Virus record (IMG/VR): IMGVR_UViG_3300003323_000540
Span: 1-64,000 of that record
DNA: 64,000 nt
From: a virus
Direction: 5' to 3' (one strand)
The notes beneath the pieces are model-generated. The model was not told where the DNA came from, made no database searches, and was given only the letters and a program-made list of their open reading frames with translations. The translations under genes were made by a program, and so were the position numbers. This document shows positions 1-64,000 of this stretch, in pieces. Position 1 is the first letter of the stretch; the number at the start of each line of letters is the position of its first letter.

Positions 1-99
1 TTTTGTAATTAGTTCTTTTGCTTTGCTTCTAGTGTATTTCGAATTGCTATCCAATGATTGTACACGGATGATTTGAACAGACGGCACATTTACATGCAT
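1..99 (-). CDS. hypothetical protein, N-terminal part only (ORF runs off the left edge)
   Basis: ATG at 99..97 lies 4 nt after the stop of 104..727. 33 sense codons (MHVNVPSVQIIRVQSLDSNSKYTRSKAKELITK) stay open to position 1. Absent from the ORF track because it is truncated. Confidence 0.35.
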   Translation of the reverse strand, partial: MHVNVPSVQIIRVQSLDSNSKYTRSKAKELITK

Positions 100-103
100 G
101 TAC

Positions 104-727
104 TTAACGCACTCCTGAGATTATCTCCTTCAGTTGATCACATTCTTTTTTAGCTTCATGCAATTCATCACAAAGTCTTCTACAATCTTTACCTAATTCA
201 AGATTGGCTTGATACTCTGATTCTACTTGTTCTTCTAAATCCTTAACCTTTGCAATCAATTCATCGCGTTCTTTTTGAAGGGAGTCGATTTCTTTTATCC
301 TTTCAATAAAAACAGAATCGTGGTTTTTATACCGCTCCTCCTTATCTGCTAGAAGAGATTCGAGTTCTTTGATTTTATCTTTATCTGCTAACCATTGTCC
401 AGTAAATCCTTTTAATGCTTCCTCCAACTCCTTTATCTTCGATTCGTATTCTGAAAGTTTGGATTTAATTTCACCTGCACCATTGCATGATTTACAAGGC
501 TGCCAATCTCTTTGTGTGCCGCCGTTATAGTTCTCATGTCCTCCTTCTCCGTCGCAATCTTCACACTTTGAGCTATCTTCAAACTCCCTCTTTGCTCGGT
601 TGTAGCCGAATTGGTCGCCTTGCATGAAGGCATGGCGGCAATTAACTGCATTACGATTAATATCATCCTCAACATCTTTTGGAGGTGTGAATGGGTACAG
701 CTTCTCTGCTTCTTCTTGTGGTGTCAT
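104..727 (-). CDS. coiled-coil protein with DnaJ-type double CxxCxGxG zinc finger
   Basis: CEDCDGEG and CKSCNGAG are two CxxCxGxG units as in the DnaJ Cys-rich domain. They are followed by about 120 aa of E/K/L-rich heptad-like sequence. Confidence 0.6.
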   Translation of the reverse strand: MTPQEEAEKLYPFTPPKDVEDDINRNAVNCRHAFMQGDQFGYNRAKREFEDSSKCEDCDGEGGHENYNGGTQRDWQPCKSCNGAGEIKSKLSEYESKIKELEEALKGFTGQWLADKDKIKELESLLADKEERYKNHDSVFIERIKEIDSLQKERDELIAKVKDLEEQVESEYQANLELGKDCRRLCDELHEAKKECDQLKEIISGVR

Positions 728-732
728 GCGCT

Positions 733-969
733 TTATGATCTTCTATGTTTAAAACATTCTTGCGTTTGTAATTGACAATTACCTGGAATAAAACTTACAT
801 TCTTTGCAAATTTCATACATAAGCCATAATTAATTCTATAACTTGCTTTCTTATTATCTTCATATAGATAATCATATGATTTAAACTTGGTAATATTTCT
901 CACCATATGAATACAATCATTACAATTACAATCTATCTTCTGTAATTCTATTAAACTTTCTTTATCCAT
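733..969 (-). CDS. small Cys-rich hypothetical protein
   Basis: Track ORF 733..990 begins at a TTG. The first ATG (MDKESLIELQKIDCNCNDCIH...) is at 969. Contains CNCNDC plus two further Cys. Confidence 0.5.
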   Translation of the reverse strand: MDKESLIELQKIDCNCNDCIHMVRNITKFKSYDYLYEDNKKASYRINYGLCMKFAKNVSFIPGNCQLQTQECFKHRRS

Positions 970-1326
970 CTTTCTATGGTTTTTACACAATTAGTAGCTA
1001 GAGCTTCGGAAATAGCCCTATACCAATACTCTCTAATTGACTACTAATGTGCTATCAAATCTACTTGTACTTGAAGAATTAATTCTATCATTATCACTAA
1101 TGAACTTCTACCTAAATTCGCCTTACCTTTCTAAGGAGTCTGCTACTTTCGGTCTATCTTGTTACAAGCTGCTATCTTTAGAATAGCTAGAAATAATAGA
1201 TCTTTAAAAAAAGGTGTGTATTCGTAGCTTGTTCCCACTTCCCAAGTCCAAACCGCCATCATGTGGCGATCTACTTATTTACCCTCTATTATATTTTTTT
1301 ATTTCACATCCACGGATGGAGACATT

Positions 1327-1482
1327 TTAATATCTTATCTTCTTGTTAAGAACAACAATAAAATTCTCCCCTCTATAATTCTTAAGAGGCTTCTTCTGAT
1401 AGCCATATTTCTCACAATATGTAAGTCTGGAAGAGCAACTTCCACAGACCAAAATTAGTAATAAAAGTATAATCTTTTTCAT
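1327..1482 (-). CDS. small putative lipoprotein (51 aa)
   Basis: Sub-60-aa ORF missed by the track: MKKIILLLLILVCGSCSSRLTYCEKYGYQKKPLKNYRGENFIVVLNKKIRY. It has a basic N-terminus, a hydrophobic core and Cys at positions 13 and 16 (signal-peptidase-II-like). The antisense track ORF 1261..1458 is then spurious. Confidence 0.45.
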   Translation of the reverse strand: MKKIILLLLILVCGSCSSRLTYCEKYGYQKKPLKNYRGENFIVVLNKKIRY

Positions 1483-1503
1483 TTTATTTATGGGTTTTTT
1501 ATT

Positions 1504-1776
1504 TCAATTCAAAAGCCTTTCTCCGCCTCCATATAGTTTAAAATCTGTCTCATTAAACCATAATTCAACCAATGCAATGGTTCCATGATACATATCAGAA
1601 TGTTGATATCTGACAGCGCAAACTTCCAATCTATTTGGAATTCTATTAGATTGACAATAACTATCAAATTTAGGATGAACTTTTACCATCTCTCCTTTTC
1701 TAGGAACGTGACCTCCCATATCAGGGAATTCAATCGTTCTATATTTGTCAATATTGGTGTGAAATATAACTACCAT
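1504..1776 (-). CDS. hypothetical protein
   Basis: Minus-strand ORF packed against its neighbours. No motif recognised. Confidence 0.55.
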   Translation of the reverse strand: MVVIFHTNIDKYRTIEFPDMGGHVPRKGEMVKVHPKFDSYCQSNRIPNRLEVCAVRYQHSDMYHGTIALVELWFNETDFKLYGGGERLLN

Positions 1777-1782
1777 AATCTT

Positions 1783-2031
1783 TCAATTATCTAGTTTCAC
1801 ACTTTCCTCGTCTGGCTTTCCAACTATGCTGTTGTAGCGATCAACGGCAGATACTGCACTTGCCCCTTCAAATATAATTTCTTTACCATGAATTACACGA
1901 TATAGTGGACTTCCAGACTTCGCTAATAGTCTTTTTCTTTCGCTAGTTGAGGAGGCAAATATTACCCATGATTCCCAATCATAAAGAGAGTCTAATGATA
2001 TTGTGTGTGGCGTTTTCATATTAATATTCAT
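1783..2031 (-). CDS. hypothetical protein
   Basis: Minus-strand ORF with an 11-nt overlap with the upstream gene. No motif recognised. Confidence 0.55.
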   Translation of the reverse strand: MNINMKTPHTISLDSLYDWESWVIFASSTSERKRLLAKSGSPLYRVIHGKEIIFEGASAVSAVDRYNSIVGKPDEESVKLDN

Positions 2032-2386
2032 CGTCTAACAGCTCTTCTTCATCTTGATAAAAATACCCTTGAAATTCGCATTCTTCTGGCGCTTGATCCA
2101 TCCATTTCCAATTTTCACTTTGAGTTAAGTTTGGATACAAAACATCTGCTTTTCCAGAAAAAGCTAATCGTATTCCCTCATCGCGGTCTGTTAATTCGTT
2201 CATTTGGGCAAGTAGTTCGTAAAAATCCTTGCCTCCAAATTCACCGTAACCTTCGTAATTATCTTCCCGCCAAATATTGCCTTTATCGTCGTGCATAAAT
2301 ACAGTGAATACTGGTTTATCACCTATATTACCAACTGCCGCAATGCTTTTATGCGTATCTTGTGTTTTCCAACTAAATACTCCCAT
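2021..2386 (-). CDS. hypothetical protein with acidic C-terminus
   Basis: First ORF after the 126-nt gap 2387..2512. C-terminus is QDEEELLDDEY. No motif recognised. Confidence 0.55.
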   Translation of the reverse strand: MGVFSWKTQDTHKSIAAVGNIGDKPVFTVFMHDDKGNIWREDNYEGYGEFGGKDFYELLAQMNELTDRDEGIRLAFSGKADVLYPNLTQSENWKWMDQAPEECEFQGYFYQDEEELLDDEY

Positions 2387-2512
2387 AATTTTTTCGTTTT
2401 AGTTTTGTTTTCGTTTGATGATATAAAGGTATAAAAAGCTCGAATCACTCCAAACTTTTTTAAATAATATTTTTAAACTATTTGCAACTATCTGATTATC
2501 AGATAAAATAAT

Positions 2513-3487
2513 TTAAACTAAATATTCTTTATTGTTAAACTTAATAGTGATTTTGGGCCTATTTAATGTACTTTTATAGGATTCTCCTTTAGGCCAAACG
2601 AATTTATTGCCATTCCATACGGTTCCTAGAATGTATTCTTGAATTGTGCATCGACAATTTACATGTAAAGCAGCTATAGTAGGTTTGTATTCGCTCGCTT
2701 TTCTTCCAATGTTGCTTCCATTATTTTGAAGTTCCGAAACAGTAAATATTTTAGGCTCACTTCCTTCTCCATTTGTAAGATAAGCTTCTACACAATATTT
2801 ACATGCAGTCTTTTGAACAAGAAAATATGCTTTCCCTTCTTCATCGCCTTTAGAATATCTTCTTTCTAACATTGCTACTCTACCTTCATTTAAAGCAGTG
2901 TGAGAAATGTAAGAAACAGATTTATCAAAATTACGGCTCCAATCGCCAACCTCCTTTGCAATTTTTCTTGCAATAGTTTTTCTATCTTCTCTCTTTTCTA
3001 AACCTTGGATTATTTTATTTCTTAAATACTCTTCTTGATTTGCTCGCGCATTCCCATGAGTATCTGCAACTACATTATTAATATCTTGAAATATTTTTCC
3101 TCGTGTTGACTTTATATCAGCAAGAGATTGCATCTTAATATTATTGATCGTAGCTAATTCTCTTTGATTTAAAGGAATGTGTTGCCCTGATTTAATATAA
3201 CGTATTAATTGTTCTTGATTTAATCCTTGAGCTTCTTTGGAAGAAAGAATGCTGGATAGCATCCCTAATTGAAAATTCAATTTTACTAAATCTGTTGTTT
3301 CGTCATACAGATTTTTATAATCAATTCTGTTATTAACTAATATTTGTTTATCGCTTTCCGATAATCCATCTTCACCAATAGTCTTTCCAACAAACAATAA
3401 TAATTGCTTGTCTATTATTTCAAGTATTGTGTGAATATTATCAGGCGAAAGCATTAGCGGTAAAAAAATGTCACAAATATATTCCAC
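2513..3487 (-). CDS. head morphogenesis protein, SPP1 gp7 / Mu F-like
   Basis: HTALNEGRVAMLE ... AALHVNCRCTIQEY matches the conserved MuF-family core (H-x-N-C-R-C). Lies in the head module downstream of the portal gene. A likelier start is MLSPDN at 3454, giving a TAATG junction with the upstream stop. Confidence 0.7.
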   Translation of the reverse strand: MEYICDIFLPLMLSPDNIHTILEIIDKQLLLFVGKTIGEDGLSESDKQILVNNRIDYKNLYDETTDLVKLNFQLGMLSSILSSKEAQGLNQEQLIRYIKSGQHIPLNQRELATINNIKMQSLADIKSTRGKIFQDINNVVADTHGNARANQEEYLRNKIIQGLEKREDRKTIARKIAKEVGDWSRNFDKSVSYISHTALNEGRVAMLERRYSKGDEEGKAYFLVQKTACKYCVEAYLTNGEGSEPKIFTVSELQNNGSNIGRKASEYKPTIAALHVNCRCTIQEYILGTVWNGNKFVWPKGESYKSTLNRPKITIKFNNKEYLV

Positions 3488-3930
3488 ATTGAGTGGATGA
3501 TAACCGATGAACGATAGCTGAAATCATTTTTAACGTATACACATGCAAAGATAAAACCATATATACCTTGAATCAAAACATTTTCAGGGCCTCCGTGTAA
3601 ATATCCAAACAGAATTGAACTAATGATTAAGACAGGTAGCAAAAATCTTCTTATTCCAAATTCCTTTGCTATTAAAATAGGGGCATGGCGAAAAGCTAAT
3701 TCCTCCCAAAGAGGAGCGAAAACACAACAACGAAAAATATAATTTGGAGTTATTTCTTCATCCACTATATGACCTAAATGCATAAAGCTATTTAATACCA
3801 ATGTCCAGCAAATTATAAGGCCAAATCCGCAGGCAATGTTAAATAGTTTATCTATTGTATACTTAGACCTTTTGAGTAAAAATTTTATAAGTTTCACACA
3901 TCCAAATAAGAGCTTATTTCCTTCATGCAA
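3454..3930 (-). CDS. CPBP (CAAX/Abi) family intramembrane metalloprotease, minimal 158-aa form
   Basis: All three CPBP motifs are present in order inside hydrophobic segments: WEELAFR (EExxxR), FGYLH (FxxxH) and HSMWN (HxxxN). Confidence 0.65.
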   Translation of the reverse strand: MHEGNKLLFGCVKLIKFLLKRSKYTIDKLFNIACGFGLIICWTLVLNSFMHLGHIVDEEITPNYIFRCCVFAPLWEELAFRHAPILIAKEFGIRRFLLPVLIISSILFGYLHGGPENVLIQGIYGFIFACVYVKNDFSYRSSVIIHSMWNIFVTFFYR

Positions 3931-4115
3931 TTGGCTAGAGTTCTATCGAATTCTTCTTTATAACTCTGCTCTATCTCCTCTACCACCTTCAAGAAAGGTT
4001 TTTCCTTCACTACCGGCTTAACTATTTGCTTAGTTGGTTCTGCTTTATATATCCACTCTCTATCGTCTGTAAAAGTAAATACAAAGCCATTATTTAGCTT
4101 TATCGTCTGCTGCAT
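3894..4115 (-). CDS. hypothetical protein
   Basis: Minus-strand ORF that overlaps both neighbours (37 and 26 nt), so start and reality are less certain. Confidence 0.4.
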   Translation of the reverse strand: MQQTIKLNNGFVFTFTDDREWIYKAEPTKQIVKPVVKEKPFLKVVEEIEQSYKEEFDRTLANCMKEISSYLDV

Positions 4116-4338
4116 TTTCCTTCTTGGTTAATTTACCTCCTACATATCCCAATACTGCCATGAATGCAATTGAAGACTTTAACCAGGTCGGAATATAATC
4201 TTGTGGTATAAGGGAAAATTGCTCCATTGAAAAGCCAACTGCCGCACATAGGGCTAGACCTTTGCCAATATAGTTTTTCACTAAGATTCCGATCTTAGTT
4301 TCTTCTGCTTGCCATTGTCCTTTTAACTTATTCCACAT
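4090..4338 (-). CDS. small two-TM membrane protein, holin-like topology
   Basis: 82 aa with two hydrophobic helices (GLALCAAVGFS, SSIAFMAVLGYVGG) and a charged tail KLTKKENAADDKAK. Confidence 0.45.
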   Translation of the reverse strand: MWNKLKGQWQAEETKIGILVKNYIGKGLALCAAVGFSMEQFSLIPQDYIPTWLKSSIAFMAVLGYVGGKLTKKENAADDKAK

Positions 4339-4345
4339 ATAATTA

Positions 4346-4705
4346 TTATTTTATCATTGCATCCGGCCCTATAATACCTTTATAGATAAGATAGAACATA
4401 AGTAAATTAATCAACATTTGAGCGACAGATCTACCTATACTCCATACAGTTTCTTTCAAAGATTTCTTCGCCCCTATTGAAATATCTTGTTCAGTATTTT
4501 TTTTCTTAATTTCTTCTATCTCTCTGTTTAAAAGATTTAGCTTTTCTTCTAATTGCTTTTGTTTATCAATTACTCCAACATAATTAATGGAAGCATCTCC
4601 AAATAAGCCCATGTCTATCTTGGATAATTTCTTATCCATATTAGTTAGAATCTCTTCCACTTGCCCCAAACGATCTTCCAAATCTTTAAATTTTTCTGAT
4701 TCCAT
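4346..4705 (-). CDS. coiled-coil protein with C-terminal TM anchor
   Basis: E/K/L-rich N-terminal 90 aa, then the hydrophobic segment VAQMLINLLMFYLIYKGIIG. Confidence 0.5.
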   Translation of the reverse strand: MESEKFKDLEDRLGQVEEILTNMDKKLSKIDMGLFGDASINYVGVIDKQKQLEEKLNLLNREIEEIKKKNTEQDISIGAKKSLKETVWSIGRSVAQMLINLLMFYLIYKGIIGPDAMIK

Positions 4706-4707
4706 TT

Positions 4708-5133
4708 CTAACCTTCCCCATTAATTTTTCCCTTTTTCATTATTGAATGAATGGCTAAATAAACTTCTGGTGCTATAAATGCGCCAGAACAAATCCAATA
4801 TGCTATTGAAGGAGGATCTAATTCATTTTTAAATGTTACCATAAAAATAAAAACTTCTAATGCCACAAAACCAAAAATGTGAGACATTAAAAGAGCTACC
4901 TCTTTATCTTCTAATATTCCATTTAAACCAGAATATCCAGATTTAATATAAAGACTTGTCATTACAATGGCGGCGGTTATGCCAACCACCAACATTAAAA
5001 TTAAACCAGCAAAAATAGAAATCTGTCGTGAAATCCCTAAATCATTCCAAGTAGTGATAACACCAAAATTTACTAAAAATTTAATAAATCCTGTGATTAA
5101 TATTGTCGATATAGTTAATGCAACTTTAAGCAT
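4708..5133 (-). CDS. multi-pass (about 4 TM) membrane protein
   Basis: 141 aa, almost entirely hydrophobic helices. 8-nt overlap with the upstream GIY-YIG gene. Confidence 0.55.
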   Translation of the reverse strand: MLKVALTISTILITGFIKFLVNFGVITTWNDLGISRQISIFAGLILMLVVGITAAIVMTSLYIKSGYSGLNGILEDKEVALLMSHIFGFVALEVFIFMVTFKNELDPPSIAYWICSGAFIAPEVYLAIHSIMKKGKINGEG

Positions 5134-5857
5134 GGATTTTTTTAGGAATTCCTGTAATACTATTCCATGTCTTTCCAGAAATTACATCATACACAGTTCT
5201 ATGTGATATTCCAATTTCTTTAGCAATACTTTTATATTTCATTCCAATGAAAATATTATACATAATTTCTTGTACAATATTATTATTCAAAACAGAAATT
5301 GGAGAACTTTCCCCCATCATTCTAATTGCAAGTTTTTCTTTATCATCAAATGACATTTTTTTACCTTTATGAGATAAAGATAATTTTATTTTAGTTTGAG
5401 TAGAGAGTGGTTTGCCCTTTAAGGCATTTGAAATTTTATTATAATGATCTTTTGTTCTGATCATATTTTTAGAAGCAATTCCTATTTTTCGCTTTGTATC
5501 ATCCGATAATTTTTTACCTAAATTAATTTCTCTTAACTTATTTTTCGTAGATTCAGCATGATTTACTTTACTTCCTCCACACGGTTTAACATTTAAAAAA
5601 TTATAATTAAGAGATCGATAATAATTTTCCCAAAAAATTTCTCGTTCATTTAATAAATGAACAGGACATTCTTCTATTATGGAAAATTTATGATTTTCCA
5701 CTCCATACAATAAAAAAGAAGAATATAGATGCAATTGCGCTTTACAATTTAATGCTTTATAATTACTCCATCTTTTTTTTATATTCTTACTTAATCCAAT
5801 ATATATCGAATTATTTGGAGATTCTATCAAATATATTCCAGATATTTTATTTTTCAT
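5126..5857 (-). CDS. GIY-YIG homing endonuclease (I-TevI/Seg-like) with NUMOD-type repeats and C-terminal HTH
   Basis: SGIYLIESPNNSIYIGLSKNIKKRWSNY is the GIY-(10)-YIG module with a downstream Arg. Repeated S-x-x-T-K-x-K-(I/L)-S units are present, and the C-terminus carries IAKEIGISHRTVYDVISGK. Confidence 0.8.
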   Translation of the reverse strand: MKNKISGIYLIESPNNSIYIGLSKNIKKRWSNYKALNCKAQLHLYSSFLLYGVENHKFSIIEECPVHLLNEREIFWENYYRSLNYNFLNVKPCGGSKVNHAESTKNKLREINLGKKLSDDTKRKIGIASKNMIRTKDHYNKISNALKGKPLSTQTKIKLSLSHKGKKMSFDDKEKLAIRMMGESSPISVLNNNIVQEIMYNIFIGMKYKSIAKEIGISHRTVYDVISGKTWNSITGIPKKIHA

Positions 5858-7503
5858 GCTATTACGGTTTCATCTCGTTTAGATAACCAATCTACATAAG
5901 CCTTAGAAAATGGATTTTCTTCATCATCTAAAAACGGATTGCTGTTTGTTTTATCTTCTTTGTCTTTCTCTTCTTGCTTATTAAGTTGTTCTTGTTGTTG
6001 CTGGCTTCCCATTTGTTGCATTTGAAAAAACAATGGATTAAGCGGCAATTTTCCCATTCCATTTGGAAGAGGTTTCATTCCTTTAATCTTTCTTGCTTCA
6101 TCTACAGTTGTAAATAAAACAACTTCTTTTTGCAATCTGTCTTGCTCTTCTTGAGCGCTTTCAACGTCTAATCCAGCAAATCTAAATTTCCATTTACCAT
6201 TTGATTTTGGCCCAATGATAAATTTGTTAATTACTTTTTCAATGTGCGTTAATAGTGGCTTTAATCCCTTATCAATCGAATATTGTTTTTCCTTGCTGCC
6301 ATTATCGCTTCCAAGTTTATTTGATCCTTGGCCTTCTAAAGGAAATCCTATTTCTTCTGGAGAGATTTTAAACACTCCACAAATTAATTTTATCAACCAT
6401 TCTTGGAACTTTGAAAATTCCATGTCACGATTTGTTTTTTGAAGGTCTAACCATTCAAAAGATTCCGCATCTAGTATTGGGGTTTTATGCGCATTCGTAA
6501 CACCTGACATTAAGGCATTCCAATCTCTTTTAAATTGAGCCATTGTATCAGGATTCATTCCTTGCGATTTCTTTACAAGCAACGCTCCCTTTGGAGCTGT
6601 ACCTTGTCTAAAGAAGTTTGCATTATAGGTATCTGAATTTACAATGGCAGTAATTGTTTGAATGAGATCTTCCAATTCTGCTCTACCATAGCCATTAGAA
6701 TAAATGTCAGTTGTAACATTACGTGTACAAAACGCCATTTCCCAAGGATAAAACTCTCTTATAATTACACCTTGATATACTTGAACGTATGATGGATACT
6801 CTCCATTTACTTTCAATTCTCCTTCGTGTGTATCGGATTGATCATTGTAGCTATCAGCTATTCTAATTGTCGCTCCATCCACGGCCACAAAAGAATATGG
6901 AACAAAATTCCTTTGTGGTATAACTTCTAATATTCCTTGATCAAGCACTAAACTATCTTCTACAAATTTTCTTATTGTAGTTTCAAAGTCATCCCATTTC
7001 CATTTACTTTCATCTTCACCACAATTCAATAAAAATCCAGTAAGATATTTTTGCATCTTCAAATCTCCATCTGAAAGACCTTCTGAATCATCTACTCCGT
7101 CTTTCTCAAGAACGAATCCCTTGGAATATTTATCCGGCTGCGGTTTGCAGAATTCGGCAACTTGATCTTTTCTTGTGTTTATAATAGCGCGTATAACTGG
7201 CACCCTTGACATTGCTCTAAGGGCGCTGAATGAAAGCATTGTAGCCTTATTATAATATCCCTGCGAGCTTGAAATCTGCATTGGATCCATAATAAGAGCT
7301 TTCACTCCACTATTGGGTTGTCGCTGCATTGGGTTGTTGCGCGACATAAAATCTGTATAATACTTTTGAGCTTTATATATAGTATCTACGTCTTGAGAAT
7401 GCAATGCTTTCTCAAGCGATAGTGCCCGCTCAATTTTTAATTTTGATTCTTGTTCATCAAGTTGAGCAAGGCGATTTATAATGTTGCCATTATTTTCAGC
7501 CAT
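5854..7503 (-). CDS. portal protein
   Basis: 549 aa in the head module. Has a portal-like conserved core (NRDMEFSKFQEWLIKLICGVFKISPEEIG) and a Q/E/D-rich acidic C-terminal tail. Confidence 0.7.
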   Translation of the reverse strand: MAENNGNIINRLAQLDEQESKLKIERALSLEKALHSQDVDTIYKAQKYYTDFMSRNNPMQRQPNSGVKALIMDPMQISSSQGYYNKATMLSFSALRAMSRVPVIRAIINTRKDQVAEFCKPQPDKYSKGFVLEKDGVDDSEGLSDGDLKMQKYLTGFLLNCGEDESKWKWDDFETTIRKFVEDSLVLDQGILEVIPQRNFVPYSFVAVDGATIRIADSYNDQSDTHEGELKVNGEYPSYVQVYQGVIIREFYPWEMAFCTRNVTTDIYSNGYGRAELEDLIQTITAIVNSDTYNANFFRQGTAPKGALLVKKSQGMNPDTMAQFKRDWNALMSGVTNAHKTPILDAESFEWLDLQKTNRDMEFSKFQEWLIKLICGVFKISPEEIGFPLEGQGSNKLGSDNGSKEKQYSIDKGLKPLLTHIEKVINKFIIGPKSNGKWKFRFAGLDVESAQEEQDRLQKEVVLFTTVDEARKIKGMKPLPNGMGKLPLNPLFFQMQQMGSQQQQEQLNKQEEKDKEDKTNSNPFLDDEENPFSKAYVDWLSKRDETVIA

Positions 7504-7512
7504 TAGAAGATT

Positions 7513-7827
7513 TTATTTTTCTCCCGCTACTTTCTTGCGAACAAAAAGAATTGCTTGGTTTTTACCTGATTGAACTACAAATCCTTTCAAATCCTTTGTT
7601 GCTGCTGTGAATTGCTCATCGCCATTTTCGCCTTTTTGCAGTTCTTCACGGAATTTATTCAATGATTGCGCTGAATAAATTTCATATAATGAACTTGGAT
7701 ACTGTTCTTCAAATTCAGACTTTATAATCAACTTCGCAGGCGCTTTTTTTGCATCCGCATAGCAAGAAGCTATTCTTTCCTTTGCTTCTTTTTGATGATC
7801 TTTAATAATGTCATTAAGATGAGCCAT
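7513..7827 (-). CDS. hypothetical protein
   Basis: Minus-strand ORF 9 nt upstream of the portal gene. No motif recognised. Confidence 0.55.
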   Translation of the reverse strand: MAHLNDIIKDHQKEAKERIASCYADAKKAPAKLIIKSEFEEQYPSSLYEIYSAQSLNKFREELQKGENGDEQFTAATKDLKGFVVQSGKNQAILFVRKKVAGEK

Positions 7828-7870
7828 AATAAAAATTTGTTACTTTATTATGGTTAAATATACTCATTTT

Positions 7871-8290
7871 TTAACCCTCTTTTGAGAGTAATTGTATCTG
7901 CTTATTCAATTCCTCTATCTGATATTCATAGTAATTGATAGCTTTTTTCATTTCCTCAATCTTGATTTCATTACCAATTGCAATTCTAAAAAGGCTCACA
8001 TTGACCCAATGACCGCCTTCTTTGATCTTTTCCTCTTTTTTTAGTACAAAACCGAATGTATTTGCAAAAGATAGTTTAAGAAATGCTTCTTGTTCTGGCA
8101 ATTTGGTCTTTTTAACCAATCTATTAATGGTAAACCATTTGCCACCAACCGCTTCATCAATTTCTTTTGCTAATGAAATTGCACGAGCTTTATTGTCTGG
8201 ATTTGAAATCCATTCTTCGTAATCTTTTTTATCTTGTTCAGTTACTTCTCCGAACTGCTTTTCGATTTCTTCTTTAACTTCTGTATTCAT
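7871..8290 (-). CDS. hypothetical protein
   Basis: Minus-strand ORF, E/K-rich. No motif recognised. Confidence 0.55.
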   Translation of the reverse strand: MNTEVKEEIEKQFGEVTEQDKKDYEEWISNPDNKARAISLAKEIDEAVGGKWFTINRLVKKTKLPEQEAFLKLSFANTFGFVLKKEEKIKEGGHWVNVSLFRIAIGNEIKIEEMKKAINYYEYQIEELNKQIQLLSKEG

Positions 8291-8291
8291 T

Positions 8292-8513
8292 TTATTTTAA
8301 ATCTCCTTTTTCTTTTAATATTTCAATTACTGACGGTAGAACTTGTTCATAATAAATAGTATCATAGCATTTTATTCTACTATTGGCATTCTTAAAAATT
8401 TCATTTGTTCTGGCAAAGTATTCCAAATGTTTTTTACCTTCTTTATAAATTCCTTTAAGAACATAAATTGGCTGTTCTTTAATTTTGTCTAAATCTACTT
8501 GTTGTATCACCAT
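8292..8513 (-). CDS. hypothetical protein
   Basis: Minus-strand ORF with a 35-nt overlap with 8479..8688. Confidence 0.45.
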   Translation of the reverse strand: MVIQQVDLDKIKEQPIYVLKGIYKEGKKHLEYFARTNEIFKNANSRIKCYDTIYYEQVLPSVIEILKEKGDLK

Positions 8514-8688
8514 ATCCAGGGATAAAAATTATTGTATTCTTTGGGGTTAACGTTTTTATTTTATACTCTAATGTTTGTCGATGCAATTCCTCATTTGGAG
8601 ATAAGATTGAATCTCTATCTACAAGTATTTTTCTTAGAACATCAAATTCACTCTCTGTTAATAACAATTCATGATTTATTTTTTCCAT
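8479..8688 (-). CDS. hypothetical protein
   Basis: Minus-strand ORF lying 3 nt after the exonuclease stop. Confidence 0.45.
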   Translation of the reverse strand: MEKINHELLLTESEFDVLRKILVDRDSILSPNEELHRQTLEYKIKTLTPKNTIIFIPGYGDTTSRFRQN

Positions 8689-8691
8689 GCC

Positions 8692-9405
8692 TTACCATTC
8701 AAATTTTACTCTATGTGAGGACACTTGTCCATCTTTCACTTCAATACTTCCTGCCGAACTTCTCAATTTCAATATACAATAGCGAACAAACTCCGTTAAA
8801 GGGACAACATCATTCATTGCTCTATGACCATCAGACATTTGAATGCCAGCTCTCAAACAACATGCTTCCAAATTGAACTTAGTTGTATTGTCCGTTACAT
8901 CGCCCCAAATCATTTTAGCAAATGCTATTGTATCTAATATTTCCGGCTGAAAATTTCCAAAATGATCTTTATCACCTTTGACGTATTTGCTCATATCAAC
9001 GTTAGCGCGCTTGAATATGTCTTGTAAGAATTGTTTATCAAATGCACCATTATGAGCTACTAAAATAGGTCGAGCTACTTTGCTATCATAAATATTTGCT
9101 TCATTACAAAGTGAGCATATATCTTCTACTAATTGTTTTAAAGGAATGCCGTCCTTTAAACACATTTCTCTGTTTATTCCTGTAAGATCTGCCGCCTCTT
9201 TTTCATAGACATGACTGCTATCATATGGCTTTACTAAATTATCATATCTTATTATTTCTTGTAGAGTGATTGCATTTATCGCAATAGCTCCAAATTCTGT
9301 AACTGCACACTTTTGACTATGCAACCCATTTACCTTATCTAATCCAGAGGTTTCAAGGTCAAAACAAATAATATTATTTATTTTTTGTGGCGCTAGCTTA
9401 CTCAT
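8692..9405 (-). CDS. DEDDh 3'-5' exonuclease (DnaQ/epsilon-like)
   Basis: Exo I is ICFDLETSGLD, Exo II is VAHNGAFDKQFL and Exo III is HRAMNDVVP. Confidence 0.8.
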   Translation of the reverse strand: MSKLAPQKINNIICFDLETSGLDKVNGLHSQKCAVTEFGAIAINAITLQEIIRYDNLVKPYDSSHVYEKEAADLTGINREMCLKDGIPLKQLVEDICSLCNEANIYDSKVARPILVAHNGAFDKQFLQDIFKRANVDMSKYVKGDKDHFGNFQPEILDTIAFAKMIWGDVTDNTTKFNLEACCLRAGIQMSDGHRAMNDVVPLTEFVRYCILKLRSSAGSIEVKDGQVSSHRVKFEW

Positions 9406-9547
9406 TTTGCTTTAGTATTTGAAAGCATAAGAAATTGATTTGTGTAGTTCCTGAATAAGAAAACTTATCCCATTTGATGTACCATACAAATGGCTTTATA
9501 GCAATAACGAACTTGCTAAATATAAATTCTATCTGAAAATCTTTCAT
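9398..9547 (-). CDS. small hypothetical protein (49 aa)
   Basis: Sub-60-aa ORF MKDFQIEFIFSKFVIAIKPFVWYIKWDKF... fills the 148-nt gap. Its stop overlaps the exonuclease start by 8 nt. Confidence 0.3.
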   Translation of the reverse strand: MKDFQIEFIFSKFVIAIKPFVWYIKWDKFSYSGTTQINFLCFQILKQNE

Positions 9548-9553
9548 TATTTT

Positions 9554-10135
9554 TTACCAAGTTGTTCCTGCGATCTCCCACACTTTAGGATGAAAATATT
9601 TATTCCAAGGCTTTCCAGATGCGTAGTATTCTGGACAAACATCAATGTGAATAAACGTCATATGAAGGCCTTGATATTGTTTATATCCTATCCTTATTCC
9701 AATTTTTAATTTCTTCGCAGAGTTTTGTAAGATAGGAACCCATTTATTGGTTTGATCATTCGATATTGTATCTATGTCAATTGCACAAGCAGCATGAACT
9801 TTGCCATTAATGTATTGAAATACATGAGGAGAATATTTTGCTGTTGCAAATCCATCTCTTCCCAATTTCTTTTCTTTCTCTTCGCTTCTATTAAAAGCAT
9901 TCACATTTAGTGGCTCTCCAACATCTTCCCTAAATTGATCAACTACCATCATCAACTTACTATTTACTATAAGTTGATCATAGTCCTTTAAATCCTGCTG
10001 AAATTTTGGTTCAGTATAGCTGAAATGCTTTCCTATTTGAGCTGATCCAATTGTTAAATTATATTGTTTCTGCCATTCCTCTAAAGAAATTACTTCACCA
10101 TCGAAATTTATTACTTTAATTTTGGTTGTTTCCAT
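9554..10135 (-). CDS. putative zinc D,D-peptidase (M15-like) cell-wall hydrolase
   Basis: SPH..., HAACAIDID and a C-terminal FIHIDV resemble the H/D/H metal triad of M15 peptidases. Spacing is not a perfect match. Confidence 0.4.
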   Translation of the reverse strand: METTKIKVINFDGEVISLEEWQKQYNLTIGSAQIGKHFSYTEPKFQQDLKDYDQLIVNSKLMMVVDQFREDVGEPLNVNAFNRSEEKEKKLGRDGFATAKYSPHVFQYINGKVHAACAIDIDTISNDQTNKWVPILQNSAKKLKIGIRIGYKQYQGLHMTFIHIDVCPEYYASGKPWNKYFHPKVWEIAGTTW

Positions 10136-10391
10136 GTCTTGATTCTAGTACGTCCTTCCATCTTTTAGCTTGTTCATATTGTTCTGTAGCTTCAAAGTCT
10201 CTTATCCAACGTTTAATAATTTCATCACTTGGAAAGAAGTAAACAGACCATTGAATATATTTAGGAATGAACCACTTTTTAATTACTTTTTGATCTCGAA
10301 TGATAAATCCATTGTATTCCAATGTCGTTTGCATCCACTTCAATACAGCAGGGTCTGTATTATGAATCATTCTTATTTCTTGAGGTTTCAT
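10116..10391 (-). CDS. hypothetical protein
   Basis: Minus-strand ORF with a 4-nt overlap upstream. No motif recognised. Confidence 0.5.
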   Translation of the reverse strand: MKPQEIRMIHNTDPAVLKWMQTTLEYNGFIIRDQKVIKKWFIPKYIQWSVYFFPSDEIIKRWIRDFEATEQYEQAKRWKDVLESRHGNNQN

Positions 10392-10984
10392 ATCGGCAGT
10401 TTCACTTTATAAAATTCAAACTTAGCTACTATCTTATTATAGATCTTTATATCAACTGTTTTAATATATTCAAGATTCTCTTTAAAGTCTAGCATTGTTG
10501 CAACTTCACTAGGTATTCCCCTTTCCCATTTATCATGACAACTATGATAGTTGCCAAAACAATGCAATCTTATATTTTCCTCATCGCATATAAGATCTTC
10601 TCTATTCTTTTGACTAAGTAAATGGGAGTGACTTAATGGCAACGGCTTTCCGCATCCTTCGCATATCTGCTCTCTACTTTGGTCAATTACTTTATATACC
10701 TTATGAAGTTTTTTGTTTATTTCAGCCTTCTTGTTACTTATCTTCTTAATTGAAAAAGCTTTCTTAAGTGATTCTACCAGTTTTGGCTTGTCAATAACAT
10801 CTGGTTGTTTAACAATAATCTTTTTACCTTCTTGCTTCTTTTCATGACGCTCTCTATAAACTTCTTCTTTAGTCTTTCCACCATGATTCTTTTTAAAAAC
10901 ACATTCAGGACATAACCAATGAGTTTTATTCTGAATTAATGTAAGTAGTCCGCAACCCGAGCAAATATCTCTTACTTGCTCCAT
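10388..10984 (-). CDS. zinc-finger protein, NinG/HNH-like architecture
   Basis: N-terminal CSGC...CPEC, a lysine-rich linker, then CEGCGKPLPLSHSH...LHCFGNYHSCH. This is the same layout as lambda NinG-type proteins. Confidence 0.4.
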   Translation of the reverse strand: MEQVRDICSGCGLLTLIQNKTHWLCPECVFKKNHGGKTKEEVYRERHEKKQEGKKIIVKQPDVIDKPKLVESLKKAFSIKKISNKKAEINKKLHKVYKVIDQSREQICEGCGKPLPLSHSHLLSQKNREDLICDEENIRLHCFGNYHSCHDKWERGIPSEVATMLDFKENLEYIKTVDIKIYNKIVAKFEFYKVKLPI

Positions 10985-11088
10985 TCAATTATTAAAAAGA
11001 GTGAATATAATAATCTTATTATCTAATGTGAGAAGAGTAAAGCGATAAGCGCTAACCCAAAGTCCATTACACCAATAACCTTTATAAC

Positions 11089-11772
11089 TCATTTTGATAT
11101 AAAAATTCCAGCTATTACTCCAGCTACAAATTTTGCCACTCCAGTTTCATACCACTTTTTAGGCTCTTCCTTAACAACAACGCCAGTAATTTCTTTTGTT
11201 TTTATATTTTGATCATCAAAGCGAACATCAACTACCAATGTTCCAGGTTTAAAGAATGTCTTATCTTTTCTGTATGCTGTTAGAGAGAAACTAGGATTAT
11301 ATTGATATGCTAAAGAGACGGTTTTATCCACATGATAGATTCCATCTACTTCTATGAACTTTGTTTGCCATGTAAAGGCACCTCCTATTTGTTTTAATCC
11401 ATGTTTATCTATATATACAGTATCATGTGCCGTCACTGTGATAGTGTCTCTAGCAATTGCCTTTACTCTCCAGTAACCAACTAAATTATTTAAACTGCCT
11501 ACCTGCTTTTTTAATTCTGAATTGGTTATGCCTAGATCTACATATCCTTTCTTTAATTCAGATATTGTAGCTTCATGTGTTTTTACTTGAGCAACTAATT
11601 TTCCTGACTTATCTATATATGTTTTTGCAACGGTATACGTACTGTCATTTCGCTCTTTCAATACAGCTATATCTTGCATTTTTGATTGACATGATTTAGA
11701 AACAATGGAGACAACAATAACCAATATCACTATTAATATCTCTCTCCAAAATTTCTTTAATGCAAGTATCAT
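11089..11772 (-). CDS. envelope protein with N-terminal signal/lipobox-like Cys and extreme C-terminal TM (u-spanin-like topology)
   Basis: N-terminus is ILIVILVIVVSIVSKSC|QSK. The central part has a coiled segment (ISELKKGYVDLGITNSELKKQVGSLNNL). The C-terminus is VAKFVAGVIAGIFISK. Confidence 0.5.
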   Translation of the reverse strand: MILALKKFWREILIVILVIVVSIVSKSCQSKMQDIAVLKERNDSTYTVAKTYIDKSGKLVAQVKTHEATISELKKGYVDLGITNSELKKQVGSLNNLVGYWRVKAIARDTITVTAHDTVYIDKHGLKQIGGAFTWQTKFIEVDGIYHVDKTVSLAYQYNPSFSLTAYRKDKTFFKPGTLVVDVRFDDQNIKTKEITGVVVKEEPKKWYETGVAKFVAGVIAGIFISK

Positions 11773-11820
11773 TATTTAAAAATACTAATCTTTATAAATT
11801 CAAAATTAACAAATCTATGT

Positions 11821-12801
11821 TTAAGAATTATTATCTCGTGGCAATTTTTTTTCTTTCATTTTCTTCTTGAAAGAATCTATCAAGTTCTTATTTATCTTAT
11901 CCGCTAAGTCTTGAGCAATTTGCTTTTTCTGTTCTATTTTTTCACTTAGAACAATAGGGCCTATTTCAGGTTCTAGTTCTGGAATAGGTCTTTCAATTTT
12001 CTCCATTTTACTCACAACATCTTTTGGCATCTCTTCAAATTCAATATCATGCGTTTCTGTTTGTAAGAATTTATTTCTTTCCAAAGTATTTTGATTAATC
12101 TCAATCTTTGTTTGTTTAATCACAACGCGCTGTATTCCTTCAATAGGGACTGTTCTAGCATCTTTTAATAAAGAAAGGAATTCTATTTTCTCTTCCATTG
12201 TAAGCCAATAGATTGACTTTTGCCTACTTACTTCATTTGGATTTTGAATTACAATAGGCTTGTTTTCATTGAACTCAATAGTCATGGACTTATCGTGAAG
12301 TCCTATCAAGTCTTCTTTGGATTTTAGCGCTTTTAATGCAGCGGCATATTTTAATGCAGCTACTTGCCTATCCTCACTTCCTATTCTTAAATCCAACGGC
12401 CTTCCCCAATAATCAGTCATATCAATAGATTTATTGAATATTGATTCATATCTATCCATATGCAGTCTAAAGGTGTACTCCAGATCTTTATGCAAAGAAT
12501 TTTCTGCCAATAAATATGCATCCTTAAGATGCATATCAAATGTATCCTTTTTATATTGTTGTTCAGTCTCTACAACCAATATTGCATAAATTTCATAAGA
12601 GGAAACGCCTTCCAGAACAAGATCATGAATTCTTTTAATTAAAGCTTGATACGTTTCTGAATCCCTTTGCTTTTGATATTCTGCTAAATGCCCTTCTCTT
12701 CTATATAAATCCTCATTAATAGAAGAAAAAGATATCTTATCGGTATCTTCCACGCTCTTCCCTTTTGGGATCACTAATGATTTTTTAAGTTTCTTACCCA
12801 T
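11821..12801 (-). CDS. hypothetical protein sharing a TerS-like helical motif with 14572..15108
   Basis: HMDRYESIF...ALKALKSKEDLIGLH aligns with HIMRYERIY...NALKAKERLLGFH in the 178-aa ORF. Abuts the terL stop with a 1-nt overlap. Confidence 0.5.
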   Translation of the reverse strand: MGKKLKKSLVIPKGKSVEDTDKISFSSINEDLYRREGHLAEYQKQRDSETYQALIKRIHDLVLEGVSSYEIYAILVVETEQQYKKDTFDMHLKDAYLLAENSLHKDLEYTFRLHMDRYESIFNKSIDMTDYWGRPLDLRIGSEDRQVAALKYAAALKALKSKEDLIGLHDKSMTIEFNENKPIVIQNPNEVSRQKSIYWLTMEEKIEFLSLLKDARTVPIEGIQRVVIKQTKIEINQNTLERNKFLQTETHDIEFEEMPKDVVSKMEKIERPIPELEPEIGPIVLSEKIEQKKQIAQDLADKINKNLIDSFKKKMKEKKLPRDNNS

Positions 12802-14276
12802 TATGCAAAATCAGCAAAGAATGAATGTAGAGGCATTAAATAATTTAATGCATAAACAGTTGTGTCTACCGCTTCATCATGCGGAGCTTTCGGAAATGAT
12901 GTGAGTTGCGTTAAATATGGATCATTCCATTCCCCTTCTATTATCTTAACTCTCTTAGCTTCTGCTATGGGAGATACGCCGGTAGCACGAGTTACTTTAT
13001 CATCTTTAATATAATCTCCTTCTATTTCTATTACACTTAATTGCGTGCTTGCTTTTAATTGTTGAACGACTGATTTTCCACTAGCCTTTGGTTCAATGTA
13101 AATGGCAGACCCGGATGTATATCCATTTAATGCAACGTACTGTTTAATAAATTCTATAAGCTTTGGAAATTCCATCCAAACTTCTACAAAATTTACAACA
13201 TAAATCAGATTGTCTTTTTTAAATACAGACAATATACCGGAGGGGTCATTTCTCTCCGTTTCATCCTCTGTGTAAGCCGTGTCTATGAAGAAATAAATAG
13301 GACTTGCAATTGGATCTCTCGCTACATTTTCTGGCTTTACAATTTCAAACCAAGCGCGTTTAAATAAGTTTCCTTCTACAGGAACTGGACGTTGTTGAAA
13401 TTGACCTGCAAAATATAATGAACCTTTCTTTTTTTCTCCTCCTAAAACTTTTTTAGAAAATCTGCTAGGCCAAAAGTACCCTTCTTGAGCATCATAATAC
13501 TTCTTTAATTCCGGTGGAGAAACCATTTGAGAATCATATTCAGCTGGAATGCAAATATGTCTGTGGTCTTCTAACCTTCCTTCTTTTGGATCTAATAGGT
13601 ATCCAGTTAAATCTTGCATATGCAAGCGCTGCATTACAATGATTCTACCACCTATTTCTAATTGATTTAAACGATTTGAAAGAGTGTTATTATATCTTTC
13701 AATGGCGCTTGCTCTTTCTACCTCTGAATTGGCTTTACGTGGATTTTGGGGGTCATCCAATATCAAAAAATCTCCTCCCGTACCAGTAACTGTGCCATCT
13801 AATCCAAATGCATACATGAATCCAGTTCTTGTATTTCCAAAATGGCTTGCTCCAGACAAATCATCTCTTAAACAAATTTCTTCTCCATATAATCTTTGAA
13901 ACCAAGTAGTCAGAATAAGATCTTTGGACTGCCTGGAAAGCATCGTAGCAATGGTATCAGAATAAGAACATCTTAAAAACTTTAAGATAGGATTTCTAGT
14001 CCATGACCAGACCGGCCATATAACTGTTACGATCATTGACTTTGATGATCGTGGCGGGACATTTATAATTAAATCTTTATCTCGTGGCTTTCTTGCGATA
14101 ACTCTTTCCGTTTCTTCTTGTAAAAGATCGCATAGGTATTTAGCATGCCAATTTTCATCATATTCTAATCCTGGATGTAATTGACAAAAAGCCGCTTTAT
14201 AAAATTCGTAAAAGCTATTTTTGTATATATCTCTCTCCAACTCTATTTCTAAACATCGGAGTGTATTGTGATTCAT
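12801..14276 (-). CDS. terL: terminase large subunit
   Basis: Walker A-like PPRSSKS, Walker B FLILDDPQNP, and nuclease-domain acidic motifs FFIDTAYT and HDEAVDTTVYAL. 491 aa. Confidence 0.85.
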   Translation of the reverse strand: MNHNTLRCLEIELERDIYKNSFYEFYKAAFCQLHPGLEYDENWHAKYLCDLLQEETERVIARKPRDKDLIINVPPRSSKSMIVTVIWPVWSWTRNPILKFLRCSYSDTIATMLSRQSKDLILTTWFQRLYGEEICLRDDLSGASHFGNTRTGFMYAFGLDGTVTGTGGDFLILDDPQNPRKANSEVERASAIERYNNTLSNRLNQLEIGGRIIVMQRLHMQDLTGYLLDPKEGRLEDHRHICIPAEYDSQMVSPPELKKYYDAQEGYFWPSRFSKKVLGGEKKKGSLYFAGQFQQRPVPVEGNLFKRAWFEIVKPENVARDPIASPIYFFIDTAYTEDETERNDPSGILSVFKKDNLIYVVNFVEVWMEFPKLIEFIKQYVALNGYTSGSAIYIEPKASGKSVVQQLKASTQLSVIEIEGDYIKDDKVTRATGVSPIAEAKRVKIIEGEWNDPYLTQLTSFPKAPHDEAVDTTVYALNYLMPLHSFFADFA

Positions 14277-14455
14277 TTTATCTCTAAAACTTCTTTCAAT
14301 TTCTTTTTATAATCCGTTATCTTATCCTCCAAGATTTTAAAATCCCTTGGCTGATTTTTAGAATAAAATAGAATAGAATGTGTTTCGCTATTTTTATAAT
14401 CCTTAAGCACTTGCTCCAGAATGTTCAGTATCTTGTTCTTCTGCTGTTCTTCCAT
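14273..14455 (-). CDS. hypothetical protein
   Basis: 60-aa K/E-rich ORF with a 4-nt overlap with terL. Its first 53 nt overlap 14403..14615. Confidence 0.45.
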   Translation of the reverse strand: MEEQQKNKILNILEQVLKDYKNSETHSILFYSKNQPRDFKILEDKITDYKKKLKEVLEIK

Positions 14456-14615
14456 TACTTAAAATAAATTCTAATTCCATCTTTTTCCTCTTAGCCTTCA
14501 ACGCATCAAAAGCTAACTCAAACTCTCCTAATTCCATCAACATCTCGTGAACTCTATCGTATAAATGCGTCTCACTTTTCATCGATTTCTTTTTTATGAT
14601 TATATACCTTATCAA
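14403..14615 (-). CDS. hypothetical protein
   Basis: A likelier start is MKSETH at 14582. The unusual 53-nt overlap with the next ORF is covered in the findings. Confidence 0.4.
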   Translation of the reverse strand: MIRYIIIKKKSMKSETHLYDRVHEMLMELGEFELAFDALKAKRKKMELEFILSNGRTAEEQDTEHSGASA

Positions 14616-15108
14616 GGTAATATTCCAATTTCAATTTTTTTTCAGGACTTAATTTATTAAAATCATATTCATCCTTTACATTCATTTGTTGGATTTGTTG
14701 AATTTCGCCTTTCGTTACTTTCATGTGAAAGCCTTGTCTATGAAATCCTAGTAATCTTTCTTTAGCTTTCAAAGCATTCATCGCTAAAGCAAATAACTCT
14801 AAACTATTTGCAGAGGCATATATTCTTTCATACCTCATAATATGCAAATCAATTAAATTTTCAATTTCGTAGTCTTTTCTTTTTTTTACTTCCTCAATCG
14901 CTTGATCAATATACTTGTAAACATTCCTTAATAAATAATCATATTTAGCGGCAATGTATTTGGCTATATTAATCTTCGGTTCGCCATCTAACAACATCTT
15001 TACAATGTCATTTTGACGTTGCATAGATTTTATTTTAGTAAGACGGTCGCGTTGTCCTTCAAATAGCTCTTTCTCTAATACTTTTGGTTTTTGCTTTTTA
15101 CCACCCAT
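14572..15108 (-). CDS. candidate terminase small subunit
   Basis: 178 aa, two small ORFs upstream of terL. Has a basic N-terminus, an HTH-like segment (INIAKYIAAKYDYLLRNVYKYI) and a helical C-terminal half. Confidence 0.45.
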   Translation of the reverse strand: MGGKKQKPKVLEKELFEGQRDRLTKIKSMQRQNDIVKMLLDGEPKINIAKYIAAKYDYLLRNVYKYIDQAIEEVKKRKDYEIENLIDLHIMRYERIYASANSLELFALAMNALKAKERLLGFHRQGFHMKVTKGEIQQIQQMNVKDEYDFNKLSPEKKLKLEYYLDKVYNHKKEIDEK

Positions 15109-15115
15109 TTAATTA

Positions 15116-16444
15116 TTAACATACATTAAATGTATATTCTGCAATCATACCTCTTTCCTTGTGATAGATCATTCCTACCGCTCCCTTACTTGCTCTATAA
15201 CCTTTTGAGGCATGCCAACTATCAGTTCCAGATAAAGAAGGAAGTACTTTAACTTTAAATCCTTGATGTTCATCGCTATCAATCCATTTAGTTTCTTTCT
15301 TTTTATGAAAGTGTCCTAAATGTATTTGTCTAAATTTAGTTTGAGACCAAAGATCTGGCTTTTCAGTTGCCATTATCAACCCTAAGTCTTGATGCTTCTC
15401 TTCATTGCCGTGCGTAAATCCAATCAAGTTAGCTCCAAAGATATAGTATTTTCTTTGAGTGGGAGAATTATCTATTGATATATCTTTTGCATTTCTATAC
15501 CAGGATTTCAAAGATTCTCCAAGGTAAAATACAGTTTGTGTATCATGATTGCCGGAAATCATTAACACTTTTACTTGAGCAATATTCCTTAATCTATCAA
15601 TGTTATAAATCAACATTTCTTGAGCTTTCAAGAACATTTTTTGCCATCTACTATCAACATGCTGTGGAGTTCCATTTGTGGTTTCATTTCTGAAATTATC
15701 CACATTAAAAAGATCGTTTCCGATTGGCAATACTATCTCTTCAATCTCGTCTTTTAAATGCTCTACATTGTTTATTAATTCGCTTATAGCATCATTATAT
15801 CTTTCTATGGCAATCTTTGTATCATAGTCCTCTCCCGATTCAGGCCCCCAAGAAAGTTTACCAATATGTAGATCTGGAAGAGATAATTCAAAAGCGTATT
15901 TCTTTACTTTATTGGATCTCTTTACTACGGTGTATTTTGGAGAATATTGATTTATAGTAGAAATGAAATAATCCCATGCTTTAGTTTCTTCTTCTGTTCT
16001 TATCTTAGTTAACCAAGCTTTTACTTGCCAATTTTGATAAGTTTGACCTTCTGCATTTGTTACATCCCATTTATTTATAACATTTTTCTCTACTTGCCAA
16101 ACAGTTAAATCTACCTTCGCCTCTGCAAGAAGAGAATCAAGCGTTTTTACATGCTTATTTCCTTTTGCATCCAATATACCTTCATTTCCATTTTTAGTGA
16201 AAGTAGACCCTTCTTTAAAATCTTCTTCACTTTCTTGAAATTTAGAATCAGTACCGGCACTATTTTTTTCTGATTTGAACTGATTATATAGGTCTATGAA
16301 TTCTTTGTATCTAGGATCTTTAGCTTTTTCTTGCCTTACATATCTTAAATACCTCTCGCTAACTCCAAATTGCTTGCAAGCTTTTATTAATGATTTACCA
16401 TTTTTTATAGCCCACTTTAATATTTCTATTGCTTTATCAACCAT
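15116..16444 (-). CDS. HTH-domain / calcineurin-like metallophosphoesterase fusion protein
   Basis: N-terminal LIKACKQFGVSERYLRYVRQ is HTH-like. The C-terminal half has LPDLHIG, IGNDLF, SGNHD, FTHGNE and LGHFH, i.e. metallophosphoesterase motifs I-V in order. Confidence 0.65.
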   Translation of the reverse strand: MVDKAIEILKWAIKNGKSLIKACKQFGVSERYLRYVRQEKAKDPRYKEFIDLYNQFKSEKNSAGTDSKFQESEEDFKEGSTFTKNGNEGILDAKGNKHVKTLDSLLAEAKVDLTVWQVEKNVINKWDVTNAEGQTYQNWQVKAWLTKIRTEEETKAWDYFISTINQYSPKYTVVKRSNKVKKYAFELSLPDLHIGKLSWGPESGEDYDTKIAIERYNDAISELINNVEHLKDEIEEIVLPIGNDLFNVDNFRNETTNGTPQHVDSRWQKMFLKAQEMLIYNIDRLRNIAQVKVLMISGNHDTQTVFYLGESLKSWYRNAKDISIDNSPTQRKYYIFGANLIGFTHGNEEKHQDLGLIMATEKPDLWSQTKFRQIHLGHFHKKKETKWIDSDEHQGFKVKVLPSLSGTDSWHASKGYRASKGAVGMIYHKERGMIAEYTFNVC

Positions 16445-16488
16445 TTAAGAACGGATTTGTATGAATTACATTTAAATGTAAAAATACT

Positions 16489-17172
16489 TTAAATTATGTT
16501 TTCATTTGGTATAGCCTTGCAATCTTTATATTTAAAGATGTACCTACTACTTTTCTTTTTATTCAAACAACAAAGATTAATGTGCGTTCTACTAATTCCA
16601 GTTTCCATTGATGCCTGTTTAATGGATGCAAAATCTTTTATATGCACTCCATTTAAAGTTAATTGTTCTATTTTCCTTTGTCTAGCTTTAGATGTTTTGT
16701 CAATAGATTCTTTGGTTCTTTTATGCCCCTTTAAAGCATTACTTATTCTAAGTTTAGTTTCATTTGAATGGGAAATGCCTTTAGGTCTATTTCGAGCCTT
16801 TCCTTTTCCAAATGTTCCATTAATATTTCCAATTAAAGCTTTGCTTATTTTATCTTTATGCTCGATAGATAATAATTCATTGGTGCCGCCTTGCCTAATA
16901 TTGTATCCTTTAGTTCGATCCAGACTTTTATATTCAATTATAAACTGTTTTTCTTTTTTATTTAATTCTTCTAAATTATTACAGCGATAAATAATATCAA
17001 ATATAAAATTATTTTCTCCGTATTTATTGAAGCAATTTTGTAGATGTGGATTAGGATGTTTATTATTTCTTAAATGGAATAAATGCAATGCCTTTCTATT
17101 ATTTAACTTAGTGACTGTTTGCCCAATATATACTTTACCATTGATTACAGAAGTTATTCTATAAATAATCAT
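16489..17172 (-). CDS. GIY-YIG homing endonuclease (I-TevI/Seg-like)
   Basis: IIYRITSVINGKVYIGQTVTKLNNRKALH is the GIY-YIG module. NUMOD-type repeats are SIEHKDKISKAL and SHSNETKLRISNALKGHKRT. C-terminal HTH is IKQASMETGISRTHINLC. Confidence 0.8.
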   Translation of the reverse strand: MIIYRITSVINGKVYIGQTVTKLNNRKALHLFHLRNNKHPNPHLQNCFNKYGENNFIFDIIYRCNNLEELNKKEKQFIIEYKSLDRTKGYNIRQGGTNELLSIEHKDKISKALIGNINGTFGKGKARNRPKGISHSNETKLRISNALKGHKRTKESIDKTSKARQRKIEQLTLNGVHIKDFASIKQASMETGISRTHINLCCLNKKKSSRYIFKYKDCKAIPNENII

Positions 17173-18212
17173 TTTATATTTTCTCCTTTAATAGTTTTTC
17201 TATATTGAAGCCACCCTCCTGTAAAATTACCACTAGTGATATCTTCGTTCATCGCTCTAGCGCAATGCTCAAATGGACTCATGTGTCCAGAAGATAACAA
17301 TCTATCATGTAGCTTAATATCATTTTCATAATTATCTGGCTTCCCTTCTTCTCCAACTACTGTATAAGAAACTCTAGCACATCTAGCAGTAGCTACCTTA
17401 ATTTTGATTCTTTCAAAAGTACCATCATTAATATCTTCTACTGTTGCTAATGATGTTAAATGTTCCATATTATCTCCAAATGGTATATGCCATTCACCTG
17501 CCTTAAGAAGTTTAGGAGTAGATTCATTATAAGCATCCCACATAGCTTCTGCTAAAGCCATCATGTGAATTTCTGCTTGGCCTTTATTGTTTTGTAATCT
17601 TTCTAAGGTTGTCATTTTATTCACACCAATAGCAGTCATTACATCTTCTGAATTCTTAACTAAATCTTTCCAGCTTCTATAATACTTACCAGTTCTATCA
17701 GTATATTGGGGACATCTTAATGCAAAGAAATTCTCCCAAGCGGTCGCCGTTAAAATAACAGTATGCCACATGAAAGGCTCTAGCAATCTATTGCAAATTT
17801 GTTTTGTTACACCCACATTATCCTGTAGAGTAATTAATTCACCTTCTTCATTCCATTCAAATTCTGTTTCGGGTGTAAATATTCCAGATGCTAAATCTAA
17901 TGCACTCTCAATAGCTCTATCTCTTGCTCTTAGCCATTTATTTCTTAATATCAATGAACACGTCTCATCAAAATATTCCGTGCCCTGCATTCCTTTATGA
18001 TCTTTTTGCCAAGCTATAGGAATGAATGGATTTTCTTTTACAGCTTTTATTATTTTTTTAAATGGAATCGCCCTAGATGATGCAGAGTTTTTACTAAGCA
18101 TTCTATGAGTGTTAAGTTCTGCAAGAATTATTCTTGGAAATGTCACTACCATTGTAGTTATTCTGTCTCCAAACTCATTTTTTGAGGCTGCTATTGTTTT
18201 TGCGCTTATCAT
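17169..18212 (-). CDS. thyX: ThyX-like flavin-dependent thymidylate synthase
   Basis: LNTHRMLSKNSASSRA fits the ThyX signature RHRxxSxxxxSxR, except that the first Arg is Thr. At 347 aa it is longer than typical ThyX. Confidence 0.6.
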   Translation of the reverse strand: MISAKTIAASKNEFGDRITTMVVTFPRIILAELNTHRMLSKNSASSRAIPFKKIIKAVKENPFIPIAWQKDHKGMQGTEYFDETCSLILRNKWLRARDRAIESALDLASGIFTPETEFEWNEEGELITLQDNVGVTKQICNRLLEPFMWHTVILTATAWENFFALRCPQYTDRTGKYYRSWKDLVKNSEDVMTAIGVNKMTTLERLQNNKGQAEIHMMALAEAMWDAYNESTPKLLKAGEWHIPFGDNMEHLTSLATVEDINDGTFERIKIKVATARCARVSYTVVGEEGKPDNYENDIKLHDRLLSSGHMSPFEHCARAMNEDITSGNFTGGWLQYRKTIKGENIK

Positions 18213-18213
18213 T

Positions 18214-18432
18214 TTATTTTCTTTTTAGCATTTCTATGTTAAAATTAAAGAAGAATGCCGCAATAAGTTGTATTAATGCAGGTTTCCAATACAGGAAGAA
18301 TTTTTGCTTAGGTGTTAATACAACCTCCCAATTAGTAAAAAATATCACTGCTTGCCATATAAGGCATCCGATAATCACCAATAACCAAAAAACTAATAGG
18401 GTTAAATATTTATCTACCTTTATCTTATTCAT
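18214..18432 (-). CDS. small two-TM membrane protein
   Basis: 72 aa with hydrophobic segments LTLLVFWLLVIIGCLIW and ALIQLIAAFFF. Confidence 0.5.
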   Translation of the reverse strand: MNKIKVDKYLTLLVFWLLVIIGCLIWQAVIFFTNWEVVLTPKQKFFLYWKPALIQLIAAFFFNFNIEMLKRK

Positions 18433-18721
18433 TCTTTACAGTTCCTAATTGTCTTGAATACTCTAAATACTTCTGAACCTTTAATGTTTTTTGTTCTACC
18501 ATATCAGGATCTATTAATGGCTTAGAAATCAATCCTTTATCAGCAAGCATATACATAATAGCCATAAGATCATTAAATTCATACAATAACCTTTGTGCAT
18601 TTGTTAGGTCTTGGCCGGACTGTATCTCCTCTAATGTGAATCTAAGAGCTTTGCTAGCTCTTTGAGATAATTCATCGCATTCCTCCATGAGGAGTACGAG
18701 CAATGTTTCTTTTTCTGTCAT
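18425..18721 (-). CDS. small MazG-like all-alpha NTP pyrophosphohydrolase
   Basis: LLMEECDELSQRA carries an EExxE metal motif, and a later EFNDLMAIMYML provides an E/D pair. 98 aa. Confidence 0.5.
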   Translation of the reverse strand: MTEKETLLVLLMEECDELSQRASKALRFTLEEIQSGQDLTNAQRLLYEFNDLMAIMYMLADKGLISKPLIDPDMVEQKTLKVQKYLEYSRQLGTVKNE

Positions 18722-18891
18722 TTCTTTTTACTTACGATCTGCATTATTCCAGCAATCAAATAAACCGATGCTGCAAAAATCAACCATCTGATTGCATCAA
18801 ATTTTGCTGATTCATCTTTTTGAATATATACCGCCGCACACATTATAATTGTAATAGCCCAAAACAGTATTGAAAAATTTTTAAAGCTCAT
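18718..18891 (-). CDS. small two-TM membrane protein (57 aa)
   Basis: Sub-60-aa ORF MSFKNFSILFWAITIIMCAAVYIQKDESAKFDAIRWLIFAASVYLIAGIMQIVSKKK. ATGA overlap with the next start. Confidence 0.4.
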   Translation of the reverse strand: MSFKNFSILFWAITIIMCAAVYIQKDESAKFDAIRWLIFAASVYLIAGIMQIVSKKK

Positions 18892-18894
18892 ATT

Positions 18895-19974
18895 TTAATT
18901 ATTTTGAAATCCTATTGTTCTCTTTTTTATTTCTTCCGTTCCATTGCTATCATCCATAGAATAAAGATCTGCAAGGACGCTTGGATCTTTTACTCTTCCT
19001 TTCTTTCCCAATCTCTCCAATACCTTATTTGCCTTATCAACTGGAAGAAGTTGAAAGTCAACCTTTGCCAACAAACGACCCTTTCTTAATAAAGCTTTAT
19101 CAATTTTATCTTCTGTATTTACAGTTGCTATTATTTTCAACTGAATTAAATCAGCTAATAATCCATCTGTAATATTTAAAAGAGTGGAAGTCATATTATT
19201 AGCGGCATTTGAAGTTGCTCTATCTAGCAAGCAATTCTCCGCATCTTCTATTACTAGAATTGAATCCTTAAACTCCTCCATAGCAAATTTTAAAAATGAA
19301 GGAGTGGTTAAAATTCCTACCATATCAACTGGAACAAAGATGAATTTCTTGTCCACTGTATGTACAAAATTTTTAATTAATGTACTCTTCCCCGTTCCAG
19401 GTCTTCCAGTAAATAAAATCAATCCTGGATCATTACTATTTAACTTTTCAATTAGCTTATCATAATTGAAGGAAAGTTCATAGTTATTTTCAATATCTAC
19501 CTTAATTGGCTTTAATTCTCTTTCTACCAAAGAAAGCTTTTTATCGCTCTCCAATAAAAGATTCACTTTTTTCAGATTGCTCTTATCTTTTTTCTTTAAG
19601 AACTTTCTCAAAGCAAATTCTACTTTATCTAATTCATCTTGATTGTAATTTGAGGTATAGAATACTTTTATCTTGGGATCGCTGTACGAATCGCTTTCTC
19701 CATCATAATTGAAAAGAGAGGACATATCCACTATGCAATGCTCGCATTTTGAAATCAGGTAGTCTACCTTAATTGAATTTTGTAGAATGTAGTTTGTAAT
19801 TACTACTGGCTGGAAATCAAACTTGTTTAAAGTCTCTCTAACTCTAACAGAATTTGTAAAAAAGTTACAATCGATCTTTAAGGCATTTATTGAGGATGGA
19901 TTCGTATTGTCTGCTAAATATGATATTGGATTGAATTCTCCGTAAGAATCAAAAAACTTAGATGTTAACTTCAT
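18895..19974 (-). CDS. classic-clade AAA+ ATPase with about 170-aa unknown N-terminal domain
   Basis: Walker A is GRPGTGKST and Walker B is ILVIEDAE. LNITDG and ATVNTEDKIDKALLRKGRL give the second region of homology / Arg finger. Confidence 0.8.
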   Translation of the reverse strand: MKLTSKFFDSYGEFNPISYLADNTNPSSINALKIDCNFFTNSVRVRETLNKFDFQPVVITNYILQNSIKVDYLISKCEHCIVDMSSLFNYDGESDSYSDPKIKVFYTSNYNQDELDKVEFALRKFLKKKDKSNLKKVNLLLESDKKLSLVERELKPIKVDIENNYELSFNYDKLIEKLNSNDPGLILFTGRPGTGKSTLIKNFVHTVDKKFIFVPVDMVGILTTPSFLKFAMEEFKDSILVIEDAENCLLDRATSNAANNMTSTLLNITDGLLADLIQLKIIATVNTEDKIDKALLRKGRLLAKVDFQLLPVDKANKVLERLGKKGRVKDPSVLADLYSMDDSNGTEEIKKRTIGFQNN

Positions 19975-20174
19975 TATTTTTTAATAAATTTTTTCGCTCC
20001 CAATACTCGCATTACAGTTGGCTTTCTACTTACTGACAAATACACACGAGTAAATCTAACTCTGCCGCCTCTAAGAATCGGCCCCACCATTCTCAATGGA
20101 TGGACTCTGTAATATGCCTCTCCATTTGGGCTTTCTAAAAATGTTCTATCTCTATCTCTGTTTGTTAATCTCAT
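19974..20174 (-). CDS. small Arg-rich basic protein
   Basis: 66 aa with 12 Arg, in a locally GC-rich patch. 1-nt and 4-nt overlaps with neighbours. Confidence 0.4.
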   Translation of the reverse strand: MRLTNRDRDRTFLESPNGEAYYRVHPLRMVGPILRGGRVRFTRVYLSVSRKPTVMRVLGAKKFIKK

Positions 20175-20353
20175 CTATTTTTTAAAGAAAGTAGCCTATG
20201 TGAAGTCCTCATGGTTGTACTAAAACAACTTTCACGCACAAAATCATCATCTTTAATTCGCATTAAAATTTTATACCTCCTACTTGAAGCTCTAAGAACA
20301 GATATTGTTTCAACTTTTTCTACTCTTGCGTCAGATAATAAACAATTATTCAT
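20171..20353 (-). CDS. small Arg-rich basic protein
   Basis: 60 aa with 9 Arg. 4-nt overlaps on both sides. Confidence 0.4.
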   Translation of the reverse strand: MNNCLLSDARVEKVETISVLRASSRRYKILMRIKDDDFVRESCFSTTMRTSHRLLSLKNR

Positions 20354-21822
20354 AGATGCAGATATACCAATTCTTTTTTCGCTCTAGTAATAGCCACAAA
20401 AAGAAGATTTTTTTCCTGTTTTTTTTGATCTGGAGTTATTGCGTATGTACTTGGGATTAAATTTCTGCCTTCATATTTCTCAATCATAAACACCGTATTA
20501 CATTCTAATCCTTTGCTACGGTGAATCGTCATTAGAGCTATTCCATCTCTTTCTTCATCATTAAAGATGGTCTCTATAAAATTTTCTACCGCTCCATATA
20601 AATCTAATTTTTTGAACAAAGTTAGCAAAATTTCTTTTTTCTCAAAATATGAAATCATCTTCGGATGAAATGCAGGATTCTTTACACCCTTCGCTTTTAA
20701 TTGCTCTTCGAGTTGAATTGTCAATTTTCTTATTTCAACTTCTGCTTCTTTATAATTTGTTGCTCTTATTTTATGAAGAAGCTCCAGCAATCCCTTTTCC
20801 GAATCCTTCCCAACTATGTATACCTTTTTCCCTAATTCTATTAATTGCAAAAATACATCCACTAAAGGACGTACATTTCTACAAAGAACAAAATCGCCAT
20901 CCTGTATTTCTGTTACTTTACCTTTTCTTACTATTCCATCTTCATTTGTTTCACAAACTTCTATATCTTTGTAGATTTTTTGCGCTTCCTTAACAATATT
21001 TTTTGCACATCGGTAGCTTATCGAAAGAGGTAGCTTAATGGTATTCTTTTGTTCTGAAAATGCTTTAAATGAATTTGGATCCGCACCACGAAATGAATAG
21101 ATACTTTGCTTCTCATCGCCGACAAGTATTTTTCGGCCCGTCATTGGCTTTACAAGCTTATCTAAGAACAATTGATCCAGCTTAGAGCAATCCTGACATT
21201 CATCGATTAGAACGTAATCAAACAAAGGCATTTTAATGTCTTTGTCATTTACCGGCATCTCAATCATATCTTGGAAATCAACAGTCATAGAGAACCTATC
21301 CTGATTGTTGTTATAGGATTTCATTTTATTCAATGAACGGATGGTAATGTTTGTTTTCTCTTCGTCCTCATCTATTGCATATCTTTCACACATCTCTACA
21401 ATAGATTCTACATTCCACGGCGTCATAGTAGCGCGAACTAAAGACATTATCTTGTCTACTTGATAGACCAAAGACCATTTTTCTTTCGGAGATCTTCCTT
21501 CCTTGTCGCAAAAACTTTCTATGAATTTGATTTGCTTTTTCTCATCTACCTTTACATTACCGTTGTAGTATTTCCTTATAGCTGACATTCCTAATGAATG
21601 CATTGTTGAACATTGAACTGCTTCTGGCAGTTTAGCTTTCAATTCTTCAACTATTCTTTTATTAAAGGCCATAAAAATACACTTCTTCCCATAAGGAAGA
21701 AGTTTAGATGCCTCTACTAAAGTCGTGCTTTTGCCAGATCCAGGGCCAGCATCAACTAGTAAGTTTTTGTTTGTGGTAAGTAAATTCTGGTAAATATCTT
21801 GCTGATATTTGCTAGGCTTCAT
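20350..21822 (-). CDS. UvrD/Rep/PcrA-family SF1 helicase (short form)
   Basis: Contains DAGPGSGKSTT (motif I), VLIDECQD (II), YSFRGA (III), TIHRSKGLE (V) and FVAITRAKKEL (VI). Confidence 0.85.
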   Translation of the reverse strand: MKPSKYQQDIYQNLLTTNKNLLVDAGPGSGKSTTLVEASKLLPYGKKCIFMAFNKRIVEELKAKLPEAVQCSTMHSLGMSAIRKYYNGNVKVDEKKQIKFIESFCDKEGRSPKEKWSLVYQVDKIMSLVRATMTPWNVESIVEMCERYAIDEDEEKTNITIRSLNKMKSYNNNQDRFSMTVDFQDMIEMPVNDKDIKMPLFDYVLIDECQDCSKLDQLFLDKLVKPMTGRKILVGDEKQSIYSFRGADPNSFKAFSEQKNTIKLPLSISYRCAKNIVKEAQKIYKDIEVCETNEDGIVRKGKVTEIQDGDFVLCRNVRPLVDVFLQLIELGKKVYIVGKDSEKGLLELLHKIRATNYKEAEVEIRKLTIQLEEQLKAKGVKNPAFHPKMISYFEKKEILLTLFKKLDLYGAVENFIETIFNDEERDGIALMTIHRSKGLECNTVFMIEKYEGRNLIPSTYAITPDQKKQEKNLLFVAITRAKKELVYLHL

Positions 21823-21950
21823 CTTGTAATTCTATTCCAAATATATTTGATGAATCTACCTACTGATATAGCAACAATAGATCCACAAAAAATAATAAAC
21901 AGCATGAAAAACAAAAATAGAATCCATGCCCCCAATTCTTTAGTCGTCAT
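21819..21950 (-). CDS. small single-TM protein (43 aa)
   Basis: Sub-60-aa ORF MTTKELGAWILFLFFMLFIIFCGSIVAISVGRFIKYIWNRITR. ATGA overlap with the helicase start. Confidence 0.4.
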   Translation of the reverse strand: MTTKELGAWILFLFFMLFIIFCGSIVAISVGRFIKYIWNRITR

Positions 21951-21953
21951 GAT

Positions 21954-22367
21954 TTACCAAATCTTATGTTTAATTCCAGCTGATGTTAATTTTTTGGAGA
22001 TTTCTTTTACTTCTTTTTGAATAAGATATGAAGATCGTTTTTCGATTTTTGCCAATGTAGATTTTGCCTTTTTTCTAGCAGATTCAATATCTATATCGCG
22101 ATCAAATTTATCGGCCAATACTTCAATGTTGTGCATAAAATCAACGCCAAGAGCATTTAATTTTCCATCAACCGGCCCTCCATCCCAATCATCTTCACCT
22201 CTAGGGATGATATAACATTGATTTCCACATGCACAGGTTACCCAATTAGAAGCTAACTCTGCTGCATTTGATAATTCATCAATAGTATATGTTTTCTTAT
22301 CTAAGAAAGCATTCCAATCAAATGGTTTTTTGCCTTGTGATTCTGCGTAGGTTTTTGCGTTTTTCAT
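21954..22367 (-). CDS. hypothetical protein
   Basis: Minus-strand ORF. No motif recognised. Confidence 0.55.
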   Translation of the reverse strand: MKNAKTYAESQGKKPFDWNAFLDKKTYTIDELSNAAELASNWVTCACGNQCYIIPRGEDDWDGGPVDGKLNALGVDFMHNIEVLADKFDRDIDIESARKKAKSTLAKIEKRSSYLIQKEVKEISKKLTSAGIKHKIW

Positions 22368-22374
22368 TTTATTT

Positions 22375-22599
22375 TTAGTTTATGTATTTTCTTCCATCAA
22401 TCCATTGATTGTCATTCAATATCATAACTTCATCTATTGAATAGACATTGTGAGATCCTTCTACCCCTATTGTTTGCTTTGAAGTAATCCAAACTTCTAC
22501 AATCTTATCTTCCCAATTTGATTTACCGTATTTGTTTCTCTTGAACGTTTTACCGATCAATTTTTCTTCCAATACATTTCTAAAAACATCTGTTTTCAT
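22375..22599 (-). CDS. hypothetical protein
   Basis: Minus-strand ORF with a 4-nt overlap upstream. Confidence 0.5.
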   Translation of the reverse strand: MKTDVFRNVLEEKLIGKTFKRNKYGKSNWEDKIVEVWITSKQTIGVEGSHNVYSIDEVMILNDNQWIDGRKYIN

Positions 22600-22778
22600 G
22601 GTTCCAAAGTATTTATAATTGAGTCTCTGATTTTATCAAAATCAATTTCTATTCCTTGAAGTAATTTATATATGTCTTTTGACTTAGCTGCTTTTAAAGA
22701 CTTTATTATCTTATCAAGGTTCTCAAAAGTTCGCTCGCATTTGAGCAATTCCAGACGATATTTTTCTGCTTCACTCAT
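22596..22778 (-). CDS. hypothetical protein
   Basis: Minus-strand ORF with 4-nt overlaps on both sides. Confidence 0.5.
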   Translation of the reverse strand: MSEAEKYRLELLKCERTFENLDKIIKSLKAAKSKDIYKLLQGIEIDFDKIRDSIINTLEP

Positions 22779-23359
22779 TTTATCTCTCTAATAAAAATGT
22801 TCATGTTTTGTGGAGCTGTAATTGTTCCTCCAAAGTACGGGAAAAGTTTAAACTTAATCCAGCTATTTGGCAAATCTTTTATTGTAGCTGTATAAGTAAC
22901 TTCTCCACACTTAATTTCAACGATGGTATTTTGTGATTCTTTGAAGATTGAAATGAAAAAAGAATCGTATTGTTTTACATGCGCAAGAAATTTATATTCT
23001 CTTTTCCCTTTAACATGCTTAAATGCAAACAATTCAAATACTTGCAGGTTGGTATTAAATCTCCATCCAACTCTTATTGAATTGTATTGCTCTCTAAAGC
23101 CGTAAAGAATGCCGACTAATTTACTTATGTCATCTTCAACTATATTTGAATCATAGTCACATCCAGAACCAAAAATAGCTTCACAACGATAAGTTTTCGG
23201 CGCAATGCCAAATTTAAAGGGAATAAGAGAAGTGTTTTTAAATGAAAAGTGCCACCCCTTCTTTATTTTATAAATATCATATTCATCTGTTTTCTTTTTA
23301 TAGATGATCATGCAAATTAACGTTGTGATAACTGCACTAAGAATAAGTAATCCTCCCAT
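22775..23359 (-). CDS. N-terminally anchored hypothetical protein
   Basis: N-terminal TM segment GGLLILSAVITTLICMIIY, then a beta-rich sequence. Confidence 0.55.
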   Translation of the reverse strand: MGGLLILSAVITTLICMIIYKKKTDEYDIYKIKKGWHFSFKNTSLIPFKFGIAPKTYRCEAIFGSGCDYDSNIVEDDISKLVGILYGFREQYNSIRVGWRFNTNLQVFELFAFKHVKGKREYKFLAHVKQYDSFFISIFKESQNTIVEIKCGEVTYTATIKDLPNSWIKFKLFPYFGGTITAPQNMNIFIREIK

Positions 23360-23819
23360 ATTTGGTTCTTTGATATTTTACATCCTTTATAATTTCTTCT
23401 TTCTTGCCTCCCTTGCACGCTAATCTATCCGCTATTTCATTAAATTCATTTCCATTATGACCTCTTATCCATTCTAATCTTACCTTTCGGTGCAACATTT
23501 TAAAACGTACAAAAAATTCTTTCCAAAGATCGGCATTCATTGTATTGATAAATCCTTGTTGCTCCCATTTGTAAATCCATCCTTTTGCAAGGGTATTTAC
23601 ACAATATTGAGAATCAGAATAAATAATTACTTCATCTCCAGCTTCACATTTACTTAGAGCCTTTACTATCGCTCTTATTTCTTGTCTTGCACTTGTTGTA
23701 TTCTCGTAGGAACCGCCATACCAAGCCTTAACTTCTGGCTCAATTTGAATAACTCCCCATCCTCCTTTACTGGATGTTGCATTGTGGCAAGATCCATCGG
23801 TATACATTATTCTCCTCAT
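23337..23819 (-). CDS. rnhA: ribonuclease HI
   Basis: MYTDGSC, ARQEIRAI, IYSDSQY and NEIADRLA give the D-E-D-D catalytic set in RNase HI order. Confidence 0.85.
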   Translation of the reverse strand: MRRIMYTDGSCHNATSSKGGWGVIQIEPEVKAWYGGSYENTTSARQEIRAIVKALSKCEAGDEVIIYSDSQYCVNTLAKGWIYKWEQQGFINTMNADLWKEFFVRFKMLHRKVRLEWIRGHNGNEFNEIADRLACKGGKKEEIIKDVKYQRTKYGRITYS

Positions 23820-24334
23820 TTTATGATCTTCCTTACATTCTTTAGATGTTTTTTCAAAGCATTTCTGTATAGCTTTTCATCCGCTTCATAGTAATGAATT
23901 GATTTAAGCCATATAGAATAATCATCAATCGAATTGAACTTAATATCGCCTCTATTCATGAGCATGAATAAAGCATCTTGCGTAGACTCCTGAACCGTGT
24001 TATAAGACGCATATCCATTTCTTCCCTCCGCTCTACCAAGCGGCCCTCTGGATGTTGTCTTGCGTCTCCTAGAGTGCAATAAACCGAATGCATTTCTATG
24101 CTCTTTAAATAACTTGCTTTTAAAATTGCCTGATTCATGTCTGGCTTGAGCAACAATTATTTTTGCCATTAACGTATCCAATCCATTATCAAGGCATGTA
24201 TTGTAAATCTTCTGTTCAATTGTTTCCTCTAATTTTAATTCTATCGGCTTTGCTTCTGTAACAATACCATTGTTTACAGTCATTACCGTAATTAAGATTA
24301 AAAGAAGTGATAAACATATTGATTTAGTTTTCAT
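23816..24334 (-). CDS. secreted/SAR-type N-acetylglucosaminidase-family peptidoglycan hydrolase (endolysin candidate)
   Basis: N-terminal hydrophobic segment SICLSLLLILITVMTV. IIVAQARHESGNFKSKLFKEHRNAFGL matches the glucosaminidase (FlgJ/LytD-type) core AQaxhESgxg.S.l....N.FG. Confidence 0.7.
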   Translation of the reverse strand: MKTKSICLSLLLILITVMTVNNGIVTEAKPIELKLEETIEQKIYNTCLDNGLDTLMAKIIVAQARHESGNFKSKLFKEHRNAFGLLHSRRRKTTSRGPLGRAEGRNGYASYNTVQESTQDALFMLMNRGDIKFNSIDDYSIWLKSIHYYEADEKLYRNALKKHLKNVRKIIK

Positions 24335-24337
24335 ATT

Positions 24338-24442
24338 TTATGAATAAAATGCAAGAATCAGAACAGAACCTACTACAAGTAGGATGATGAATATTAACAA
24401 ACCGTATAACATTCCCTCTTCGCCGGAATAATTTTCTTTCAT
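24338..24442 (-). CDS. tiny single-TM protein (34 aa), holin/antiholin candidate
   Basis: Sub-60-aa ORF MKENYSGEEGMLYGLLIFIILLVVGSVLILAFYS. ATGA overlap upstream, and it ends 3 nt before the glucosaminidase start. Confidence 0.35.
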   Translation of the reverse strand: MKENYSGEEGMLYGLLIFIILLVVGSVLILAFYS

Positions 24443-24648
24443 GCTTGTTTGATATTTGGAACTATCTTAAAAAATGTTCCTAGTACTTGAGGAGAAGTCT
24501 TTGCTTTGTGAGCTAATCCTTTTGCCATTCCATAGGGAATTTGATAAGCCAAAGTCTTTACTTTATTCTCTTTTCTGACATCTCCCTCCATTATCGAAAC
24601 ATACTGTTCTAAATTGAATAAAGCGGTGGATTTAATTGTTGTTTTCAT
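24439..24648 (-). CDS. hypothetical protein
   Basis: Minus-strand ORF. No motif recognised. Confidence 0.5.
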   Translation of the reverse strand: MKTTIKSTALFNLEQYVSIMEGDVRKENKVKTLAYQIPYGMAKGLAHKAKTSPQVLGTFFKIVPNIKQA

Positions 24649-24654
24649 ATTTGT

Positions 24655-25119
24655 TTAAATCATGAATCCTTTATAGATATTCTCAAATTTCTTTCCGGCA
24701 TACATTGCCAATTCCTTAGATTTAAACGCAAGGCGCGAACCGACAGTAGAACCCGAACACCAATCATCATAGCCGTCAAAGAACCGAAAGCCCGACATGT
24801 AAAAGTAAGGAAAATACTTTGGTTGATTTGAATTACTCCAATCTGGTTGCCATCCTTCATTCAAGGCCTTTGCGATAATGATTGCTTCTTGTTGATATAA
24901 AGGATGTTCCATTCCAGTATCAGTTAAGACTGACCTTAATTTTCTGTAAATAGATACCTCTGTATCCTTTTCTCCAAGTTCTGCTATTGCATCTTCTACT
25001 GTCTTGACACGATCAATGACATTTTTAGGCTTAGACTTAAATCTTATTTCACCAGACTCAATATCAACTTTGTCGATTACATAACCATCTGGAATTTGAA
25101 TTTTTAATGTGTTGTTCAT
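24655..25119 (-). CDS. hypothetical protein, paralogue A of an in-window family
   Basis: Aligns end to end with 56000..56449: IPDGY..., LNEGWQPDWSNSNQPKYFPYF, and SGFRFFDGYDDWCSGSTVGSRLAFKSKELAMYAGKKFE versus the SGFRFDDAYDHWASGSNVGSRLCFKTRELAEYAGKTFE version. Confidence 0.6.
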   Translation of the reverse strand: MNNTLKIQIPDGYVIDKVDIESGEIRFKSKPKNVIDRVKTVEDAIAELGEKDTEVSIYRKLRSVLTDTGMEHPLYQQEAIIIAKALNEGWQPDWSNSNQPKYFPYFYMSGFRFFDGYDDWCSGSTVGSRLAFKSKELAMYAGKKFENIYKGFMI

Positions 25120-25274
25120 AGTGGATTCATTTTAAAGGTTGCTTTATACATCCATCCAAACATTGCTGGATTGAATGAAAATTTCAATTTTACAGATTGT
25201 AGGCATCCTTCGCGGGCCAATCGGAGAACCGTATCAAAGTCATCGGTCATGACTGTCATTAATTTTTCTTCCAT
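25116..25274 (-). CDS. small hypothetical protein (52 aa)
   Basis: Sub-60-aa ORF MEEKLMTVMTDDFDTVLRLAREGCLQSVKLKF... fills the gap. ATGA overlap with the next start. Confidence 0.35.
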   Translation of the reverse strand: MEEKLMTVMTDDFDTVLRLAREGCLQSVKLKFSFNPAMFGWMYKATFKMNPL

Positions 25275-25281
25275 AATTTTT

Positions 25282-25509
25282 TTATTTACTGTTTCTATAA
25301 GAGATTATTAAAATCATTAAAAGTAAGTAAACGCATAAAAATACGATTCCAGTTATGTAATTCAAGAACCATGTGCTAAGAACGCTTACCGCAATTAAAG
25401 GCATGGATAGTATAAAAGCTGCTGATGCAGTTTCTGATGAATCATGGCCTATCATTAAGATGGCTAGGATGGCAAATATTCCACTAATTATTGCTATTGA
25501 TAAAATCAT
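25282..25509 (-). CDS. small three-TM membrane protein
   Basis: 75 aa, almost entirely hydrophobic. Confidence 0.5.
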   Translation of the reverse strand: MILSIAIISGIFAILAILMIGHDSSETASAAFILSMPLIAVSVLSTWFLNYITGIVFLCVYLLLMILIISYRNSK

Positions 25510-25529
25510 ATGTTTGTTTTATTAGGTTT

Positions 25530-25751
25530 CTATTTAGTTCTCCAACATCCTATTTTTCCATCTTCCATTTTCCTAGTAGAGAATGTTCTTTCTGGATTGC
25601 AGGATTCGCCGTATTTTTTTGCAAGTGTTATCACTGAATATCTTTTGTTTTCTTCAATAATAAAAGAATCTCCCACCTCCATTTCACTAAATGAATACTT
25701 GCTCTTCCCCTTCTTAGCGGACGTTCTTTTTGGCATATTGACTTTGTTCAT
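25530..25751 (-). CDS. hypothetical protein (73 aa from MNKVNMPKR)
   Basis: Track ORF 25530..25832 probably starts at the internal ATG at 25751, 5 nt after the stop of the 55-aa ORF 25757..25924. Confidence 0.45.
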   Translation of the reverse strand: MNKVNMPKRTSAKKGKSKYSFSEMEVGDSFIIEENKRYSVITLAKKYGESCNPERTFSTRKMEDGKIGCWRTK

Positions 25752-25756
25752 CTTTT

Positions 25757-25924
25757 CTACCTGTAAAATTTTACTCCAGATTTCTCTTTCCAAATTTCTA
25801 TCTTTTGTTGCGGAGTTAAGGAGTCCCACCAAGCCGTTGCCAACTTAGTGTGCAATTCTTCACCAGCAACTTTATAATCTCCTTCTGGAACTTTTGGAAT
25901 TTGTATGCTCAATTCTTTTTTCAT
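25757..25924 (-). CDS. small hypothetical protein (55 aa)
   Basis: Sub-60-aa ORF MKKELSIQIPKVPEGDYKVAGEELHTKLATAWWDSLTPQQKIEIWKEKSGVKFYR, starting 5 nt after the upstream stop. Confidence 0.35.
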   Translation of the reverse strand: MKKELSIQIPKVPEGDYKVAGEELHTKLATAWWDSLTPQQKIEIWKEKSGVKFYR

Positions 25925-25929
25925 TTAAT

Positions 25930-26331
25930 TTATTTAATAATTCTCGAAAATATTTCCTCTTGCGCTTCTGATATCATTGGCGTCCATTTGTAAATAAAAC
26001 ATGGATAGTAATCTCCAACGTTGTCAGTTCCAAATTTCAACCATAGATGATTATCTTTCCCTCTTAATTCAAATCCGTCAAAATCAGCTTCTTCGCTTTT
26101 GACAATGGTTATCTCATCAAGCCGTCTGTTTGAATTGATACTTCCAAAACCAGATATTAAGACGGTGTCCATAGAAGATCTGTATCCATCGTCCTCATCT
26201 TCGATAACCTCAAAAATCAAATCTCCTAATTGAAATTTATTTGGATCATTCGGAGACATGTATAAATTGGCTTTCTTACCAACTAGGAAATTAAAATCAA
26301 CAGTGTCGCCTACTTTTAAATTAGTTTTCAT
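25930..26331 (-). CDS. hypothetical protein
   Basis: Track ORF 25930..26403 overlaps the upstream gene by 71 nt. The ATG at 26331 (MKTNLKVGD...) lies 1 nt after that gene's stop. Confidence 0.5.
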   Translation of the reverse strand: MKTNLKVGDTVDFNFLVGKKANLYMSPNDPNKFQLGDLIFEVIEDEDDGYRSSMDTVLISGFGSINSNRRLDEITIVKSEEADFDGFELRGKDNHLWLKFGTDNVGDYYPCFIYKWTPMISEAQEEIFSRIIK

Positions 26332-26332
26332 A

Positions 26333-26695
26333 TTACCAACTTCTATGTTTTTCACGTATAGTTTCAATGCCATCATAGTCATCGATTTCGTACTCCATTC
26401 CATCTGGAATATTAACTACTTTAATATTGCCAAATCTCCCACTTGCAGCTCCTTCTCCAATTGCTTCAATTGCCTTAATTAGAGTCTCATTCGTGCGGAA
26501 TTGATATTCATTGAAGTTAGAGTAATAGTCATTGAAACTTAATTTTTCACTATCCTTTACAATGTAAGGATCTTTGTTACCCTTTGGAATATCTTCCCAT
26601 TTGCTATACAAAGGGATTCCAAGTTCAATTAACTTCTCACATAGGGCGGCGCTCATATCAAATCCGCCGAAACATTTATTTATTGCTACTTTCAT
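26333..26695 (-). CDS. hypothetical protein (N-terminal KCFGGF motif)
   Basis: Minus-strand ORF. The N-terminus MKVAINKCFGGFDMS is a recurrent motif in uncharacterised phage proteins. Confidence 0.55.
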   Translation of the reverse strand: MKVAINKCFGGFDMSAALCEKLIELGIPLYSKWEDIPKGNKDPYIVKDSEKLSFNDYYSNFNEYQFRTNETLIKAIEAIGEGAASGRFGNIKVVNIPDGMEYEIDDYDGIETIREKHRSW

Positions 26696-27089
26696 TTTTT
26701 TGATTTTTTTCGTTATACCATTTTATATTCTTTACTAGTTGATCATAGGCGTATGTTATCTCATAACATGAGACTGAATTATCAAGGTCGTCGCATAATT
26801 GCAAGTATCTTTTTCTTTCGAGATCACTAAACTCCTCGAAAGGTATCGAATCCCACTTTGCGCAAACAGGTATAAGGCAGTCCCACGATAAATTGTAATT
26901 CAAATTTTCAAATTCTTCCCAAGAATTATCTAATTTGTGAATTGCATATTTACCAACACTTCGGATACCAATATCCTCCATAAACTGCTCATTATCTCTT
27001 TGCCATTGCGTCTCACTATTGGTTCCAGAATAACCAACTGTGACAACTTCATACCCCATAAACTCCGCTAACAATTCATTGTGTGTCAT
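26676..27089 (-). CDS. hypothetical protein
   Basis: Minus-strand ORF. No motif recognised. Confidence 0.55.
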   Translation of the reverse strand: MTHNELLAEFMGYEVVTVGYSGTNSETQWQRDNEQFMEDIGIRSVGKYAIHKLDNSWEEFENLNYNLSWDCLIPVCAKWDSIPFEEFSDLERKRYLQLCDDLDNSVSCYEITYAYDQLVKNIKWYNEKNQKNESSNK

Positions 27090-27090
27090 C

Positions 27091-27180
27091 TTAACTGTCT
27101 TTTAGCAATAGGTTTTTAACTTCTATCAATATTACAATAATGTCGATAAAGCCCAAAGATAAAATTAACATTTCTTTCAT
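27091..27180 (-). CDS. tiny hydrophobic peptide (29 aa)
   Basis: MKEMLILSLGFIDIIVILIEVKNLLLKDS. ATGA overlap upstream, and it ends 1 nt before the next start. Confidence 0.25.
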   Translation of the reverse strand: MKEMLILSLGFIDIIVILIEVKNLLLKDS

Positions 27181-27281
27181 GATTGTGCTTTTCGTTTAAA
27201 TTCATCAAGTAAGGATCTGAACCTTTTAATAGATTCAAGGTATTTTTCTAACAGTAGGTTAGCTTCTTCTATCTCTTTCAC
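27177..27281 (-). CDS. tiny ORF (34 aa, GTG start)
   Basis: GTGA overlap with the stop of 27278..27418. Sequence is (M)KEIEEANLLLEKYLESIKRFRSLLDEFKRKAQS. Confidence 0.2.
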   Translation of the reverse strand: MKEIEEANLLLEKYLESIKRFRSLLDEFKRKAQS

Positions 27282-27418
27282 TTCCTTAGCTTTTTATTGG
27301 CAATATCTGCCATCCTAACTAATATCTCCTTTGTGAGTTTATCATTCTCATACGCAATTATTGCCTCTGCAAGCTCTTTAGCGATGGAATAGATTTCTAT
27401 TTTCTTAAGGTGTTTCAT
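27278..27418 (-). CDS. small hypothetical protein (46 aa)
   Basis: MKHLKKIEIYSIAKELAEAIIAYENDKLTKEILVRMADIANKKLRK. ATGA overlap upstream. Confidence 0.3.
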   Translation of the reverse strand: MKHLKKIEIYSIAKELAEAIIAYENDKLTKEILVRMADIANKKLRK

Positions 27419-27576
27419 TCGCTGATTGCTTTTGCATTAAGTCTCTTAAGATTCTCTATTTTCGATTCAATGACCGCTACTTTAGTTATCAACTTTTCTT
27501 TTTGCTCCTCCATCTGACGAATTTTAAAAACCCTGGAATTGTAAAGAAGCTTTTGGGCTGTGGTCATTTCTTTCAT
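27415..27576 (-). CDS. small coiled-coil protein (53 aa)
   Basis: MKEMTTAQKLLYNSRVFKIRQMEEQKEKLITKVAVIESKIENLKRLNAKAISE. Confidence 0.35.
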   Translation of the reverse strand: MKEMTTAQKLLYNSRVFKIRQMEEQKEKLITKVAVIESKIENLKRLNAKAISE

Positions 27577-27584
27577 AAAGAATT

Positions 27585-27746
27585 TTATTTATTGGTTAAT
27601 CTGATTAGGCCTTCTCCGTTAATTTGCTTTTTATATGCGTGGCAATAGAACTTATCACCAACCATATACGGAAGTTTTCCAGGAGTATTAATGTAGTTTT
27701 CAATTCTGGCTAAATCTGCTTTTCGTTCTTCTGTATTCATTTTCAT
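27585..27746 (-). CDS. small hypothetical protein (53 aa)
   Basis: MKMNTEERKADLARIENYINTPGKLPYMVGDKFYCHAYKKQINGEGLIRLTNK. Starts 4 nt after the upstream stop. Confidence 0.35.
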   Translation of the reverse strand: MKMNTEERKADLARIENYINTPGKLPYMVGDKFYCHAYKKQINGEGLIRLTNK

Positions 27747-27750
27747 TGAT

Positions 27751-28050
27751 TTAATCTCTACACATATTTATTTCAAAGGATGGGGCGGTAGCTCCAGGCT
27801 TTACATGCACACCAAAAGAATACCCACTATCGGAACAGAATTGTATTAAACTGCTCAATTCATTGTAAGCGAAATGATTAGCGTTTATAGGCGTAACTGT
27901 GATTCCATCATGTGATTTTTGAAATGTATATCGCAACCATGAAGGGAGGTCTGTAACGCGGTTTGCTTCAATATAGCGTTGAATACGAAGAAATTCATTT
28001 TGTTTTTCTTGCTCTGTTGGAAATGGAGTCAGTGTGTTTTGCGTTTTCAT
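27751..28050 (-). CDS. hypothetical protein
   Basis: Minus-strand ORF. No motif recognised. Confidence 0.55.
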   Translation of the reverse strand: MKTQNTLTPFPTEQEKQNEFLRIQRYIEANRVTDLPSWLRYTFQKSHDGITVTPINANHFAYNELSSLIQFCSDSGYSFGVHVKPGATAPSFEINMCRD

Positions 28051-28068
28051 AACCTTGCGAGTTTTTAG

Positions 28069-28296
28069 TTAAGCGATTATTTTTATAATTCTATTGTGAT
28101 TCCAAGTTCTGGATTCCACTCCACCCTTCTTTGTTTTAATAGCTAAATCCAAATAATGACCACCGTTTAAGTTTATCGGACTACTTACGATTTTAGCATA
28201 AGTGAAAGCCATTACCATTCCCGGTTTTAAATTCTTTGCTTCAATTCCTTTTATGCTTGCCATTTGTTTGATTGTTTGATGAATCAAAGATAGCAT
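28069..28296 (-). CDS. hypothetical protein
   Basis: Minus-strand ORF after a 95-nt gap. No motif recognised. Confidence 0.5.
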   Translation of the reverse strand: MLSLIHQTIKQMASIKGIEAKNLKPGMVMAFTYAKIVSSPINLNGGHYLDLAIKTKKGGVESRTWNHNRIIKIIA

Positions 28297-28391
28297 ACTG
28301 AATATATTATTTACAAGAATTATTTAAAATATTTTATCCGATGCCTACTTTAAATACGTAAGTAACTGATAATCAATTACATTAATTTTCA

Positions 28392-28787
28392 TCAAATAAT
28401 GCCATTTTTCATTAAGAAAGTGAATAATTTGGCTGAATCCATTACATAAACATCTGAATTTTGAAGGCGGACGGTGCGAATGCAGAGCGAGAGCAGGTAA
28501 GCTTCCTTTTCCATATCCTGCTTTTGCTGTAAGGGATGGTAATGAGATAAACCATCTAACTCTACCGTTATTTTCGAAAGAGGGAAATAGAAATCACTGA
28601 AATAGAATTTAGTACTTGATATCCAAGGCTTCTGAAAGACAACTGTGAACTTTAAATTGTATTCTCTTTTTACTTTCCTGATTAAGGAAAGGAACTGCTT
28701 CTCTGACTTTGTTGCTTTTTCTTTTAATTCTTTATGATACTTTTTTATTAATTCCTTTCTCTTTTTATCAGCATCCTTCTTTTTCAT
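28392..28787 (-). CDS. DUF559/Vsr-like PD-(D/E)xK endonuclease-fold protein
   Basis: YFSDFYFPLSKITVELDGLSHYHP...QDMEKEAYLLSLCIRTVRLQNSDV follows the aDF..p....vEvDG..H......D..r...L...G..v.Rf.n..v pattern. Locally GC-richer than its surroundings. Confidence 0.5.
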   Translation of the reverse strand: MKKKDADKKRKELIKKYHKELKEKATKSEKQFLSLIRKVKREYNLKFTVVFQKPWISSTKFYFSDFYFPLSKITVELDGLSHYHPLQQKQDMEKEAYLLSLCIRTVRLQNSDVYVMDSAKLFTFLMKNGII

Positions 28788-28804
28788 GAATTGGTAATTT
28801 GAGA

Positions 28805-28829
28805 AATTAAAAAGCGCGAATGCGCTTTT
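28805..28829 (-). terminator. weak terminator-like hairpin
   Basis: On the minus strand: AAAAGCGC, loop ATTC, GCGCTTTT (8-bp stem, only 4 GC pairs), then TAATTTC. Lies only about 20 nt before the ATG at 28787. Confidence 0.35.
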
Positions 28830-28840
28830 CTTCTTTCTTT

Positions 28841-28880
28841 ATTCTTATTTCTTCTTCTTATATATTAATTCTTATTTCTT
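28841..28880. repeat. 13-nt direct repeat ATTCTTATTTCTT x2 in an intergenic region
   Basis: Exact copies at 28841-28853 and 28868-28880, between a GC-rich hairpin (ACCGTccACGGT, 28897-28908) and the hairpin at 28810-28829. Confidence 0.5.
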
Positions 28881-28918
28881 AATTCTTGTCGGCGTACCGT
28901 CCACGGTGCGTGTCAAAA

Positions 28919-29329
28919 CTAGCAAAAACGCACTTTTATAGGATCGAGTGCTTTATCAGTTACATTTTCCATTGCTAAGAGAATTAAATCCTTGTTAGAA
29001 ACTTTATTAAGTTCACTAGTAATACAGTCCAACATCGGCTTTCCAAAGTTTGGTTGTTTACACAATTGGTCAACTATAACTATCTCACTTGTGTCTTTCG
29101 AATAGTAAATTACTTTATAATCTACAAACCGTTTTAAAAGATTATCAATTGAATCCAAGTTATAGCCGGTGTAATGTGAAATCATCTTTCTTGTTATCTT
29201 GTAGATACCACATTCAGTTACTTCTGGATTTGTTAAAAGAAATAAATAAAAATATTTATCCTCTGGCGTCATTATATCGATCTTTTCATCTTTCCAAAAC
29301 TCCGCGTATACTTTTCTAAATTTTGCCAT
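28919..29329 (-). CDS. replisome-organiser/DnaD-N-terminal-like (DUF4373-like) winged-helix protein
   Basis: FRKVYAEFWKDEKIDIMTPEDKYFYLFLLTNPEVTECGIYKITRKMISHYTGYNLDSIDNLLKRF has the typical layout of phage replication-organiser N-domains. Assignment is from memory only. Confidence 0.35.
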   Translation of the reverse strand: MAKFRKVYAEFWKDEKIDIMTPEDKYFYLFLLTNPEVTECGIYKITRKMISHYTGYNLDSIDNLLKRFVDYKVIYYSKDTSEIVIVDQLCKQPNFGKPMLDCITSELNKVSNKDLILLAMENVTDKALDPIKVRFC

Positions 29330-29352
29330 CTGTTATAAATAAATTAAGTTAA

Positions 29353-29724
29353 TTAAAATTTCATTTTTTCGTGGTCGCCTTTCATGTCTTTTAAAGGGCC
29401 TTTGTGGTACTTGTCATAAATCTTCTTCTTCATCTCTGGATCTTTGATATCCTTGTACCCTTCATTCTTTGTGTGTAAAGCAGATCGCTTCTTAGCATAG
29501 GCTTGCTTGTCTTTAAGCAATTCTTTTTGTGTCACCGTAGTTCCGCCCTTCTGGTTTGCAATGTGAGGGGCGAAAGGAACACGAGGCCAAATTTCATAAT
29601 GCTTGCATGTAATCTCTTTCTTAATTTCTTCTGGTAATTCTGATTCTTTTCCAATGAAGGACATAGAATAGTTAAATTCCTTATATTTCTGGCACTTGGA
29701 ACAATGATGTTGATAATTAGGCAT
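29353..29724 (-). CDS. hypothetical basic protein with N-terminal CxxC
   Basis: HHCSKCQ near the N-terminus and a K-rich C-terminal half. Lies directly downstream of the sigma factor gene. Confidence 0.5.
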   Translation of the reverse strand: MPNYQHHCSKCQKYKEFNYSMSFIGKESELPEEIKKEITCKHYEIWPRVPFAPHIANQKGGTTVTQKELLKDKQAYAKKRSALHTKNEGYKDIKDPEMKKKIYDKYHKGPLKDMKGDHEKMKF

Positions 29725-29769
29725 AAATCTATGGTTAAAAATAAAAGTGTCTGTAATGCGATTTAAACC

Positions 29770-30666
29770 CTATTTAAGATAGGTCTTTAATGAGGAGATA
29801 TTTTTGAGGCGCTTTAATCGCTTTAAAGCTCTTGCTTTGTATTTGATGATATCTTTTTCTTTAATCTTGAAAGCTAAGGCAATGTCAGAAAGGCGTTTTA
29901 CAGGCTCGCCATTGAGTCCAAGAGAAAGGACTAGCACATCATACTCTTTTTGCTCAAGATTGAACAGGAAACGATTTAAATCGTTTGTCATGGATTCTAA
30001 ATTAGCTTCATCGTCTATTCCCAAAGAGTCACAAGGAATTAAAGCTTCTAAGGTATCAGTATCTTCATCGTCGTCTGATACTTTTTCATTTATTGATTTT
30101 ATTTTTCCTCCGTAGATGATTGCTTCTTCAATTTCAGAAATGGAGGGTGGATTGGCTTTTTTCTTTTCTTTGTATTTCTTCTTCATGGATACTTCTATCT
30201 CTTCTAAAGAAGGGTAGCGCTCTAAACGCTGTTCAAGTTCCATTATTTCCTCTCTTATCGCCGTTACAAGAAGTTCTCTATTCGCAGGTAATTGAATGGT
30301 TCGTTTATGAAAATCTATTGTTGTAAACATTCTAATACGCATCCAGAGAACTGCGTATGAAAAGAATTTTAAGTCACGTTCACGATCAAACCGGCGTGCC
30401 GCCTCAATCATCCCGGCATTCCCCTCTGAAACAAGATCTAAAAGAGACGAACCTAATCCTTGATAATGTTTTGCAACTGAAATAACGAATTTCAGATTTG
30501 ATTTTAAGAGAAGGTCTAAACTTCTTTGGCAACCTTCATCCTGGTATTTAATGATTAGAACTTTTTCTTGTTCCTTTGTTAGTGGTTCAAAGTTTCTTAT
30601 TTCGGAGAAATATCTGGAAACGTTGTCGGCATTTTCTTGAGATGTAATGATTTTCTTAATCTTCAT
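29770..30666 (-). CDS. sigma-70 family RNA polymerase sigma factor (regions 1.2-4 present)
   Basis: YFSEIRNFEPLTKEQE (region 1.2), LLKSNLKFVISVAKHYQGLGSSLLDLVSEGNAGMIEAARRFD (2.1-2.3), FFSYAVLWMRIRM (2.4) and LSDIALAFKIKEKDIIKYKARALKRLK (4.2 HTH). Confidence 0.85.
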   Translation of the reverse strand: MKIKKIITSQENADNVSRYFSEIRNFEPLTKEQEKVLIIKYQDEGCQRSLDLLLKSNLKFVISVAKHYQGLGSSLLDLVSEGNAGMIEAARRFDRERDLKFFSYAVLWMRIRMFTTIDFHKRTIQLPANRELLVTAIREEIMELEQRLERYPSLEEIEVSMKKKYKEKKKANPPSISEIEEAIIYGGKIKSINEKVSDDDEDTDTLEALIPCDSLGIDDEANLESMTNDLNRFLFNLEQKEYDVLVLSLGLNGEPVKRLSDIALAFKIKEKDIIKYKARALKRLKRLKNISSLKTYLK

Positions 30667-30668
30667 TA

Positions 30669-31163
30669 TTATAATTGTTTACGTCTTGCATATTCTGCTA
30701 TCAACAATCCATCATAGTCTGGATGTTTTAAATTAATTGATGGAAATAATCTTTTGCCAATATCTAAAGAAGCTGATTTAAGTTCTTCTCCTTTGAGGCC
30801 AGATGGTAATAATATTTTCTGCCATCCTTTACTATCAATATAAGAATATGGAATTCCTAATTCTTCTAAAACTATTAAAGTAGCTTCCAATGATCTTAAT
30901 GCAGATGCAGTAGCTTTAAATCTTCCAGGATTAACCATAGGGCGTTCTATTACAGCTATTATATTTTGCCTAGAAGAATTATCAAGTTGTTCAGATAAAA
31001 GACTTCTTAAAGAAGGAACATCTATTCTTGATATGTATTGCTTTGCTTTTGTATAACTCAATTCTTTTTTAACTGGAGTTTTACTAAAAAAAATATCTCC
31101 TGATGGTTTGATAATTGCTATTGTTCCAGAAACTCCGTTATCGATTCCTATAAAATATTTCAT
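30669..31163 (-). CDS. RuvC-like (RNase H fold) Holliday-junction resolvase candidate
   Basis: N-terminal FIGIDNGVSGTIAI, then VIERPM and C-terminal DGLLIAEYA supply acidic residues in RuvC-like order. Confidence 0.5.
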   Translation of the reverse strand: MKYFIGIDNGVSGTIAIIKPSGDIFFSKTPVKKELSYTKAKQYISRIDVPSLRSLLSEQLDNSSRQNIIAVIERPMVNPGRFKATASALRSLEATLIVLEELGIPYSYIDSKGWQKILLPSGLKGEELKSASLDIGKRLFPSINLKHPDYDGLLIAEYARRKQL

Positions 31164-31770
31164 ATTTTTTATTTTTCATTCTATCCACGCCTCCTTTGCT
31201 CATATTATCTTTGGCCCACAAAGGTTGCAAATTTTTTAATGCCCAACATTGTTTAAAAGATTCATCATTCACAGATGTAAATTTAAAATACGACTTTGGA
31301 ATAATGTGATCAACATGCCATTTTCCATAATTATCCCAAGACATTCCGTCCGTAAATAAACTTTCTAAGTGAACCATTAAATCTTTTAGATCATAATCAA
31401 CTAAACTTTTCCATTTTTTACCCCCTTTCTTTCCTTTTAAATATTTAGCCATTCCTCCTTTCATACTTATATGAATCTTCTTTTCATATTCTGTCAATGA
31501 ATTACGTTTTTTATATTCAACGGCGCAATCTCTTCCACAAAATTTGCCCTTTTGACTTTTTGCTTGCATTCTAGTAAGCTCAAAATCTTTATTACAATTA
31601 AGACAAATAAATTTAATGTTGCCGCCTTTATAATTTGGATTGTTAGATCCATGTTTAAATGTGTGATAGCATTTCGAACTACAGAAATAATTTTTAGCAG
31701 GCTTACTATTTGCTCTAAATTCCTTATTGCAGTTTTTACATGTTAAATCTCTGTAATGACATCCTTTCAT
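31138..31770 (-). CDS. HNH endonuclease with two N-terminal zinc-ribbon repeats
   Basis: CKNCNKEF...FCSSKCYH and CLNCNKDF...FCGRDCA form the zinc-ribbon repeats. HVDHIIPKS...NLQPLWAKDNMSKG is the HNH core. Confidence 0.75.
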   Translation of the reverse strand: MKGCHYRDLTCKNCNKEFRANSKPAKNYFCSSKCYHTFKHGSNNPNYKGGNIKFICLNCNKDFELTRMQAKSQKGKFCGRDCAVEYKKRNSLTEYEKKIHISMKGGMAKYLKGKKGGKKWKSLVDYDLKDLMVHLESLFTDGMSWDNYGKWHVDHIIPKSYFKFTSVNDESFKQCWALKNLQPLWAKDNMSKGGVDRMKNKKYEIFYRNR

Positions 31771-31805
31771 AATTTAAAAATACTAATCATTACATATATC
31801 TATTC

Positions 31806-31837
31806 CTAAATAAAAAAGGCGAACTAAAAATTCGCCT
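31806..31837 (-). terminator. Rho-independent terminator after the sbcC-like gene
   Basis: On the minus strand: AGGCGAA, loop TTTTTAG, TTCGCCT (7-bp stem), then TTTTTATTT. Confidence 0.65.
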
Positions 31838-31908
31838 GCTGTAAAAGTCAATAAAAATAATTTCATAAAATTAATAAGGAAGTTATGAAATAACAAAACC
31901 GTAACATT

Positions 31909-33780
31909 TTAACTATTTCTGATTGAACTAATTCCTTTATTCTTTTCTATCGAGATAGTATTCTCAAAATTCATATCACTTGCGGAATGAGTTACAAGTA
32001 AAATTGCTTTATTTAATTTAGAGAATGCTTTTGCTGTATTTGTAACTCCCAATGAATCTAATCCACTTATCATTTCATCTGATTGATAATAATTTAAACC
32101 GCCTGTCTTTGAAGAAGCATTGATCAATTGTTGAAAAGCAAGGTCAACCGCTAAATTCAATCTTACTCTTTCTCCCTCGCTAAACTGAACATAAGGTTGG
32201 GGATTAATCCAGTTACGATAAATGATAGGGTTTAAAGACTGTCTCAATTCGCCTGATTTCAGGCGTTTAAATCCTTCAATATGAAGATTAAGGTCTGAAC
32301 CAATCATTTTAAGATAATTGTTCACAAGCGAGCAAATTACTTCTATTGGCTTATTTCCGAGATAGAATTTGAATTCTTCAAAGTGTTTTATCCATTGTGA
32401 AGATTGATCAATAAGAGTATTAAGAGAAGTTATTTCAGCTGCTATTGAGGCAATCTCTTTTTCTTTGGCTTTAATTTGTTCTTGGATATTCTTTTTCTCA
32501 TCTACAAAAGAAAGTGCATGCGTTTCTGCAATTTTAGATTCTAAGTCTTCGATTGCTTTTAAAATTCGTTCTTGTTGTGATTCGAAAGAAGAGATGTTTT
32601 GAAGTAAAACTGTTTTCCGGCGTTCTGTTAATTTGTTCTGTTTTACCAGATCATTGATATCTTGAATCTTAGAAGATATGTCTTCTTGATTTGTATGGAT
32701 GGATTCAAGTTCTTGCTCCAATGCTTGAAAGTCCAAAAGAAACGTATCTAATTCATCTTGTGTGTACGTTTCTTTAATTGAAAGGTGAAATTCATTCTCG
32801 CATTTCGGACATGTTATTTTGCCTGCCAGATAATTTTGAGCATTCTGAATTTCAGGTGTAATTTCTTTCATTAATTTAACTATCTCCATATAACTTTCTT
32901 GGAGCACATTCCATTCAGATTGCAATACTTTAATTTCATTTAAATCTGTTTCATGAAATACAAGTTCTGAAATTTCATTGTTCACTACTTCAATATTATC
33001 CTGGCTTTCCAATAATTGTTGATCGTAGGATTCAATTTGATCTTGATAGCTTTTGATTTGAGCGACTTTTTGTTGTTCAAATACTTTCATTGCATCTGCA
33101 TTTAAAGATGCCTGTAGCGCCTCTATGTAGCCATCAGCAGTAAATATTTTATTAGAAAGAGAATTCACAGCAGATGTATTTGATTTAACATCGGCTTCTA
33201 AAGAAGCAATAATTTTATCAACAATTGCTGTATTGGTGAAACGTGATATAACTTCTAGCTTTCTTTCAGTATTTACTTCTAGGAATGGAGAATAATTTGT
33301 TTTGGAGATAAAGAAGTAATTCAATAGATCTTCTTCTTTGATATCCAAGATGTGATCAAGTATAAATTTATTTCCTTCCTTAATATCTACTCCATTTTTA
33401 ACTCCTTGCTTTGTAGGAATTGAAGACGGTACTTCATTATCAATGAGAATAATTAATTCACTTGCTTTTTTAGAAAAGATCCTTCTTTCAATTAAGCACT
33501 CTTGTTTTGTCGCTTTGTTTGTAAGGATTGCCTTAACTGTGAATGAAGATGAATCTGAACTCCAAGAAATGCAATCCTTAACATTTCTTCCAGTCAAAGA
33601 ATAACCAAATAGAGCAATCGGAAAAATATCTACAAAAGAAGTCTTACCACCTCCATTGGATTGTTGCGAATCATTGTCGTTATTAATTCCTTTAATTATA
33701 TAACATTTGTTTTCAAAGTCATAATGAACTTTCTCAAATGACATGAAATTGCTTGCCTGAATACTATTTAAATGCCACAT
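31909..33780 (-). CDS. sbcC: SbcC/Rad50-like (T4 gp46-like) recombination ATPase
   Basis: Walker A is NGGGKTSF. A long coiled coil has a central CPKC zinc hook. Signature SEGERVRLNL, Walker B/D-loop SDEMISGLD and a His-loop LLVTHS are present. Confidence 0.8.
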   Translation of the reverse strand: MWHLNSIQASNFMSFEKVHYDFENKCYIIKGINNDNDSQQSNGGGKTSFVDIFPIALFGYSLTGRNVKDCISWSSDSSSFTVKAILTNKATKQECLIERRIFSKKASELIILIDNEVPSSIPTKQGVKNGVDIKEGNKFILDHILDIKEEDLLNYFFISKTNYSPFLEVNTERKLEVISRFTNTAIVDKIIASLEADVKSNTSAVNSLSNKIFTADGYIEALQASLNADAMKVFEQQKVAQIKSYQDQIESYDQQLLESQDNIEVVNNEISELVFHETDLNEIKVLQSEWNVLQESYMEIVKLMKEITPEIQNAQNYLAGKITCPKCENEFHLSIKETYTQDELDTFLLDFQALEQELESIHTNQEDISSKIQDINDLVKQNKLTERRKTVLLQNISSFESQQERILKAIEDLESKIAETHALSFVDEKKNIQEQIKAKEKEIASIAAEITSLNTLIDQSSQWIKHFEEFKFYLGNKPIEVICSLVNNYLKMIGSDLNLHIEGFKRLKSGELRQSLNPIIYRNWINPQPYVQFSEGERVRLNLAVDLAFQQLINASSKTGGLNYYQSDEMISGLDSLGVTNTAKAFSKLNKAILLVTHSASDMNFENTISIEKNKGISSIRNS

Positions 33781-34208
33781 GCTTTATAAGCCCTTACGGT
33801 TAATGTTACTCTTTTAGTGAAAAGATCGTGTATCTTAGACTCAAAATCATTGAAGTCTGTATGTTTAATTTCAATCAGGCCTCTATTTAACATTTCTTCT
33901 CCTAGCTTATAAGCGCTATTTCTAATTAAATAATCCAAATGTTTATTATCTGTTAATACTGTTCTATCCATAGTTATGGTTGGATAAGGCAGATGAAGAT
34001 AATGCTCCTTTGAAATATAGTCGAATGAGGATGTAAGAATTTGCGTATCGTATCTAATGTGCTCTATTCTTCCAAGAAATGACTTTTCTTTATCAGCTTC
34101 ATCTCGTGCTATATCCGCTGCATATTCAATCAGCCAATGATAAGTTTTGCAAATGAAGATTATAACAACACAAATAAATACTACAAATAATATAATGGTA
34201 AGGATCAT
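33768..34208 (-). CDS. N-terminally anchored hypothetical protein
   Basis: TM segment ILTIILFVVFICVVIIFIC. Sits between the sbcD-like and sbcC-like genes with 4- and 13-nt overlaps. Confidence 0.5.
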   Translation of the reverse strand: MILTIILFVVFICVVIIFICKTYHWLIEYAADIARDEADKEKSFLGRIEHIRYDTQILTSSFDYISKEHYLHLPYPTITMDRTVLTDNKHLDYLIRNSAYKLGEEMLNRGLIEIKHTDFNDFESKIHDLFTKRVTLTVRAYKACGI

Positions 34209-35296
34209 AAATTTTTGTTTAAAATTTTAAGTCCGAATTCAAAATCATCAATATCTTTTTTCTCTTTTCCCCATTCCTTAAAAGTTTCAATAATATCATT
34301 ATTTGTAAGTTGAATGGAATTGTTTTGAGCTATATCAGAAGGAACAAATTCTTTTTTGATCGCTTCTACTTTTACTAATGATTGAAGTTCTGCAATAATA
34401 GGCAATTTACTATCATGTATCTCTCCAGTGATTTTAAAGCGATATTTATTTCCTTCATCTTTTACAGCTCTTACTTCTGTGAGAACAGTTCTATCTAATT
34501 CTTCTGCACTTATATCAACAGTAATGTATTGAGGAAAAGAAAAATTGAAGAATTCATATGAAGCGTCATCATAAAGGATGGTCGCACCTTTATATAAATC
34601 TTCGCCAAAATTAGCTTGATGTGTTGATCCCGTATAAACAATATGCTTTCTATTACCAATTATTTGTCTATTGTGATAATGTCCAATCAATACAAGATCA
34701 AAAGGATCAAAAATAGATTGAGTGACGCCATTTTCAACTTTACTCCCATCATTATTTTTTATTTCATTTACCCCAATATGAGTTAGAAGAACGTTTCTTC
34801 TGCTTGTAGAAATATTAAGGAGGTCGAAGTATGTTTTGTAAGTCAAAGATTCATCATAATAAGAAACGAAATGAATTCTAAGACTATCTACATCAATATG
34901 ACGTGGCATTCCAAAACAAGTAAATGCTGGATGTGAATTAAATGGATCAAGAAATGATGTGGAAATTGTGTTATCTGTTTTATCATGATTCCCCGCAATT
35001 GCTATTATTTCAATTCCTCTTTCTTTTGCAATATTTAGAATTTCAGCAAGTGCATTAAGAACTATTTGAGTTTGTCCTTTTCTTGATGTAAGTATGTCTC
35101 CGAGATGGAATATTGTTTTAATTCCTAATTTATCGCAAAGATCAAAGGCTTGGATAAAAACAGAAAAATTAACCTCTATTGTTGATTCATTGAGATGGGT
35201 ATCCGCCAAGCAGACTGCAATAGGTTGTTTCATTGTTTTGGTTTTTTGTGTAAAAATTAGGGATTTGATAAAGCTCAAATCCATAGAAAAGCTCAC
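34205..35296 (-). CDS. sbcD: SbcD/Mre11-like (T4 gp47-like) nuclease
   Basis: CLADTH, HLGDIL, AGNHD, LLTHIG and IGHYH are metallophosphoesterase motifs I-V. A likelier start is MKQPIAV at 35233. Confidence 0.75.
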   Translation of the reverse strand: MSFSMDLSFIKSLIFTQKTKTMKQPIAVCLADTHLNESTIEVNFSVFIQAFDLCDKLGIKTIFHLGDILTSRKGQTQIVLNALAEILNIAKERGIEIIAIAGNHDKTDNTISTSFLDPFNSHPAFTCFGMPRHIDVDSLRIHFVSYYDESLTYKTYFDLLNISTSRRNVLLTHIGVNEIKNNDGSKVENGVTQSIFDPFDLVLIGHYHNRQIIGNRKHIVYTGSTHQANFGEDLYKGATILYDDASYEFFNFSFPQYITVDISAEELDRTVLTEVRAVKDEGNKYRFKITGEIHDSKLPIIAELQSLVKVEAIKKEFVPSDIAQNNSIQLTNNDIIETFKEWGKEKKDIDDFEFGLKILNKNL

Positions 35297-35310
35297 CTAA
35301 ACCACTGATT

Positions 35311-36513
35311 CTATTTCTTTCCCAATCTTTGACGAATTTCATCCAAGCGAGCGGTAGAAGTTTTGGCAGTTGATTTAATTTCAACTTCTTCTTTTTGTTG
35401 TTCTTTAACCTGCTCTTCCTTCTTAACTTCTATCTTAGGAGCGGAAGTTTTGGGACTTACCGACTTTGTAACTGTTTTTGCAGCTTCTTCTTTCTTTTGC
35501 TCTTTTACCTTTCCTGGTTCTTCTTTAAAAATTTCATCAATTTCGTCTCCACTATCTTCTTTCTTTTCTGATTTGGTATCTTCTGGAATCAATCCATTAA
35601 TCTTTTCAACGATATCTAAGAAGTCATCATATTGAAATACATTAATCGGGAATCCAGCTTCTGCCATTTTAATTTCAAAATTTTGCAGACCTTCCAATTG
35701 AGATTCGAAATCCTTTCTTGTAAAGGAATTAACATAAAGCTCATGTAAAGGTTTTGAATCAATCCATTGCTCAATTTGAGCATCTGTTAAAGGACTTGTG
35801 ACATACGTTGTTGTTAATTTAGATACTCTTTGATCTAAACGAACTTTATACCAATCGGAGGCTTTTTTAGCTTCTTTAGCACGTGTAATAATTACGGCAA
35901 TACCTTCATCTGGATCACTAAAAGGATCTGGATTTTCAAGAAGGGCTGCTTGTTCAGTCATTGCGTCTTTTACCGATTTCTTAATCTCTAAGAGACCGAC
36001 TTTGCCCCAAATATGATTTCCATCAGCATCTTTTCCTTCTGCTTTGCAAGCATATACAACCCATGTATCAATTGGTTTAATACCGTTGTCCTTAGTTGCA
36101 ACGTTACCATTGATCTTATTCATAATCTTCTTAATGGTTTCATCGTCATCCGTAAAATTTGGAATAGCGGTTGCTTTAGCAAATTCAATGTATTGTTCCA
36201 CTACATCCAACTGAATACCGGCATGTACGCGAGAATTAAAGATAGGCGATCTTTTAACTTCAAATTCACCTTCAATAATTTTTTTATCTTCACCTCTTTT
36301 TGGTTTTTTAACTTCCAAATAGGAAACGCTTTTCGCCTCTGCGAATGATTTGCCGCCTCCATCTGGATGATATGGGAAAATACGAATTACATTTTCGCCA
36401 ACTTCAATTGAAAGATAGTTATTGTCGAATCTTTTGGTTCCGAATTGTTTTTCTTGAGTTTGGATTACTTCCGCTGTTGTTGCTTTGAGTCTTGATCTGT
36501 CAAATCCAGGCAT
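35311..36513 (-). CDS. candidate gp32-like ssDNA-binding protein with long K/E-rich tail
   Basis: GENVIRIFPYHP resembles T4 gp32 GQAVIRFLPSKN, with a later W..Y...... GKV block. The C-terminal 90 aa is low-complexity K/E/S. Positioned next to recombination genes. Confidence 0.4.
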   Translation of the reverse strand: MPGFDRSRLKATTAEVIQTQEKQFGTKRFDNNYLSIEVGENVIRIFPYHPDGGGKSFAEAKSVSYLEVKKPKRGEDKKIIEGEFEVKRSPIFNSRVHAGIQLDVVEQYIEFAKATAIPNFTDDDETIKKIMNKINGNVATKDNGIKPIDTWVVYACKAEGKDADGNHIWGKVGLLEIKKSVKDAMTEQAALLENPDPFSDPDEGIAVIITRAKEAKKASDWYKVRLDQRVSKLTTTYVTSPLTDAQIEQWIDSKPLHELYVNSFTRKDFESQLEGLQNFEIKMAEAGFPINVFQYDDFLDIVEKINGLIPEDTKSEKKEDSGDEIDEIFKEEPGKVKEQKKEEAAKTVTKSVSPKTSAPKIEVKKEEQVKEQQKEEVEIKSTAKTSTARLDEIRQRLGKK

Positions 36514-36554
36514 AATTGATAATTGATTAAGTTGATTTATTTAGTTTATATTGA

Positions 36555-37103
36555 TTATTTTCTACCAGTTGGGAAACTATTCTTTTGCGCTCTTATCTGT
36601 ACAGTGTTGATTGTTCCTTCCAATACTTCTTTGTCGAATTCTTCTGGAGTGATTTTTAAAGAGATTGCATTCAGTTTTTGATCTTTTGATTTTGCCGACC
36701 AATAAAGGCCATCGATTATATCAGCTTCTTTTTGAATTTTAAATAGTTTGGTTTTTTTGATTTTATATTGTGGGTCACGAATTATGGCGTTGTCAATTGC
36801 TGTTTCGGTCGCTTTCTCTCCCTTTCCAGTTAATTCTTTTTTATGCTCTTCATACTTTTGAGCTTCAAAGATTTTAAAGTCAAGCTGCTCTTCTCTCAAG
36901 AGATCATCTATTTCAGCCTTAGCCAAAGCAAGGCGATTGAAAATAACCGGAAATGTAATTATGTCGGCAATTAAATTATTGATTTGAATTTGAAGTAAAT
37001 CTTCTACGTCTATCTCTCCTGAACTGAAATCGCCTATCTTGAGCTTAAGAACTTTATTTTTTAAATGAAGTATTGTTACGTTTAATTCTTCGTCTACTTT
37101 CAC
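36555..37103 (-). CDS. hypothetical protein (GTG start; UvsY-like position)
   Basis: Has no in-frame ATG near its 5' end. Helical and charged. It sits beside the SSB candidate, but no motif is secure. Confidence 0.4.
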   Translation of the reverse strand: MKVDEELNVTILHLKNKVLKLKIGDFSSGEIDVEDLLQIQINNLIADIITFPVIFNRLALAKAEIDDLLREEQLDFKIFEAQKYEEHKKELTGKGEKATETAIDNAIIRDPQYKIKKTKLFKIQKEADIIDGLYWSAKSKDQKLNAISLKITPEEFDKEVLEGTINTVQIRAQKNSFPTGRK

Positions 37104-37170
37104 AAATTTAGATTGTTTTTGTTATTGGATTATAATGAAGGCTTTCACAAAAGTGATTGAAACTTGTGAA

Positions 37171-37374
37171 TTATAGGTATTGATTTCCTATTTCACGTTT
37201 TCTGAATTGTTTTGTTTCCTGTTCAATCATATCATTTTCAAATTTCTCCATCGTTCTTTCAGAGGATTCCATATATCCACAGGAGCATTCAAATCTTACA
37301 ATCTTAGGCTTATAATTCTTGCCTTTCTGGACTGTCTTAGGTTTCATATCGGAACCACATTCACGGCAGATCAT
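37171..37374 (-). CDS. small zinc-ribbon protein
   Basis: CRECGSD...CSCG (CxxC...CxC), 67 aa. The antisense track ORF 37180..37377 is rejected. Confidence 0.5.
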   Translation of the reverse strand: MICRECGSDMKPKTVQKGKNYKPKIVRFECSCGYMESSERTMEKFENDMIEQETKQFRKREIGNQYL

Positions 37375-37667
37375 TAGTCACAAGTTTGTTGTTCTATTGT
37401 CTTTGTTTGTCCATCCCACTTGTGCATTGAAAGTGAAATGAATGATACAGAATTGCGGAATATTTTGGTGAATGGAGTATGATTAAAGACTTTAGAATAT
37501 GCATCATTAAGAAGTATCATATCAGCTTTTAATTGTCCTTCATTAACAGTATTAACTTTGGCTAACCCTATGCAGTTTCTTTCATCAAACTCAAAATAAA
37601 CAGGTACAATTTTATCTTTTATTTCAAATTGCGAACTACCAACTATAATATCATTAAGTTGCTTCAT
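37374..37667 (-). CDS. hypothetical protein
   Basis: Minus-strand ORF with 1-nt and 4-nt overlaps. Confidence 0.5.
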   Translation of the reverse strand: MKQLNDIIVGSSQFEIKDKIVPVYFEFDERNCIGLAKVNTVNEGQLKADMILLNDAYSKVFNHTPFTKIFRNSVSFISLSMHKWDGQTKTIEQQTCD

Positions 37668-38218
37668 TCTGCTTTTGTAAACATGTTTCCAGAACGATTT
37701 ACTTTGAAACCCAATGCCTCTGTTTTATAAAGGTACTTATTGATTAATCCCGGAGTAATATGTGGGAATTTAGCGACTACCTTATTTAAGATTTCATCCA
37801 TTGAATAAGATTTTCCGTCACTAAGAAGTGTAGAAAGGAATTTGGTAATTCCATGATTCGGACGCTTTGACTTTTGCTCTCCTTCAACATTAACAGCCGT
37901 CAATACTTCTCCAGATTCATTTAGAATTTGAACAATAGTATTTAAAGGAAGTCCGGATTTCAAAGCCCAATTGGAAATTATCCCTTTTAAATCATCATAA
38001 GAAATTGTCTTTGCTGAAATTTCTTGCGCATTGCCTAGCAATAAAGATTCTGTATCTGGCAATTCTTCTGTATACTGTTCAAATGTTTGGTTTGCAATAT
38101 CCTCTTCTTTAACGGTATCAGAATACACTTCCGATTCTTTTTTAATTTCTGTAACTGGAGCTACATCTTGCTTCTTTTGAAGCCTTGCTTTTAATCTTGT
38201 TTTGAAATCTTCTTCCAT
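37664..38218 (-). CDS. hypothetical protein
   Basis: Minus-strand ORF with an acidic N-terminal half. Confidence 0.5.
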   Translation of the reverse strand: MEEDFKTRLKARLQKKQDVAPVTEIKKESEVYSDTVKEEDIANQTFEQYTEELPDTESLLLGNAQEISAKTISYDDLKGIISNWALKSGLPLNTIVQILNESGEVLTAVNVEGEQKSKRPNHGITKFLSTLLSDGKSYSMDEILNKVVAKFPHITPGLINKYLYKTEALGFKVNRSGNMFTKAE

Positions 38219-38226
38219 AAATGTTT

Positions 38227-38469
38227 TTAAAAAATCATTGAATTTGCGAATTTATTTGCAGATGCTTCTGAAAAATCTGCTATGATTAAATCAATTAAAT
38301 ATTGATCTTCTTCCATTTCAAGAATGGCAGTTTGATAATATAAATCACCATCTTTACTATGCCATGCCTGAATTCTAACATAATCATTTCCAGAATCACA
38401 ATCGCGATCTCTATAAATGCAAACTTCTTGACAAGTCTTACATCCTTTAATTTTTATTATTCTATGCAT
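38227..38469 (-). CDS. hypothetical protein
   Basis: First ORF after the terminator/promoter pair at 38470..38608. Contains CKTCQEVC. Confidence 0.5.
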   Translation of the reverse strand: MHRIIKIKGCKTCQEVCIYRDRDCDSGNDYVRIQAWHSKDGDLYYQTAILEMEEDQYLIDLIIADFSEASANKFANSMIF

Positions 38470-38501
38470 TTTACATTTGTAAGGTGGGAGTTAAATTTTA
38501 A

Positions 38502-38533
38502 CAAAGTTAATATAAGAGAATACAACAAAGCAA
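38502..38533 (-). promoter_or_regulatory. candidate promoter following a terminator
   Basis: On the minus strand: TAACTTTG (38509-38502), with TTTG at N16 (38529-38526) or TTG at N21 (38533-38531). 32 nt upstream of the ATG at 38469. Confidence 0.4.
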
Positions 38534-38534
38534 G

Positions 38535-38580
38535 AAAAATATAAAAATAAAAATGCACTGATATTTCTACCAGTGCATTT
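38535..38580 (-). terminator. Rho-independent terminator after 38609..39199
   Basis: On the minus strand: AAATGCACTG, a 10-nt loop, CAGTGCATTT (perfect 10-bp stem), then TTATTTTTATATTTTT. Confidence 0.7.
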
Positions 38581-38608
38581 AAATAAAACTTTTAAATAAT
38601 AGTCAAAG

Positions 38609-39199
38609 TTAAATTTCTGCAAGCATTGATTCATCGTGAAGAATGGCATCAAAAATTTTCTTGATTTTAAGCACAACTCTTTCATTGATTGAATCTTCAA
38701 TTTTTCTGACTGCTAATTTTTTTCTGCCTCTCTTTTTTCTTTCTATGCCAGCCCTTTCCATTGGCTTGGATAGTTTCATAAGATTTTCTTGAGAGATAGC
38801 CGGAATTGGTTCGCCCTTTTTGTTTTCCGTAATAAGTTCCGTTTTTGTCGGCTCCTTAGACGGCACTTCTTCCTGTTTCTCCAATTCAAACTTGTTCTTT
38901 CGATCTTCTTTGTAAATGCGGCCTATGTGGGTATCTACAAATAAATTTGGCTTATCTTCAAGTTTAAAAATTTGATCAATCAAATCGAGTTGAACAGATT
39001 CATTCGCCTTTGCGGTCTTAATGCCGTTCTTGTTTGAGAAAGATCCAGGCTTATTTCTGTCTTTTACCTTAACTACAAAGCGCGTAATGTGTTTTGTAAT
39101 TTTTTCAGGCTCTCTCAAAAGAATGACATTGTTGTCATAAGATTTTGAAACTAATTCTACCGCTTTTGCGATTGTCTTGGGATTTGCATTTGTTTTCAT
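38609..39199 (-). CDS. hypothetical basic protein
   Basis: First ORF after the 171-nt gap 39200..39370. Carries a KKRGRKK patch and is followed by a strong terminator. Confidence 0.55.
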   Translation of the reverse strand: MKTNANPKTIAKAVELVSKSYDNNVILLREPEKITKHITRFVVKVKDRNKPGSFSNKNGIKTAKANESVQLDLIDQIFKLEDKPNLFVDTHIGRIYKEDRKNKFELEKQEEVPSKEPTKTELITENKKGEPIPAISQENLMKLSKPMERAGIERKKRGRKKLAVRKIEDSINERVVLKIKKIFDAILHDESMLAEI

Positions 39200-39290
39200 T
39201 TTTTAGTCGTTTTAGTTTAAATGATTTGTCTTATCATTTATAACTATCGTGCCAATTTTAGAAAACGTTTTCGATTTGATTTTTCTGTAA

Positions 39291-39347
39291 AAGTTGTGGA
39301 ATTATAAACCTAAGTTGTGGAATTTTTTGTGGATAAATATACACAAC
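39291..39347. promoter_or_regulatory. DnaA-box / iteron cluster (candidate replication origin or DnaA-controlled site)
   Basis: The exact 13-mer AAGTTGTGGAATT occurs twice (39291-39303 and 39312-39324, 21-bp phasing). TGTGGATAA at 39328-39336 is the reverse complement of the perfect DnaA box TTATCCACA. The abutting ATATACACA at 39337-39345 is an 8/9 box in the opposite orientation. Confidence 0.45.
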
Positions 39348-39370
39348 GGTATATATCAGCTAGTTATAAG

Positions 39371-39895
39371 TTAAATTGAAAGGGCAACTTTAACGTGATC
39401 ATGAGGCTTTGTTAGCTTACCATCTGAATTATGCAAGATAGTTCTGCCATTGCGCTCCAATATCTTGGCATTTACTAAATTATTCTTAGCAATGGTTTCA
39501 TTGGCATGATCTGCGTTTCTATGAGCTTTATTCATATTGTTTGCATGAACTTGATCAAAAGCCTTATCAAACACATGTTGCAATCCAGAACTTAATATTT
39601 TTCCATTCAAAACGTATTGAATATCCGCAAGTGCATCCAGTTCCTCCACTTTATCAACATTGTCACCATCCTGAACATCAAGCCACCCTGTAGTATTTTT
39701 TTCTGACTCTATGATACATAAATTTCTAAATGTCTCACGTACATCACCCGCTTCTGCCAATTCAGCAAGCTCTTCAAATAGAAGCTTAATTCTAAGTTGT
39801 CGCGTTTTAAGAGGCTCTACATGGCTTGAATCAGCTCCAATAGGATGTTCAAATGTTTCATGAAACTCCAGTACTTTTTTGATTGAATCGTTCAT
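39371..39895 (-). CDS. MazG-like nucleoside triphosphate pyrophosphohydrolase
   Basis: LKTRQLRIKLLFEELAELAEA carries an EExxE motif and ELDALADIQYVLNG an E..D motif, typical of the all-alpha NTP-PPase fold. Confidence 0.6.
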   Translation of the reverse strand: MNDSIKKVLEFHETFEHPIGADSSHVEPLKTRQLRIKLLFEELAELAEAGDVRETFRNLCIIESEKNTTGWLDVQDGDNVDKVEELDALADIQYVLNGKILSSGLQHVFDKAFDQVHANNMNKAHRNADHANETIAKNNLVNAKILERNGRTILHNSDGKLTKPHDHVKVALSI

Positions 39896-40140
39896 TTTAT
39901 TTTTATTTTAGTTAAAATTGTTTTTGCAATATTTCCGTTAAAAAATCTTCTGATAGCATACGATCTAGCCACAGATATCAAAGTAAATAATAATGTAGAC
40001 CATCCAGCTTGAGATGGAGACATGTGTATGCCACATATCCAATTTACAACAGGCAGTATCGATATCGTTATTAAAAACCCTATCGAGGTATTAACGCACG
40101 CCTCTAATAAAGACTCTAATTTAGATTGCTTCATCGCCAA
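39892..40140 (-). CDS. small two-TM membrane protein
   Basis: Hydrophobic segments SIGFLITISILPVVNWICGI and WSTLLFTLISVA. Confidence 0.5.
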   Translation of the reverse strand: MAMKQSKLESLLEACVNTSIGFLITISILPVVNWICGIHMSPSQAGWSTLLFTLISVARSYAIRRFFNGNIAKTILTKIKIK

Positions 40141-40615
40141 ATATAAATTTTACTTTCCTTTCCAGATCTTCCAACGTTCCATTGTTAATGATAATAAAAT
40201 CTGATTTGCTCCAAATATCGATATTGAAAGAATCGCTGGATTCCAAATCCTTGCGTGGATCAAAAACTCCTATCACAACATCAAAGACTTTATTTTGAAC
40301 ACAAATCTCACACTCCTCATTACTTCTCATTCCAACGTAAATATCAGAGTCTTTCATGATCTCCCTGGCAAGCCTAGACTTATCCTCTTTATTAAAGTCA
40401 CAAATCAAATCATGCCACTCCTTTCTCCTATTCACGCGATCATCAAAGCATTCCTTAAAATCTTTATATCCGTATTTTTCTTTTAAATAATCAAATATGA
40501 ATATTCTTGCAGCGGCCATTGAAGAGCTTTCAAAATTATAGCCAGTTAACTTTTGAATCATTTCTGCAACCGTGTCTTTGCCATGCCTAGCATGGCCTAT
40601 TAAAAGTATGTTCAT
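40121..40615 (-). CDS. P-loop kinase, phage dNMP-kinase-like
   Basis: N-terminal ILLIGHARHGKDTVAEMI is a GxxxxGKD P-loop, as in T5-type deoxynucleoside monophosphate kinases. Confidence 0.55.
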   Translation of the reverse strand: MNILLIGHARHGKDTVAEMIQKLTGYNFESSSMAAARIFIFDYLKEKYGYKDFKECFDDRVNRRKEWHDLICDFNKEDKSRLAREIMKDSDIYVGMRSNEECEICVQNKVFDVVIGVFDPRKDLESSDSFNIDIWSKSDFIIINNGTLEDLERKVKFIFGDEAI

Positions 40616-40830
40616 TTTATATAAGGATTGTGTTTTAGTGTTGGGAGTTTAACCAAAAGACCTTCTTTTGATTCTTTGTGGACGTATAGTTTATAGTATT
40701 CGTTATAATCTTCTAAATCATAATCATTGTGATCTATTTTTTCTTCATAATGTTTTTCTGAAATGACCCATGTAACATGTGTTCTACTACCATTGAAAGG
40801 ATTTTGCCAGTGCTGATTTTGCTTACGCAT
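40612..40830 (-). CDS. hypothetical protein
   Basis: Minus-strand ORF with 4- and 8-nt overlaps. Confidence 0.5.
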   Translation of the reverse strand: MRKQNQHWQNPFNGSRTHVTWVISEKHYEEKIDHNDYDLEDYNEYYKLYVHKESKEGLLVKLPTLKHNPYIK

Positions 40831-41302
40831 TTACTATGTTCTTAGATTTTTGTTTAATTTTATTATAGAGATAGCTTACTATCTGTTGAGACTTTCCTAA
40901 TTCATTCGATATTTCAATTTGATTGTATCCTTGAATCAATAAATCAAAAACTTCTTTGCGCTCATTTGTCAAAGAATTTTCAAGTTCATTTTTTATCTCT
41001 GAAAAAATAAATTCTTTCTCTGGATTGTAATGATTTAACAAACCAACTTCATCTACTTTCTCAACATCAAAATATTGAATGTCATAGCTAACGCCTTCTT
41101 TCATGAATTTGCTTTTGCTTATGGATCTTTCATATAGCTTCTGCCATCTAATAGCTCTTTTAATTGTCCCTATATGCTCCAAAAGGAGGTCATTGCCTTT
41201 TTGTTCGTACCATCTAATCCAAGCATTGTGAACTAAATCTCTTCCTTCTGTATTCCAATCTATCATGCAGGCGTATCTTACCGCCTCTGTATATTTATTC
41301 AC
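40823..41302 (-). CDS. small ECF-like sigma factor / sigma-70 region-4 HTH protein
   Basis: DLVHNAWIRWYEQ is region-2-like. ERKEVFDLLIQGYNQIEISNELGKSQQIVSYLYNKIKQK is a region-4.2-type HTH. 159 aa. Confidence 0.5.
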   Translation of the reverse strand: MNKYTEAVRYACMIDWNTEGRDLVHNAWIRWYEQKGNDLLLEHIGTIKRAIRWQKLYERSISKSKFMKEGVSYDIQYFDVEKVDEVGLLNHYNPEKEFIFSEIKNELENSLTNERKEVFDLLIQGYNQIEISNELGKSQQIVSYLYNKIKQKSKNIVNA

Positions 41303-41310
41303 AAATATTT

Positions 41311-44300
41311 TTAAAAAATTTTCACATCAGTTTTGTCTACACTATAAATACAGTTCCTGTTGTTGAAGCTATCAAACTGTATTTTCCCATTCAGTATAAT
41401 TCCATTTCCATCTTTTCCGTCTACCAAAGTTTCATAATTTTTCCAGCAATCAGCCCACAATACAACATTAATTAAATCATTATTGTTGTCTATTGTCAAC
41501 TTAGCCATTTCCCCTTTCTTTGTCTTTACTTTCTTTATTTCGACTAAGAGACCGGCAACCACTACATGCTTATCTAAATTATCAGATAATTGTATTTTAT
41601 CGGCAGTTGCATAGTCACGATAATTAAAATCATTCTCATCTACTATTGTAGAGTAATCGAAAAATCCATATCCTGAAATTGATCTCTGCAATTTATACCA
41701 AAAGAATTCTTTCCATGCTTCTTTAGACTCTAATTCCTCTGGCAATTCAATACGCTGCAATTTACAAAACTCTCGAATCAAGTTTATTCTTTCTAATGGG
41801 TTTTTTATATTATGTAATTCATCAAAGCATCCAGAAAAAATAAGATGTTTTATTACTCTACTGTTTACTGATTTTCCTTTAATTCTTTGACAAAATTCTT
41901 CTAATGAAAAGAAGAATCCATTTTCAGTTCTTTCTTTAATGATCGCATTCAAAGATACTTCTCCTACTTGTTTTATTCTTCCAATTGACCAATAAATAGA
42001 ATTAGTATCCCAATCTGTATAAAATGTTTCTCGTGACTTGTTAATATCTGGAGGTTGCAATTTTATACCTTCAAATTTATTTATTTCACTTATTCTTTTT
42101 GTTATTTCATCATCGTTTGCGTATTGAAGTGATATAGTCCAAAATTGCATTGGATAGTAATACTTTAACCAAGCCGTTTGATAACCTATTAAAGAGTAAG
42201 CAACCGCGTGAGACAAATTAAAACTGTAACCAGCAAACGCTTCAATCTTATTCCAAATCTTATTTGCTTCAAATTCTGGACAACCATTTTTTATTGCACC
42301 TGCTACAAATTTATCTTTGTAGCTTTTCATTTTTTCAAGATCTTTTTTACCTGTAGCCTTTCTTACTCCATCTCCCTCTTCCAAAGTAAGTCCACCAACT
42401 TTTTGTGTTATAAAGATCGCTTGTTCTTGAAATACGTATAAACCAAACGTGTTCTTAGTCAATTCTTCTGTTCCCCAATCATATTCCGGTTTCTTTTTAC
42501 CATGCTTTAATTTTACATATTCATGGTGCGCCCCACTATCCATTGGGCCTGGACGATAGAGAGAAGTAATTGTGGCTAATTCAATAATTGTTTCGGGCTT
42601 TACATCTCTACAATAGGCCGTTAAACCATCAGTAGTAAATTGGAATACATCTTGTGTAAGACCTTTGGAAAATAGATCATAAATACTTTTATCAGTTAAA
42701 TCTATCTCCTGTAAATTTATTTTTTCACCTGTTTTTTCTTTGATTAGATCAATTATATCGTGAATCTTATCTAACTGACTTAATCCCAAAATATCCGCTT
42801 TTAGAAAGCCTGATTCATCTAATGGAGCGCCTTCCCATTCACTTACTATATAACCATCAATAATTTTACATGGAAACCAATCATAAATCTGTTTTTCCTT
42901 TGGAGTAATGATAATTCCAGAAGCATGGATGGAGGTATTTTTTGGTTGATTTAGGATTAAATCAATGTCATTTATTGCATTTGAATGAGTATTGAAATAG
43001 TTCTTCAATTTCTCATTTAATCCAGCTTCTTGGAAAAGAGATGTTATATCGCCATCACTTTTTTCTTCAAATATTTTCGAGTAGTAATTTATATTAGCTG
43101 GTTCTTCTCCATTAAATCTTAATATTTCTCTGAAAGCCGCTTTTGTTTTTAATACACCAAATGTTCCAATAGAGCTTACATTATGTTCTCCAAATCGTTC
43201 CTTCATGTATTGGAGGATTGTATCTCTATATCTTGATTCATAGTCATTATCTGCATCCGGCAATCCCTTTCCTACGCGACTTCTATTAAGAAAGCGCTCA
43301 AAGATCAAATTGTATTCCAGTGCATCTACTTTTGTTACATTGCAGAAATAAGCTATTAAAGAGCCTCCGATTGAACCTCTTCCAGTTCCAACAAAAATTC
43401 CATTCTCTTCGCACCAATTATTTATATCCCTGACTATCAAGAAATAATCTTGAAAGTTTCCTAAAGAAATAATTTCATATTCACTTTCAATTCTTGCTAT
43501 ATATTTATCTAAATCTTTTCCTTTTTGAATTACTCGCTTTTCTAGTCCCTCATTTATAACGTGCCAAAATAATTGCTCACTATCTGTGAATCCTGCCGCG
43601 ATTTCTTTTTCACTTAATGGATATTTTGGCAAATGTATTTGTCCAGTTTTTACTTTGAAAGTACATCCATCAACTATTTGATTTGTTCCATTTAATGCAC
43701 TTTCTAGTATTTCTATTGCGAATTCTTCCCCCTTTGAATTAAATAGTGTAATAGATTGCTCTATTATCTCCTCTAAAGATTTGAAATGTTGATCATCTGA
43801 TTGATAGTAGAATTCTCCTTTTCCTATGAAGTGAAGTATTTTCTTTACTCTACTATCTTCTTTATCCAAATAATAAGAATCGGTTATTAAAGCAAGCGGA
43901 ATCTCCTTGTAATTATTTAAACAATTTTTAAGGCAATTAAGGCAATGAAGATCTCTTTGAGGCGATTTGTATTCTACTGGATCATATTGAAAGTATATTC
44001 CAACAAATTTGGCATGGAATAATTCTGATACTATTGCATCATTTAACATTGTATCATTTTGAATGACTGCGTACAATCCTTCACTATGATCAATTAAAAA
44101 CGAATACTCTACATTTTGACCACTGTTATCAATGTTGATTCTCTTATGTATCTTAAGAAGATTTTCCCAACCACGTTCATTAGAAACATAAAGTTTTAAT
44201 TTAAAATCTTCCTTGCCTTTGCTTACTTGGATTGTTTCACCAAGAATAGGCTTTATTTTTGATTTAAGGCAGGCATTTTGGAATTTGAGTATTCCTGCAA

Positions 44301-44712
44301 GTGTATGCTTTTCGCTTAATCCTAGAGCCTCTATGCCAAGCCATTTAGCTTTTTCACACCAATCTTCATATCGTTTACTACCAATGCATAATTCATATCC
44401 GCCGTGTATACCAAGATGTGGAAAGCCAGCTATATCTTTAGCTGAACCTACATATTTTAGCTTATTCAACTTTACTTTATCTTCTTCTATTGGCGTATAA
44501 TATACTTTGCCACCAAAATAGAAACAGAAATAGTGGAAATCTATTTCCGGCAATTCAGTATTATCTAAAATAAGATTAAATTCTGAATCGAATATTTTGC
44601 CTTCTACTGGCGAAACACAAACATATACTTTGTCTTGAAGTTTAAAATGACTCTCCGTTATCCAATCAACTGAAAGATTGTTGGATTCTATCCACGATTT
44701 AATTTCTTGCAT
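41311..44712 (-). CDS. dnaE: DNA polymerase III alpha subunit (DnaE-type)
   Basis: 1133 aa with an N-terminal PHP domain (HLGIHGGYEL). Palm/fingers motifs are GRGSIGGSLIAYFCNVTKVDALEYNLIFERFLN, LPDADNDY and FLKADILGLSQLDKI. A C-terminal OB region is present. Confidence 0.9.
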   Translation of the reverse strand: MQEIKSWIESNNLSVDWITESHFKLQDKVYVCVSPVEGKIFDSEFNLILDNTELPEIDFHYFCFYFGGKVYYTPIEEDKVKLNKLKYVGSAKDIAGFPHLGIHGGYELCIGSKRYEDWCEKAKWLGIEALGLSEKHTLAGILKFQNACLKSKIKPILGETIQVSKGKEDFKLKLYVSNERGWENLLKIHKRINIDNSGQNVEYSFLIDHSEGLYAVIQNDTMLNDAIVSELFHAKFVGIYFQYDPVEYKSPQRDLHCLNCLKNCLNNYKEIPLALITDSYYLDKEDSRVKKILHFIGKGEFYYQSDDQHFKSLEEIIEQSITLFNSKGEEFAIEILESALNGTNQIVDGCTFKVKTGQIHLPKYPLSEKEIAAGFTDSEQLFWHVINEGLEKRVIQKGKDLDKYIARIESEYEIISLGNFQDYFLIVRDINNWCEENGIFVGTGRGSIGGSLIAYFCNVTKVDALEYNLIFERFLNRSRVGKGLPDADNDYESRYRDTILQYMKERFGEHNVSSIGTFGVLKTKAAFREILRFNGEEPANINYYSKIFEEKSDGDITSLFQEAGLNEKLKNYFNTHSNAINDIDLILNQPKNTSIHASGIIITPKEKQIYDWFPCKIIDGYIVSEWEGAPLDESGFLKADILGLSQLDKIHDIIDLIKEKTGEKINLQEIDLTDKSIYDLFSKGLTQDVFQFTTDGLTAYCRDVKPETIIELATITSLYRPGPMDSGAHHEYVKLKHGKKKPEYDWGTEELTKNTFGLYVFQEQAIFITQKVGGLTLEEGDGVRKATGKKDLEKMKSYKDKFVAGAIKNGCPEFEANKIWNKIEAFAGYSFNLSHAVAYSLIGYQTAWLKYYYPMQFWTISLQYANDDEITKRISEINKFEGIKLQPPDINKSRETFYTDWDTNSIYWSIGRIKQVGEVSLNAIIKERTENGFFFSLEEFCQRIKGKSVNSRVIKHLIFSGCFDELHNIKNPLERINLIREFCKLQRIELPEELESKEAWKEFFWYKLQRSISGYGFFDYSTIVDENDFNYRDYATADKIQLSDNLDKHVVVAGLLVEIKKVKTKKGEMAKLTIDNNNDLINVVLWADCWKNYETLVDGKDGNGIILNGKIQFDSFNNRNCIYSVDKTDVKIF

Positions 44713-45444
44713 TTATATGGTTCTCATTATTTCCAGCCATCTCTTACAAAGAAGAGTTACATATATCGAGTTTTCTAATCCATAATTTCCTATCGAAAAT
44801 CCATCATTTACTTCTATCAGAATTGTATCATAATAATTATGTTTTTTATTATATTCAATTCCAAAATCTATGGCATATCCAGATGGAGCATCTTTATAAT
44901 CTAATATCGCATGCTTAATTATATCTACATCTGGAAATATTGTAAAATCTCCAGCATAATGCTTTATTCCTTTTAATTCTCCTTCTATAACATAGCATCT
45001 GTATTCCGATATAATATTGACAACTTCGGAAGTCATTGCTTTTGTTTCTAAAGGCAAATCATGAAAGAAAGTAAGGTGTTTGGCATTGCTTACAACACCA
45101 GCAACGAATTCTTTACTTTTCCCATTCGGCTTTACAAATATTGGAAACTTATCTGTTTTTAAAAATTCACCGATTGTCATATACTCAATAGTTCTTTGAG
45201 CATATTTCATTAAACAACTTGGAATATTAATAGCTTGTTTTGGAGGCAATCCAAGTTTTTGAAAAAATGCATTAGTATTTTCTATTGATGCTACTAATAT
45301 AACATTCTTTCTTACCGGAACTTCTTCAATATTTTCAAAAAAGAAAATATTGGCTTGTCTGTCTCTAAATCCTAAATAAGCTGAAACAGCCCAATCATCA
45401 AATGGAAATCCATTTAAGGATTGAATATAAATTTCATAATTCAT
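44713..45444 (-). CDS. ATP-grasp fold protein (R2K/DUF4343-like)
   Basis: PIFVKPNGKSKEFVAGVV, SEYRCYVIEGELKGIKHY and ILIEVNDGFSIGNYGL give the K-loop, the central beta-hairpin and the E-x-N Mg site of ATP-grasp enzymes. Confidence 0.5.
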   Translation of the reverse strand: MNYEIYIQSLNGFPFDDWAVSAYLGFRDRQANIFFFENIEEVPVRKNVILVASIENTNAFFQKLGLPPKQAINIPSCLMKYAQRTIEYMTIGEFLKTDKFPIFVKPNGKSKEFVAGVVSNAKHLTFFHDLPLETKAMTSEVVNIISEYRCYVIEGELKGIKHYAGDFTIFPDVDIIKHAILDYKDAPSGYAIDFGIEYNKKHNYYDTILIEVNDGFSIGNYGLENSIYVTLLCKRWLEIMRTI

Positions 45445-45698
45445 TTCTTCTCGAAATATTTCATTGCAATATAATGCATACCTATAGATCCTATAACAGA
45501 GCCTACTAGATATGTTATCATTAAATCAATTCTATTGAAATTTAATACAACTTGTCTAATAACTAAAAGCCAGATCCCATTTGAAAGCGTTGCGGCGATT
45601 CCATGATATAAAATTGATTTGCTATTGCGTGCACGACTTACCAAAGTAAAACTTGCATTTTGCAAGATTACTAACAGAAGCATTTTGATTATTTCCAT
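45441..45698 (-). CDS. small three-TM membrane protein
   Basis: 85 aa, hydrophobic. 4- and 10-nt overlaps. Confidence 0.5.
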   Translation of the reverse strand: MEIIKMLLLVILQNASFTLVSRARNSKSILYHGIAATLSNGIWLLVIRQVVLNFNRIDLMITYLVGSVIGSIGMHYIAMKYFEKK

Positions 45699-46849
45699 TT
45701 ATGTAAATATTTTTTGAATTTGTGTTTATGATGTTTTTTAGTCTCTTCTTCATTGTCGAAGTCATTGGTTACTGCCCACCAGCATACTCCAACATTTACT
45801 AAAACCGTAAGTATAAATATCCACACGGTTTGCTTCATTGTAGGCTCAATAGTTAAATAATCAAAATCATGAAAATTCTTTCTTTCATAGTTTTTCTTTA
45901 TTTCTACATTGGTGAAATCAATTATTTCTGAAAGATTCAATGTATTTCCTATTTGATCTTCAATGTGAGTTCTGATATCAACTTTTGAATCCTCTCTGTC
46001 AGTCCAAGAGAAATCATATCCCCATTTTATAACATTGTTACTATCAACGCCAATGCAAATTACAAATTCATTCTTGTTTCCGCCTTCCCAATAGTTTTCT
46101 TGCATTATTGCCGCTTCACGCGGCTTGTTTTTAAAGACTAGTATGAATACATGAATTTGTTTTGTAGAACCAAATCTTGAATTTAAAATCTCCAGCTTCT
46201 TTTCTGCATAGCTGTCATTGTATCCAAGAATAACTCTTTGCTTATATAAATTATAGATCGCCGGATACTCATACAGACCATATTGTTTTATTTCACTTGT
46301 ATCTGGTTTATCAAAGTGATAAACATTAACGCAAGCTTTTGGCCTATTTTCATATCCATTTGGAATAACAACTGATTCTAATGTTTGATCTTCGCCCCTC
46401 CAAGCACCATAATACATATCTCCATCATTGGTGTAATAGTCACGATGGAGGTCTTTAAATACAGCATCCACCTTAAATTGGCGTAGCAATCTATTGTATT
46501 CTTCTCTTGAGATATTAAATCTTCCTAGCGTAGTTTCAGCAGTCCAATATTCTGGATGATAAGATACATAAGAACAATCATAAAAACATGTAGATTTTCC
46601 ACAAGGACGCGAGCAAGTTCTGTGGATATATTCATTCCAATCTTGAAAATACCGCACTTCCTTTACATATCCTCCCAAATATTCAACATCATATGTAAGG
46701 GAGTTGATGCAAATTAATTTTGCGATCAATATGAAGATTACACTGGAAATGATGGGAACGGTTAGTTCCCACCATACTATATTTCGTCTAAAAAAGGCTA
46801 CTAGTATTATTGCAGCCAATAACGGAATTAAAAAGCAAAAGTAGACCAT
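45689..46849 (-). CDS. Cys-rich membrane protein (2 N-terminal TM, 1 C-terminal TM)
   Basis: N-terminal TM helices, an extracytoplasmic domain with CSRPCGKSTCFYDC, and a C-terminal TM segment VWIFILTVLVNVGVCWWAV followed by a basic tail. Confidence 0.55.
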   Translation of the reverse strand: MVYFCFLIPLLAAIILVAFFRRNIVWWELTVPIISSVIFILIAKLICINSLTYDVEYLGGYVKEVRYFQDWNEYIHRTCSRPCGKSTCFYDCSYVSYHPEYWTAETTLGRFNISREEYNRLLRQFKVDAVFKDLHRDYYTNDGDMYYGAWRGEDQTLESVVIPNGYENRPKACVNVYHFDKPDTSEIKQYGLYEYPAIYNLYKQRVILGYNDSYAEKKLEILNSRFGSTKQIHVFILVFKNKPREAAIMQENYWEGGNKNEFVICIGVDSNNVIKWGYDFSWTDREDSKVDIRTHIEDQIGNTLNLSEIIDFTNVEIKKNYERKNFHDFDYLTIEPTMKQTVWIFILTVLVNVGVCWWAVTNDFDNEEETKKHHKHKFKKYLHKWK

Positions 46850-47382
46850 TAATTAAATGGGTTTGCATTGTCATCTTTTCCGTTAATAAATACTTTTTCT
46901 GTTTCTGCAGAAGTAACGATCTTTAATTCAGGAACATCTTTGCCACCTAAAAACAATGTCGCCGGAAATACTCCAATTAAGTCTTTAAGCTCTTTATGAA
47001 TTGAAATTAACTTCTTTTGATTATTTGTAAATTTTTCCCGCTGTGATTCAATTGTATTCATCAACTGTTTATACAAGCTTGGATCAAGATTTGGATTCGA
47101 TTCGGTTATCCATTGCATCATCTTACCAGATCCCTCCTTATATCTGGCATCCATAATTTCAGTATAAATATTTTCGAAATCACTGGAATATTTCTCACTA
47201 ACTTTTGCTTGTCCAAAAATAACTTTCTTCATTTCATCGTGGATAGCTTTATCAACTGATACTTGGGCATCATATTGATTTTTTAATCTTACATATTGAT
47301 TGTTGTAAGAAATGTAAAGGAAGATTCCTAAAGATGCTACAGTAAATATAACTACTGTAAATAAAATGGCAAATAATTTCAT
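46849..47382 (-). CDS. LemA family membrane protein
   Basis: N-terminal TM, then YNNQYVRLKNQYDAQVSVDKA. ESNPNLDPSLYKQLMNTIESQREKFTNNQKKLISIHKELKDLIGVFPATLFLGG follows the LemA pattern E.YP.Lk....f..Lq..l...E..i...R..yN.....yN..i..fP....a...G. Confidence 0.55.
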   Translation of the reverse strand: MKLFAILFTVVIFTVASLGIFLYISYNNQYVRLKNQYDAQVSVDKAIHDEMKKVIFGQAKVSEKYSSDFENIYTEIMDARYKEGSGKMMQWITESNPNLDPSLYKQLMNTIESQREKFTNNQKKLISIHKELKDLIGVFPATLFLGGKDVPELKIVTSAETEKVFINGKDDNANPFN

Positions 47383-47411
47383 AATAAATTCTCGTTTAAG
47401 TTTTAAATTTT

Positions 47412-48035
47412 TTAAAGTATTCGACTTATATCGTCTTGATGCAAAGGTATAATGTTTCCCGTTTCTTTGAAATAAATATCAGCATTTTTGTTCTCCATAT
47501 CATATCTTTTTAACACTCCTATGCCATTGTTTCTACAATTGAATGTATTTCCTGGATAGTAGTAATAAAATTCATCTGTTTTACGATGATCGGCTCTTTT
47601 AACTTGTTCTAAGGAAAGAACGGATGTTAATTTACTTCCGGCAACTAATACTGTTATTTCTTTTTTACTCTTGTTTACGTGTTCGCTGATTGCGTATTCT
47701 CCCGAATCTATGATTTCTACTACTGTCCCTCTGAAAGGAAATAATAGTTGTTCATCAGTAACATTTAAAATGTTATAGATAAGTTTTGGGAAACCAAACT
47801 TTGGAACTATATCCTGCCATACGCGAATATATTCTTCGCCATCATCAAGAATATTTTCTAATCTATTTTTCTTTGAAAGAGTTCTGATTGCATCTTCTTT
47901 CTGATACATCTTGTCTTTAAAGTAATCTTTATCACCTCTATGAATATAAATCTGGCTTCTTATTTCCAAGCAAATATATTCTTGTTGTAAAGCTTTGAAA
48001 AAATCATGTGTTGATATATCCCTTGTTTTTGTCAT
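47412..48035 (-). CDS. hypothetical protein
   Basis: Minus-strand ORF with a 4-nt overlap with the primase gene. No motif recognised. Confidence 0.55.
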   Translation of the reverse strand: MTKTRDISTHDFFKALQQEYICLEIRSQIYIHRGDKDYFKDKMYQKEDAIRTLSKKNRLENILDDGEEYIRVWQDIVPKFGFPKLIYNILNVTDEQLLFPFRGTVVEIIDSGEYAISEHVNKSKKEITVLVAGSKLTSVLSLEQVKRADHRKTDEFYYYYPGNTFNCRNNGIGVLKRYDMENKNADIYFKETGNIIPLHQDDISRIL

Positions 48036-49012
48036 TCTAAATTACTGTGAAGATGTGTCATGTTAAACTCCAAATACCCTACTGAATTATCCATTAATTC
48101 CAACGTCTCATCTCTATTAAGATCATTTGGATCTTTACCATTCAAATATCCTACTTTAATATTAAAATAAAGGGATGCCGTTGCAGCTATATCTTTTACT
48201 ATTTCTAATACATCCGATTCAAACCATAACCAGATATTTTTTACTCCCTTTCTTTTTAATAATTCAATCTGATAAATTGAAAGTTTTGCTCCAAAAGTTG
48301 CACAACATTTTATCTCATCTATTTCGTAGAGCGACAGATTCACATCTGTTTTAGTCTTACTAAAAAGACCTTCTACTAAAATAACATCCGTTGTCTTTCC
48401 CTCAACAATTTCATCTAATCCAAACAGCATTTTTGCAAAATCTGTCTTTGAATTATTGTATCGTAAATATACTTGTTTATTGTCTTTATTTTTCTTGTTA
48501 AAATTGTCGATCCACTCTTTACTTTTCTTAGATCTACTTATGTAACCGGTAAGTTTATGATTTTGATAAATTAATATTGTAACATAATCTTTATGAATTA
48601 AAGATGTGCCAACATGATATTTTTCAAATTGTTCATCGGTGAATCCGCGCTCCCTTAAATATTCATCATCATACGCTCTCCTCCATAGCATTGGAGGCTG
48701 AATTTCTTCTAAAGACAAATCTAAACTTGGATTGCTTATTTCCAGATCTCCAACCAATTTCTCTTGAACATCGAAATCAAATTCGGACACAAATTCTTTT
48801 GTTCTTCCTAAATATTTTAAAAGAGTGAAAATGTTGAAGTGTGCTCCACATTTATTTTTTCTGTTACAAGCAGATGGATGATTGTCTTCTTGAAGAAGGA
48901 GGTAGAATTCGTTTTCCCCGCACATTGGACAAATAGCATAAACATATTTGCCATTTGAACTTTTGCCGGTTATACTAAGTAATGAAGAAAGTTGATTATA
49001 ACTTAATTTCAT
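48032..49012 (-). CDS. DNA primase (zinc finger + TOPRIM, DnaG/T7 gp4-like)
   Basis: CPMCGENEF...ACNRKNKCGAHFN is the zinc-binding domain. DVILVEGLFSK provides the TOPRIM Glu and IWLWFESDV the acidic cluster. Confidence 0.7.
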   Translation of the reverse strand: MKLSYNQLSSLLSITGKSSNGKYVYAICPMCGENEFYLLLQEDNHPSACNRKNKCGAHFNIFTLLKYLGRTKEFVSEFDFDVQEKLVGDLEISNPSLDLSLEEIQPPMLWRRAYDDEYLRERGFTDEQFEKYHVGTSLIHKDYVTILIYQNHKLTGYISRSKKSKEWIDNFNKKNKDNKQVYLRYNNSKTDFAKMLFGLDEIVEGKTTDVILVEGLFSKTKTDVNLSLYEIDEIKCCATFGAKLSIYQIELLKRKGVKNIWLWFESDVLEIVKDIAATASLYFNIKVGYLNGKDPNDLNRDETLELMDNSVGYLEFNMTHLHSNLE

Positions 49013-49020
49013 TTCTTTGA

Positions 49021-49680
49021 TTAAATATGATGATCGTAAGGCAAAGAAATGTCGCTCACATGTCGCAAGCTCATAATTCTCATTACATCAAAAAATGAAT
49101 ACGGTTTATAATCGTTTCCATCTACTCCTACATCCATAGCTTTTCCTTTCATTATCTTAGCGCCTTTAGAAAGGTGTACGTGACCAAATAGATGAATAAC
49201 ACCTCTCTTCATATCTTTCCAGCTGCATACCGGATAATGGTTCAAAAAGAATCTTTGCTTCTCATTCAATCCCATATTTCTCAAGGATCTGTAATTCAGC
49301 TCAAGTTCAAGATTTCCGATTGAAATGCCCGCGAATAGTTCTTGAATATTATCCTTGTTTCTCTCTATATGATGATCATGATTTCCGAGAACTATGTAGA
49401 TATTCTTGCAAGTCAATCTTTCTCTAAATTTCCTGATATTATCAAATCCATTAAAGCTCCAATCTCCTAAATGGAATAATGTATCATCTGGAAGAACTAC
49501 GGCATTAATATTATTAACTAATACGGTATTCATTTCTTCCAAAGAGTTGAATTGTCTTTGACCCTTACTTTCATTGTCTTCACTCCATTCAGAAGTTGCT
49601 GAACAAATATTTTTATGATCATAATGAGTATCGGAGGTAAACCAGACATTGGAGCCTGGCAGAACATTTATTTTAAGCAT
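49021..49680 (-). CDS. calcineurin-like metallophosphoesterase (lambda-phosphatase/Pnkp-phosphatase-like)
   Basis: FTSDTHYDH, HLGDWSFNG, LGNHDHH, LNHYP and LFGHVH are motifs I-V in order. 219 aa. Confidence 0.7.
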   Translation of the reverse strand: MLKINVLPGSNVWFTSDTHYDHKNICSATSEWSEDNESKGQRQFNSLEEMNTVLVNNINAVVLPDDTLFHLGDWSFNGFDNIRKFRERLTCKNIYIVLGNHDHHIERNKDNIQELFAGISIGNLELELNYRSLRNMGLNEKQRFFLNHYPVCSWKDMKRGVIHLFGHVHLSKGAKIMKGKAMDVGVDGNDYKPYSFFDVMRIMSLRHVSDISLPYDHHI

Positions 49681-50116
49681 ATTTCGTTTTGTCTATTTTA
49701 TCGTAATTCCTTTTCATATCTCTTATTACTCTAAAGGGTATCCATTTACCTGTCTTTAAATACCTACGTATATTTCTAATATAGGATTTAATTAGACTGC
49801 AATCAAAGAACATTACTCTAACTGTATATCCCTTAGGGCACTTTTTAATCAATTCATTTATATACTTCTCTTTGCAATTAGTATTATCAATAATAATATT
49901 CAATTTGCAGCCAATCGAAAGATCAAGATGTTTGTCAAATACCCTAGTAACTTCTTTCTCATTTTCATGAGTATGCACATATGGCGTCATGAAAAAACTT
50001 GCTCTTATATCATCTCTACTAATAATATAGTAACAATGAGCATACCTATAATTTTTAGCAAAAGAGCTTTTGCCGCTGCATGGTATTCCAGAAAGTATTA
50101 TTATTTCATTGTTCAT
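49673..50116 (-). CDS. P-loop polynucleotide 5'-kinase-like protein
   Basis: ILSGIPCSGKSSFAK is the P-loop, followed by IISRDDIRASF. This is the Asp/Arg pair arrangement seen in T4 Pnk (GSGKS ... D..R). Confidence 0.6.
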   Translation of the reverse strand: MNNEIIILSGIPCSGKSSFAKNYRYAHCYYIISRDDIRASFFMTPYVHTHENEKEVTRVFDKHLDLSIGCKLNIIIDNTNCKEKYINELIKKCPKGYTVRVMFFDCSLIKSYIRNIRRYLKTGKWIPFRVIRDMKRNYDKIDKTKYA

Positions 50117-50730
50117 ATACAGTACAATAAAGTTGGATTGTTTTTATGAACATCATATTGGCCCCCAAATACTTTTTGAAATGCATCCAGATTAAATGGA
50201 TTAGTTATCAAATGCCAGCCATTCTTGGTTTCAATTCTAGCAATGACTTTATATTTATTGTTACTTATTTGCTGTCTTTGATAATCATTAATCCACTCTT
50301 CAACAATATCAACTTGTTGTTGCATTTTGGTATCAATATCTACCAACCATCTTTTATCCATTTCATTATGGTAATTACCCAAAACAGAGTCATAAGCTTT
50401 TCTAATTCCATAGAAATCTTTATTAGACATTTGATTTGCAACTTTTTGTAAAAGCTGAAACGCCGCTTTTTCAAAGTTCCTTGGATTTAAATTAATACAA
50501 GCTCTAGCATTAAAAACTTCGCACAATTTGATCATTTCTTCTTTGTGCATAAAGAAATGCTCTACACTAGTAATATAATATGCCTTTATCAGTCTTGAAT
50601 TGTTGTTGCTTCCTCCAAGTCTGGTTCCTTGTGCATGATCTTTCTTCCTTTGCAAGATCTGAATGAAATAAAAAGTTTGATCATTCGGAAATTCCAAAAG
50701 TTTAGATATTTCATTGAAATTATCGATCAT
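50113..50730 (-). CDS. hypothetical protein with AEP/primase-polymerase-like motif order
   Basis: RWLVDIDTK (hhhDxD), ETKNGWHLITNPF (sG.H) and QYDVHKNNP (hD) occur in the order of archaeo-eukaryotic primase motifs I-III. Weak, by-eye assignment. Confidence 0.35.
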   Translation of the reverse strand: MIDNFNEISKLLEFPNDQTFYFIQILQRKKDHAQGTRLGGSNNNSRLIKAYYITSVEHFFMHKEEMIKLCEVFNARACINLNPRNFEKAAFQLLQKVANQMSNKDFYGIRKAYDSVLGNYHNEMDKRWLVDIDTKMQQQVDIVEEWINDYQRQQISNNKYKVIARIETKNGWHLITNPFNLDAFQKVFGGQYDVHKNNPTLLYCI

Positions 50731-52037
50731 ACAACGGCTGTTTGCTCTTCCTCAATAGAAACAATGCCTGCATCCAAATCCTTGGTTTCGCGCTCCAAGA
50801 AGCGGCGGCTTTTTAATTTATAAGTTGAATATGTTTGTAGGCCATCAATTCTAACGCAAATACCTTCTGCTGGAATTCCATTTCCGCAATACTCGCAATC
50901 CTTCTCTAAATAAATATCTTGTAAATTTTTGAGTAATTGTTCTTGGAAAATATTTTCCTCTGACGTATGAGCTAATTCAATTGCCTTTCCGTAAAATAAT
51001 TCCTTTACATACTCCAATGAGTACTTATTGCAATATTCTTTGATCTGATTCCAATTGTATTCAATTACAGACCCATCTGGCTTTGTATAAGTAATGCGAT
51101 AAATTAAAGTCTTATGTGAAAGCTCTTCACATCCATACGCATATCCCTTTTGAATCTCTTTTCCTGATTTCAAATATCCAACAATCTCTCCATATAAAGT
51201 GACTCCTTGTTCAATTTTATCCTTCAATTCTTCATTGGCCGTTGCCCAAATATCTTCATTGTAATATCCAAGAGTTACGCTTTCATTAATGTATTGATTC
51301 TTTATTACCGAACGAGAAGAATAAAGATTGTCATATACTTTGTCAACTACTTTAACTCCAAAAAATTTGGCAACCTTTTCTTTCAGATTAAGTTTCTTCT
51401 TAATTAGGACGTTGGCAAACACTGCCGATGTTCCATGCCATTTGTCTGTAATAACAATTAAATCATTTGGCTTAAAGTGATGAACATTTTTTGCAAAATG
51501 AGATGTATCGTTATGGAATCTAAATTGATTTGGAATCAACTTATCGAATGCTTTTAATTTCTTATTATGCCTTGATTCTTTCGAATCTCCATTTCCTTGC
51601 AGACGAACGATTTTATACTTTTTGCAAATATTGATTCCATCAATATCAGTAAATTCTTCTCCAGCGCTTGAGAATGATACAGAGACCACATTATCCAATG
51701 AACTTACTGGAATAACAAATCCAGTGCTAATAATTCCCTTAAATTTGATAGACTTTACGCGCCCCGTATCTTCAAAGAAACCTTTTTTAGTTTTGTCTTT
51801 ATTATAATCAGAATGTCGGTATAAATTATTTTCATAAAGAAATAGCGGTGAAATAGAACATTCTGCTGGAAAGAAGAGATACAATTCTTCCTCTGGAGAA
51901 TCTTTGCCTATAAGGCAATCATTCCCAAATACTGTTACGCGAACGAGATTATCCAATCCCTCAACTTTTTGTTTTGTTGGCAGCTTAATTACCTGACATG
52001 CATAATTAACTGAATCTTCTCTAATAGTCATTTTCAT
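50727..52037 (-). CDS. ATP-dependent RNA ligase (Rnl2-like nucleotidyltransferase core with about 190-aa N-terminal domain)
   Basis: Motif I is TDKWHGTS (KxHG as in T4 Rnl2), III is LYGEIVGY, IV is AEGICVRIDG and V is YKLKSRRF, all in canonical order. Confidence 0.7.
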   Translation of the reverse strand: MKMTIREDSVNYACQVIKLPTKQKVEGLDNLVRVTVFGNDCLIGKDSPEEELYLFFPAECSISPLFLYENNLYRHSDYNKDKTKKGFFEDTGRVKSIKFKGIISTGFVIPVSSLDNVVSVSFSSAGEEFTDIDGINICKKYKIVRLQGNGDSKESRHNKKLKAFDKLIPNQFRFHNDTSHFAKNVHHFKPNDLIVITDKWHGTSAVFANVLIKKKLNLKEKVAKFFGVKVVDKVYDNLYSSRSVIKNQYINESVTLGYYNEDIWATANEELKDKIEQGVTLYGEIVGYLKSGKEIQKGYAYGCEELSHKTLIYRITYTKPDGSVIEYNWNQIKEYCNKYSLEYVKELFYGKAIELAHTSEENIFQEQLLKNLQDIYLEKDCEYCGNGIPAEGICVRIDGLQTYSTYKLKSRRFLERETKDLDAGIVSIEEEQTAVV

Positions 52038-52051
52038 AGTTTTTCGATTTT

Positions 52052-52321
52052 TTATATTCCTAAATTCATTCCATTTTTATTTACTTCTACCCAGCATTTG
52101 AAAAATAAGAATTCAAATCCGAGCATATAAGAACCAACTAAATTATCTTTCCATTTACTTGGATTCTTAAAATCATTAGTTCCAACTATCTTAATTTTTC
52201 TAAACCATAAAGATATCTCCCATCTATGCCATTCATGCCTATATAGAGTATCGCCGGTCTCAAATCTATGTCTTAAGCCACAAGTTATTCTTATATTCTT
52301 TATTTTAAAAACCTTGATCAT
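52052..52321 (-). CDS. hypothetical protein
   Basis: Minus-strand ORF, W/K/F-rich. 4-nt overlap with the helicase gene. Confidence 0.45.
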   Translation of the reverse strand: MIKVFKIKNIRITCGLRHRFETGDTLYRHEWHRWEISLWFRKIKIVGTNDFKNPSKWKDNLVGSYMLGFEFLFFKCWVEVNKNGMNLGI

Positions 52322-53697
52322 GATTTTATTGCATTTCGTATTACCCTTTTATTCTCATCATCCCAAAATCTTCGTTTGGTTTCTGCCAGATCTATAAATC
52401 TACCTAATTCTCGTTTTTGAACTATTGAATATGTTGATTCATAACTCTTTATGGCATAATGTCTCAACTTCTCCTCGTGTATGCGCATTATATCATTATC
52501 ATTCTCATCGTCTGTTTGATTCAGAGTAAAACAATATGCGAATGGATCAATAGTTGCCTTTAAATTCGATATATTATTTCGCGTTATTACAAAATTTGGA
52601 TTATTCCAAAATTCCTTGCTTACATCGCTAGCTTGCGTTACGGCTGCTACAGCTACATCAAATTCAGTGGCTATATTTATGATCTTTTCAGAATTAGCCT
52701 TTTTCATTGCTGACGTACCTTCTTGATTTGTACCGTATTTTTTACCATCTCCAGGGGTAAACGATTCCAGCAAGTCAAATAGCACCAATCCTATGTCATG
52801 TTCTTTTAACAAATCTATTAAAACATTTCTACAGTCCAATAAAGAAGCGCTATGAAATTGTTTAAATACATGAACAAATATTTCACCACATTGGGATAAA
52901 TAAGCCTCATGCGCTTTTTTAATTTTTTTTAGATCGGCATTGTCAAAATTCCCCTCCCTAATATTATACATGTCCACTCCACTCCACCAAGAATCATATC
53001 CATCTTCAACTTCCTTTTGCGTAGAATCTCCTGCTGCTAAATGTAAAACGTTTATGCCCCTAAAAGATGCAGATGCACCAAGCGATCTAAGGCATGTTGT
53101 CTTTCCAACCCCACTACGCGCTATTGCCAGTAGTCCAGTTCCTCTATCTACTCCGCCTCTGGTGTGATAATCAAAAGCAGGTATTCCAGTTGGAACCTTT
53201 CTTAGGTTATAATCTCTTTCAGCTCTTTCTTTTTGTCTCTTGTCGAAATCACCATAGATTCGAGAATACATTTTTCGCTTTAAGGAAAAATTATGCAACT
53301 CCTCATAATCGGCATAAGCTTCTTTATAAGCTGCATCAATATCTCCTTTCTGGAAGGTTTCAGCCGCCTTTTTATGAGCATGGATAAATTTTGCCCTTCT
53401 TATATAATCTTCAAATGAAGAGATAATGTCATCTTTTTTATCATGAACATTTGCATCCCTTATTTTGCCAATTAGCTCTAATGTTTCTTTCTGCGTTACA
53501 TTTTGACTAACCAAACCCAATGTAGGGCTTTTATTCGTGGCTGCATTATAATCAAATAGGTATTTAAATATATGCTTATACGGTTCGCCTTTAATATATG
53601 AGTAACTTAAATGAGGTCTTACGACACTTAATATTTCTGGAGATATAATGCAAGCCTTTGCTAAATCTATTAAAAAATCGTCTTTTAAATGATTCAT
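52318..53697 (-). CDS. DnaB-like replicative helicase
   Basis: GLLAIARSGVGKTTCL (Walker A) and GLVLFDLLESF (Walker B) sit in a RecA-like C-terminal domain. The helical N-terminal domain is about 170 aa. Confidence 0.75.
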   Translation of the reverse strand: MNHLKDDFLIDLAKACIISPEILSVVRPHLSYSYIKGEPYKHIFKYLFDYNAATNKSPTLGLVSQNVTQKETLELIGKIRDANVHDKKDDIISSFEDYIRRAKFIHAHKKAAETFQKGDIDAAYKEAYADYEELHNFSLKRKMYSRIYGDFDKRQKERAERDYNLRKVPTGIPAFDYHTRGGVDRGTGLLAIARSGVGKTTCLRSLGASASFRGINVLHLAAGDSTQKEVEDGYDSWWSGVDMYNIREGNFDNADLKKIKKAHEAYLSQCGEIFVHVFKQFHSASLLDCRNVLIDLLKEHDIGLVLFDLLESFTPGDGKKYGTNQEGTSAMKKANSEKIINIATEFDVAVAAVTQASDVSKEFWNNPNFVITRNNISNLKATIDPFAYCFTLNQTDDENDNDIMRIHEEKLRHYAIKSYESTYSIVQKRELGRFIDLAETKRRFWDDENKRVIRNAIKS

Positions 53698-54509
53698 GAT
53701 GCATTATCTGGTATAAGATTTTTGTTTTCATATTTTTCCTTAAGCTTTAAATACAAATCATATTTTCTATCTAAATACAAATCACAATTTTCATAAAGTA
53801 TTGAAATACATTTAAAAGCAGATACTCCGGAATAATTAATTTGATAAATATTTTTTAACTTAATGATATTTGGCTTGTCCTTACTTCTTAATTTTATTCT
53901 ACAATAATTAAAAAAATATTCTCTTATAAATAAAATAGTATTATATGTTCCAAGAATATTTATAGTATCTATTGAAGTGCGCGTGATACAACCATCGCCA
54001 TCAAAATAGCCTCTAATGAAATCAAGTAAAAATATTTCTGGAATTTTATTAGAAATATGGCAGGTCAGTGATTTTTTATTTTTAATATCAAAATTATTCA
54101 ACAAATCATTTACTAATTGAGATGAAGATATGCTAATACTAAAATAATTTTCTTTTTCTATAATTTTACCATCAAATTGAAGAGAGGATTTAAATTTTTC
54201 AAGATGGTGATAATCTTCTTTTTGTAATTTAATTTCAACCGTAAATCTTTTATTTGTTCTTATATATCCGTCTGCCAATAAAAATCCAGCCCAATAACAA
54301 TTTTCTTTTGAAAATATAGAAAAGAAAAAATGACTAACTTTAGTCAAAGGAGTTCTTTTTCTTAATGTAATATTTTCTTTCATTAAAATCCTCTGAATAA
54401 TTGTGCGATGCAAATTATATTTTGCAGACAGTTCCTTATTGCTTAAAAAATTAAATATATAATCATTTATAACTTCATTTTTCATTCTTTCTCCTAAATC
54501 ATCCTTCAT
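53694..54509 (-). CDS. double-motif LAGLIDADG homing endonuclease with N-terminal HTH
   Basis: WAGFLLADGYI and IRGYFDGDGCI are two LAGLIDADG motifs about 95 aa apart. N-terminal HTH is SNKELSAKYNLHRTIIQRIL. Confidence 0.75.
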   Translation of the reverse strand: MKDDLGERMKNEVINDYIFNFLSNKELSAKYNLHRTIIQRILMKENITLRKRTPLTKVSHFFFSIFSKENCYWAGFLLADGYIRTNKRFTVEIKLQKEDYHHLEKFKSSLQFDGKIIEKENYFSISISSSQLVNDLLNNFDIKNKKSLTCHISNKIPEIFLLDFIRGYFDGDGCITRTSIDTINILGTYNTILFIREYFFNYCRIKLRSKDKPNIIKLKNIYQINYSGVSAFKCISILYENCDLYLDRKYDLYLKLKEKYENKNLIPDNAS

Positions 54510-55080
54510 AGCCGCGTTTTTTATACGTTTTTGGAAATTTCTTTTGCAGTAATGTTTTGCATTCTTTTTTCATTTCACAACTAATACAATTTACCGATCT
54601 GTGATTGTAAAGAGTTGTATTGATAAGGCAATTAAATAATCTTGCCTCTCCATAAAATCTTAATTTCTCATTTTCCTCCGCTGGATCTAATTTGTTATTA
54701 ATTAATTCCTCTTCATGAAGTTCGCTTTTAAGATCATCAATTATTATGTCATATTCTCTTAAAAAATTATCTACATAATAATCACCATCGGTATTTCTGT
54801 TTACAAAATTATTAAACATTTTTTTACCAATTATCCAATTGAGCGATATTTTTCTTTGGGTTATCTGCGATACTCTTTGTGCAAAACACCATGAAAAATA
54901 TTGAATAAAAAATGATGATCCCAATCCTTCCGTTCCAGGGTAATAAACAGAAAGGAGTTTCAAAAAGTTATCAATTAATTTCCCTTGATTATTTACAGAC
55001 TCATCTAGCTTGAATGTCGTTTTGTAAATGCGATTGTAGAAATAATCAAAGATATGCGCAATCATTTTCCTTTGTGTCAT
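54499..55080 (-). CDS. hypothetical protein
   Basis: Minus-strand ORF with C-terminal CISCEMKKEC. No family recognised. Confidence 0.5.
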   Translation of the reverse strand: MTQRKMIAHIFDYFYNRIYKTTFKLDESVNNQGKLIDNFLKLLSVYYPGTEGLGSSFFIQYFSWCFAQRVSQITQRKISLNWIIGKKMFNNFVNRNTDGDYYVDNFLREYDIIIDDLKSELHEEELINNKLDPAEENEKLRFYGEARLFNCLINTTLYNHRSVNCISCEMKKECKTLLQKKFPKTYKKRGYEG

Positions 55081-55289
55081 CGCCGACAGTCATTCCATTT
55101 TAAAGAATACTTTCCCTTACTATATTTCCTTATCTCATCGCTTATACAGATATTATTTAAGCTATTGAGATAGCTGATTATAGTATGTGGAGATGTAGAT
55201 AGCTCCAGTACTTCTTTGATGGTCTTTCCATAATATTTACCGCTTTTCTTTTTTGCTGGATAAATATCATCCTCGTATAAAATCTTCAT
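55077..55289 (-). CDS. hypothetical protein
   Basis: Minus-strand ORF with 4-nt overlaps on both sides. Confidence 0.5.
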   Translation of the reverse strand: MKILYEDDIYPAKKKSGKYYGKTIKEVLELSTSPHTIISYLNSLNNICISDEIRKYSKGKYSLKWNDCRR

Positions 55290-55741
55290 TTTGTATTAGT
55301 TTTTAAATAATTAATTGCATTTTCAAGAATTTTAATATTGTCTTTAGAATGCCCCAAAATCGTATTACAATTTATGCATAATAACCCACGAATCTTTTTG
55401 CTAATATGACAATGATCTGTATGAAAAAATCCTTTATCATCGCTATAAGTGTCGCATATAGCGCATTTATTATTCTGCTTTGCAAGAATTACATGCCAAT
55501 CATCCTTGCTTATTCCGTAAGTTCTTTTAACATAATAAAAGCGAACAGTCTCTTTATTATTTTGCGCCCACTCTCTACTTTTTTGCCTATGTCTGTCTTT
55601 TGTTTTTAAATAGTTTTCATGACTTCTAAGATTATGGCATTTTTTACATTCCGATCTAATACCATCCTTAGCTAGAGTTTGTTTGCCAAATTCAGAAATA
55701 GTTTTTTCTACCTTGCACTTCGTGCATACTTTTTTATCCAT
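55286..55741 (-). CDS. recombination endonuclease VII (T4 gp49-like)
   Basis: CTKCKVEK...CKKCHN is an N-terminal zinc motif. QNNKCAICD...FHTDHCHISKKIRGLLCINCNTILGH is the Endo VII core. Confidence 0.8.
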   Translation of the reverse strand: MDKKVCTKCKVEKTISEFGKQTLAKDGIRSECKKCHNLRSHENYLKTKDRHRQKSREWAQNNKETVRFYYVKRTYGISKDDWHVILAKQNNKCAICDTYSDDKGFFHTDHCHISKKIRGLLCINCNTILGHSKDNIKILENAINYLKTNTK

Positions 55742-55813
55742 GAATATAAAAATACTTATTTTTTATATCATGATTTGAAAGTAGATTTTTTGTATGGAAA
55801 AAACACGTCTTCT

Positions 55814-55966
55814 TCAATTAAGAATACCAACGTCTTTTTTTATGAAGTAATTTTTTGCCAAGAGGCAAGGTCTGTAATAGTTGTATTTTGAAAAACTTAG
55901 GTGCGAACTGACATTAGAATTCGAATTCCAATTATCATAGTTGTCATTGAACTGAAAGCCTGACTC
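55814..55966 (-). pseudogene. decayed C-terminal remnant of the 24655/56000 paralogue family
   Basis: Has no start codon and a TGA immediately upstream. It translates to ESGFQFNDNYDNWNSNSNVSSHLSF..., aligning with RSGFRFDDAYDHWASGSNVGSRLCF of 56000..56449. The DNA identity block is gtgcgaactgacattagaattcgaattcca versus ggcgcgaaccgacattagaacccgaagccca. Confidence 0.6.
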
Positions 55967-55999
55967 TTTTTTTAATCAGTCCGAACTATTACACAACCT

Positions 56000-56449
56000 T
56001 TAAAAGGTAAAATAATCTTTGTAAGTGCTCTCGAATGTTTTTCCTGCGTACTCCGCTAATTCTCTAGTTTTAAAACAGAGGCGCGAACCGACATTAGAAC
56101 CCGAAGCCCAATGATCATACGCGTCATCGAACCGAAAGCCCGACCGCATATCGAAGTATGGATAGTATTTGTACTCATTTGAGTTATCCCAATTAGGTCT
56201 CCATCCTTCATTGAGCGACTTTGCAATCATCTTTAAAAGCAGGTGCGCTCTTTCATCTTTTTCAAGATTACTATAAGATTGATTGAAATGTTCAAGCGAA
56301 TCCCATCCATTGTCCATCACAACATCGGAGATTGTTTTGATTCTTTCAGTTACTTTTTTTGGAACTGGCTTTAAAGTAACTTTTCCCGACTTAATGTCAA
56401 AGCCGTTAATTTCGTAGCCATCTGGAATTTCAATTTGAAGTGTTTTCAT
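56000..56449 (-). CDS. hypothetical protein, paralogue B of the in-window family
   Basis: Full-length alignment with 24655..25119, detailed under that feature. Confidence 0.6.
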   Translation of the reverse strand: MKTLQIEIPDGYEINGFDIKSGKVTLKPVPKKVTERIKTISDVVMDNGWDSLEHFNQSYSNLEKDERAHLLLKMIAKSLNEGWRPNWDNSNEYKYYPYFDMRSGFRFDDAYDHWASGSNVGSRLCFKTRELAEYAGKTFESTYKDYFTF

Positions 56450-56501
56450 GGTTTTTTGCGTTTTTAGTTTAACAATGAAACAAAGAAAACAAATGATTTT
56501 C

Positions 56502-57065
56502 TTAATTCCAAGAAATTTTAAGATTTATTTTTTCTTCTTGTGGTAATTCCAATGTTCCAGCAGCTATTTGTTTTAAAGTATCTGTGGAAAACGGAGTTTG
56601 TTTTGGAATTATTCTTTGAATTACAATGCCCAAATACATATGACTATCAATATTTGGCAATGATAAAGGACTTCCTATAGTTGCGGAAACAAGCGTAGAA
56701 TTATATGGAATCGCATATGGAGAAGAAAGTAACTCTAATTGTATCTCCCCACAATCATTAACAGTAGGAACAAGATATCCTATTTTATATTCAGCAATAT
56801 CTTCACTTCCTTCCTGTGAACTTGATGCATCATCAGACTCTATCCAAGCTTGCAAACCTGTATAAGTAGCTCCTGTTTCATTATAAAGAGCCAATATTCT
56901 GCATTCTGATTTCGCACTTTGAATGGAATTCAATGATAATTCTCCAAACAAATTGTTTAAAAAGTCATTAGGAGGTATGGAATTTGATATAAAGTTACCT
57001 AGCGAAAGGTAAGAAACTGGCTGACTTTGTCCCGGTTTTGAACTATTTGTATAGAATAATTGCAT
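56502..57065 (-). CDS. hypothetical protein
   Basis: First minus-strand ORF after the divergent promoter gap. S/N/L-rich N-terminus (YLSLGNFISNSIPPNDFLNNLFGE). Confidence 0.55.
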   Translation of the reverse strand: MQLFYTNSSKPGQSQPVSYLSLGNFISNSIPPNDFLNNLFGELSLNSIQSAKSECRILALYNETGATYTGLQAWIESDDASSSQEGSEDIAEYKIGYLVPTVNDCGEIQLELLSSPYAIPYNSTLVSATIGSPLSLPNIDSHMYLGIVIQRIIPKQTPFSTDTLKQIAAGTLELPQEEKINLKISWN

Positions 57066-57083
57066 TTATTTTTTTAAATAATA

Positions 57084-57114
57084 TTTGTAAATAATACAAA
57101 TTTAAGTACTTTTG
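57084..57114 (+). promoter_or_regulatory. Bacteroidota-type sigma-A promoter for the metzincin-like lipoprotein gene
   Basis: TTTG (57084-57087), N19, TACTTTTG (57107-57114) equals the TTTG / TAnnTTTG consensus. 32 nt upstream of the ATG at 57147. Confidence 0.5.
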
Positions 57115-57125
57115 ATATATACAAA
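57097..57125 (-). promoter_or_regulatory. divergent Bacteroidota-type promoter for 56502..57065
   Basis: On the minus strand: TTTG (57125-57122), N17, TAAATTTG (57104-57097), 31 nt upstream of the ATG at 57065. Physically interleaved with the plus-strand promoter. Confidence 0.4.
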
Positions 57126-57146
57126 GATACTAAAACACAAACGACT

Positions 57147-57617
57147 ATGAAAACGCTTATTTTAATTACTGTTGCAGTTTCTTTAATGACATCTTGTACT
57201 AAAGAAAAACAAACTACGCATTACATAGAACCTAGTCTTAGATGCTTTTACGACTCCTTCATAAAGGAAGCTAATGCTAGAAATGTAAAGTTCGCCAGAG
57301 ATGCAAGTGAATTAGGTATGTATTCATTTAAGCTTAAAGGCTGGAATGAAGGAATTACTTACTACGATGACAATCAAATCTTTATCTCCAAAGTACTTGT
57401 AGATTCTAATCTTGGGCACTCCTACAATGATCATGTAGACTCCTTAGAAGTCCAATACGTTGTCTGGCATGAACTAGGACATTACCTTTTAGGTAGAGGT
57501 CACGTTGGCGACAGTGTAGTAAGCATTATGACTCCAGAATCTTCTTATAAACTTAAGTATATGCATAAAGCAAATATCCGCAATACAATGAATAATGAAC
57601 TGTTTACAGATCATTAA
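57147..57617 (+). CDS. lipoprotein zinc metalloprotease, metzincin-like
   Basis: The only convincing plus-strand gene. Signal plus lipobox is MKTLILITVAVSLMTSC. WHELGHYLLGRGH is HExxH with a downstream G..H one residue further out than classic metzincins. A Met (SIMTP) follows 10 residues later. Confidence 0.65.
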   Translation: MKTLILITVAVSLMTSCTKEKQTTHYIEPSLRCFYDSFIKEANARNVKFARDASELGMYSFKLKGWNEGITYYDDNQIFISKVLVDSNLGHSYNDHVDSLEVQYVVWHELGHYLLGRGHVGDSVVSIMTPESSYKLKYMHKANIRNTMNNELFTDH

Positions 57618-60004
57618 GCATCTTGCCAGAAACTTAATCCCCAAAATCTAACAGGGTGAATAATCTGCCCATAATTTCCTGAATCAGTGGCAAAAGTAAT
57701 GTCTCCAGTAGTAGCTATGGTTAAGGTACAAGCATATCCTACGGAACTACCTTGAGGAGCAACAACCGTATTAAATACAACTACATCCGCTGGCCTAAAT
57801 GCAAGTGGAAGTGTTCCTATAACACTTGCAGCGCCTATAGAAGTTATACCAGAATTTACATCACCTCTAAGGTGAACTAGATTTGTTAAAGAACACTGTC
57901 TAACTTGAAGCGTTCTAGTAATATTCTGCCAACCAGCTCCAGAATTTAACGGAACATTAGTCCATAGTCCTTGAGTCACTAAAGCATATCTGGTATCTAC
58001 TGTACTTGTATCTAATTTTGATAACGTAACATTGCTCGCTGCAATCTTTGCAGTTGTAACAGCACTGCTTTGCAATGCATTTGAATTAACACTATTATCT
58101 ACAACGTGTATTAGCGCATTCGGAACTAACCATTGATTTCCATCAAATTTAACTCTAAAGCAGAGATTATCATTTGCAATTTGATCTTGATAATAAGAGC
58201 TTGTAGAAGATATTTGAAATAAAATATGACCTACATTTCCTGGAGAAACATAATCTTCCGTTAAGTAGATACTGAATCCATTTAAATTATAATTACCATA
58301 GAAACGCAAGAAAAATTCATTACCATTCTTAGGTATTCCACCTCCGGGTTGATCGGTTCTAAAATTTAAATAAATGTTGCCAGTTAATGTAAATGTAGGG
58401 CCTCCTCCATCTGCAATAGAAGTATCATTATCATTAGTTATAACGACATAATTCCTTCTTGTTCCAACTACAAAATCAACCACAGGATTGGAATTATCAA
58501 GCGCTAAATATTCAACTCCTGCTATATCTCCAGATACTAACGTATCAATAATATTTGCATAAGAAGAACCATTTTCAATTAATGTAATTACTCCCGATGT
58601 GTAAGTTTGCTTTGCCGTTCCAATTAAAACTCCAGCTGGATTAAAAGCAGTTTCAATAAAATAACCTACTGCATTATCATCGGGAATAAGCGTTTCTTGA
58701 CTGTACCCTAAAAAGTTCTTATACCGATATGATATTACATATTGGCAAGCAGTTGACGCATAAACTGGAAGTAGTATCTTAACTTCTCCCTCATTTATGT
58801 TGAATTCAAATCTTTTCTCCGTTAATGTAGATTGGCCTGCTGGAACTTTTGCAATTATTTCAATCTTTTCAACTGGAGGAACTACATGAATTTCTTGAGT
58901 AGTATCTGTATACTCGTCAACATTGAGAGTATCTAAAATAAGATTGATTTGAAGAGCAGATATTGAACTTTGTTTTACAGTTGAATATTTTCCACTCTTT
59001 GTATAAATCCTCCATCCATCAAAATCTCCATCGGTAAAATCTGCCGTTGATTTATACTTTCCTCCATTACCACCAATTATTGTAACGCGGTTAGTACTTG
59101 AATCAATAGTCCAGTTGCTAGAGCGCATTCCCCAAGCAAGATAAACTATATTTTCAGCTCTAGTAGATCTTATGTTATTATACCTAGAACTTTCAATTCC
59201 TATTAAAGGATTGCTTGATTGAGCGACACTTGATAAAAAGTAACCATCTTTACTTTGATAAACATTCAATTGGCGTTTATCCTGAATAGTAATATTGCTA
59301 CCAGTTCTCTTTACTCTCGCTATAAGAAATTCTTTTCCAGATGTTAAAGCGGGTGGAGTATTTAAAGATACTTCTTGAACCAATGTTAATAAACATCCAT
59401 CATATTGGAATGGATATTTGCTTCCAGTTGGAATTGTTATTCCTGGAGTGAAAGAACCACGTACTACTAGGTACAGATTTGACTCTGCTAAAAAATTACC
59501 TTGTAGTACAGCATTCTCATCATCTATTACTTCTACAACTTGATATTCAGATGTATTTAAGCTTGCGCCTTGAAAGGTAACCCAAGATGGATTATTTGGC
59601 AATCCACGCAATATCTCTGTAAGATTTCCACCGGGAGCGGATAAGTTTCCATGAATATCTACACTCACTTGATAACTTATTTCTCTTACATCGTATTGAT
59701 GCGCCGCTTTTATCCAATACCAATTTGAATCATTTGCTAAATCAATGTTGTCAGTTGCTTTCCGATAAATTATTAATCCATCTTTATCAACTGCAAACCC
59801 TTCTTCATTCTTAATAGTACCAATATTTGTACCTTGACTAATTTGAAAGTTAGGCCAACTTCCATTGCTGGAATTATTAAACAATCCAAATGAAATAGAA
59901 TTTTGAAGAAACAATTCTCTAAATCCTTTTTCATCTAAAGACTGAATTAATCTATTAATTTCTTGGCTTTCTAAACAAAGATCCGGTACAATATTGATAT
60001 ACAT
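57614..60004 (-). CDS. large virion protein (tail fibre / baseplate-type)
   Basis: 796 aa, S/T/N/G-rich and beta-type sequence. Lies in a cluster with fibre-like and hydrolase genes. Confidence 0.5.
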   Translation of the reverse strand: MYINIVPDLCLESQEINRLIQSLDEKGFRELFLQNSISFGLFNNSSNGSWPNFQISQGTNIGTIKNEEGFAVDKDGLIIYRKATDNIDLANDSNWYWIKAAHQYDVREISYQVSVDIHGNLSAPGGNLTEILRGLPNNPSWVTFQGASLNTSEYQVVEVIDDENAVLQGNFLAESNLYLVVRGSFTPGITIPTGSKYPFQYDGCLLTLVQEVSLNTPPALTSGKEFLIARVKRTGSNITIQDKRQLNVYQSKDGYFLSSVAQSSNPLIGIESSRYNNIRSTRAENIVYLAWGMRSSNWTIDSSTNRVTIIGGNGGKYKSTADFTDGDFDGWRIYTKSGKYSTVKQSSISALQINLILDTLNVDEYTDTTQEIHVVPPVEKIEIIAKVPAGQSTLTEKRFEFNINEGEVKILLPVYASTACQYVISYRYKNFLGYSQETLIPDDNAVGYFIETAFNPAGVLIGTAKQTYTSGVITLIENGSSYANIIDTLVSGDIAGVEYLALDNSNPVVDFVVGTRRNYVVITNDNDTSIADGGGPTFTLTGNIYLNFRTDQPGGGIPKNGNEFFLRFYGNYNLNGFSIYLTEDYVSPGNVGHILFQISSTSSYYQDQIANDNLCFRVKFDGNQWLVPNALIHVVDNSVNSNALQSSAVTTAKIAASNVTLSKLDTSTVDTRYALVTQGLWTNVPLNSGAGWQNITRTLQVRQCSLTNLVHLRGDVNSGITSIGAASVIGTLPLAFRPADVVVFNTVVAPQGSSVGYACTLTIATTGDITFATDSGNYGQIIHPVRFWGLSFWQDA

Positions 60005-60007
60005 CTA

Positions 60008-60466
60008 TTACTGATTTACTTCTGCTTTACCTTTAACAACATCTTCAATAACTTCTTCTTTTGGTTCTGGATAGTCCGCGATTACAAAAGGAATGAAGAA
60101 CTCATACCATCCAAGCTCAAGATTCAATGACTCCAAATCTTTTGGATCAACTAAGAAAGGCTCTACTTCAACTGCTTTAGTATTTATTGCTCTTACTTCT
60201 TTTGTGAATTCTTGAACCTTAGTTGGGTCTGTTTGATATTCTCCTTTGTCATCTAATTGAAAAATACCATCCTTCACTACAGCATATTTAGCTCTTACAT
60301 CTGCAATTTGATCATTGTAACTTTCATAATCTTTATCCAATTTCTTAGACATTTTTTGAATTGCGTATGTTAGCTTTGATTGCTTTGTGCCACACGTATC
60401 AACGTATCGTTTTGAAATTAACCTAAAGGCTGCTACTTCTTTTAATGTTACTGCTACTTTTTCCAT
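60008..60466 (-). CDS. hypothetical protein (tail cluster)
   Basis: Preceded by a consensus TTTG-N19-TATTTTTG promoter. No motif recognised. Confidence 0.5.
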   Translation of the reverse strand: MEKVAVTLKEVAAFRLISKRYVDTCGTKQSKLTYAIQKMSKKLDKDYESYNDQIADVRAKYAVVKDGIFQLDDKGEYQTDPTKVQEFTKEVRAINTKAVEVEPFLVDPKDLESLNLELGWYEFFIPFVIADYPEPKEEVIEDVVKGKAEVNQ

Positions 60467-60486
60467 ATTTAAATTTTACTTTTTCT

Positions 60487-60517
60487 CAAAAATACTTATT
60501 CTCGTTTAAATCACAAA
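60487..60517 (-). promoter_or_regulatory. Bacteroidota-type promoter inside the tail cluster
   Basis: On the minus strand: TTTG (60517-60514), N19, TATTTTTG (60494-60487), 20 nt upstream of the ATG at 60466. Confidence 0.5.
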
Positions 60518-61323
60518 ATCACTGATTGCGGTTTAATTGTTATTTTTTTACCATTTTGAGTTGTTACTATTAAATTAATTCCATCGTAAACCATAGTTTG
60601 CATTGGATCACTTACTTGTTGATTCACGCCAAATTGATTATTAACCCATTGAAGTAATCCATCTTTTCCGGTAGTGACATCGTAAGCATAAGGCCAAACT
60701 ACATGCGCAATTCCTGGCACTGTTACCAAATTATAGCATGGGCAAACTAAACCATTAATAATTTGTGTTGGACGTCCAACATTATATAATTGTGCGGTTT
60801 GAACATCTTGAGCATAAGACATTTGTGTATCTTGATCGCCGTGAACACCATAAATTGGAACAGTTCTTACATTAGAGATGGGGCCGGAAGAGAAGTCATA
60901 AAATCCACAAACTGGAGCAATAAAATCAATATAGCTCTTAGTATCATTTGCTAAACAATACCAACATCCACGTCCCCCTAGAGAATAACCAGTAAAGCCT
61001 ACTTTAGATGCTTTTAAAGTTTCTTTTACATAAATAGCGGCGGTACTTTGAATTGCCCAATAATCAAATGTAGTAGGCAATTGGATAGCCAAGATATTAA
61101 ATGAAAATTCAAAACCTTTTACCGCTTGGGCAGTCCATGAGACTGGATTCTTATTTGAATCATACAACTCTACTTTGTTTATTTGAGATCCATCTACAGG
61201 GCCTAATTCACCTTGTCCAGGTAACCAAACCAACCAATTATCAGTTGGAGTTGATGAAAAATATTTTTTTGTTGGGAGGTTTCTACCTCCAATGTTTAAG
61301 ATTTCTAAGCTTCCTATTTTCAT
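60511..61323 (-). CDS. alpha/beta-hydrolase (esterase) in tail cluster
   Basis: FTGYSLGGRG is the GxSxG nucleophile elbow. VHGDQDT and GIAHVVW follow in Ser-Asp-His order. Confidence 0.6.
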   Translation of the reverse strand: MKIGSLEILNIGGRNLPTKKYFSSTPTDNWLVWLPGQGELGPVDGSQINKVELYDSNKNPVSWTAQAVKGFEFSFNILAIQLPTTFDYWAIQSTAAIYVKETLKASKVGFTGYSLGGRGCWYCLANDTKSYIDFIAPVCGFYDFSSGPISNVRTVPIYGVHGDQDTQMSYAQDVQTAQLYNVGRPTQIINGLVCPCYNLVTVPGIAHVVWPYAYDVTTGKDGLLQWVNNQFGVNQQVSDPMQTMVYDGINLIVTTQNGKKITIKPQSVIL

Positions 61324-61327
61324 ATCA

Positions 61328-62809
61328 TTAATAAATTAAAAATTCCAACACTTGCAATAATGCATTCCTTGTCCCACTATTCTTAATTGCTATATCTACA
61401 TTTCCAGATGACTCTGGCACACTAGTTATATATACATATTCAGTATTATTATAAGCAGAGTATTGTGTCACTGTAGTTCCATTCGCTGTTACTGAAATGG
61501 CAGTTTGCGCCGTCATTGCGTTATTATCATCATCAGCGGCATTATGATGATGATGAACTAAAATATCTACCTTCTTTCCAGTAGGAACATTTGTTATTCT
61601 AACAACACCGTTTGTCACAGATGCATTAACTAATGCACCGGAAATATTTGCTTGATAAACAAAACCCTTACTTTTTTGCTTTGCCGCATTCACATTAGAT
61701 GCATTTGCATCCGATCCAGAACTATCTAATTGTTGCTGCATTTTAACCCCAACTGTACTAGCGCCACCATTATCATTTACAATATTGGTAATAGCACTAT
61801 TAGTTGTAAGAGGTGATACAAATATATTATATCCAGTTCCAAGTGAACCGATTGAAGAATTTTGAAAAGACACTATGTATCTATTTCCTCCTTTATCAAT
61901 TGTTGATTTAAGAGTTGATAATCTACTTAATAGATTTGTTTTCGTTCCTCCAGCACTTAAATTATTTACCAGAATTAATGCTTCTCTATAATCTCTTACA
62001 TCTAAAGTTTTCTCTGCATATCCTACGTGAAGATCTGCCTGTTGAGTTGGGACTTTATGAAATTTCAATACCCATTCATATACATTATTCTTTTGCGTAA
62101 CTGGTGAATACACATTAGTATCCCATACGGCAGATGTATGTGCAAGGCCATAATAATAATTTGACCTTACAGCTGGACTTAAATCTATCCAAGATCCAGA
62201 AGCACCATTTGCTCTATATAACGTACCTCCGATTGTTCTACCAAAAGTGGTGTCTGCCGTTCCTTGATGATGCCATACTCCTATTCCAGATGCAGTAGAC
62301 CAAGCGCTATCTATAGCGGGGCCTGAAACGTGAACAGTTGCAGTTAAATTACTTTGTCTATTAATGAATATATCTTTCCCGCCTATTGCCCCACCGCTTA
62401 ATCCCATGTGTGAGATACGATTATTGTCTACACGATAATGAGCATTCATATAGGTAATTGAAGCATCCCATTCATTTACTCCATAATCTACATTAAAAAT
62501 TAAGTTTTCAGGAATAATTATTAAAGCTTTATTGAAAAAGAAATTACCAGCAAGTAAATATTGGCCTAATCCCTCTCCTGCATTATTTACATTATTAAAT
62601 GAGCCTCCAGATCTATCAGTAGATCCATATCCAGGCATAAATACAATAAGAGGCCAGTTACTCAAATCATTTTGATAGCCTACTGGAACGTATATCCATG
62701 CAAATCTACTTCCTGAATAAGTAACTTTTGTATAAGTTGCAGCGGAAAGAGGTGCCGCAGCTACTTGTTCTTTATTAAATATTGTTGCTGCAATTACTGC
62801 TGTATTCAT
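61328..62809 (-). CDS. alpha/beta-hydrolase domain fused to a beta-rich C-terminal domain (tail-associated)
   Basis: HMGLSGGAIGG (GxSxG), HHQGTADTT and GLAHTSAVW lie in the N-terminal 250 aa. The C-terminal 240 aa is S/T/N/G-rich. Confidence 0.55.
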   Translation of the reverse strand: MNTAVIAATIFNKEQVAAAPLSAATYTKVTYSGSRFAWIYVPVGYQNDLSNWPLIVFMPGYGSTDRSGGSFNNVNNAGEGLGQYLLAGNFFFNKALIIIPENLIFNVDYGVNEWDASITYMNAHYRVDNNRISHMGLSGGAIGGKDIFINRQSNLTATVHVSGPAIDSAWSTASGIGVWHHQGTADTTFGRTIGGTLYRANGASGSWIDLSPAVRSNYYYGLAHTSAVWDTNVYSPVTQKNNVYEWVLKFHKVPTQQADLHVGYAEKTLDVRDYREALILVNNLSAGGTKTNLLSRLSTLKSTIDKGGNRYIVSFQNSSIGSLGTGYNIFVSPLTTNSAITNIVNDNGGASTVGVKMQQQLDSSGSDANASNVNAAKQKSKGFVYQANISGALVNASVTNGVVRITNVPTGKKVDILVHHHHNAADDDNNAMTAQTAISVTANGTTVTQYSAYNNTEYVYITSVPESSGNVDIAIKNSGTRNALLQVLEFLIY

Positions 62810-62812
62810 AAT

Positions 62813-64000
62813 TTATACAGCATCTAATTGAATCCAATATTCTACTCCATTAATCCAAACTCTTAATTTGTGACTAGGAGTAAATGTGCCTACTGTTTCC
62901 ACCGCTTGTTGCGTTAAAAATGCAAGTGTGCCATTTGACGAACCAAGACTTGAATCTTGACTCCATATTGCTATTGCGCCTGTAGATCCGGCTGGGAAAT
63001 TTGCAGTTCTCTTTGTAATTCCTAAGTATGGGCCACCATTAGATCCACCAGTACCTTGAGTTAAAAACCATGATTCACCTTTTAATGTCCCTGTGGTTCT
63101 TCTACTATCAATACTTATAGCTCCATCACTTCCAGTTCCAAGGGAAACGCCCGATGTAATTGATACATTTCCGCCATTTCCATTACCCGCAGATTGATAA
63201 GCGCTACCACCAACTAACGATAAAATATCACCGCTATTATTAGTAGAATTACCGGGAGATGACTTAATTGAAAAAGTTCCATCTGTAGTAGTTTTTGTAT
63301 GAATAATAGATGGCCCTGTATGTCCAGCAGATATAACAATATTACTAGCCTGACCAACTTCATATAATCTGAATGAATTTACATCTGCCTGCAAATAGCC
63401 AATTCCTTTTGTGGTAATTTGCAAACCTATATCAGTTGCTGAACCAGCAACTAGTAAAGTTCTAAAAGTACCACTTAAGCTAGAATCACCAAAAGTTAAA
63501 TCACCATTATTTGGTATAAACAACTTACTTGATACGGCATTGGTGCCATCCGACTTCATTAATTCATTAGCAGCTGCACCATTTGTTACACTAGTAGTAT
63601 TAGTTCCATTCCATAAATACCAATCATCAATTGCTCTTTGTTCAGCAATCATAATAGTATTTTGTCCAGCGCCATTTAAATTGCCAGCAGAAGATCTTAT
63701 ATTAACATTAAGTCCAGCAACTACACTAGTCAAACCTGTTCCGTATTGAATAATTGGAATTTTGCATCCAACATTTAATGCCACAGATGAATGTGGTGGA
63801 ATAGTTACAGTGTTTGCAGTTGAAAGATTCATTTCAATTGGCTTATCTGCATCGTCGCCTGCTTGTAAGGTATAGTTATTAGTTTTTAATGCACTATGAG
63901 TCCAATATAAACCAGCACTAGAATTAATAGTTTGATTTGGCCAAGTACCTGTGATTGTAATATTATTACCAGCTGTTAATGTTGGAGTTGTTGTTCCAGT
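62813..64000 (-). CDS. Gly/Ser/Thr-rich tail fibre protein, 5' end outside the window
   Basis: The frame of track ORF 62813..63832 stays open for 56 more codons to position 64000 (TGTTTPTLTAGNNITITGTWPNQTINSSAGLYW...). The true start is therefore probably beyond the right edge. Confidence 0.55.
   Translation of the reverse strand, partial: TGTTTPTLTAGNNITITGTWPNQTINSSAGLYWTHSALKTNNYTLQAGDDADKPIEMNLSTANTVTIPPHSSVALNVGCKIPIIQYGTGLTSVVAGLNVNIRSSAGNLNGAGQNTIMIAEQRAIDDWYLWNGTNTTSVTNGAAANELMKSDGTNAVSSKLFIPNNGDLTFGDSSLSGTFRTLLVAGSATDIGLQITTKGIGYLQADVNSFRLYEVGQASNIVISAGHTGPSIIHTKTTTDGTFSIKSSPGNSTNNSGDILSLVGGSAYQSAGNGNGGNVSITSGVSLGTGSDGAISIDSRRTTGTLKGESWFLTQGTGGSNGGPYLGITKRTANFPAGSTGAIAIWSQDSSLGSSNGTLAFLTQQAVETVGTFTPSHKLRVWINGVEYWIQLDAV

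Follow-up and report, generated by a model that had tools for sequence, protein, structure and literature searches.

Here we report a cassette of genes encoding a predicted RNA ligase, a polynucleotide kinase and a metallophosphoesterase, which probably constitutes a phage RNA end-healing and end-sealing module composed of separate small proteins. The cassette comes from an uncultured phage with a genome of approximately 117 kb, of which a stretch of 64 kb, referred to below as the window, was analysed. The family assignments, the conserved catalytic residues, the fold and the conserved linkage of the genes were observed directly. The new lead is a fourth gene, X, a conserved gene that recurs beside RNA-repair genes in many unrelated phages. 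The features of the locus are as follows.

50727..52037, minus strand: predicted Rnl5-type ATP-dependent RNA ligase (436 aa, ATG start)
50113..50730, minus strand: gene X (205 aa, ATG start, phrog_14949)
49673..50116, minus strand: predicted stand-alone T4-Pnk-type polynucleotide 5'-kinase domain (147 aa, ATG start)
49021..49680, minus strand: aq_1665-type calcineurin-like metallophosphoesterase (219 aa, ATG start)
52052..52321, minus strand: 89-aa ORF between DnaB and the ligase, from the ORF list
52318-53697: DnaB
48032-49012: DnaG-type primase
41311-44712: DnaE-type polymerase

The initial annotation described four genes overlapping by 4, 4 and 8 nt inside a replication module, and the ORF list and our measurement of the junctions agree with it, as does the presence of DnaB, DnaG-type primase and DnaE-type polymerase genes nearby. 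The cassette belongs to a run of 12 co-directional genes, from 55080 down to 45689, in which all junctions fall between -11 and +29 nt and the flanking replication genes are packed as tightly as the four cassette genes; what the overlaps indicate is thus membership of a long array of replication genes, not a separate unit. The 89-aa ORF overlaps DnaB by 4 nt and is separated from the ligase by a 14-nt gap. It has no family match in profile searches, none of the first 98 loci contains a homologue, and it may not be a real gene. A synteny comparison with L004/L005 showed that it is missing from the closest relative, and thus it probably came in together with the ligase. The 64-kb window contains no HAD_PNKP homologue; it also contains no tRNA gene and no CCA-adding enzyme, which tells against a role in RNA repair.

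The ligase carries nucleotidyltransferase motifs I, III, IV and V as originally noted, and these are invariant among homologues in an alignment of 41 sequences spanning 50-65% identity: D198-K199-W-H201-G202-T-S204 (motif I), Y282-G-E284-I-V-G287 (motif III), E391-G392-x3-R396 (motif IV) and K407-L-K409-x3-F413 (motif V), with K199, E284, E391 and K407/K409 identical in all 41 homologues. The protein matches the Pfam profile PF09414 (1.5e-8) and phrog_968 'RNA ligase' (9e-50), scores which, like the Pfam and PHROG scores of the kinase and phosphoesterase below, lie well outside chance; it also weakly matches the OB-domain profile PF21189. Its match to TIGR02306 (DRB0094; 9e-6) reaches 24.7 bits against a curated cut-off of 151, and it was therefore treated as a distant, phage-specific branch of Rnl5 rather than as an equivalog. 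In the AlphaFold model (mean pLDDT 87.6), roughly 190 aa at the N-terminus form an all-beta, OB-like domain (residues 1-140 being all-beta). The nucleotidyltransferase domain is C-terminal to it, and the chain stops about 25 residues past motif V with no C-terminal appendage. Structures of Naegleria RNA ligase account for the best 13 fold matches (E 4e-14 to 2e-12; TM-score as high as 0.70 when normalised to the length of NgrRnl), led by NgrRnl 6vt1 and 5cot (E 4e-14 to 3e-13, 418-445 aligned columns). The NgrRnl match spans the full length of the ligase, N-terminal domain included, at just 12-14% identity over the fold alignments, and the next matches are REL1 and T4 Rnl2.

These fold matches group the protein with RNA ligases and bear out its initial description as an RNA rather than a DNA ligase: DNA ligases appear at E>=6e-4 as compared with 4e-14 for NgrRnl. 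A Pnkp-type ligase was rejected on the same fold search, in which the ligase domain of CthPnkp scored E 0.018. The K-x-H-G form of motif I is that of T4 Rnl2, to which the initial annotation had likened the protein; K-W-H-G is indeed present, but the N-terminal domain points to Rnl5 instead, and it is by this domain that we marked the protein as Rnl5. An Rnl1 identity was also rejected. The hallmarks of Rnl5 are its signature N-terminal domain and the lack of a C-terminal appendage, and phage homologues of DraRnl have already been mentioned (PMC4408790). On these sequence and model grounds, the protein is predicted to be an Rnl5-type RNA ligase, a member of a nick-sealing class whose characterised enzymes seal duplex nicks with an RNA 3'-OH strand (PMC4408790).

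The kinase contains G10-x4-G15-K16-S17 followed by S33-R34-D35-D36-I37-R38, and the resemblance of these motifs to T4 Pnk that was initially noted extends to a residue-for-residue alignment. K16/S17 align with K15/S16 of T4 Pnk, R34-D35-D36-I37-R38 corresponds position for position to R34-D35-D36-Y37-R38, and the R114/R117/R118 region aligns with the 'RNSKR' segment that holds the lid arginine, within an end-to-end alignment with the T4 Pnk kinase domain over residues 4-137. The protein matches PF13671 (4.5e-15), phrog_505 'polynucleotide kinase' (6e-22) and the Pnkp family TIGR04075 (E 0.0035), the last of which matches no other cassette protein. Its top solved relatives, namely Pnkp1 (4xrp, 1.4e-7), the tRNA kinase PSTK (4e-4) and T4 Pnk (4e-4), work on RNA 5' ends or tRNA. 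A nucleotide kinase of the adenylate-kinase type is disfavoured, since such matches have E>0.1 and the RDDxR motif is kept. A bifunctional T4-type Pnkp was rejected because the 147 aa comprise the kinase domain alone, with no HAD (DxDxT) phosphatase domain; relatives carry the Pnkp phosphatase HAD domain either fused or as a separate ORF. By its sequence, the protein is classified as a T4-Pnk-type polynucleotide 5'-kinase grouping with T4 Pnkp and Pnkp1.

All five calcineurin-type motifs previously ascribed to the phosphoesterase were recovered (D17xH19, G72-D73, G99-N100-H101-D102, H148 and G166-H167-x-H169); motifs II to V are invariant and H19 is nearly invariant in 14 homologues, leaving the dinuclear-metal motif set intact. 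The protein matches PF00149 (2.6e-7) and phrog_547 (8e-43), and its relative among PDB chains is 1xm7 (aq_1665), at 1.7e-10 with the single sequence and 1e-22 with the family profile. No lambda-phosphatase or Pnkp phosphatase chain was found at E<=1 in single-sequence and profile searches of all PDB chains, so the lambda-phosphatase/CthPnkp branch was rejected, their shared membership being at the superfamily level only. The family, which is without a characterised member, occurs in 1,320 phage records as compared with 379 for the ligase family and is very frequent among phages without this ligase; hence it may be a generalist. In the cassette, the enzyme would heal RNA 2',3'-cyclic-phosphate or 3'-phosphate ends.

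Under the proposed pathway, whose substrates and step order we infer from these assignments, an RNA would be cut to leave a 2',3'-cyclic phosphate (or 3'-phosphate) and a 5'-OH. The metallophosphoesterase would turn the 3' end into a 3'-OH, the Pnk-type kinase would turn the 5'-OH into a 5'-phosphate, and the Rnl5-type ligase would self-adenylylate at K199, move the AMP onto the 5'-phosphate and seal the break. Being of the Rnl5 type, the ligase most likely acts on ends held in duplex or folded RNA, e.g. tRNA. The pathway probably serves to keep tRNA or other RNA usable once a toxin or host defence has cleaved it. Against the PrrC anticodon nuclease, the classic answer is the Pnkp of phage T4 together with Rnl1/Rnl2, and by analogy the cassette may plausibly counter a host anticodon nuclease.

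Comparison of gene neighbourhoods links these functions beyond the window. A ligase-seeded sample of 80 IMG/VR loci was reduced to 27 clusters at 70% ligase identity and scanned within 8 kb. As a result, a Pnk kinase was found in 14 of the 27 clusters, and this phosphoesterase, the HAD Pnkp phosphatase and X in 8 each; two tRNA-specific enzymes, a CCA-adding-type nucleotidyltransferase and Thg1, were found in 5 and 2 clusters, respectively. The ligase, kinase and phosphoesterase are contiguous in five divergent relatives (L006, L007, L013, L073 and L085), and a true T4-type Pnkp (kinase plus HAD_PNKP) stands beside the same ligase in many cassette relatives. Co-occurrence of the ligase and kinase with a phosphatase, either HAD or metallophosphoesterase, extends across lineages whose ligases are 32-45% identical to that of the window.

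Gene X, to which the initial annotation gave no function, belongs to a family that comprises no fewer than 2,113 clusters at 50% identity. Sampling seeded with X gave 58 clusters, of which 31 contain one or more repair-type genes within 8 kb of X and 27 have X standing alone. Direct coupling was observed as ligase-X-Pnkp in L104, in the same gene order as in the window, as kinase-X-HAD in L137/138, phosphoesterase-X-phosphoesterase in L118/119, CCA-X in L121, L123 and L165, X-CCA in L159 and Cellulophaga phage phi17:2, and Thg1-X in L160. X also adjoins NAD-salvage genes (Prs/NAMPT), DNA ligase and DNA polymerase A, and therefore may not be part of the pathway.

The family is marked by invariant R28, K30, D131, G171 and H173 and by nearly invariant N4, Y21, R76, N82, W128, D133, P199 and T200. 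The model of X (mean pLDDT 91.1) shows an alpha+beta fold with a ferredoxin/RRM-like C-terminal half, in which D131xD133 ends the first strand and H173 lies in the third. No match to X was found in Pfam, NCBIfam, PADLOC or PDB sequences, 120 family members gave no Pfam match, and no solved structure matched the model at E<0.1; among viral models, it matched solely uncharacterised phage proteins. Since their folds are represented in the PDB, the 2H phosphoesterases and Tpt1/KptA were rejected for X, as were HAD, Thg1, cRec and the Pol-beta nucleotidyltransferases (RlaP, CCA-adding enzymes). A receiver or HAD domain is also at odds with the order of strands and helices in the model, which is not alternating beta-alpha, and profile-profile comparison of X with the HAD, CCA, Thg1, kinase, ligase and phosphoesterase families of the same loci gave probabilities <=8%. 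The spacing of D131xD133, G171xH173 and D193 resembles that of motifs I (DxD/E), II (sxH) and III (hD) of primase-polymerases. LigD polymerase domains were among the non-significant fold matches (E 0.7-1.1, TM 0.31-0.33, probability 0.13-0.18), and 2 of the 120 members matched a 'DNA primase' PHROG at E 0.06. Together, these signals are too slight to place X in the archaeo-eukaryotic primase/primase-polymerase superfamily.

The likeliest role for X is that of a fourth enzyme in the healing and sealing pathway; we would guess at a metal-dependent nucleotidyltransferase, failing that at a phosphodiesterase, which would trim or rebuild ends before sealing. A more specific proposal, of which we are doubtful, is that X founds a new enzyme family and is a regular fourth part of phage RNA-repair kits, most likely as a tiny palm/primase-polymerase-like nucleotidyltransferase that rebuilds lost nucleotides. 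If this were true, refilling of the break by X would let the nick-sealing Rnl5 ligase act, and the cassette would heal, fill and then seal breaks in RNA, or in LigD-style RNA-patched DNA.

The location of the cassette between DnaB and primase raises an alternative explanation, namely that it acts during phage replication to mend or process nicks and gaps in DNA or at RNA-DNA junctions, similarly to LigD with polynucleotide kinase. In this scenario, which we regard as unlikely, cleaning of 5'-OH and 3'-phosphate ends would fall to the kinase and phosphoesterase, a short ribonucleotide patch would be laid by X as a small primase-polymerase-like enzyme, and the Rnl5-type ligase would close the RNA-3'-OH/DNA-5'-phosphate nick. 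T4 Pnk-type kinases act on DNA too. Rnl5 enzymes take a DNA 5'-phosphate strand, and their discoverers suggested sealing of RNA patches in DNA repair (PMC4408790); an RNA-only role of the ligase is thus not guaranteed. Microbacterium phage Alleb encodes the homologous ligase and a polynucleotide kinase shortly after a DNA helicase, and in locus L045 such a pair is flanked by DNA ligase and DNA polymerase A. The window itself has no DNA ligase of the L045 type, although one may lie in the approximately 53 kb of the genome outside it. The motif pattern of X and the presence of LigD polymerase among its weak fold matches point the same way, but the latter match is not significant. The closest relative has X precisely between DnaB and primase; however, that phage replicates with no ligase, kinase or phosphoesterase at this site, which fits an accessory rather than a core replication role for these genes. 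The recurrence of the tRNA-specific CCA-adding nucleotidyltransferase and Thg1 in the same neighbourhoods also argues against repair of DNA.

The same relative, with X but not the other three genes, suits a further and still less probable explanation, that the cassette genes are neighbours without a shared pathway in a mixed auxiliary or counter-defence patch, each acting singly, with, for example, nucleotides of host immune signalling or ADP-ribose derivatives being degraded by the phosphoesterase or X, and nucleotides serving as substrates of the kinase. The immediate neighbours of X are highly variable, most of their families appearing once, and NAMPT/Prs-like genes for NAD reconstitution frequently precede X; the phosphoesterase family occurs widely among ligase-free phages and has one weak PADLOC and one weak NCBIfam 'anti-phage phosphoesterase' match, both reflecting superfamily-level similarity only. 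Against this stand the polynucleotide-kinase motif and the RNA- and tRNA-kinase relatives of the kinase, the repeated association of ligase, kinase and phosphatase across divergent ligase lineages, and the Pnk/HAD and phosphoesterase families being the commonest direct flankers of X. The RNA healing and sealing module is our preferred reading.

Bacterial LigD combines ligase, primase-polymerase and 3'-phosphoesterase domains, and its logic of end cleaning, ribonucleotide addition and sealing at a 3'-ribonucleotide matches the cassette only if X is a polymerase. Neither the sequence nor the structure of X matches the LigD polymerase domain significantly, and the ligase and phosphoesterase of the window belong to other families. 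With the Rnl5 ligase NgrRnl, the window ligase shares the order of the OB-like N-terminal and nucleotidyltransferase C-terminal domains and the missing C-terminal appendage, but it is about 100 aa longer, with insertions, and its motif I reads K-W-H-G instead of K-x-D-G (D172 of NgrRnl, as named in PDB mutants).

The initial description of a split Pnkp-like cassette holds for the set of activities, which is distributed over separate ORFs, but not for membership of the Pnkp family. Pnkp-Hen1 of Clostridium thermocellum has the same kinase, phosphatase and ligase activities, and its 3' ends are healed by an enzyme of the same metallophosphoesterase superfamily (PMC2190708, PMC3675462). CthPnkp is, however, one polypeptide in place of three ORFs; the window ligase is not of its type, and the window phosphoesterase has no sequence match to its phosphatase. 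The Pnkp1-Rnl-Hen1 system of Capnocytophaga gingivalis is split, and its Pnkp1 is the solved protein closest to the window kinase, but the Pnkp1 phosphatase is a HAD domain and the ligase is of another type. Profile matches revealed no Hen1-like methyltransferase among the 10 neighbouring genes of the window from 47412 to 55080.

In phage T4, as in the window, healing and sealing are performed by separate polypeptides, and the kinase domain of T4 Pnkp is homologous to the window kinase, with the catalytic residues kept. The window differs in having a separate metallophosphoesterase instead of the HAD phosphatase domain, an Rnl5-type ligase instead of Rnl1/Rnl2, and the extra conserved gene X between ligase and kinase. 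Among the 379 phage records with the ligase family are actinobacteriophages with annotated 'RNA ligase' and 'polynucleotide kinase' genes, such as Mycobacterium phage Rumpelstiltskin (gp84/gp75) and Microbacterium phage Alleb (gp73/gp75), whose ligases are homologous to that of the window (32% identity over 97-98% length). Their kinases are full-length kinase-phosphatases of about 310 aa, and the annotated regions examined show neither X nor an adjacent aq_1665-type phosphoesterase, but the ligase again lies near the polynucleotide kinase, the Alleb pair being placed after the DNA helicase and before exonucleases. Published phage RNA-repair kits already combine an ATP-dependent ligase with a kinase and a phosphatase, the latter in some cases calcineurin-like (PMC7824862). 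An RNA-repair kit of this kind is thus known in phages, and homologous ligases and polynucleotide kinases are annotated in cultured ones.

The four genes of the cassette are located on the minus strand between replication genes, and their coordinates are given below together with those of the flanking genes and of other relevant genes in the window.

53694-54509, minus: LAGLIDADG endonuclease, directly upstream of the DnaB gene and overlapping both neighbours (flanking gene)
52318-53697: DnaB-type helicase (flanking gene)
50727-52037, minus: ligase, 436 aa
50113-50730, minus: X, 205 aa
49673-50116, minus: kinase, 147 aa (kinase domain alone)
49021-49680, minus: phosphoesterase, 219 aa
48032-49012, minus: DnaG-type primase (flanking gene)
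44713-48035, minus: four genes between primase and DnaE, encoding proteins of 207 aa (no family), 177 aa (phrog_1383, 'virion structural protein'), 386 aa (phrog_2087, hydrophobic N terminus) and 243 aa (phrog_7313)
41311-44712, minus: DnaE-type polymerase, Pol III alpha (flanking gene)
31909-35296, minus: SbcC/SbcD pair
20350-21822, minus: UvrD-type helicase
15116-16444, minus: 442-aa protein, C-terminal half weakly matching calcineurin-like phosphoesterase

The four ORFs and their overlaps of 4, 4 and 8 nt, as described in the initial annotation, were confirmed. Junctions of -11 to +29 nt are found throughout a run of twelve genes of the same orientation between 55080 and 45689, and because the packing is equally tight across this run, the overlaps argue for co-transcription of the cassette with the neighbouring replication genes rather than as a unit of its own. 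Scans for consensus promoters and terminators, the coverage of which does not extend to Bacteroidota-type promoters, gave counts equal to those in shuffled sequence. One strand carries all long genes of the window, and GC skew stays negative throughout. No tRNA genes were found in the 64-kb window, nor were homologues of the CCA-adding, HAD, NAMPT, Prs, Thg1, ART (PARP-like) or L045-type DNA-ligase proteins (L numbers denote loci of relatives) that occur in related phages.

Judged from its sequence and predicted structure, the ligase is an RNA ligase of the Rnl5 type. It matches PF09414 (RNA_ligase, 1.5e-8) and phrog_968 ('RNA ligase', 9e-50) and, below the threshold, the DRB0094 model, and its N terminus gives a weak match to the OB domain PF21189. 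Among 41 homologues of 50-65% identity, no variation is seen in the motif residues K199, H201, G202, S204, E284, G287, E391, G392, R396, K407, K409 and F413. The best fold match of its AlphaFold model (pLDDT 87.6) is the Naegleria gruberi RNA ligase NgrRnl, whose structures account for all 13 top matches (E 4e-14 to 2e-12, 418-445 aligned columns) with a TM-score of up to 0.70 when normalised to NgrRnl length. They are followed by the trypanosome editing ligase and T4 Rnl2 (1e-7 to 1e-6). DNA ligases give E 6e-4 or worse, and the ligase domain of CthPnkp gives E 0.018. The initial annotation had called an RNA-type enzyme from motifs, and this call stands: the ligase does not group with DNA ligases, above which the fold search ranks NgrRnl by far. 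The Rnl5 family, defined by NgrRnl and DraRnl, has an N-terminal signature domain and no C-terminal appendage, and its members seal nicks with an RNA 3'-OH strand, their physiological substrates being unknown (PMC4408790). The 'extra N-terminal domain' of the initial annotation is therefore the hallmark of this family.

The kinase matches PF13671 (4.5e-15) and phrog_505 ('polynucleotide kinase', 6e-22), and among solved structures it is closest to Capnocytophaga Pnkp1 (1.4e-7), the tRNA kinase PSTK (4e-4) and T4 Pnk (4e-4), with adenylate-kinase-type proteins at E>0.1. In an alignment over residues 4-137, K16/S17 correspond to the P-loop of T4 Pnk and R34-D35-D36-I37-R38 to its segment R34-D35-D36-Y37-R38, which contains the catalytic Asp35 and Arg38. 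Pnkp1 is homologous to T4 Pnkp and has a HAD phosphatase (PMC4411300).

The phosphoesterase has the complete set of five calcineurin-type motifs; across 14 homologues, motifs II to V do not vary and H19 in motif I is nearly invariant. Of all solved proteins, only aq_1665 from Aquifex, itself uncharacterised, is related to it (1.7e-10 for the single sequence and 1e-22 for a profile), and searches of PDB chains returned no lambda-phosphatase or Pnkp phosphatase chain at E<=1. In CthPnkp, 3'-end healing is carried out by a metallophosphoesterase (PMC2190708, PMC3675462). By analogy with this superfamily chemistry, and from gene linkage, we infer that the cassette phosphoesterase may have a role in 3'-end healing; the assignment is kept at this level because no functional literature on the aq_1665/phosphoesterase family was found and the family is commoner in phages than the ligase (1,320 vs 379 cultured-phage records). 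It was rejected as the phage's Mre11/SbcD nuclease, as a separate SbcC/SbcD pair is encoded. The protein encoded at 15116-16444 is the third metallophosphoesterase-type product of the window, besides the cassette enzyme and SbcD. The closest cultured-phage homologue of the cassette enzyme (52% identity) is found in Flavobacterium phage vB_FspM_immuto_3-5A (locus L099, 5883-7654), directly after four phage tRNA genes (Cys, Ser, Glu, Gln) and with no ligase nearby.

The genomic context of the ligase was analysed in 80 IMG/VR loci encoding relatives of 32-59% identity, which were grouped at 70% ligase identity into 27 clusters; neighbouring ORFs were labelled via iterated profile searches and counted within 8 kb. 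A Pnk kinase is present in 14 of the 27 clusters, and a cassette-type phosphoesterase, a HAD_PNKP phosphatase, X and a DNA-ligase-type protein in 8 each, followed by DNA polymerase A (7), a PolyA_pol/CCA-adding-type nucleotidyltransferase (5) and Thg1 (2). Contiguous ligase, kinase and phosphoesterase genes were found in five loci (L006, L007, L013, L073 and L085), many other lineages have a full T4-type Pnkp (AAA_33 plus HAD_PNKP) in place of the kinase and phosphoesterase, and in three loci the kinase and HAD parts of this Pnkp are encoded by ORFs of their own (L011, 9403-10408; L008, 1156-2020; L137, 7546-9024). The cassette linkage provides a natural context for Rnl5 ligases. Because the ligase co-travels across many lineages with Pnk kinases, phosphatases of two unrelated superfamilies, CCA-adding enzymes and Thg1, this context points to tRNA as the substrate of the Rnl5-type ligase.

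In our view, X, the fourth cassette gene, is the point most worth following up, as it belongs to a large phage family with a confident predicted fold and no solved relative or Pfam family, and is recurrently wedged between RNA end-healing and end-sealing genes. For its neighbourhood analysis, 80 IMG/VR loci were fetched and 84 loci in 58 clusters (70% identity) were analysed within 8 kb. At least one repair-type gene (phosphoesterase, ligase, kinase or HAD) is near X in 31 clusters and none in the other 27, which speaks against an obligate link. By family, phosphoesterase genes occur in 21 clusters, ligase genes in 15, kinase genes in 12, Prs-like genes in 7, HAD genes in 6 and NAMPT-like genes in 4. 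The commonest immediate neighbours are Pnk/HAD and the cassette-type phosphoesterase, in 4 clusters each, and most other families were found once.

Gene orders in which X is directly coupled to its neighbours
Ligase, X, Pnkp (the window's order): L104
Ligase, kinase, X, HAD (X exactly between the halves of a split Pnkp): L137/138
Phosphoesterase, X, phosphoesterase: L118/119
CCA, X: L121, L123, L165
X, CCA: L159, Cellulophaga phage phi17:2
Thg1, X: L160
NAMPT, X: L006, L008, L090

A NAMPT-like gene directly before X, with a PRPP-synthetase-like gene nearby, was observed in L006 (4607-7008), L007 (3349-6870), L008 (3159-7008), L089-L092 and L116. The pair looks like the phage NAD+ reconstitution pathway, and thus RNA-repair and NAD-salvage genes share one variable island in these relatives. 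In the cultured phage phi17:2 (L001, 5001-9404), another mix of tRNA-repair and NAD-using enzymes surrounds X, with co-directional genes for X, a tRNA nucleotidyltransferase, a PF00644 (PARP-type ADP-ribosyltransferase) protein, a hypothetical protein and an ATP-dependent DNA ligase.

The only match of X is to phrog_14949, a family of unknown function, and neither the single sequence nor profiles of 45 and 120 sequences gave a Pfam, NCBIfam, PADLOC or PDB-sequence match. It has 958 close homologues and at least 2,113 representative clusters at 50% identity; the source names of X homologues all read 'hypothetical protein'. Nearly all members are stand-alone proteins of ~200 aa, and in the few longer ones no Pfam domain, and thus no fusion hint to function, was found. 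The X model (pLDDT 91.1) has no match among solved structures at E<0.1, the best small matches being generic ferredoxin-like domains; LigD polymerase domains give TM 0.31-0.33 with E above 0.1. In a comparison with predicted viral structures, it resembles only phage proteins that are uncharacterised. In 120 sequences of 30-55% identity, R28, K30, D131, G171 and H173 are invariant and N4, Y21, R76, N82, W128, D133, P199 and T200 nearly invariant, so that X offers a clear set of candidate catalytic residues. The model contains a beta-alpha-beta-beta-alpha-beta unit with D131xD133 at the end of strand one and H173 within strand three, a predicted layout that recalls palm and primase-polymerase active sites and is too little for family placement. 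Several other identities were rejected: a diverged copy of any adjoining family (hhalign probability 8% or less), the cRec domain of jumbo phages (PMC7824862; the predicted topology is not receiver-like and there is no CheY-like fold match), a 2H phosphoesterase (the H-x-T/S motif pair is absent) and Tpt1 (no fold match).

The closest relative of the window (loci L004/L005), in which X is 71% identical, is syntenic with it from the tail genes to DnaE and has the order DnaB, X, primase, without ligase, kinase or phosphoesterase. By comparison, the window has two extra blocks flanking X, namely an 89-aa ORF with the ligase, and the kinase with the phosphoesterase. At the position of the window's LAGLIDADG endonuclease, the relative has a gene of the Thg1 family (L004, 3918-4625), which comprises tRNA 5'-end repair and 3'-5' polymerase enzymes. 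The primase-to-DnaE interval, with four genes in the window vs one 62-aa ORF in the relative, is a second variable insertion site within the replication module. Proteins identical to those of the window are encoded on a JGI metagenome contig of 117,464 bp, and no near-identical DNA was found in the cultured-phage collection. For the 'Gratiaviridae', a proposed family of Bacteroides phages, a set of DnaG, DnaE, SbcCD and a superfamily-1 helicase has been described (PMC8008677). Since the gene set of the window resembles it, and since the nearest cultured homologues of X and the phosphoesterase are from Cellulophaga and Flavobacterium phages, sequence comparison suggests that the host is likely a member of the Bacteroidota.

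We propose that the cassette probably encodes a pathway that heals and seals broken RNA. The target is most likely tRNA, because CCA-adding enzymes and Thg1 recur nearby. In such a pathway, clearing of the 3' end would fall to the phosphoesterase and phosphorylation of the 5' end to the kinase, and ends kept together by RNA structure would be joined by the Rnl5-type ligase, with X as a putative accessory enzyme. Should X act enzymatically in this pathway, the known scheme would gain a step that it has lacked. That the closest relative has neither ligase, kinase nor phosphoesterase is in keeping with a host-dependent, accessory function. The main rival explanation, which we regard as unlikely, is that the cassette repairs DNA or RNA-DNA nicks during replication; it is suggested by the location of the cassette between helicase and primase, by the tolerance of Rnl5 for a DNA 5'-phosphate strand (PMC4408790) and by the possibly polymerase-like nature of X. 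Somewhat less probable still is that the genes are merely co-located auxiliary functions.

Phage RNA-repair kits are a known answer to tRNA-cutting host defences. Cultured actinobacteriophages already carry members of these families under the names 'RNA ligase' and 'polynucleotide kinase', and in Microbacterium phage Alleb the two genes directly follow a DNA helicase gene. For jumbo phages, a comparative study describes ATP-dependent ligases that work with kinases and with HAD or, more rarely, calcineurin-like phosphatases (PMC7824862). The cassette is thus a variant of the known kits, another example and not a new principle. The initial reading of a split Pnkp holds for the set of activities (kinase, phosphatase and ligase) and fails for descent, as the ligase is of the Rnl5 type and the phosphoesterase of the aq_1665 type; the cassette thus shares with Pnkp its activities, but not its ancestry.
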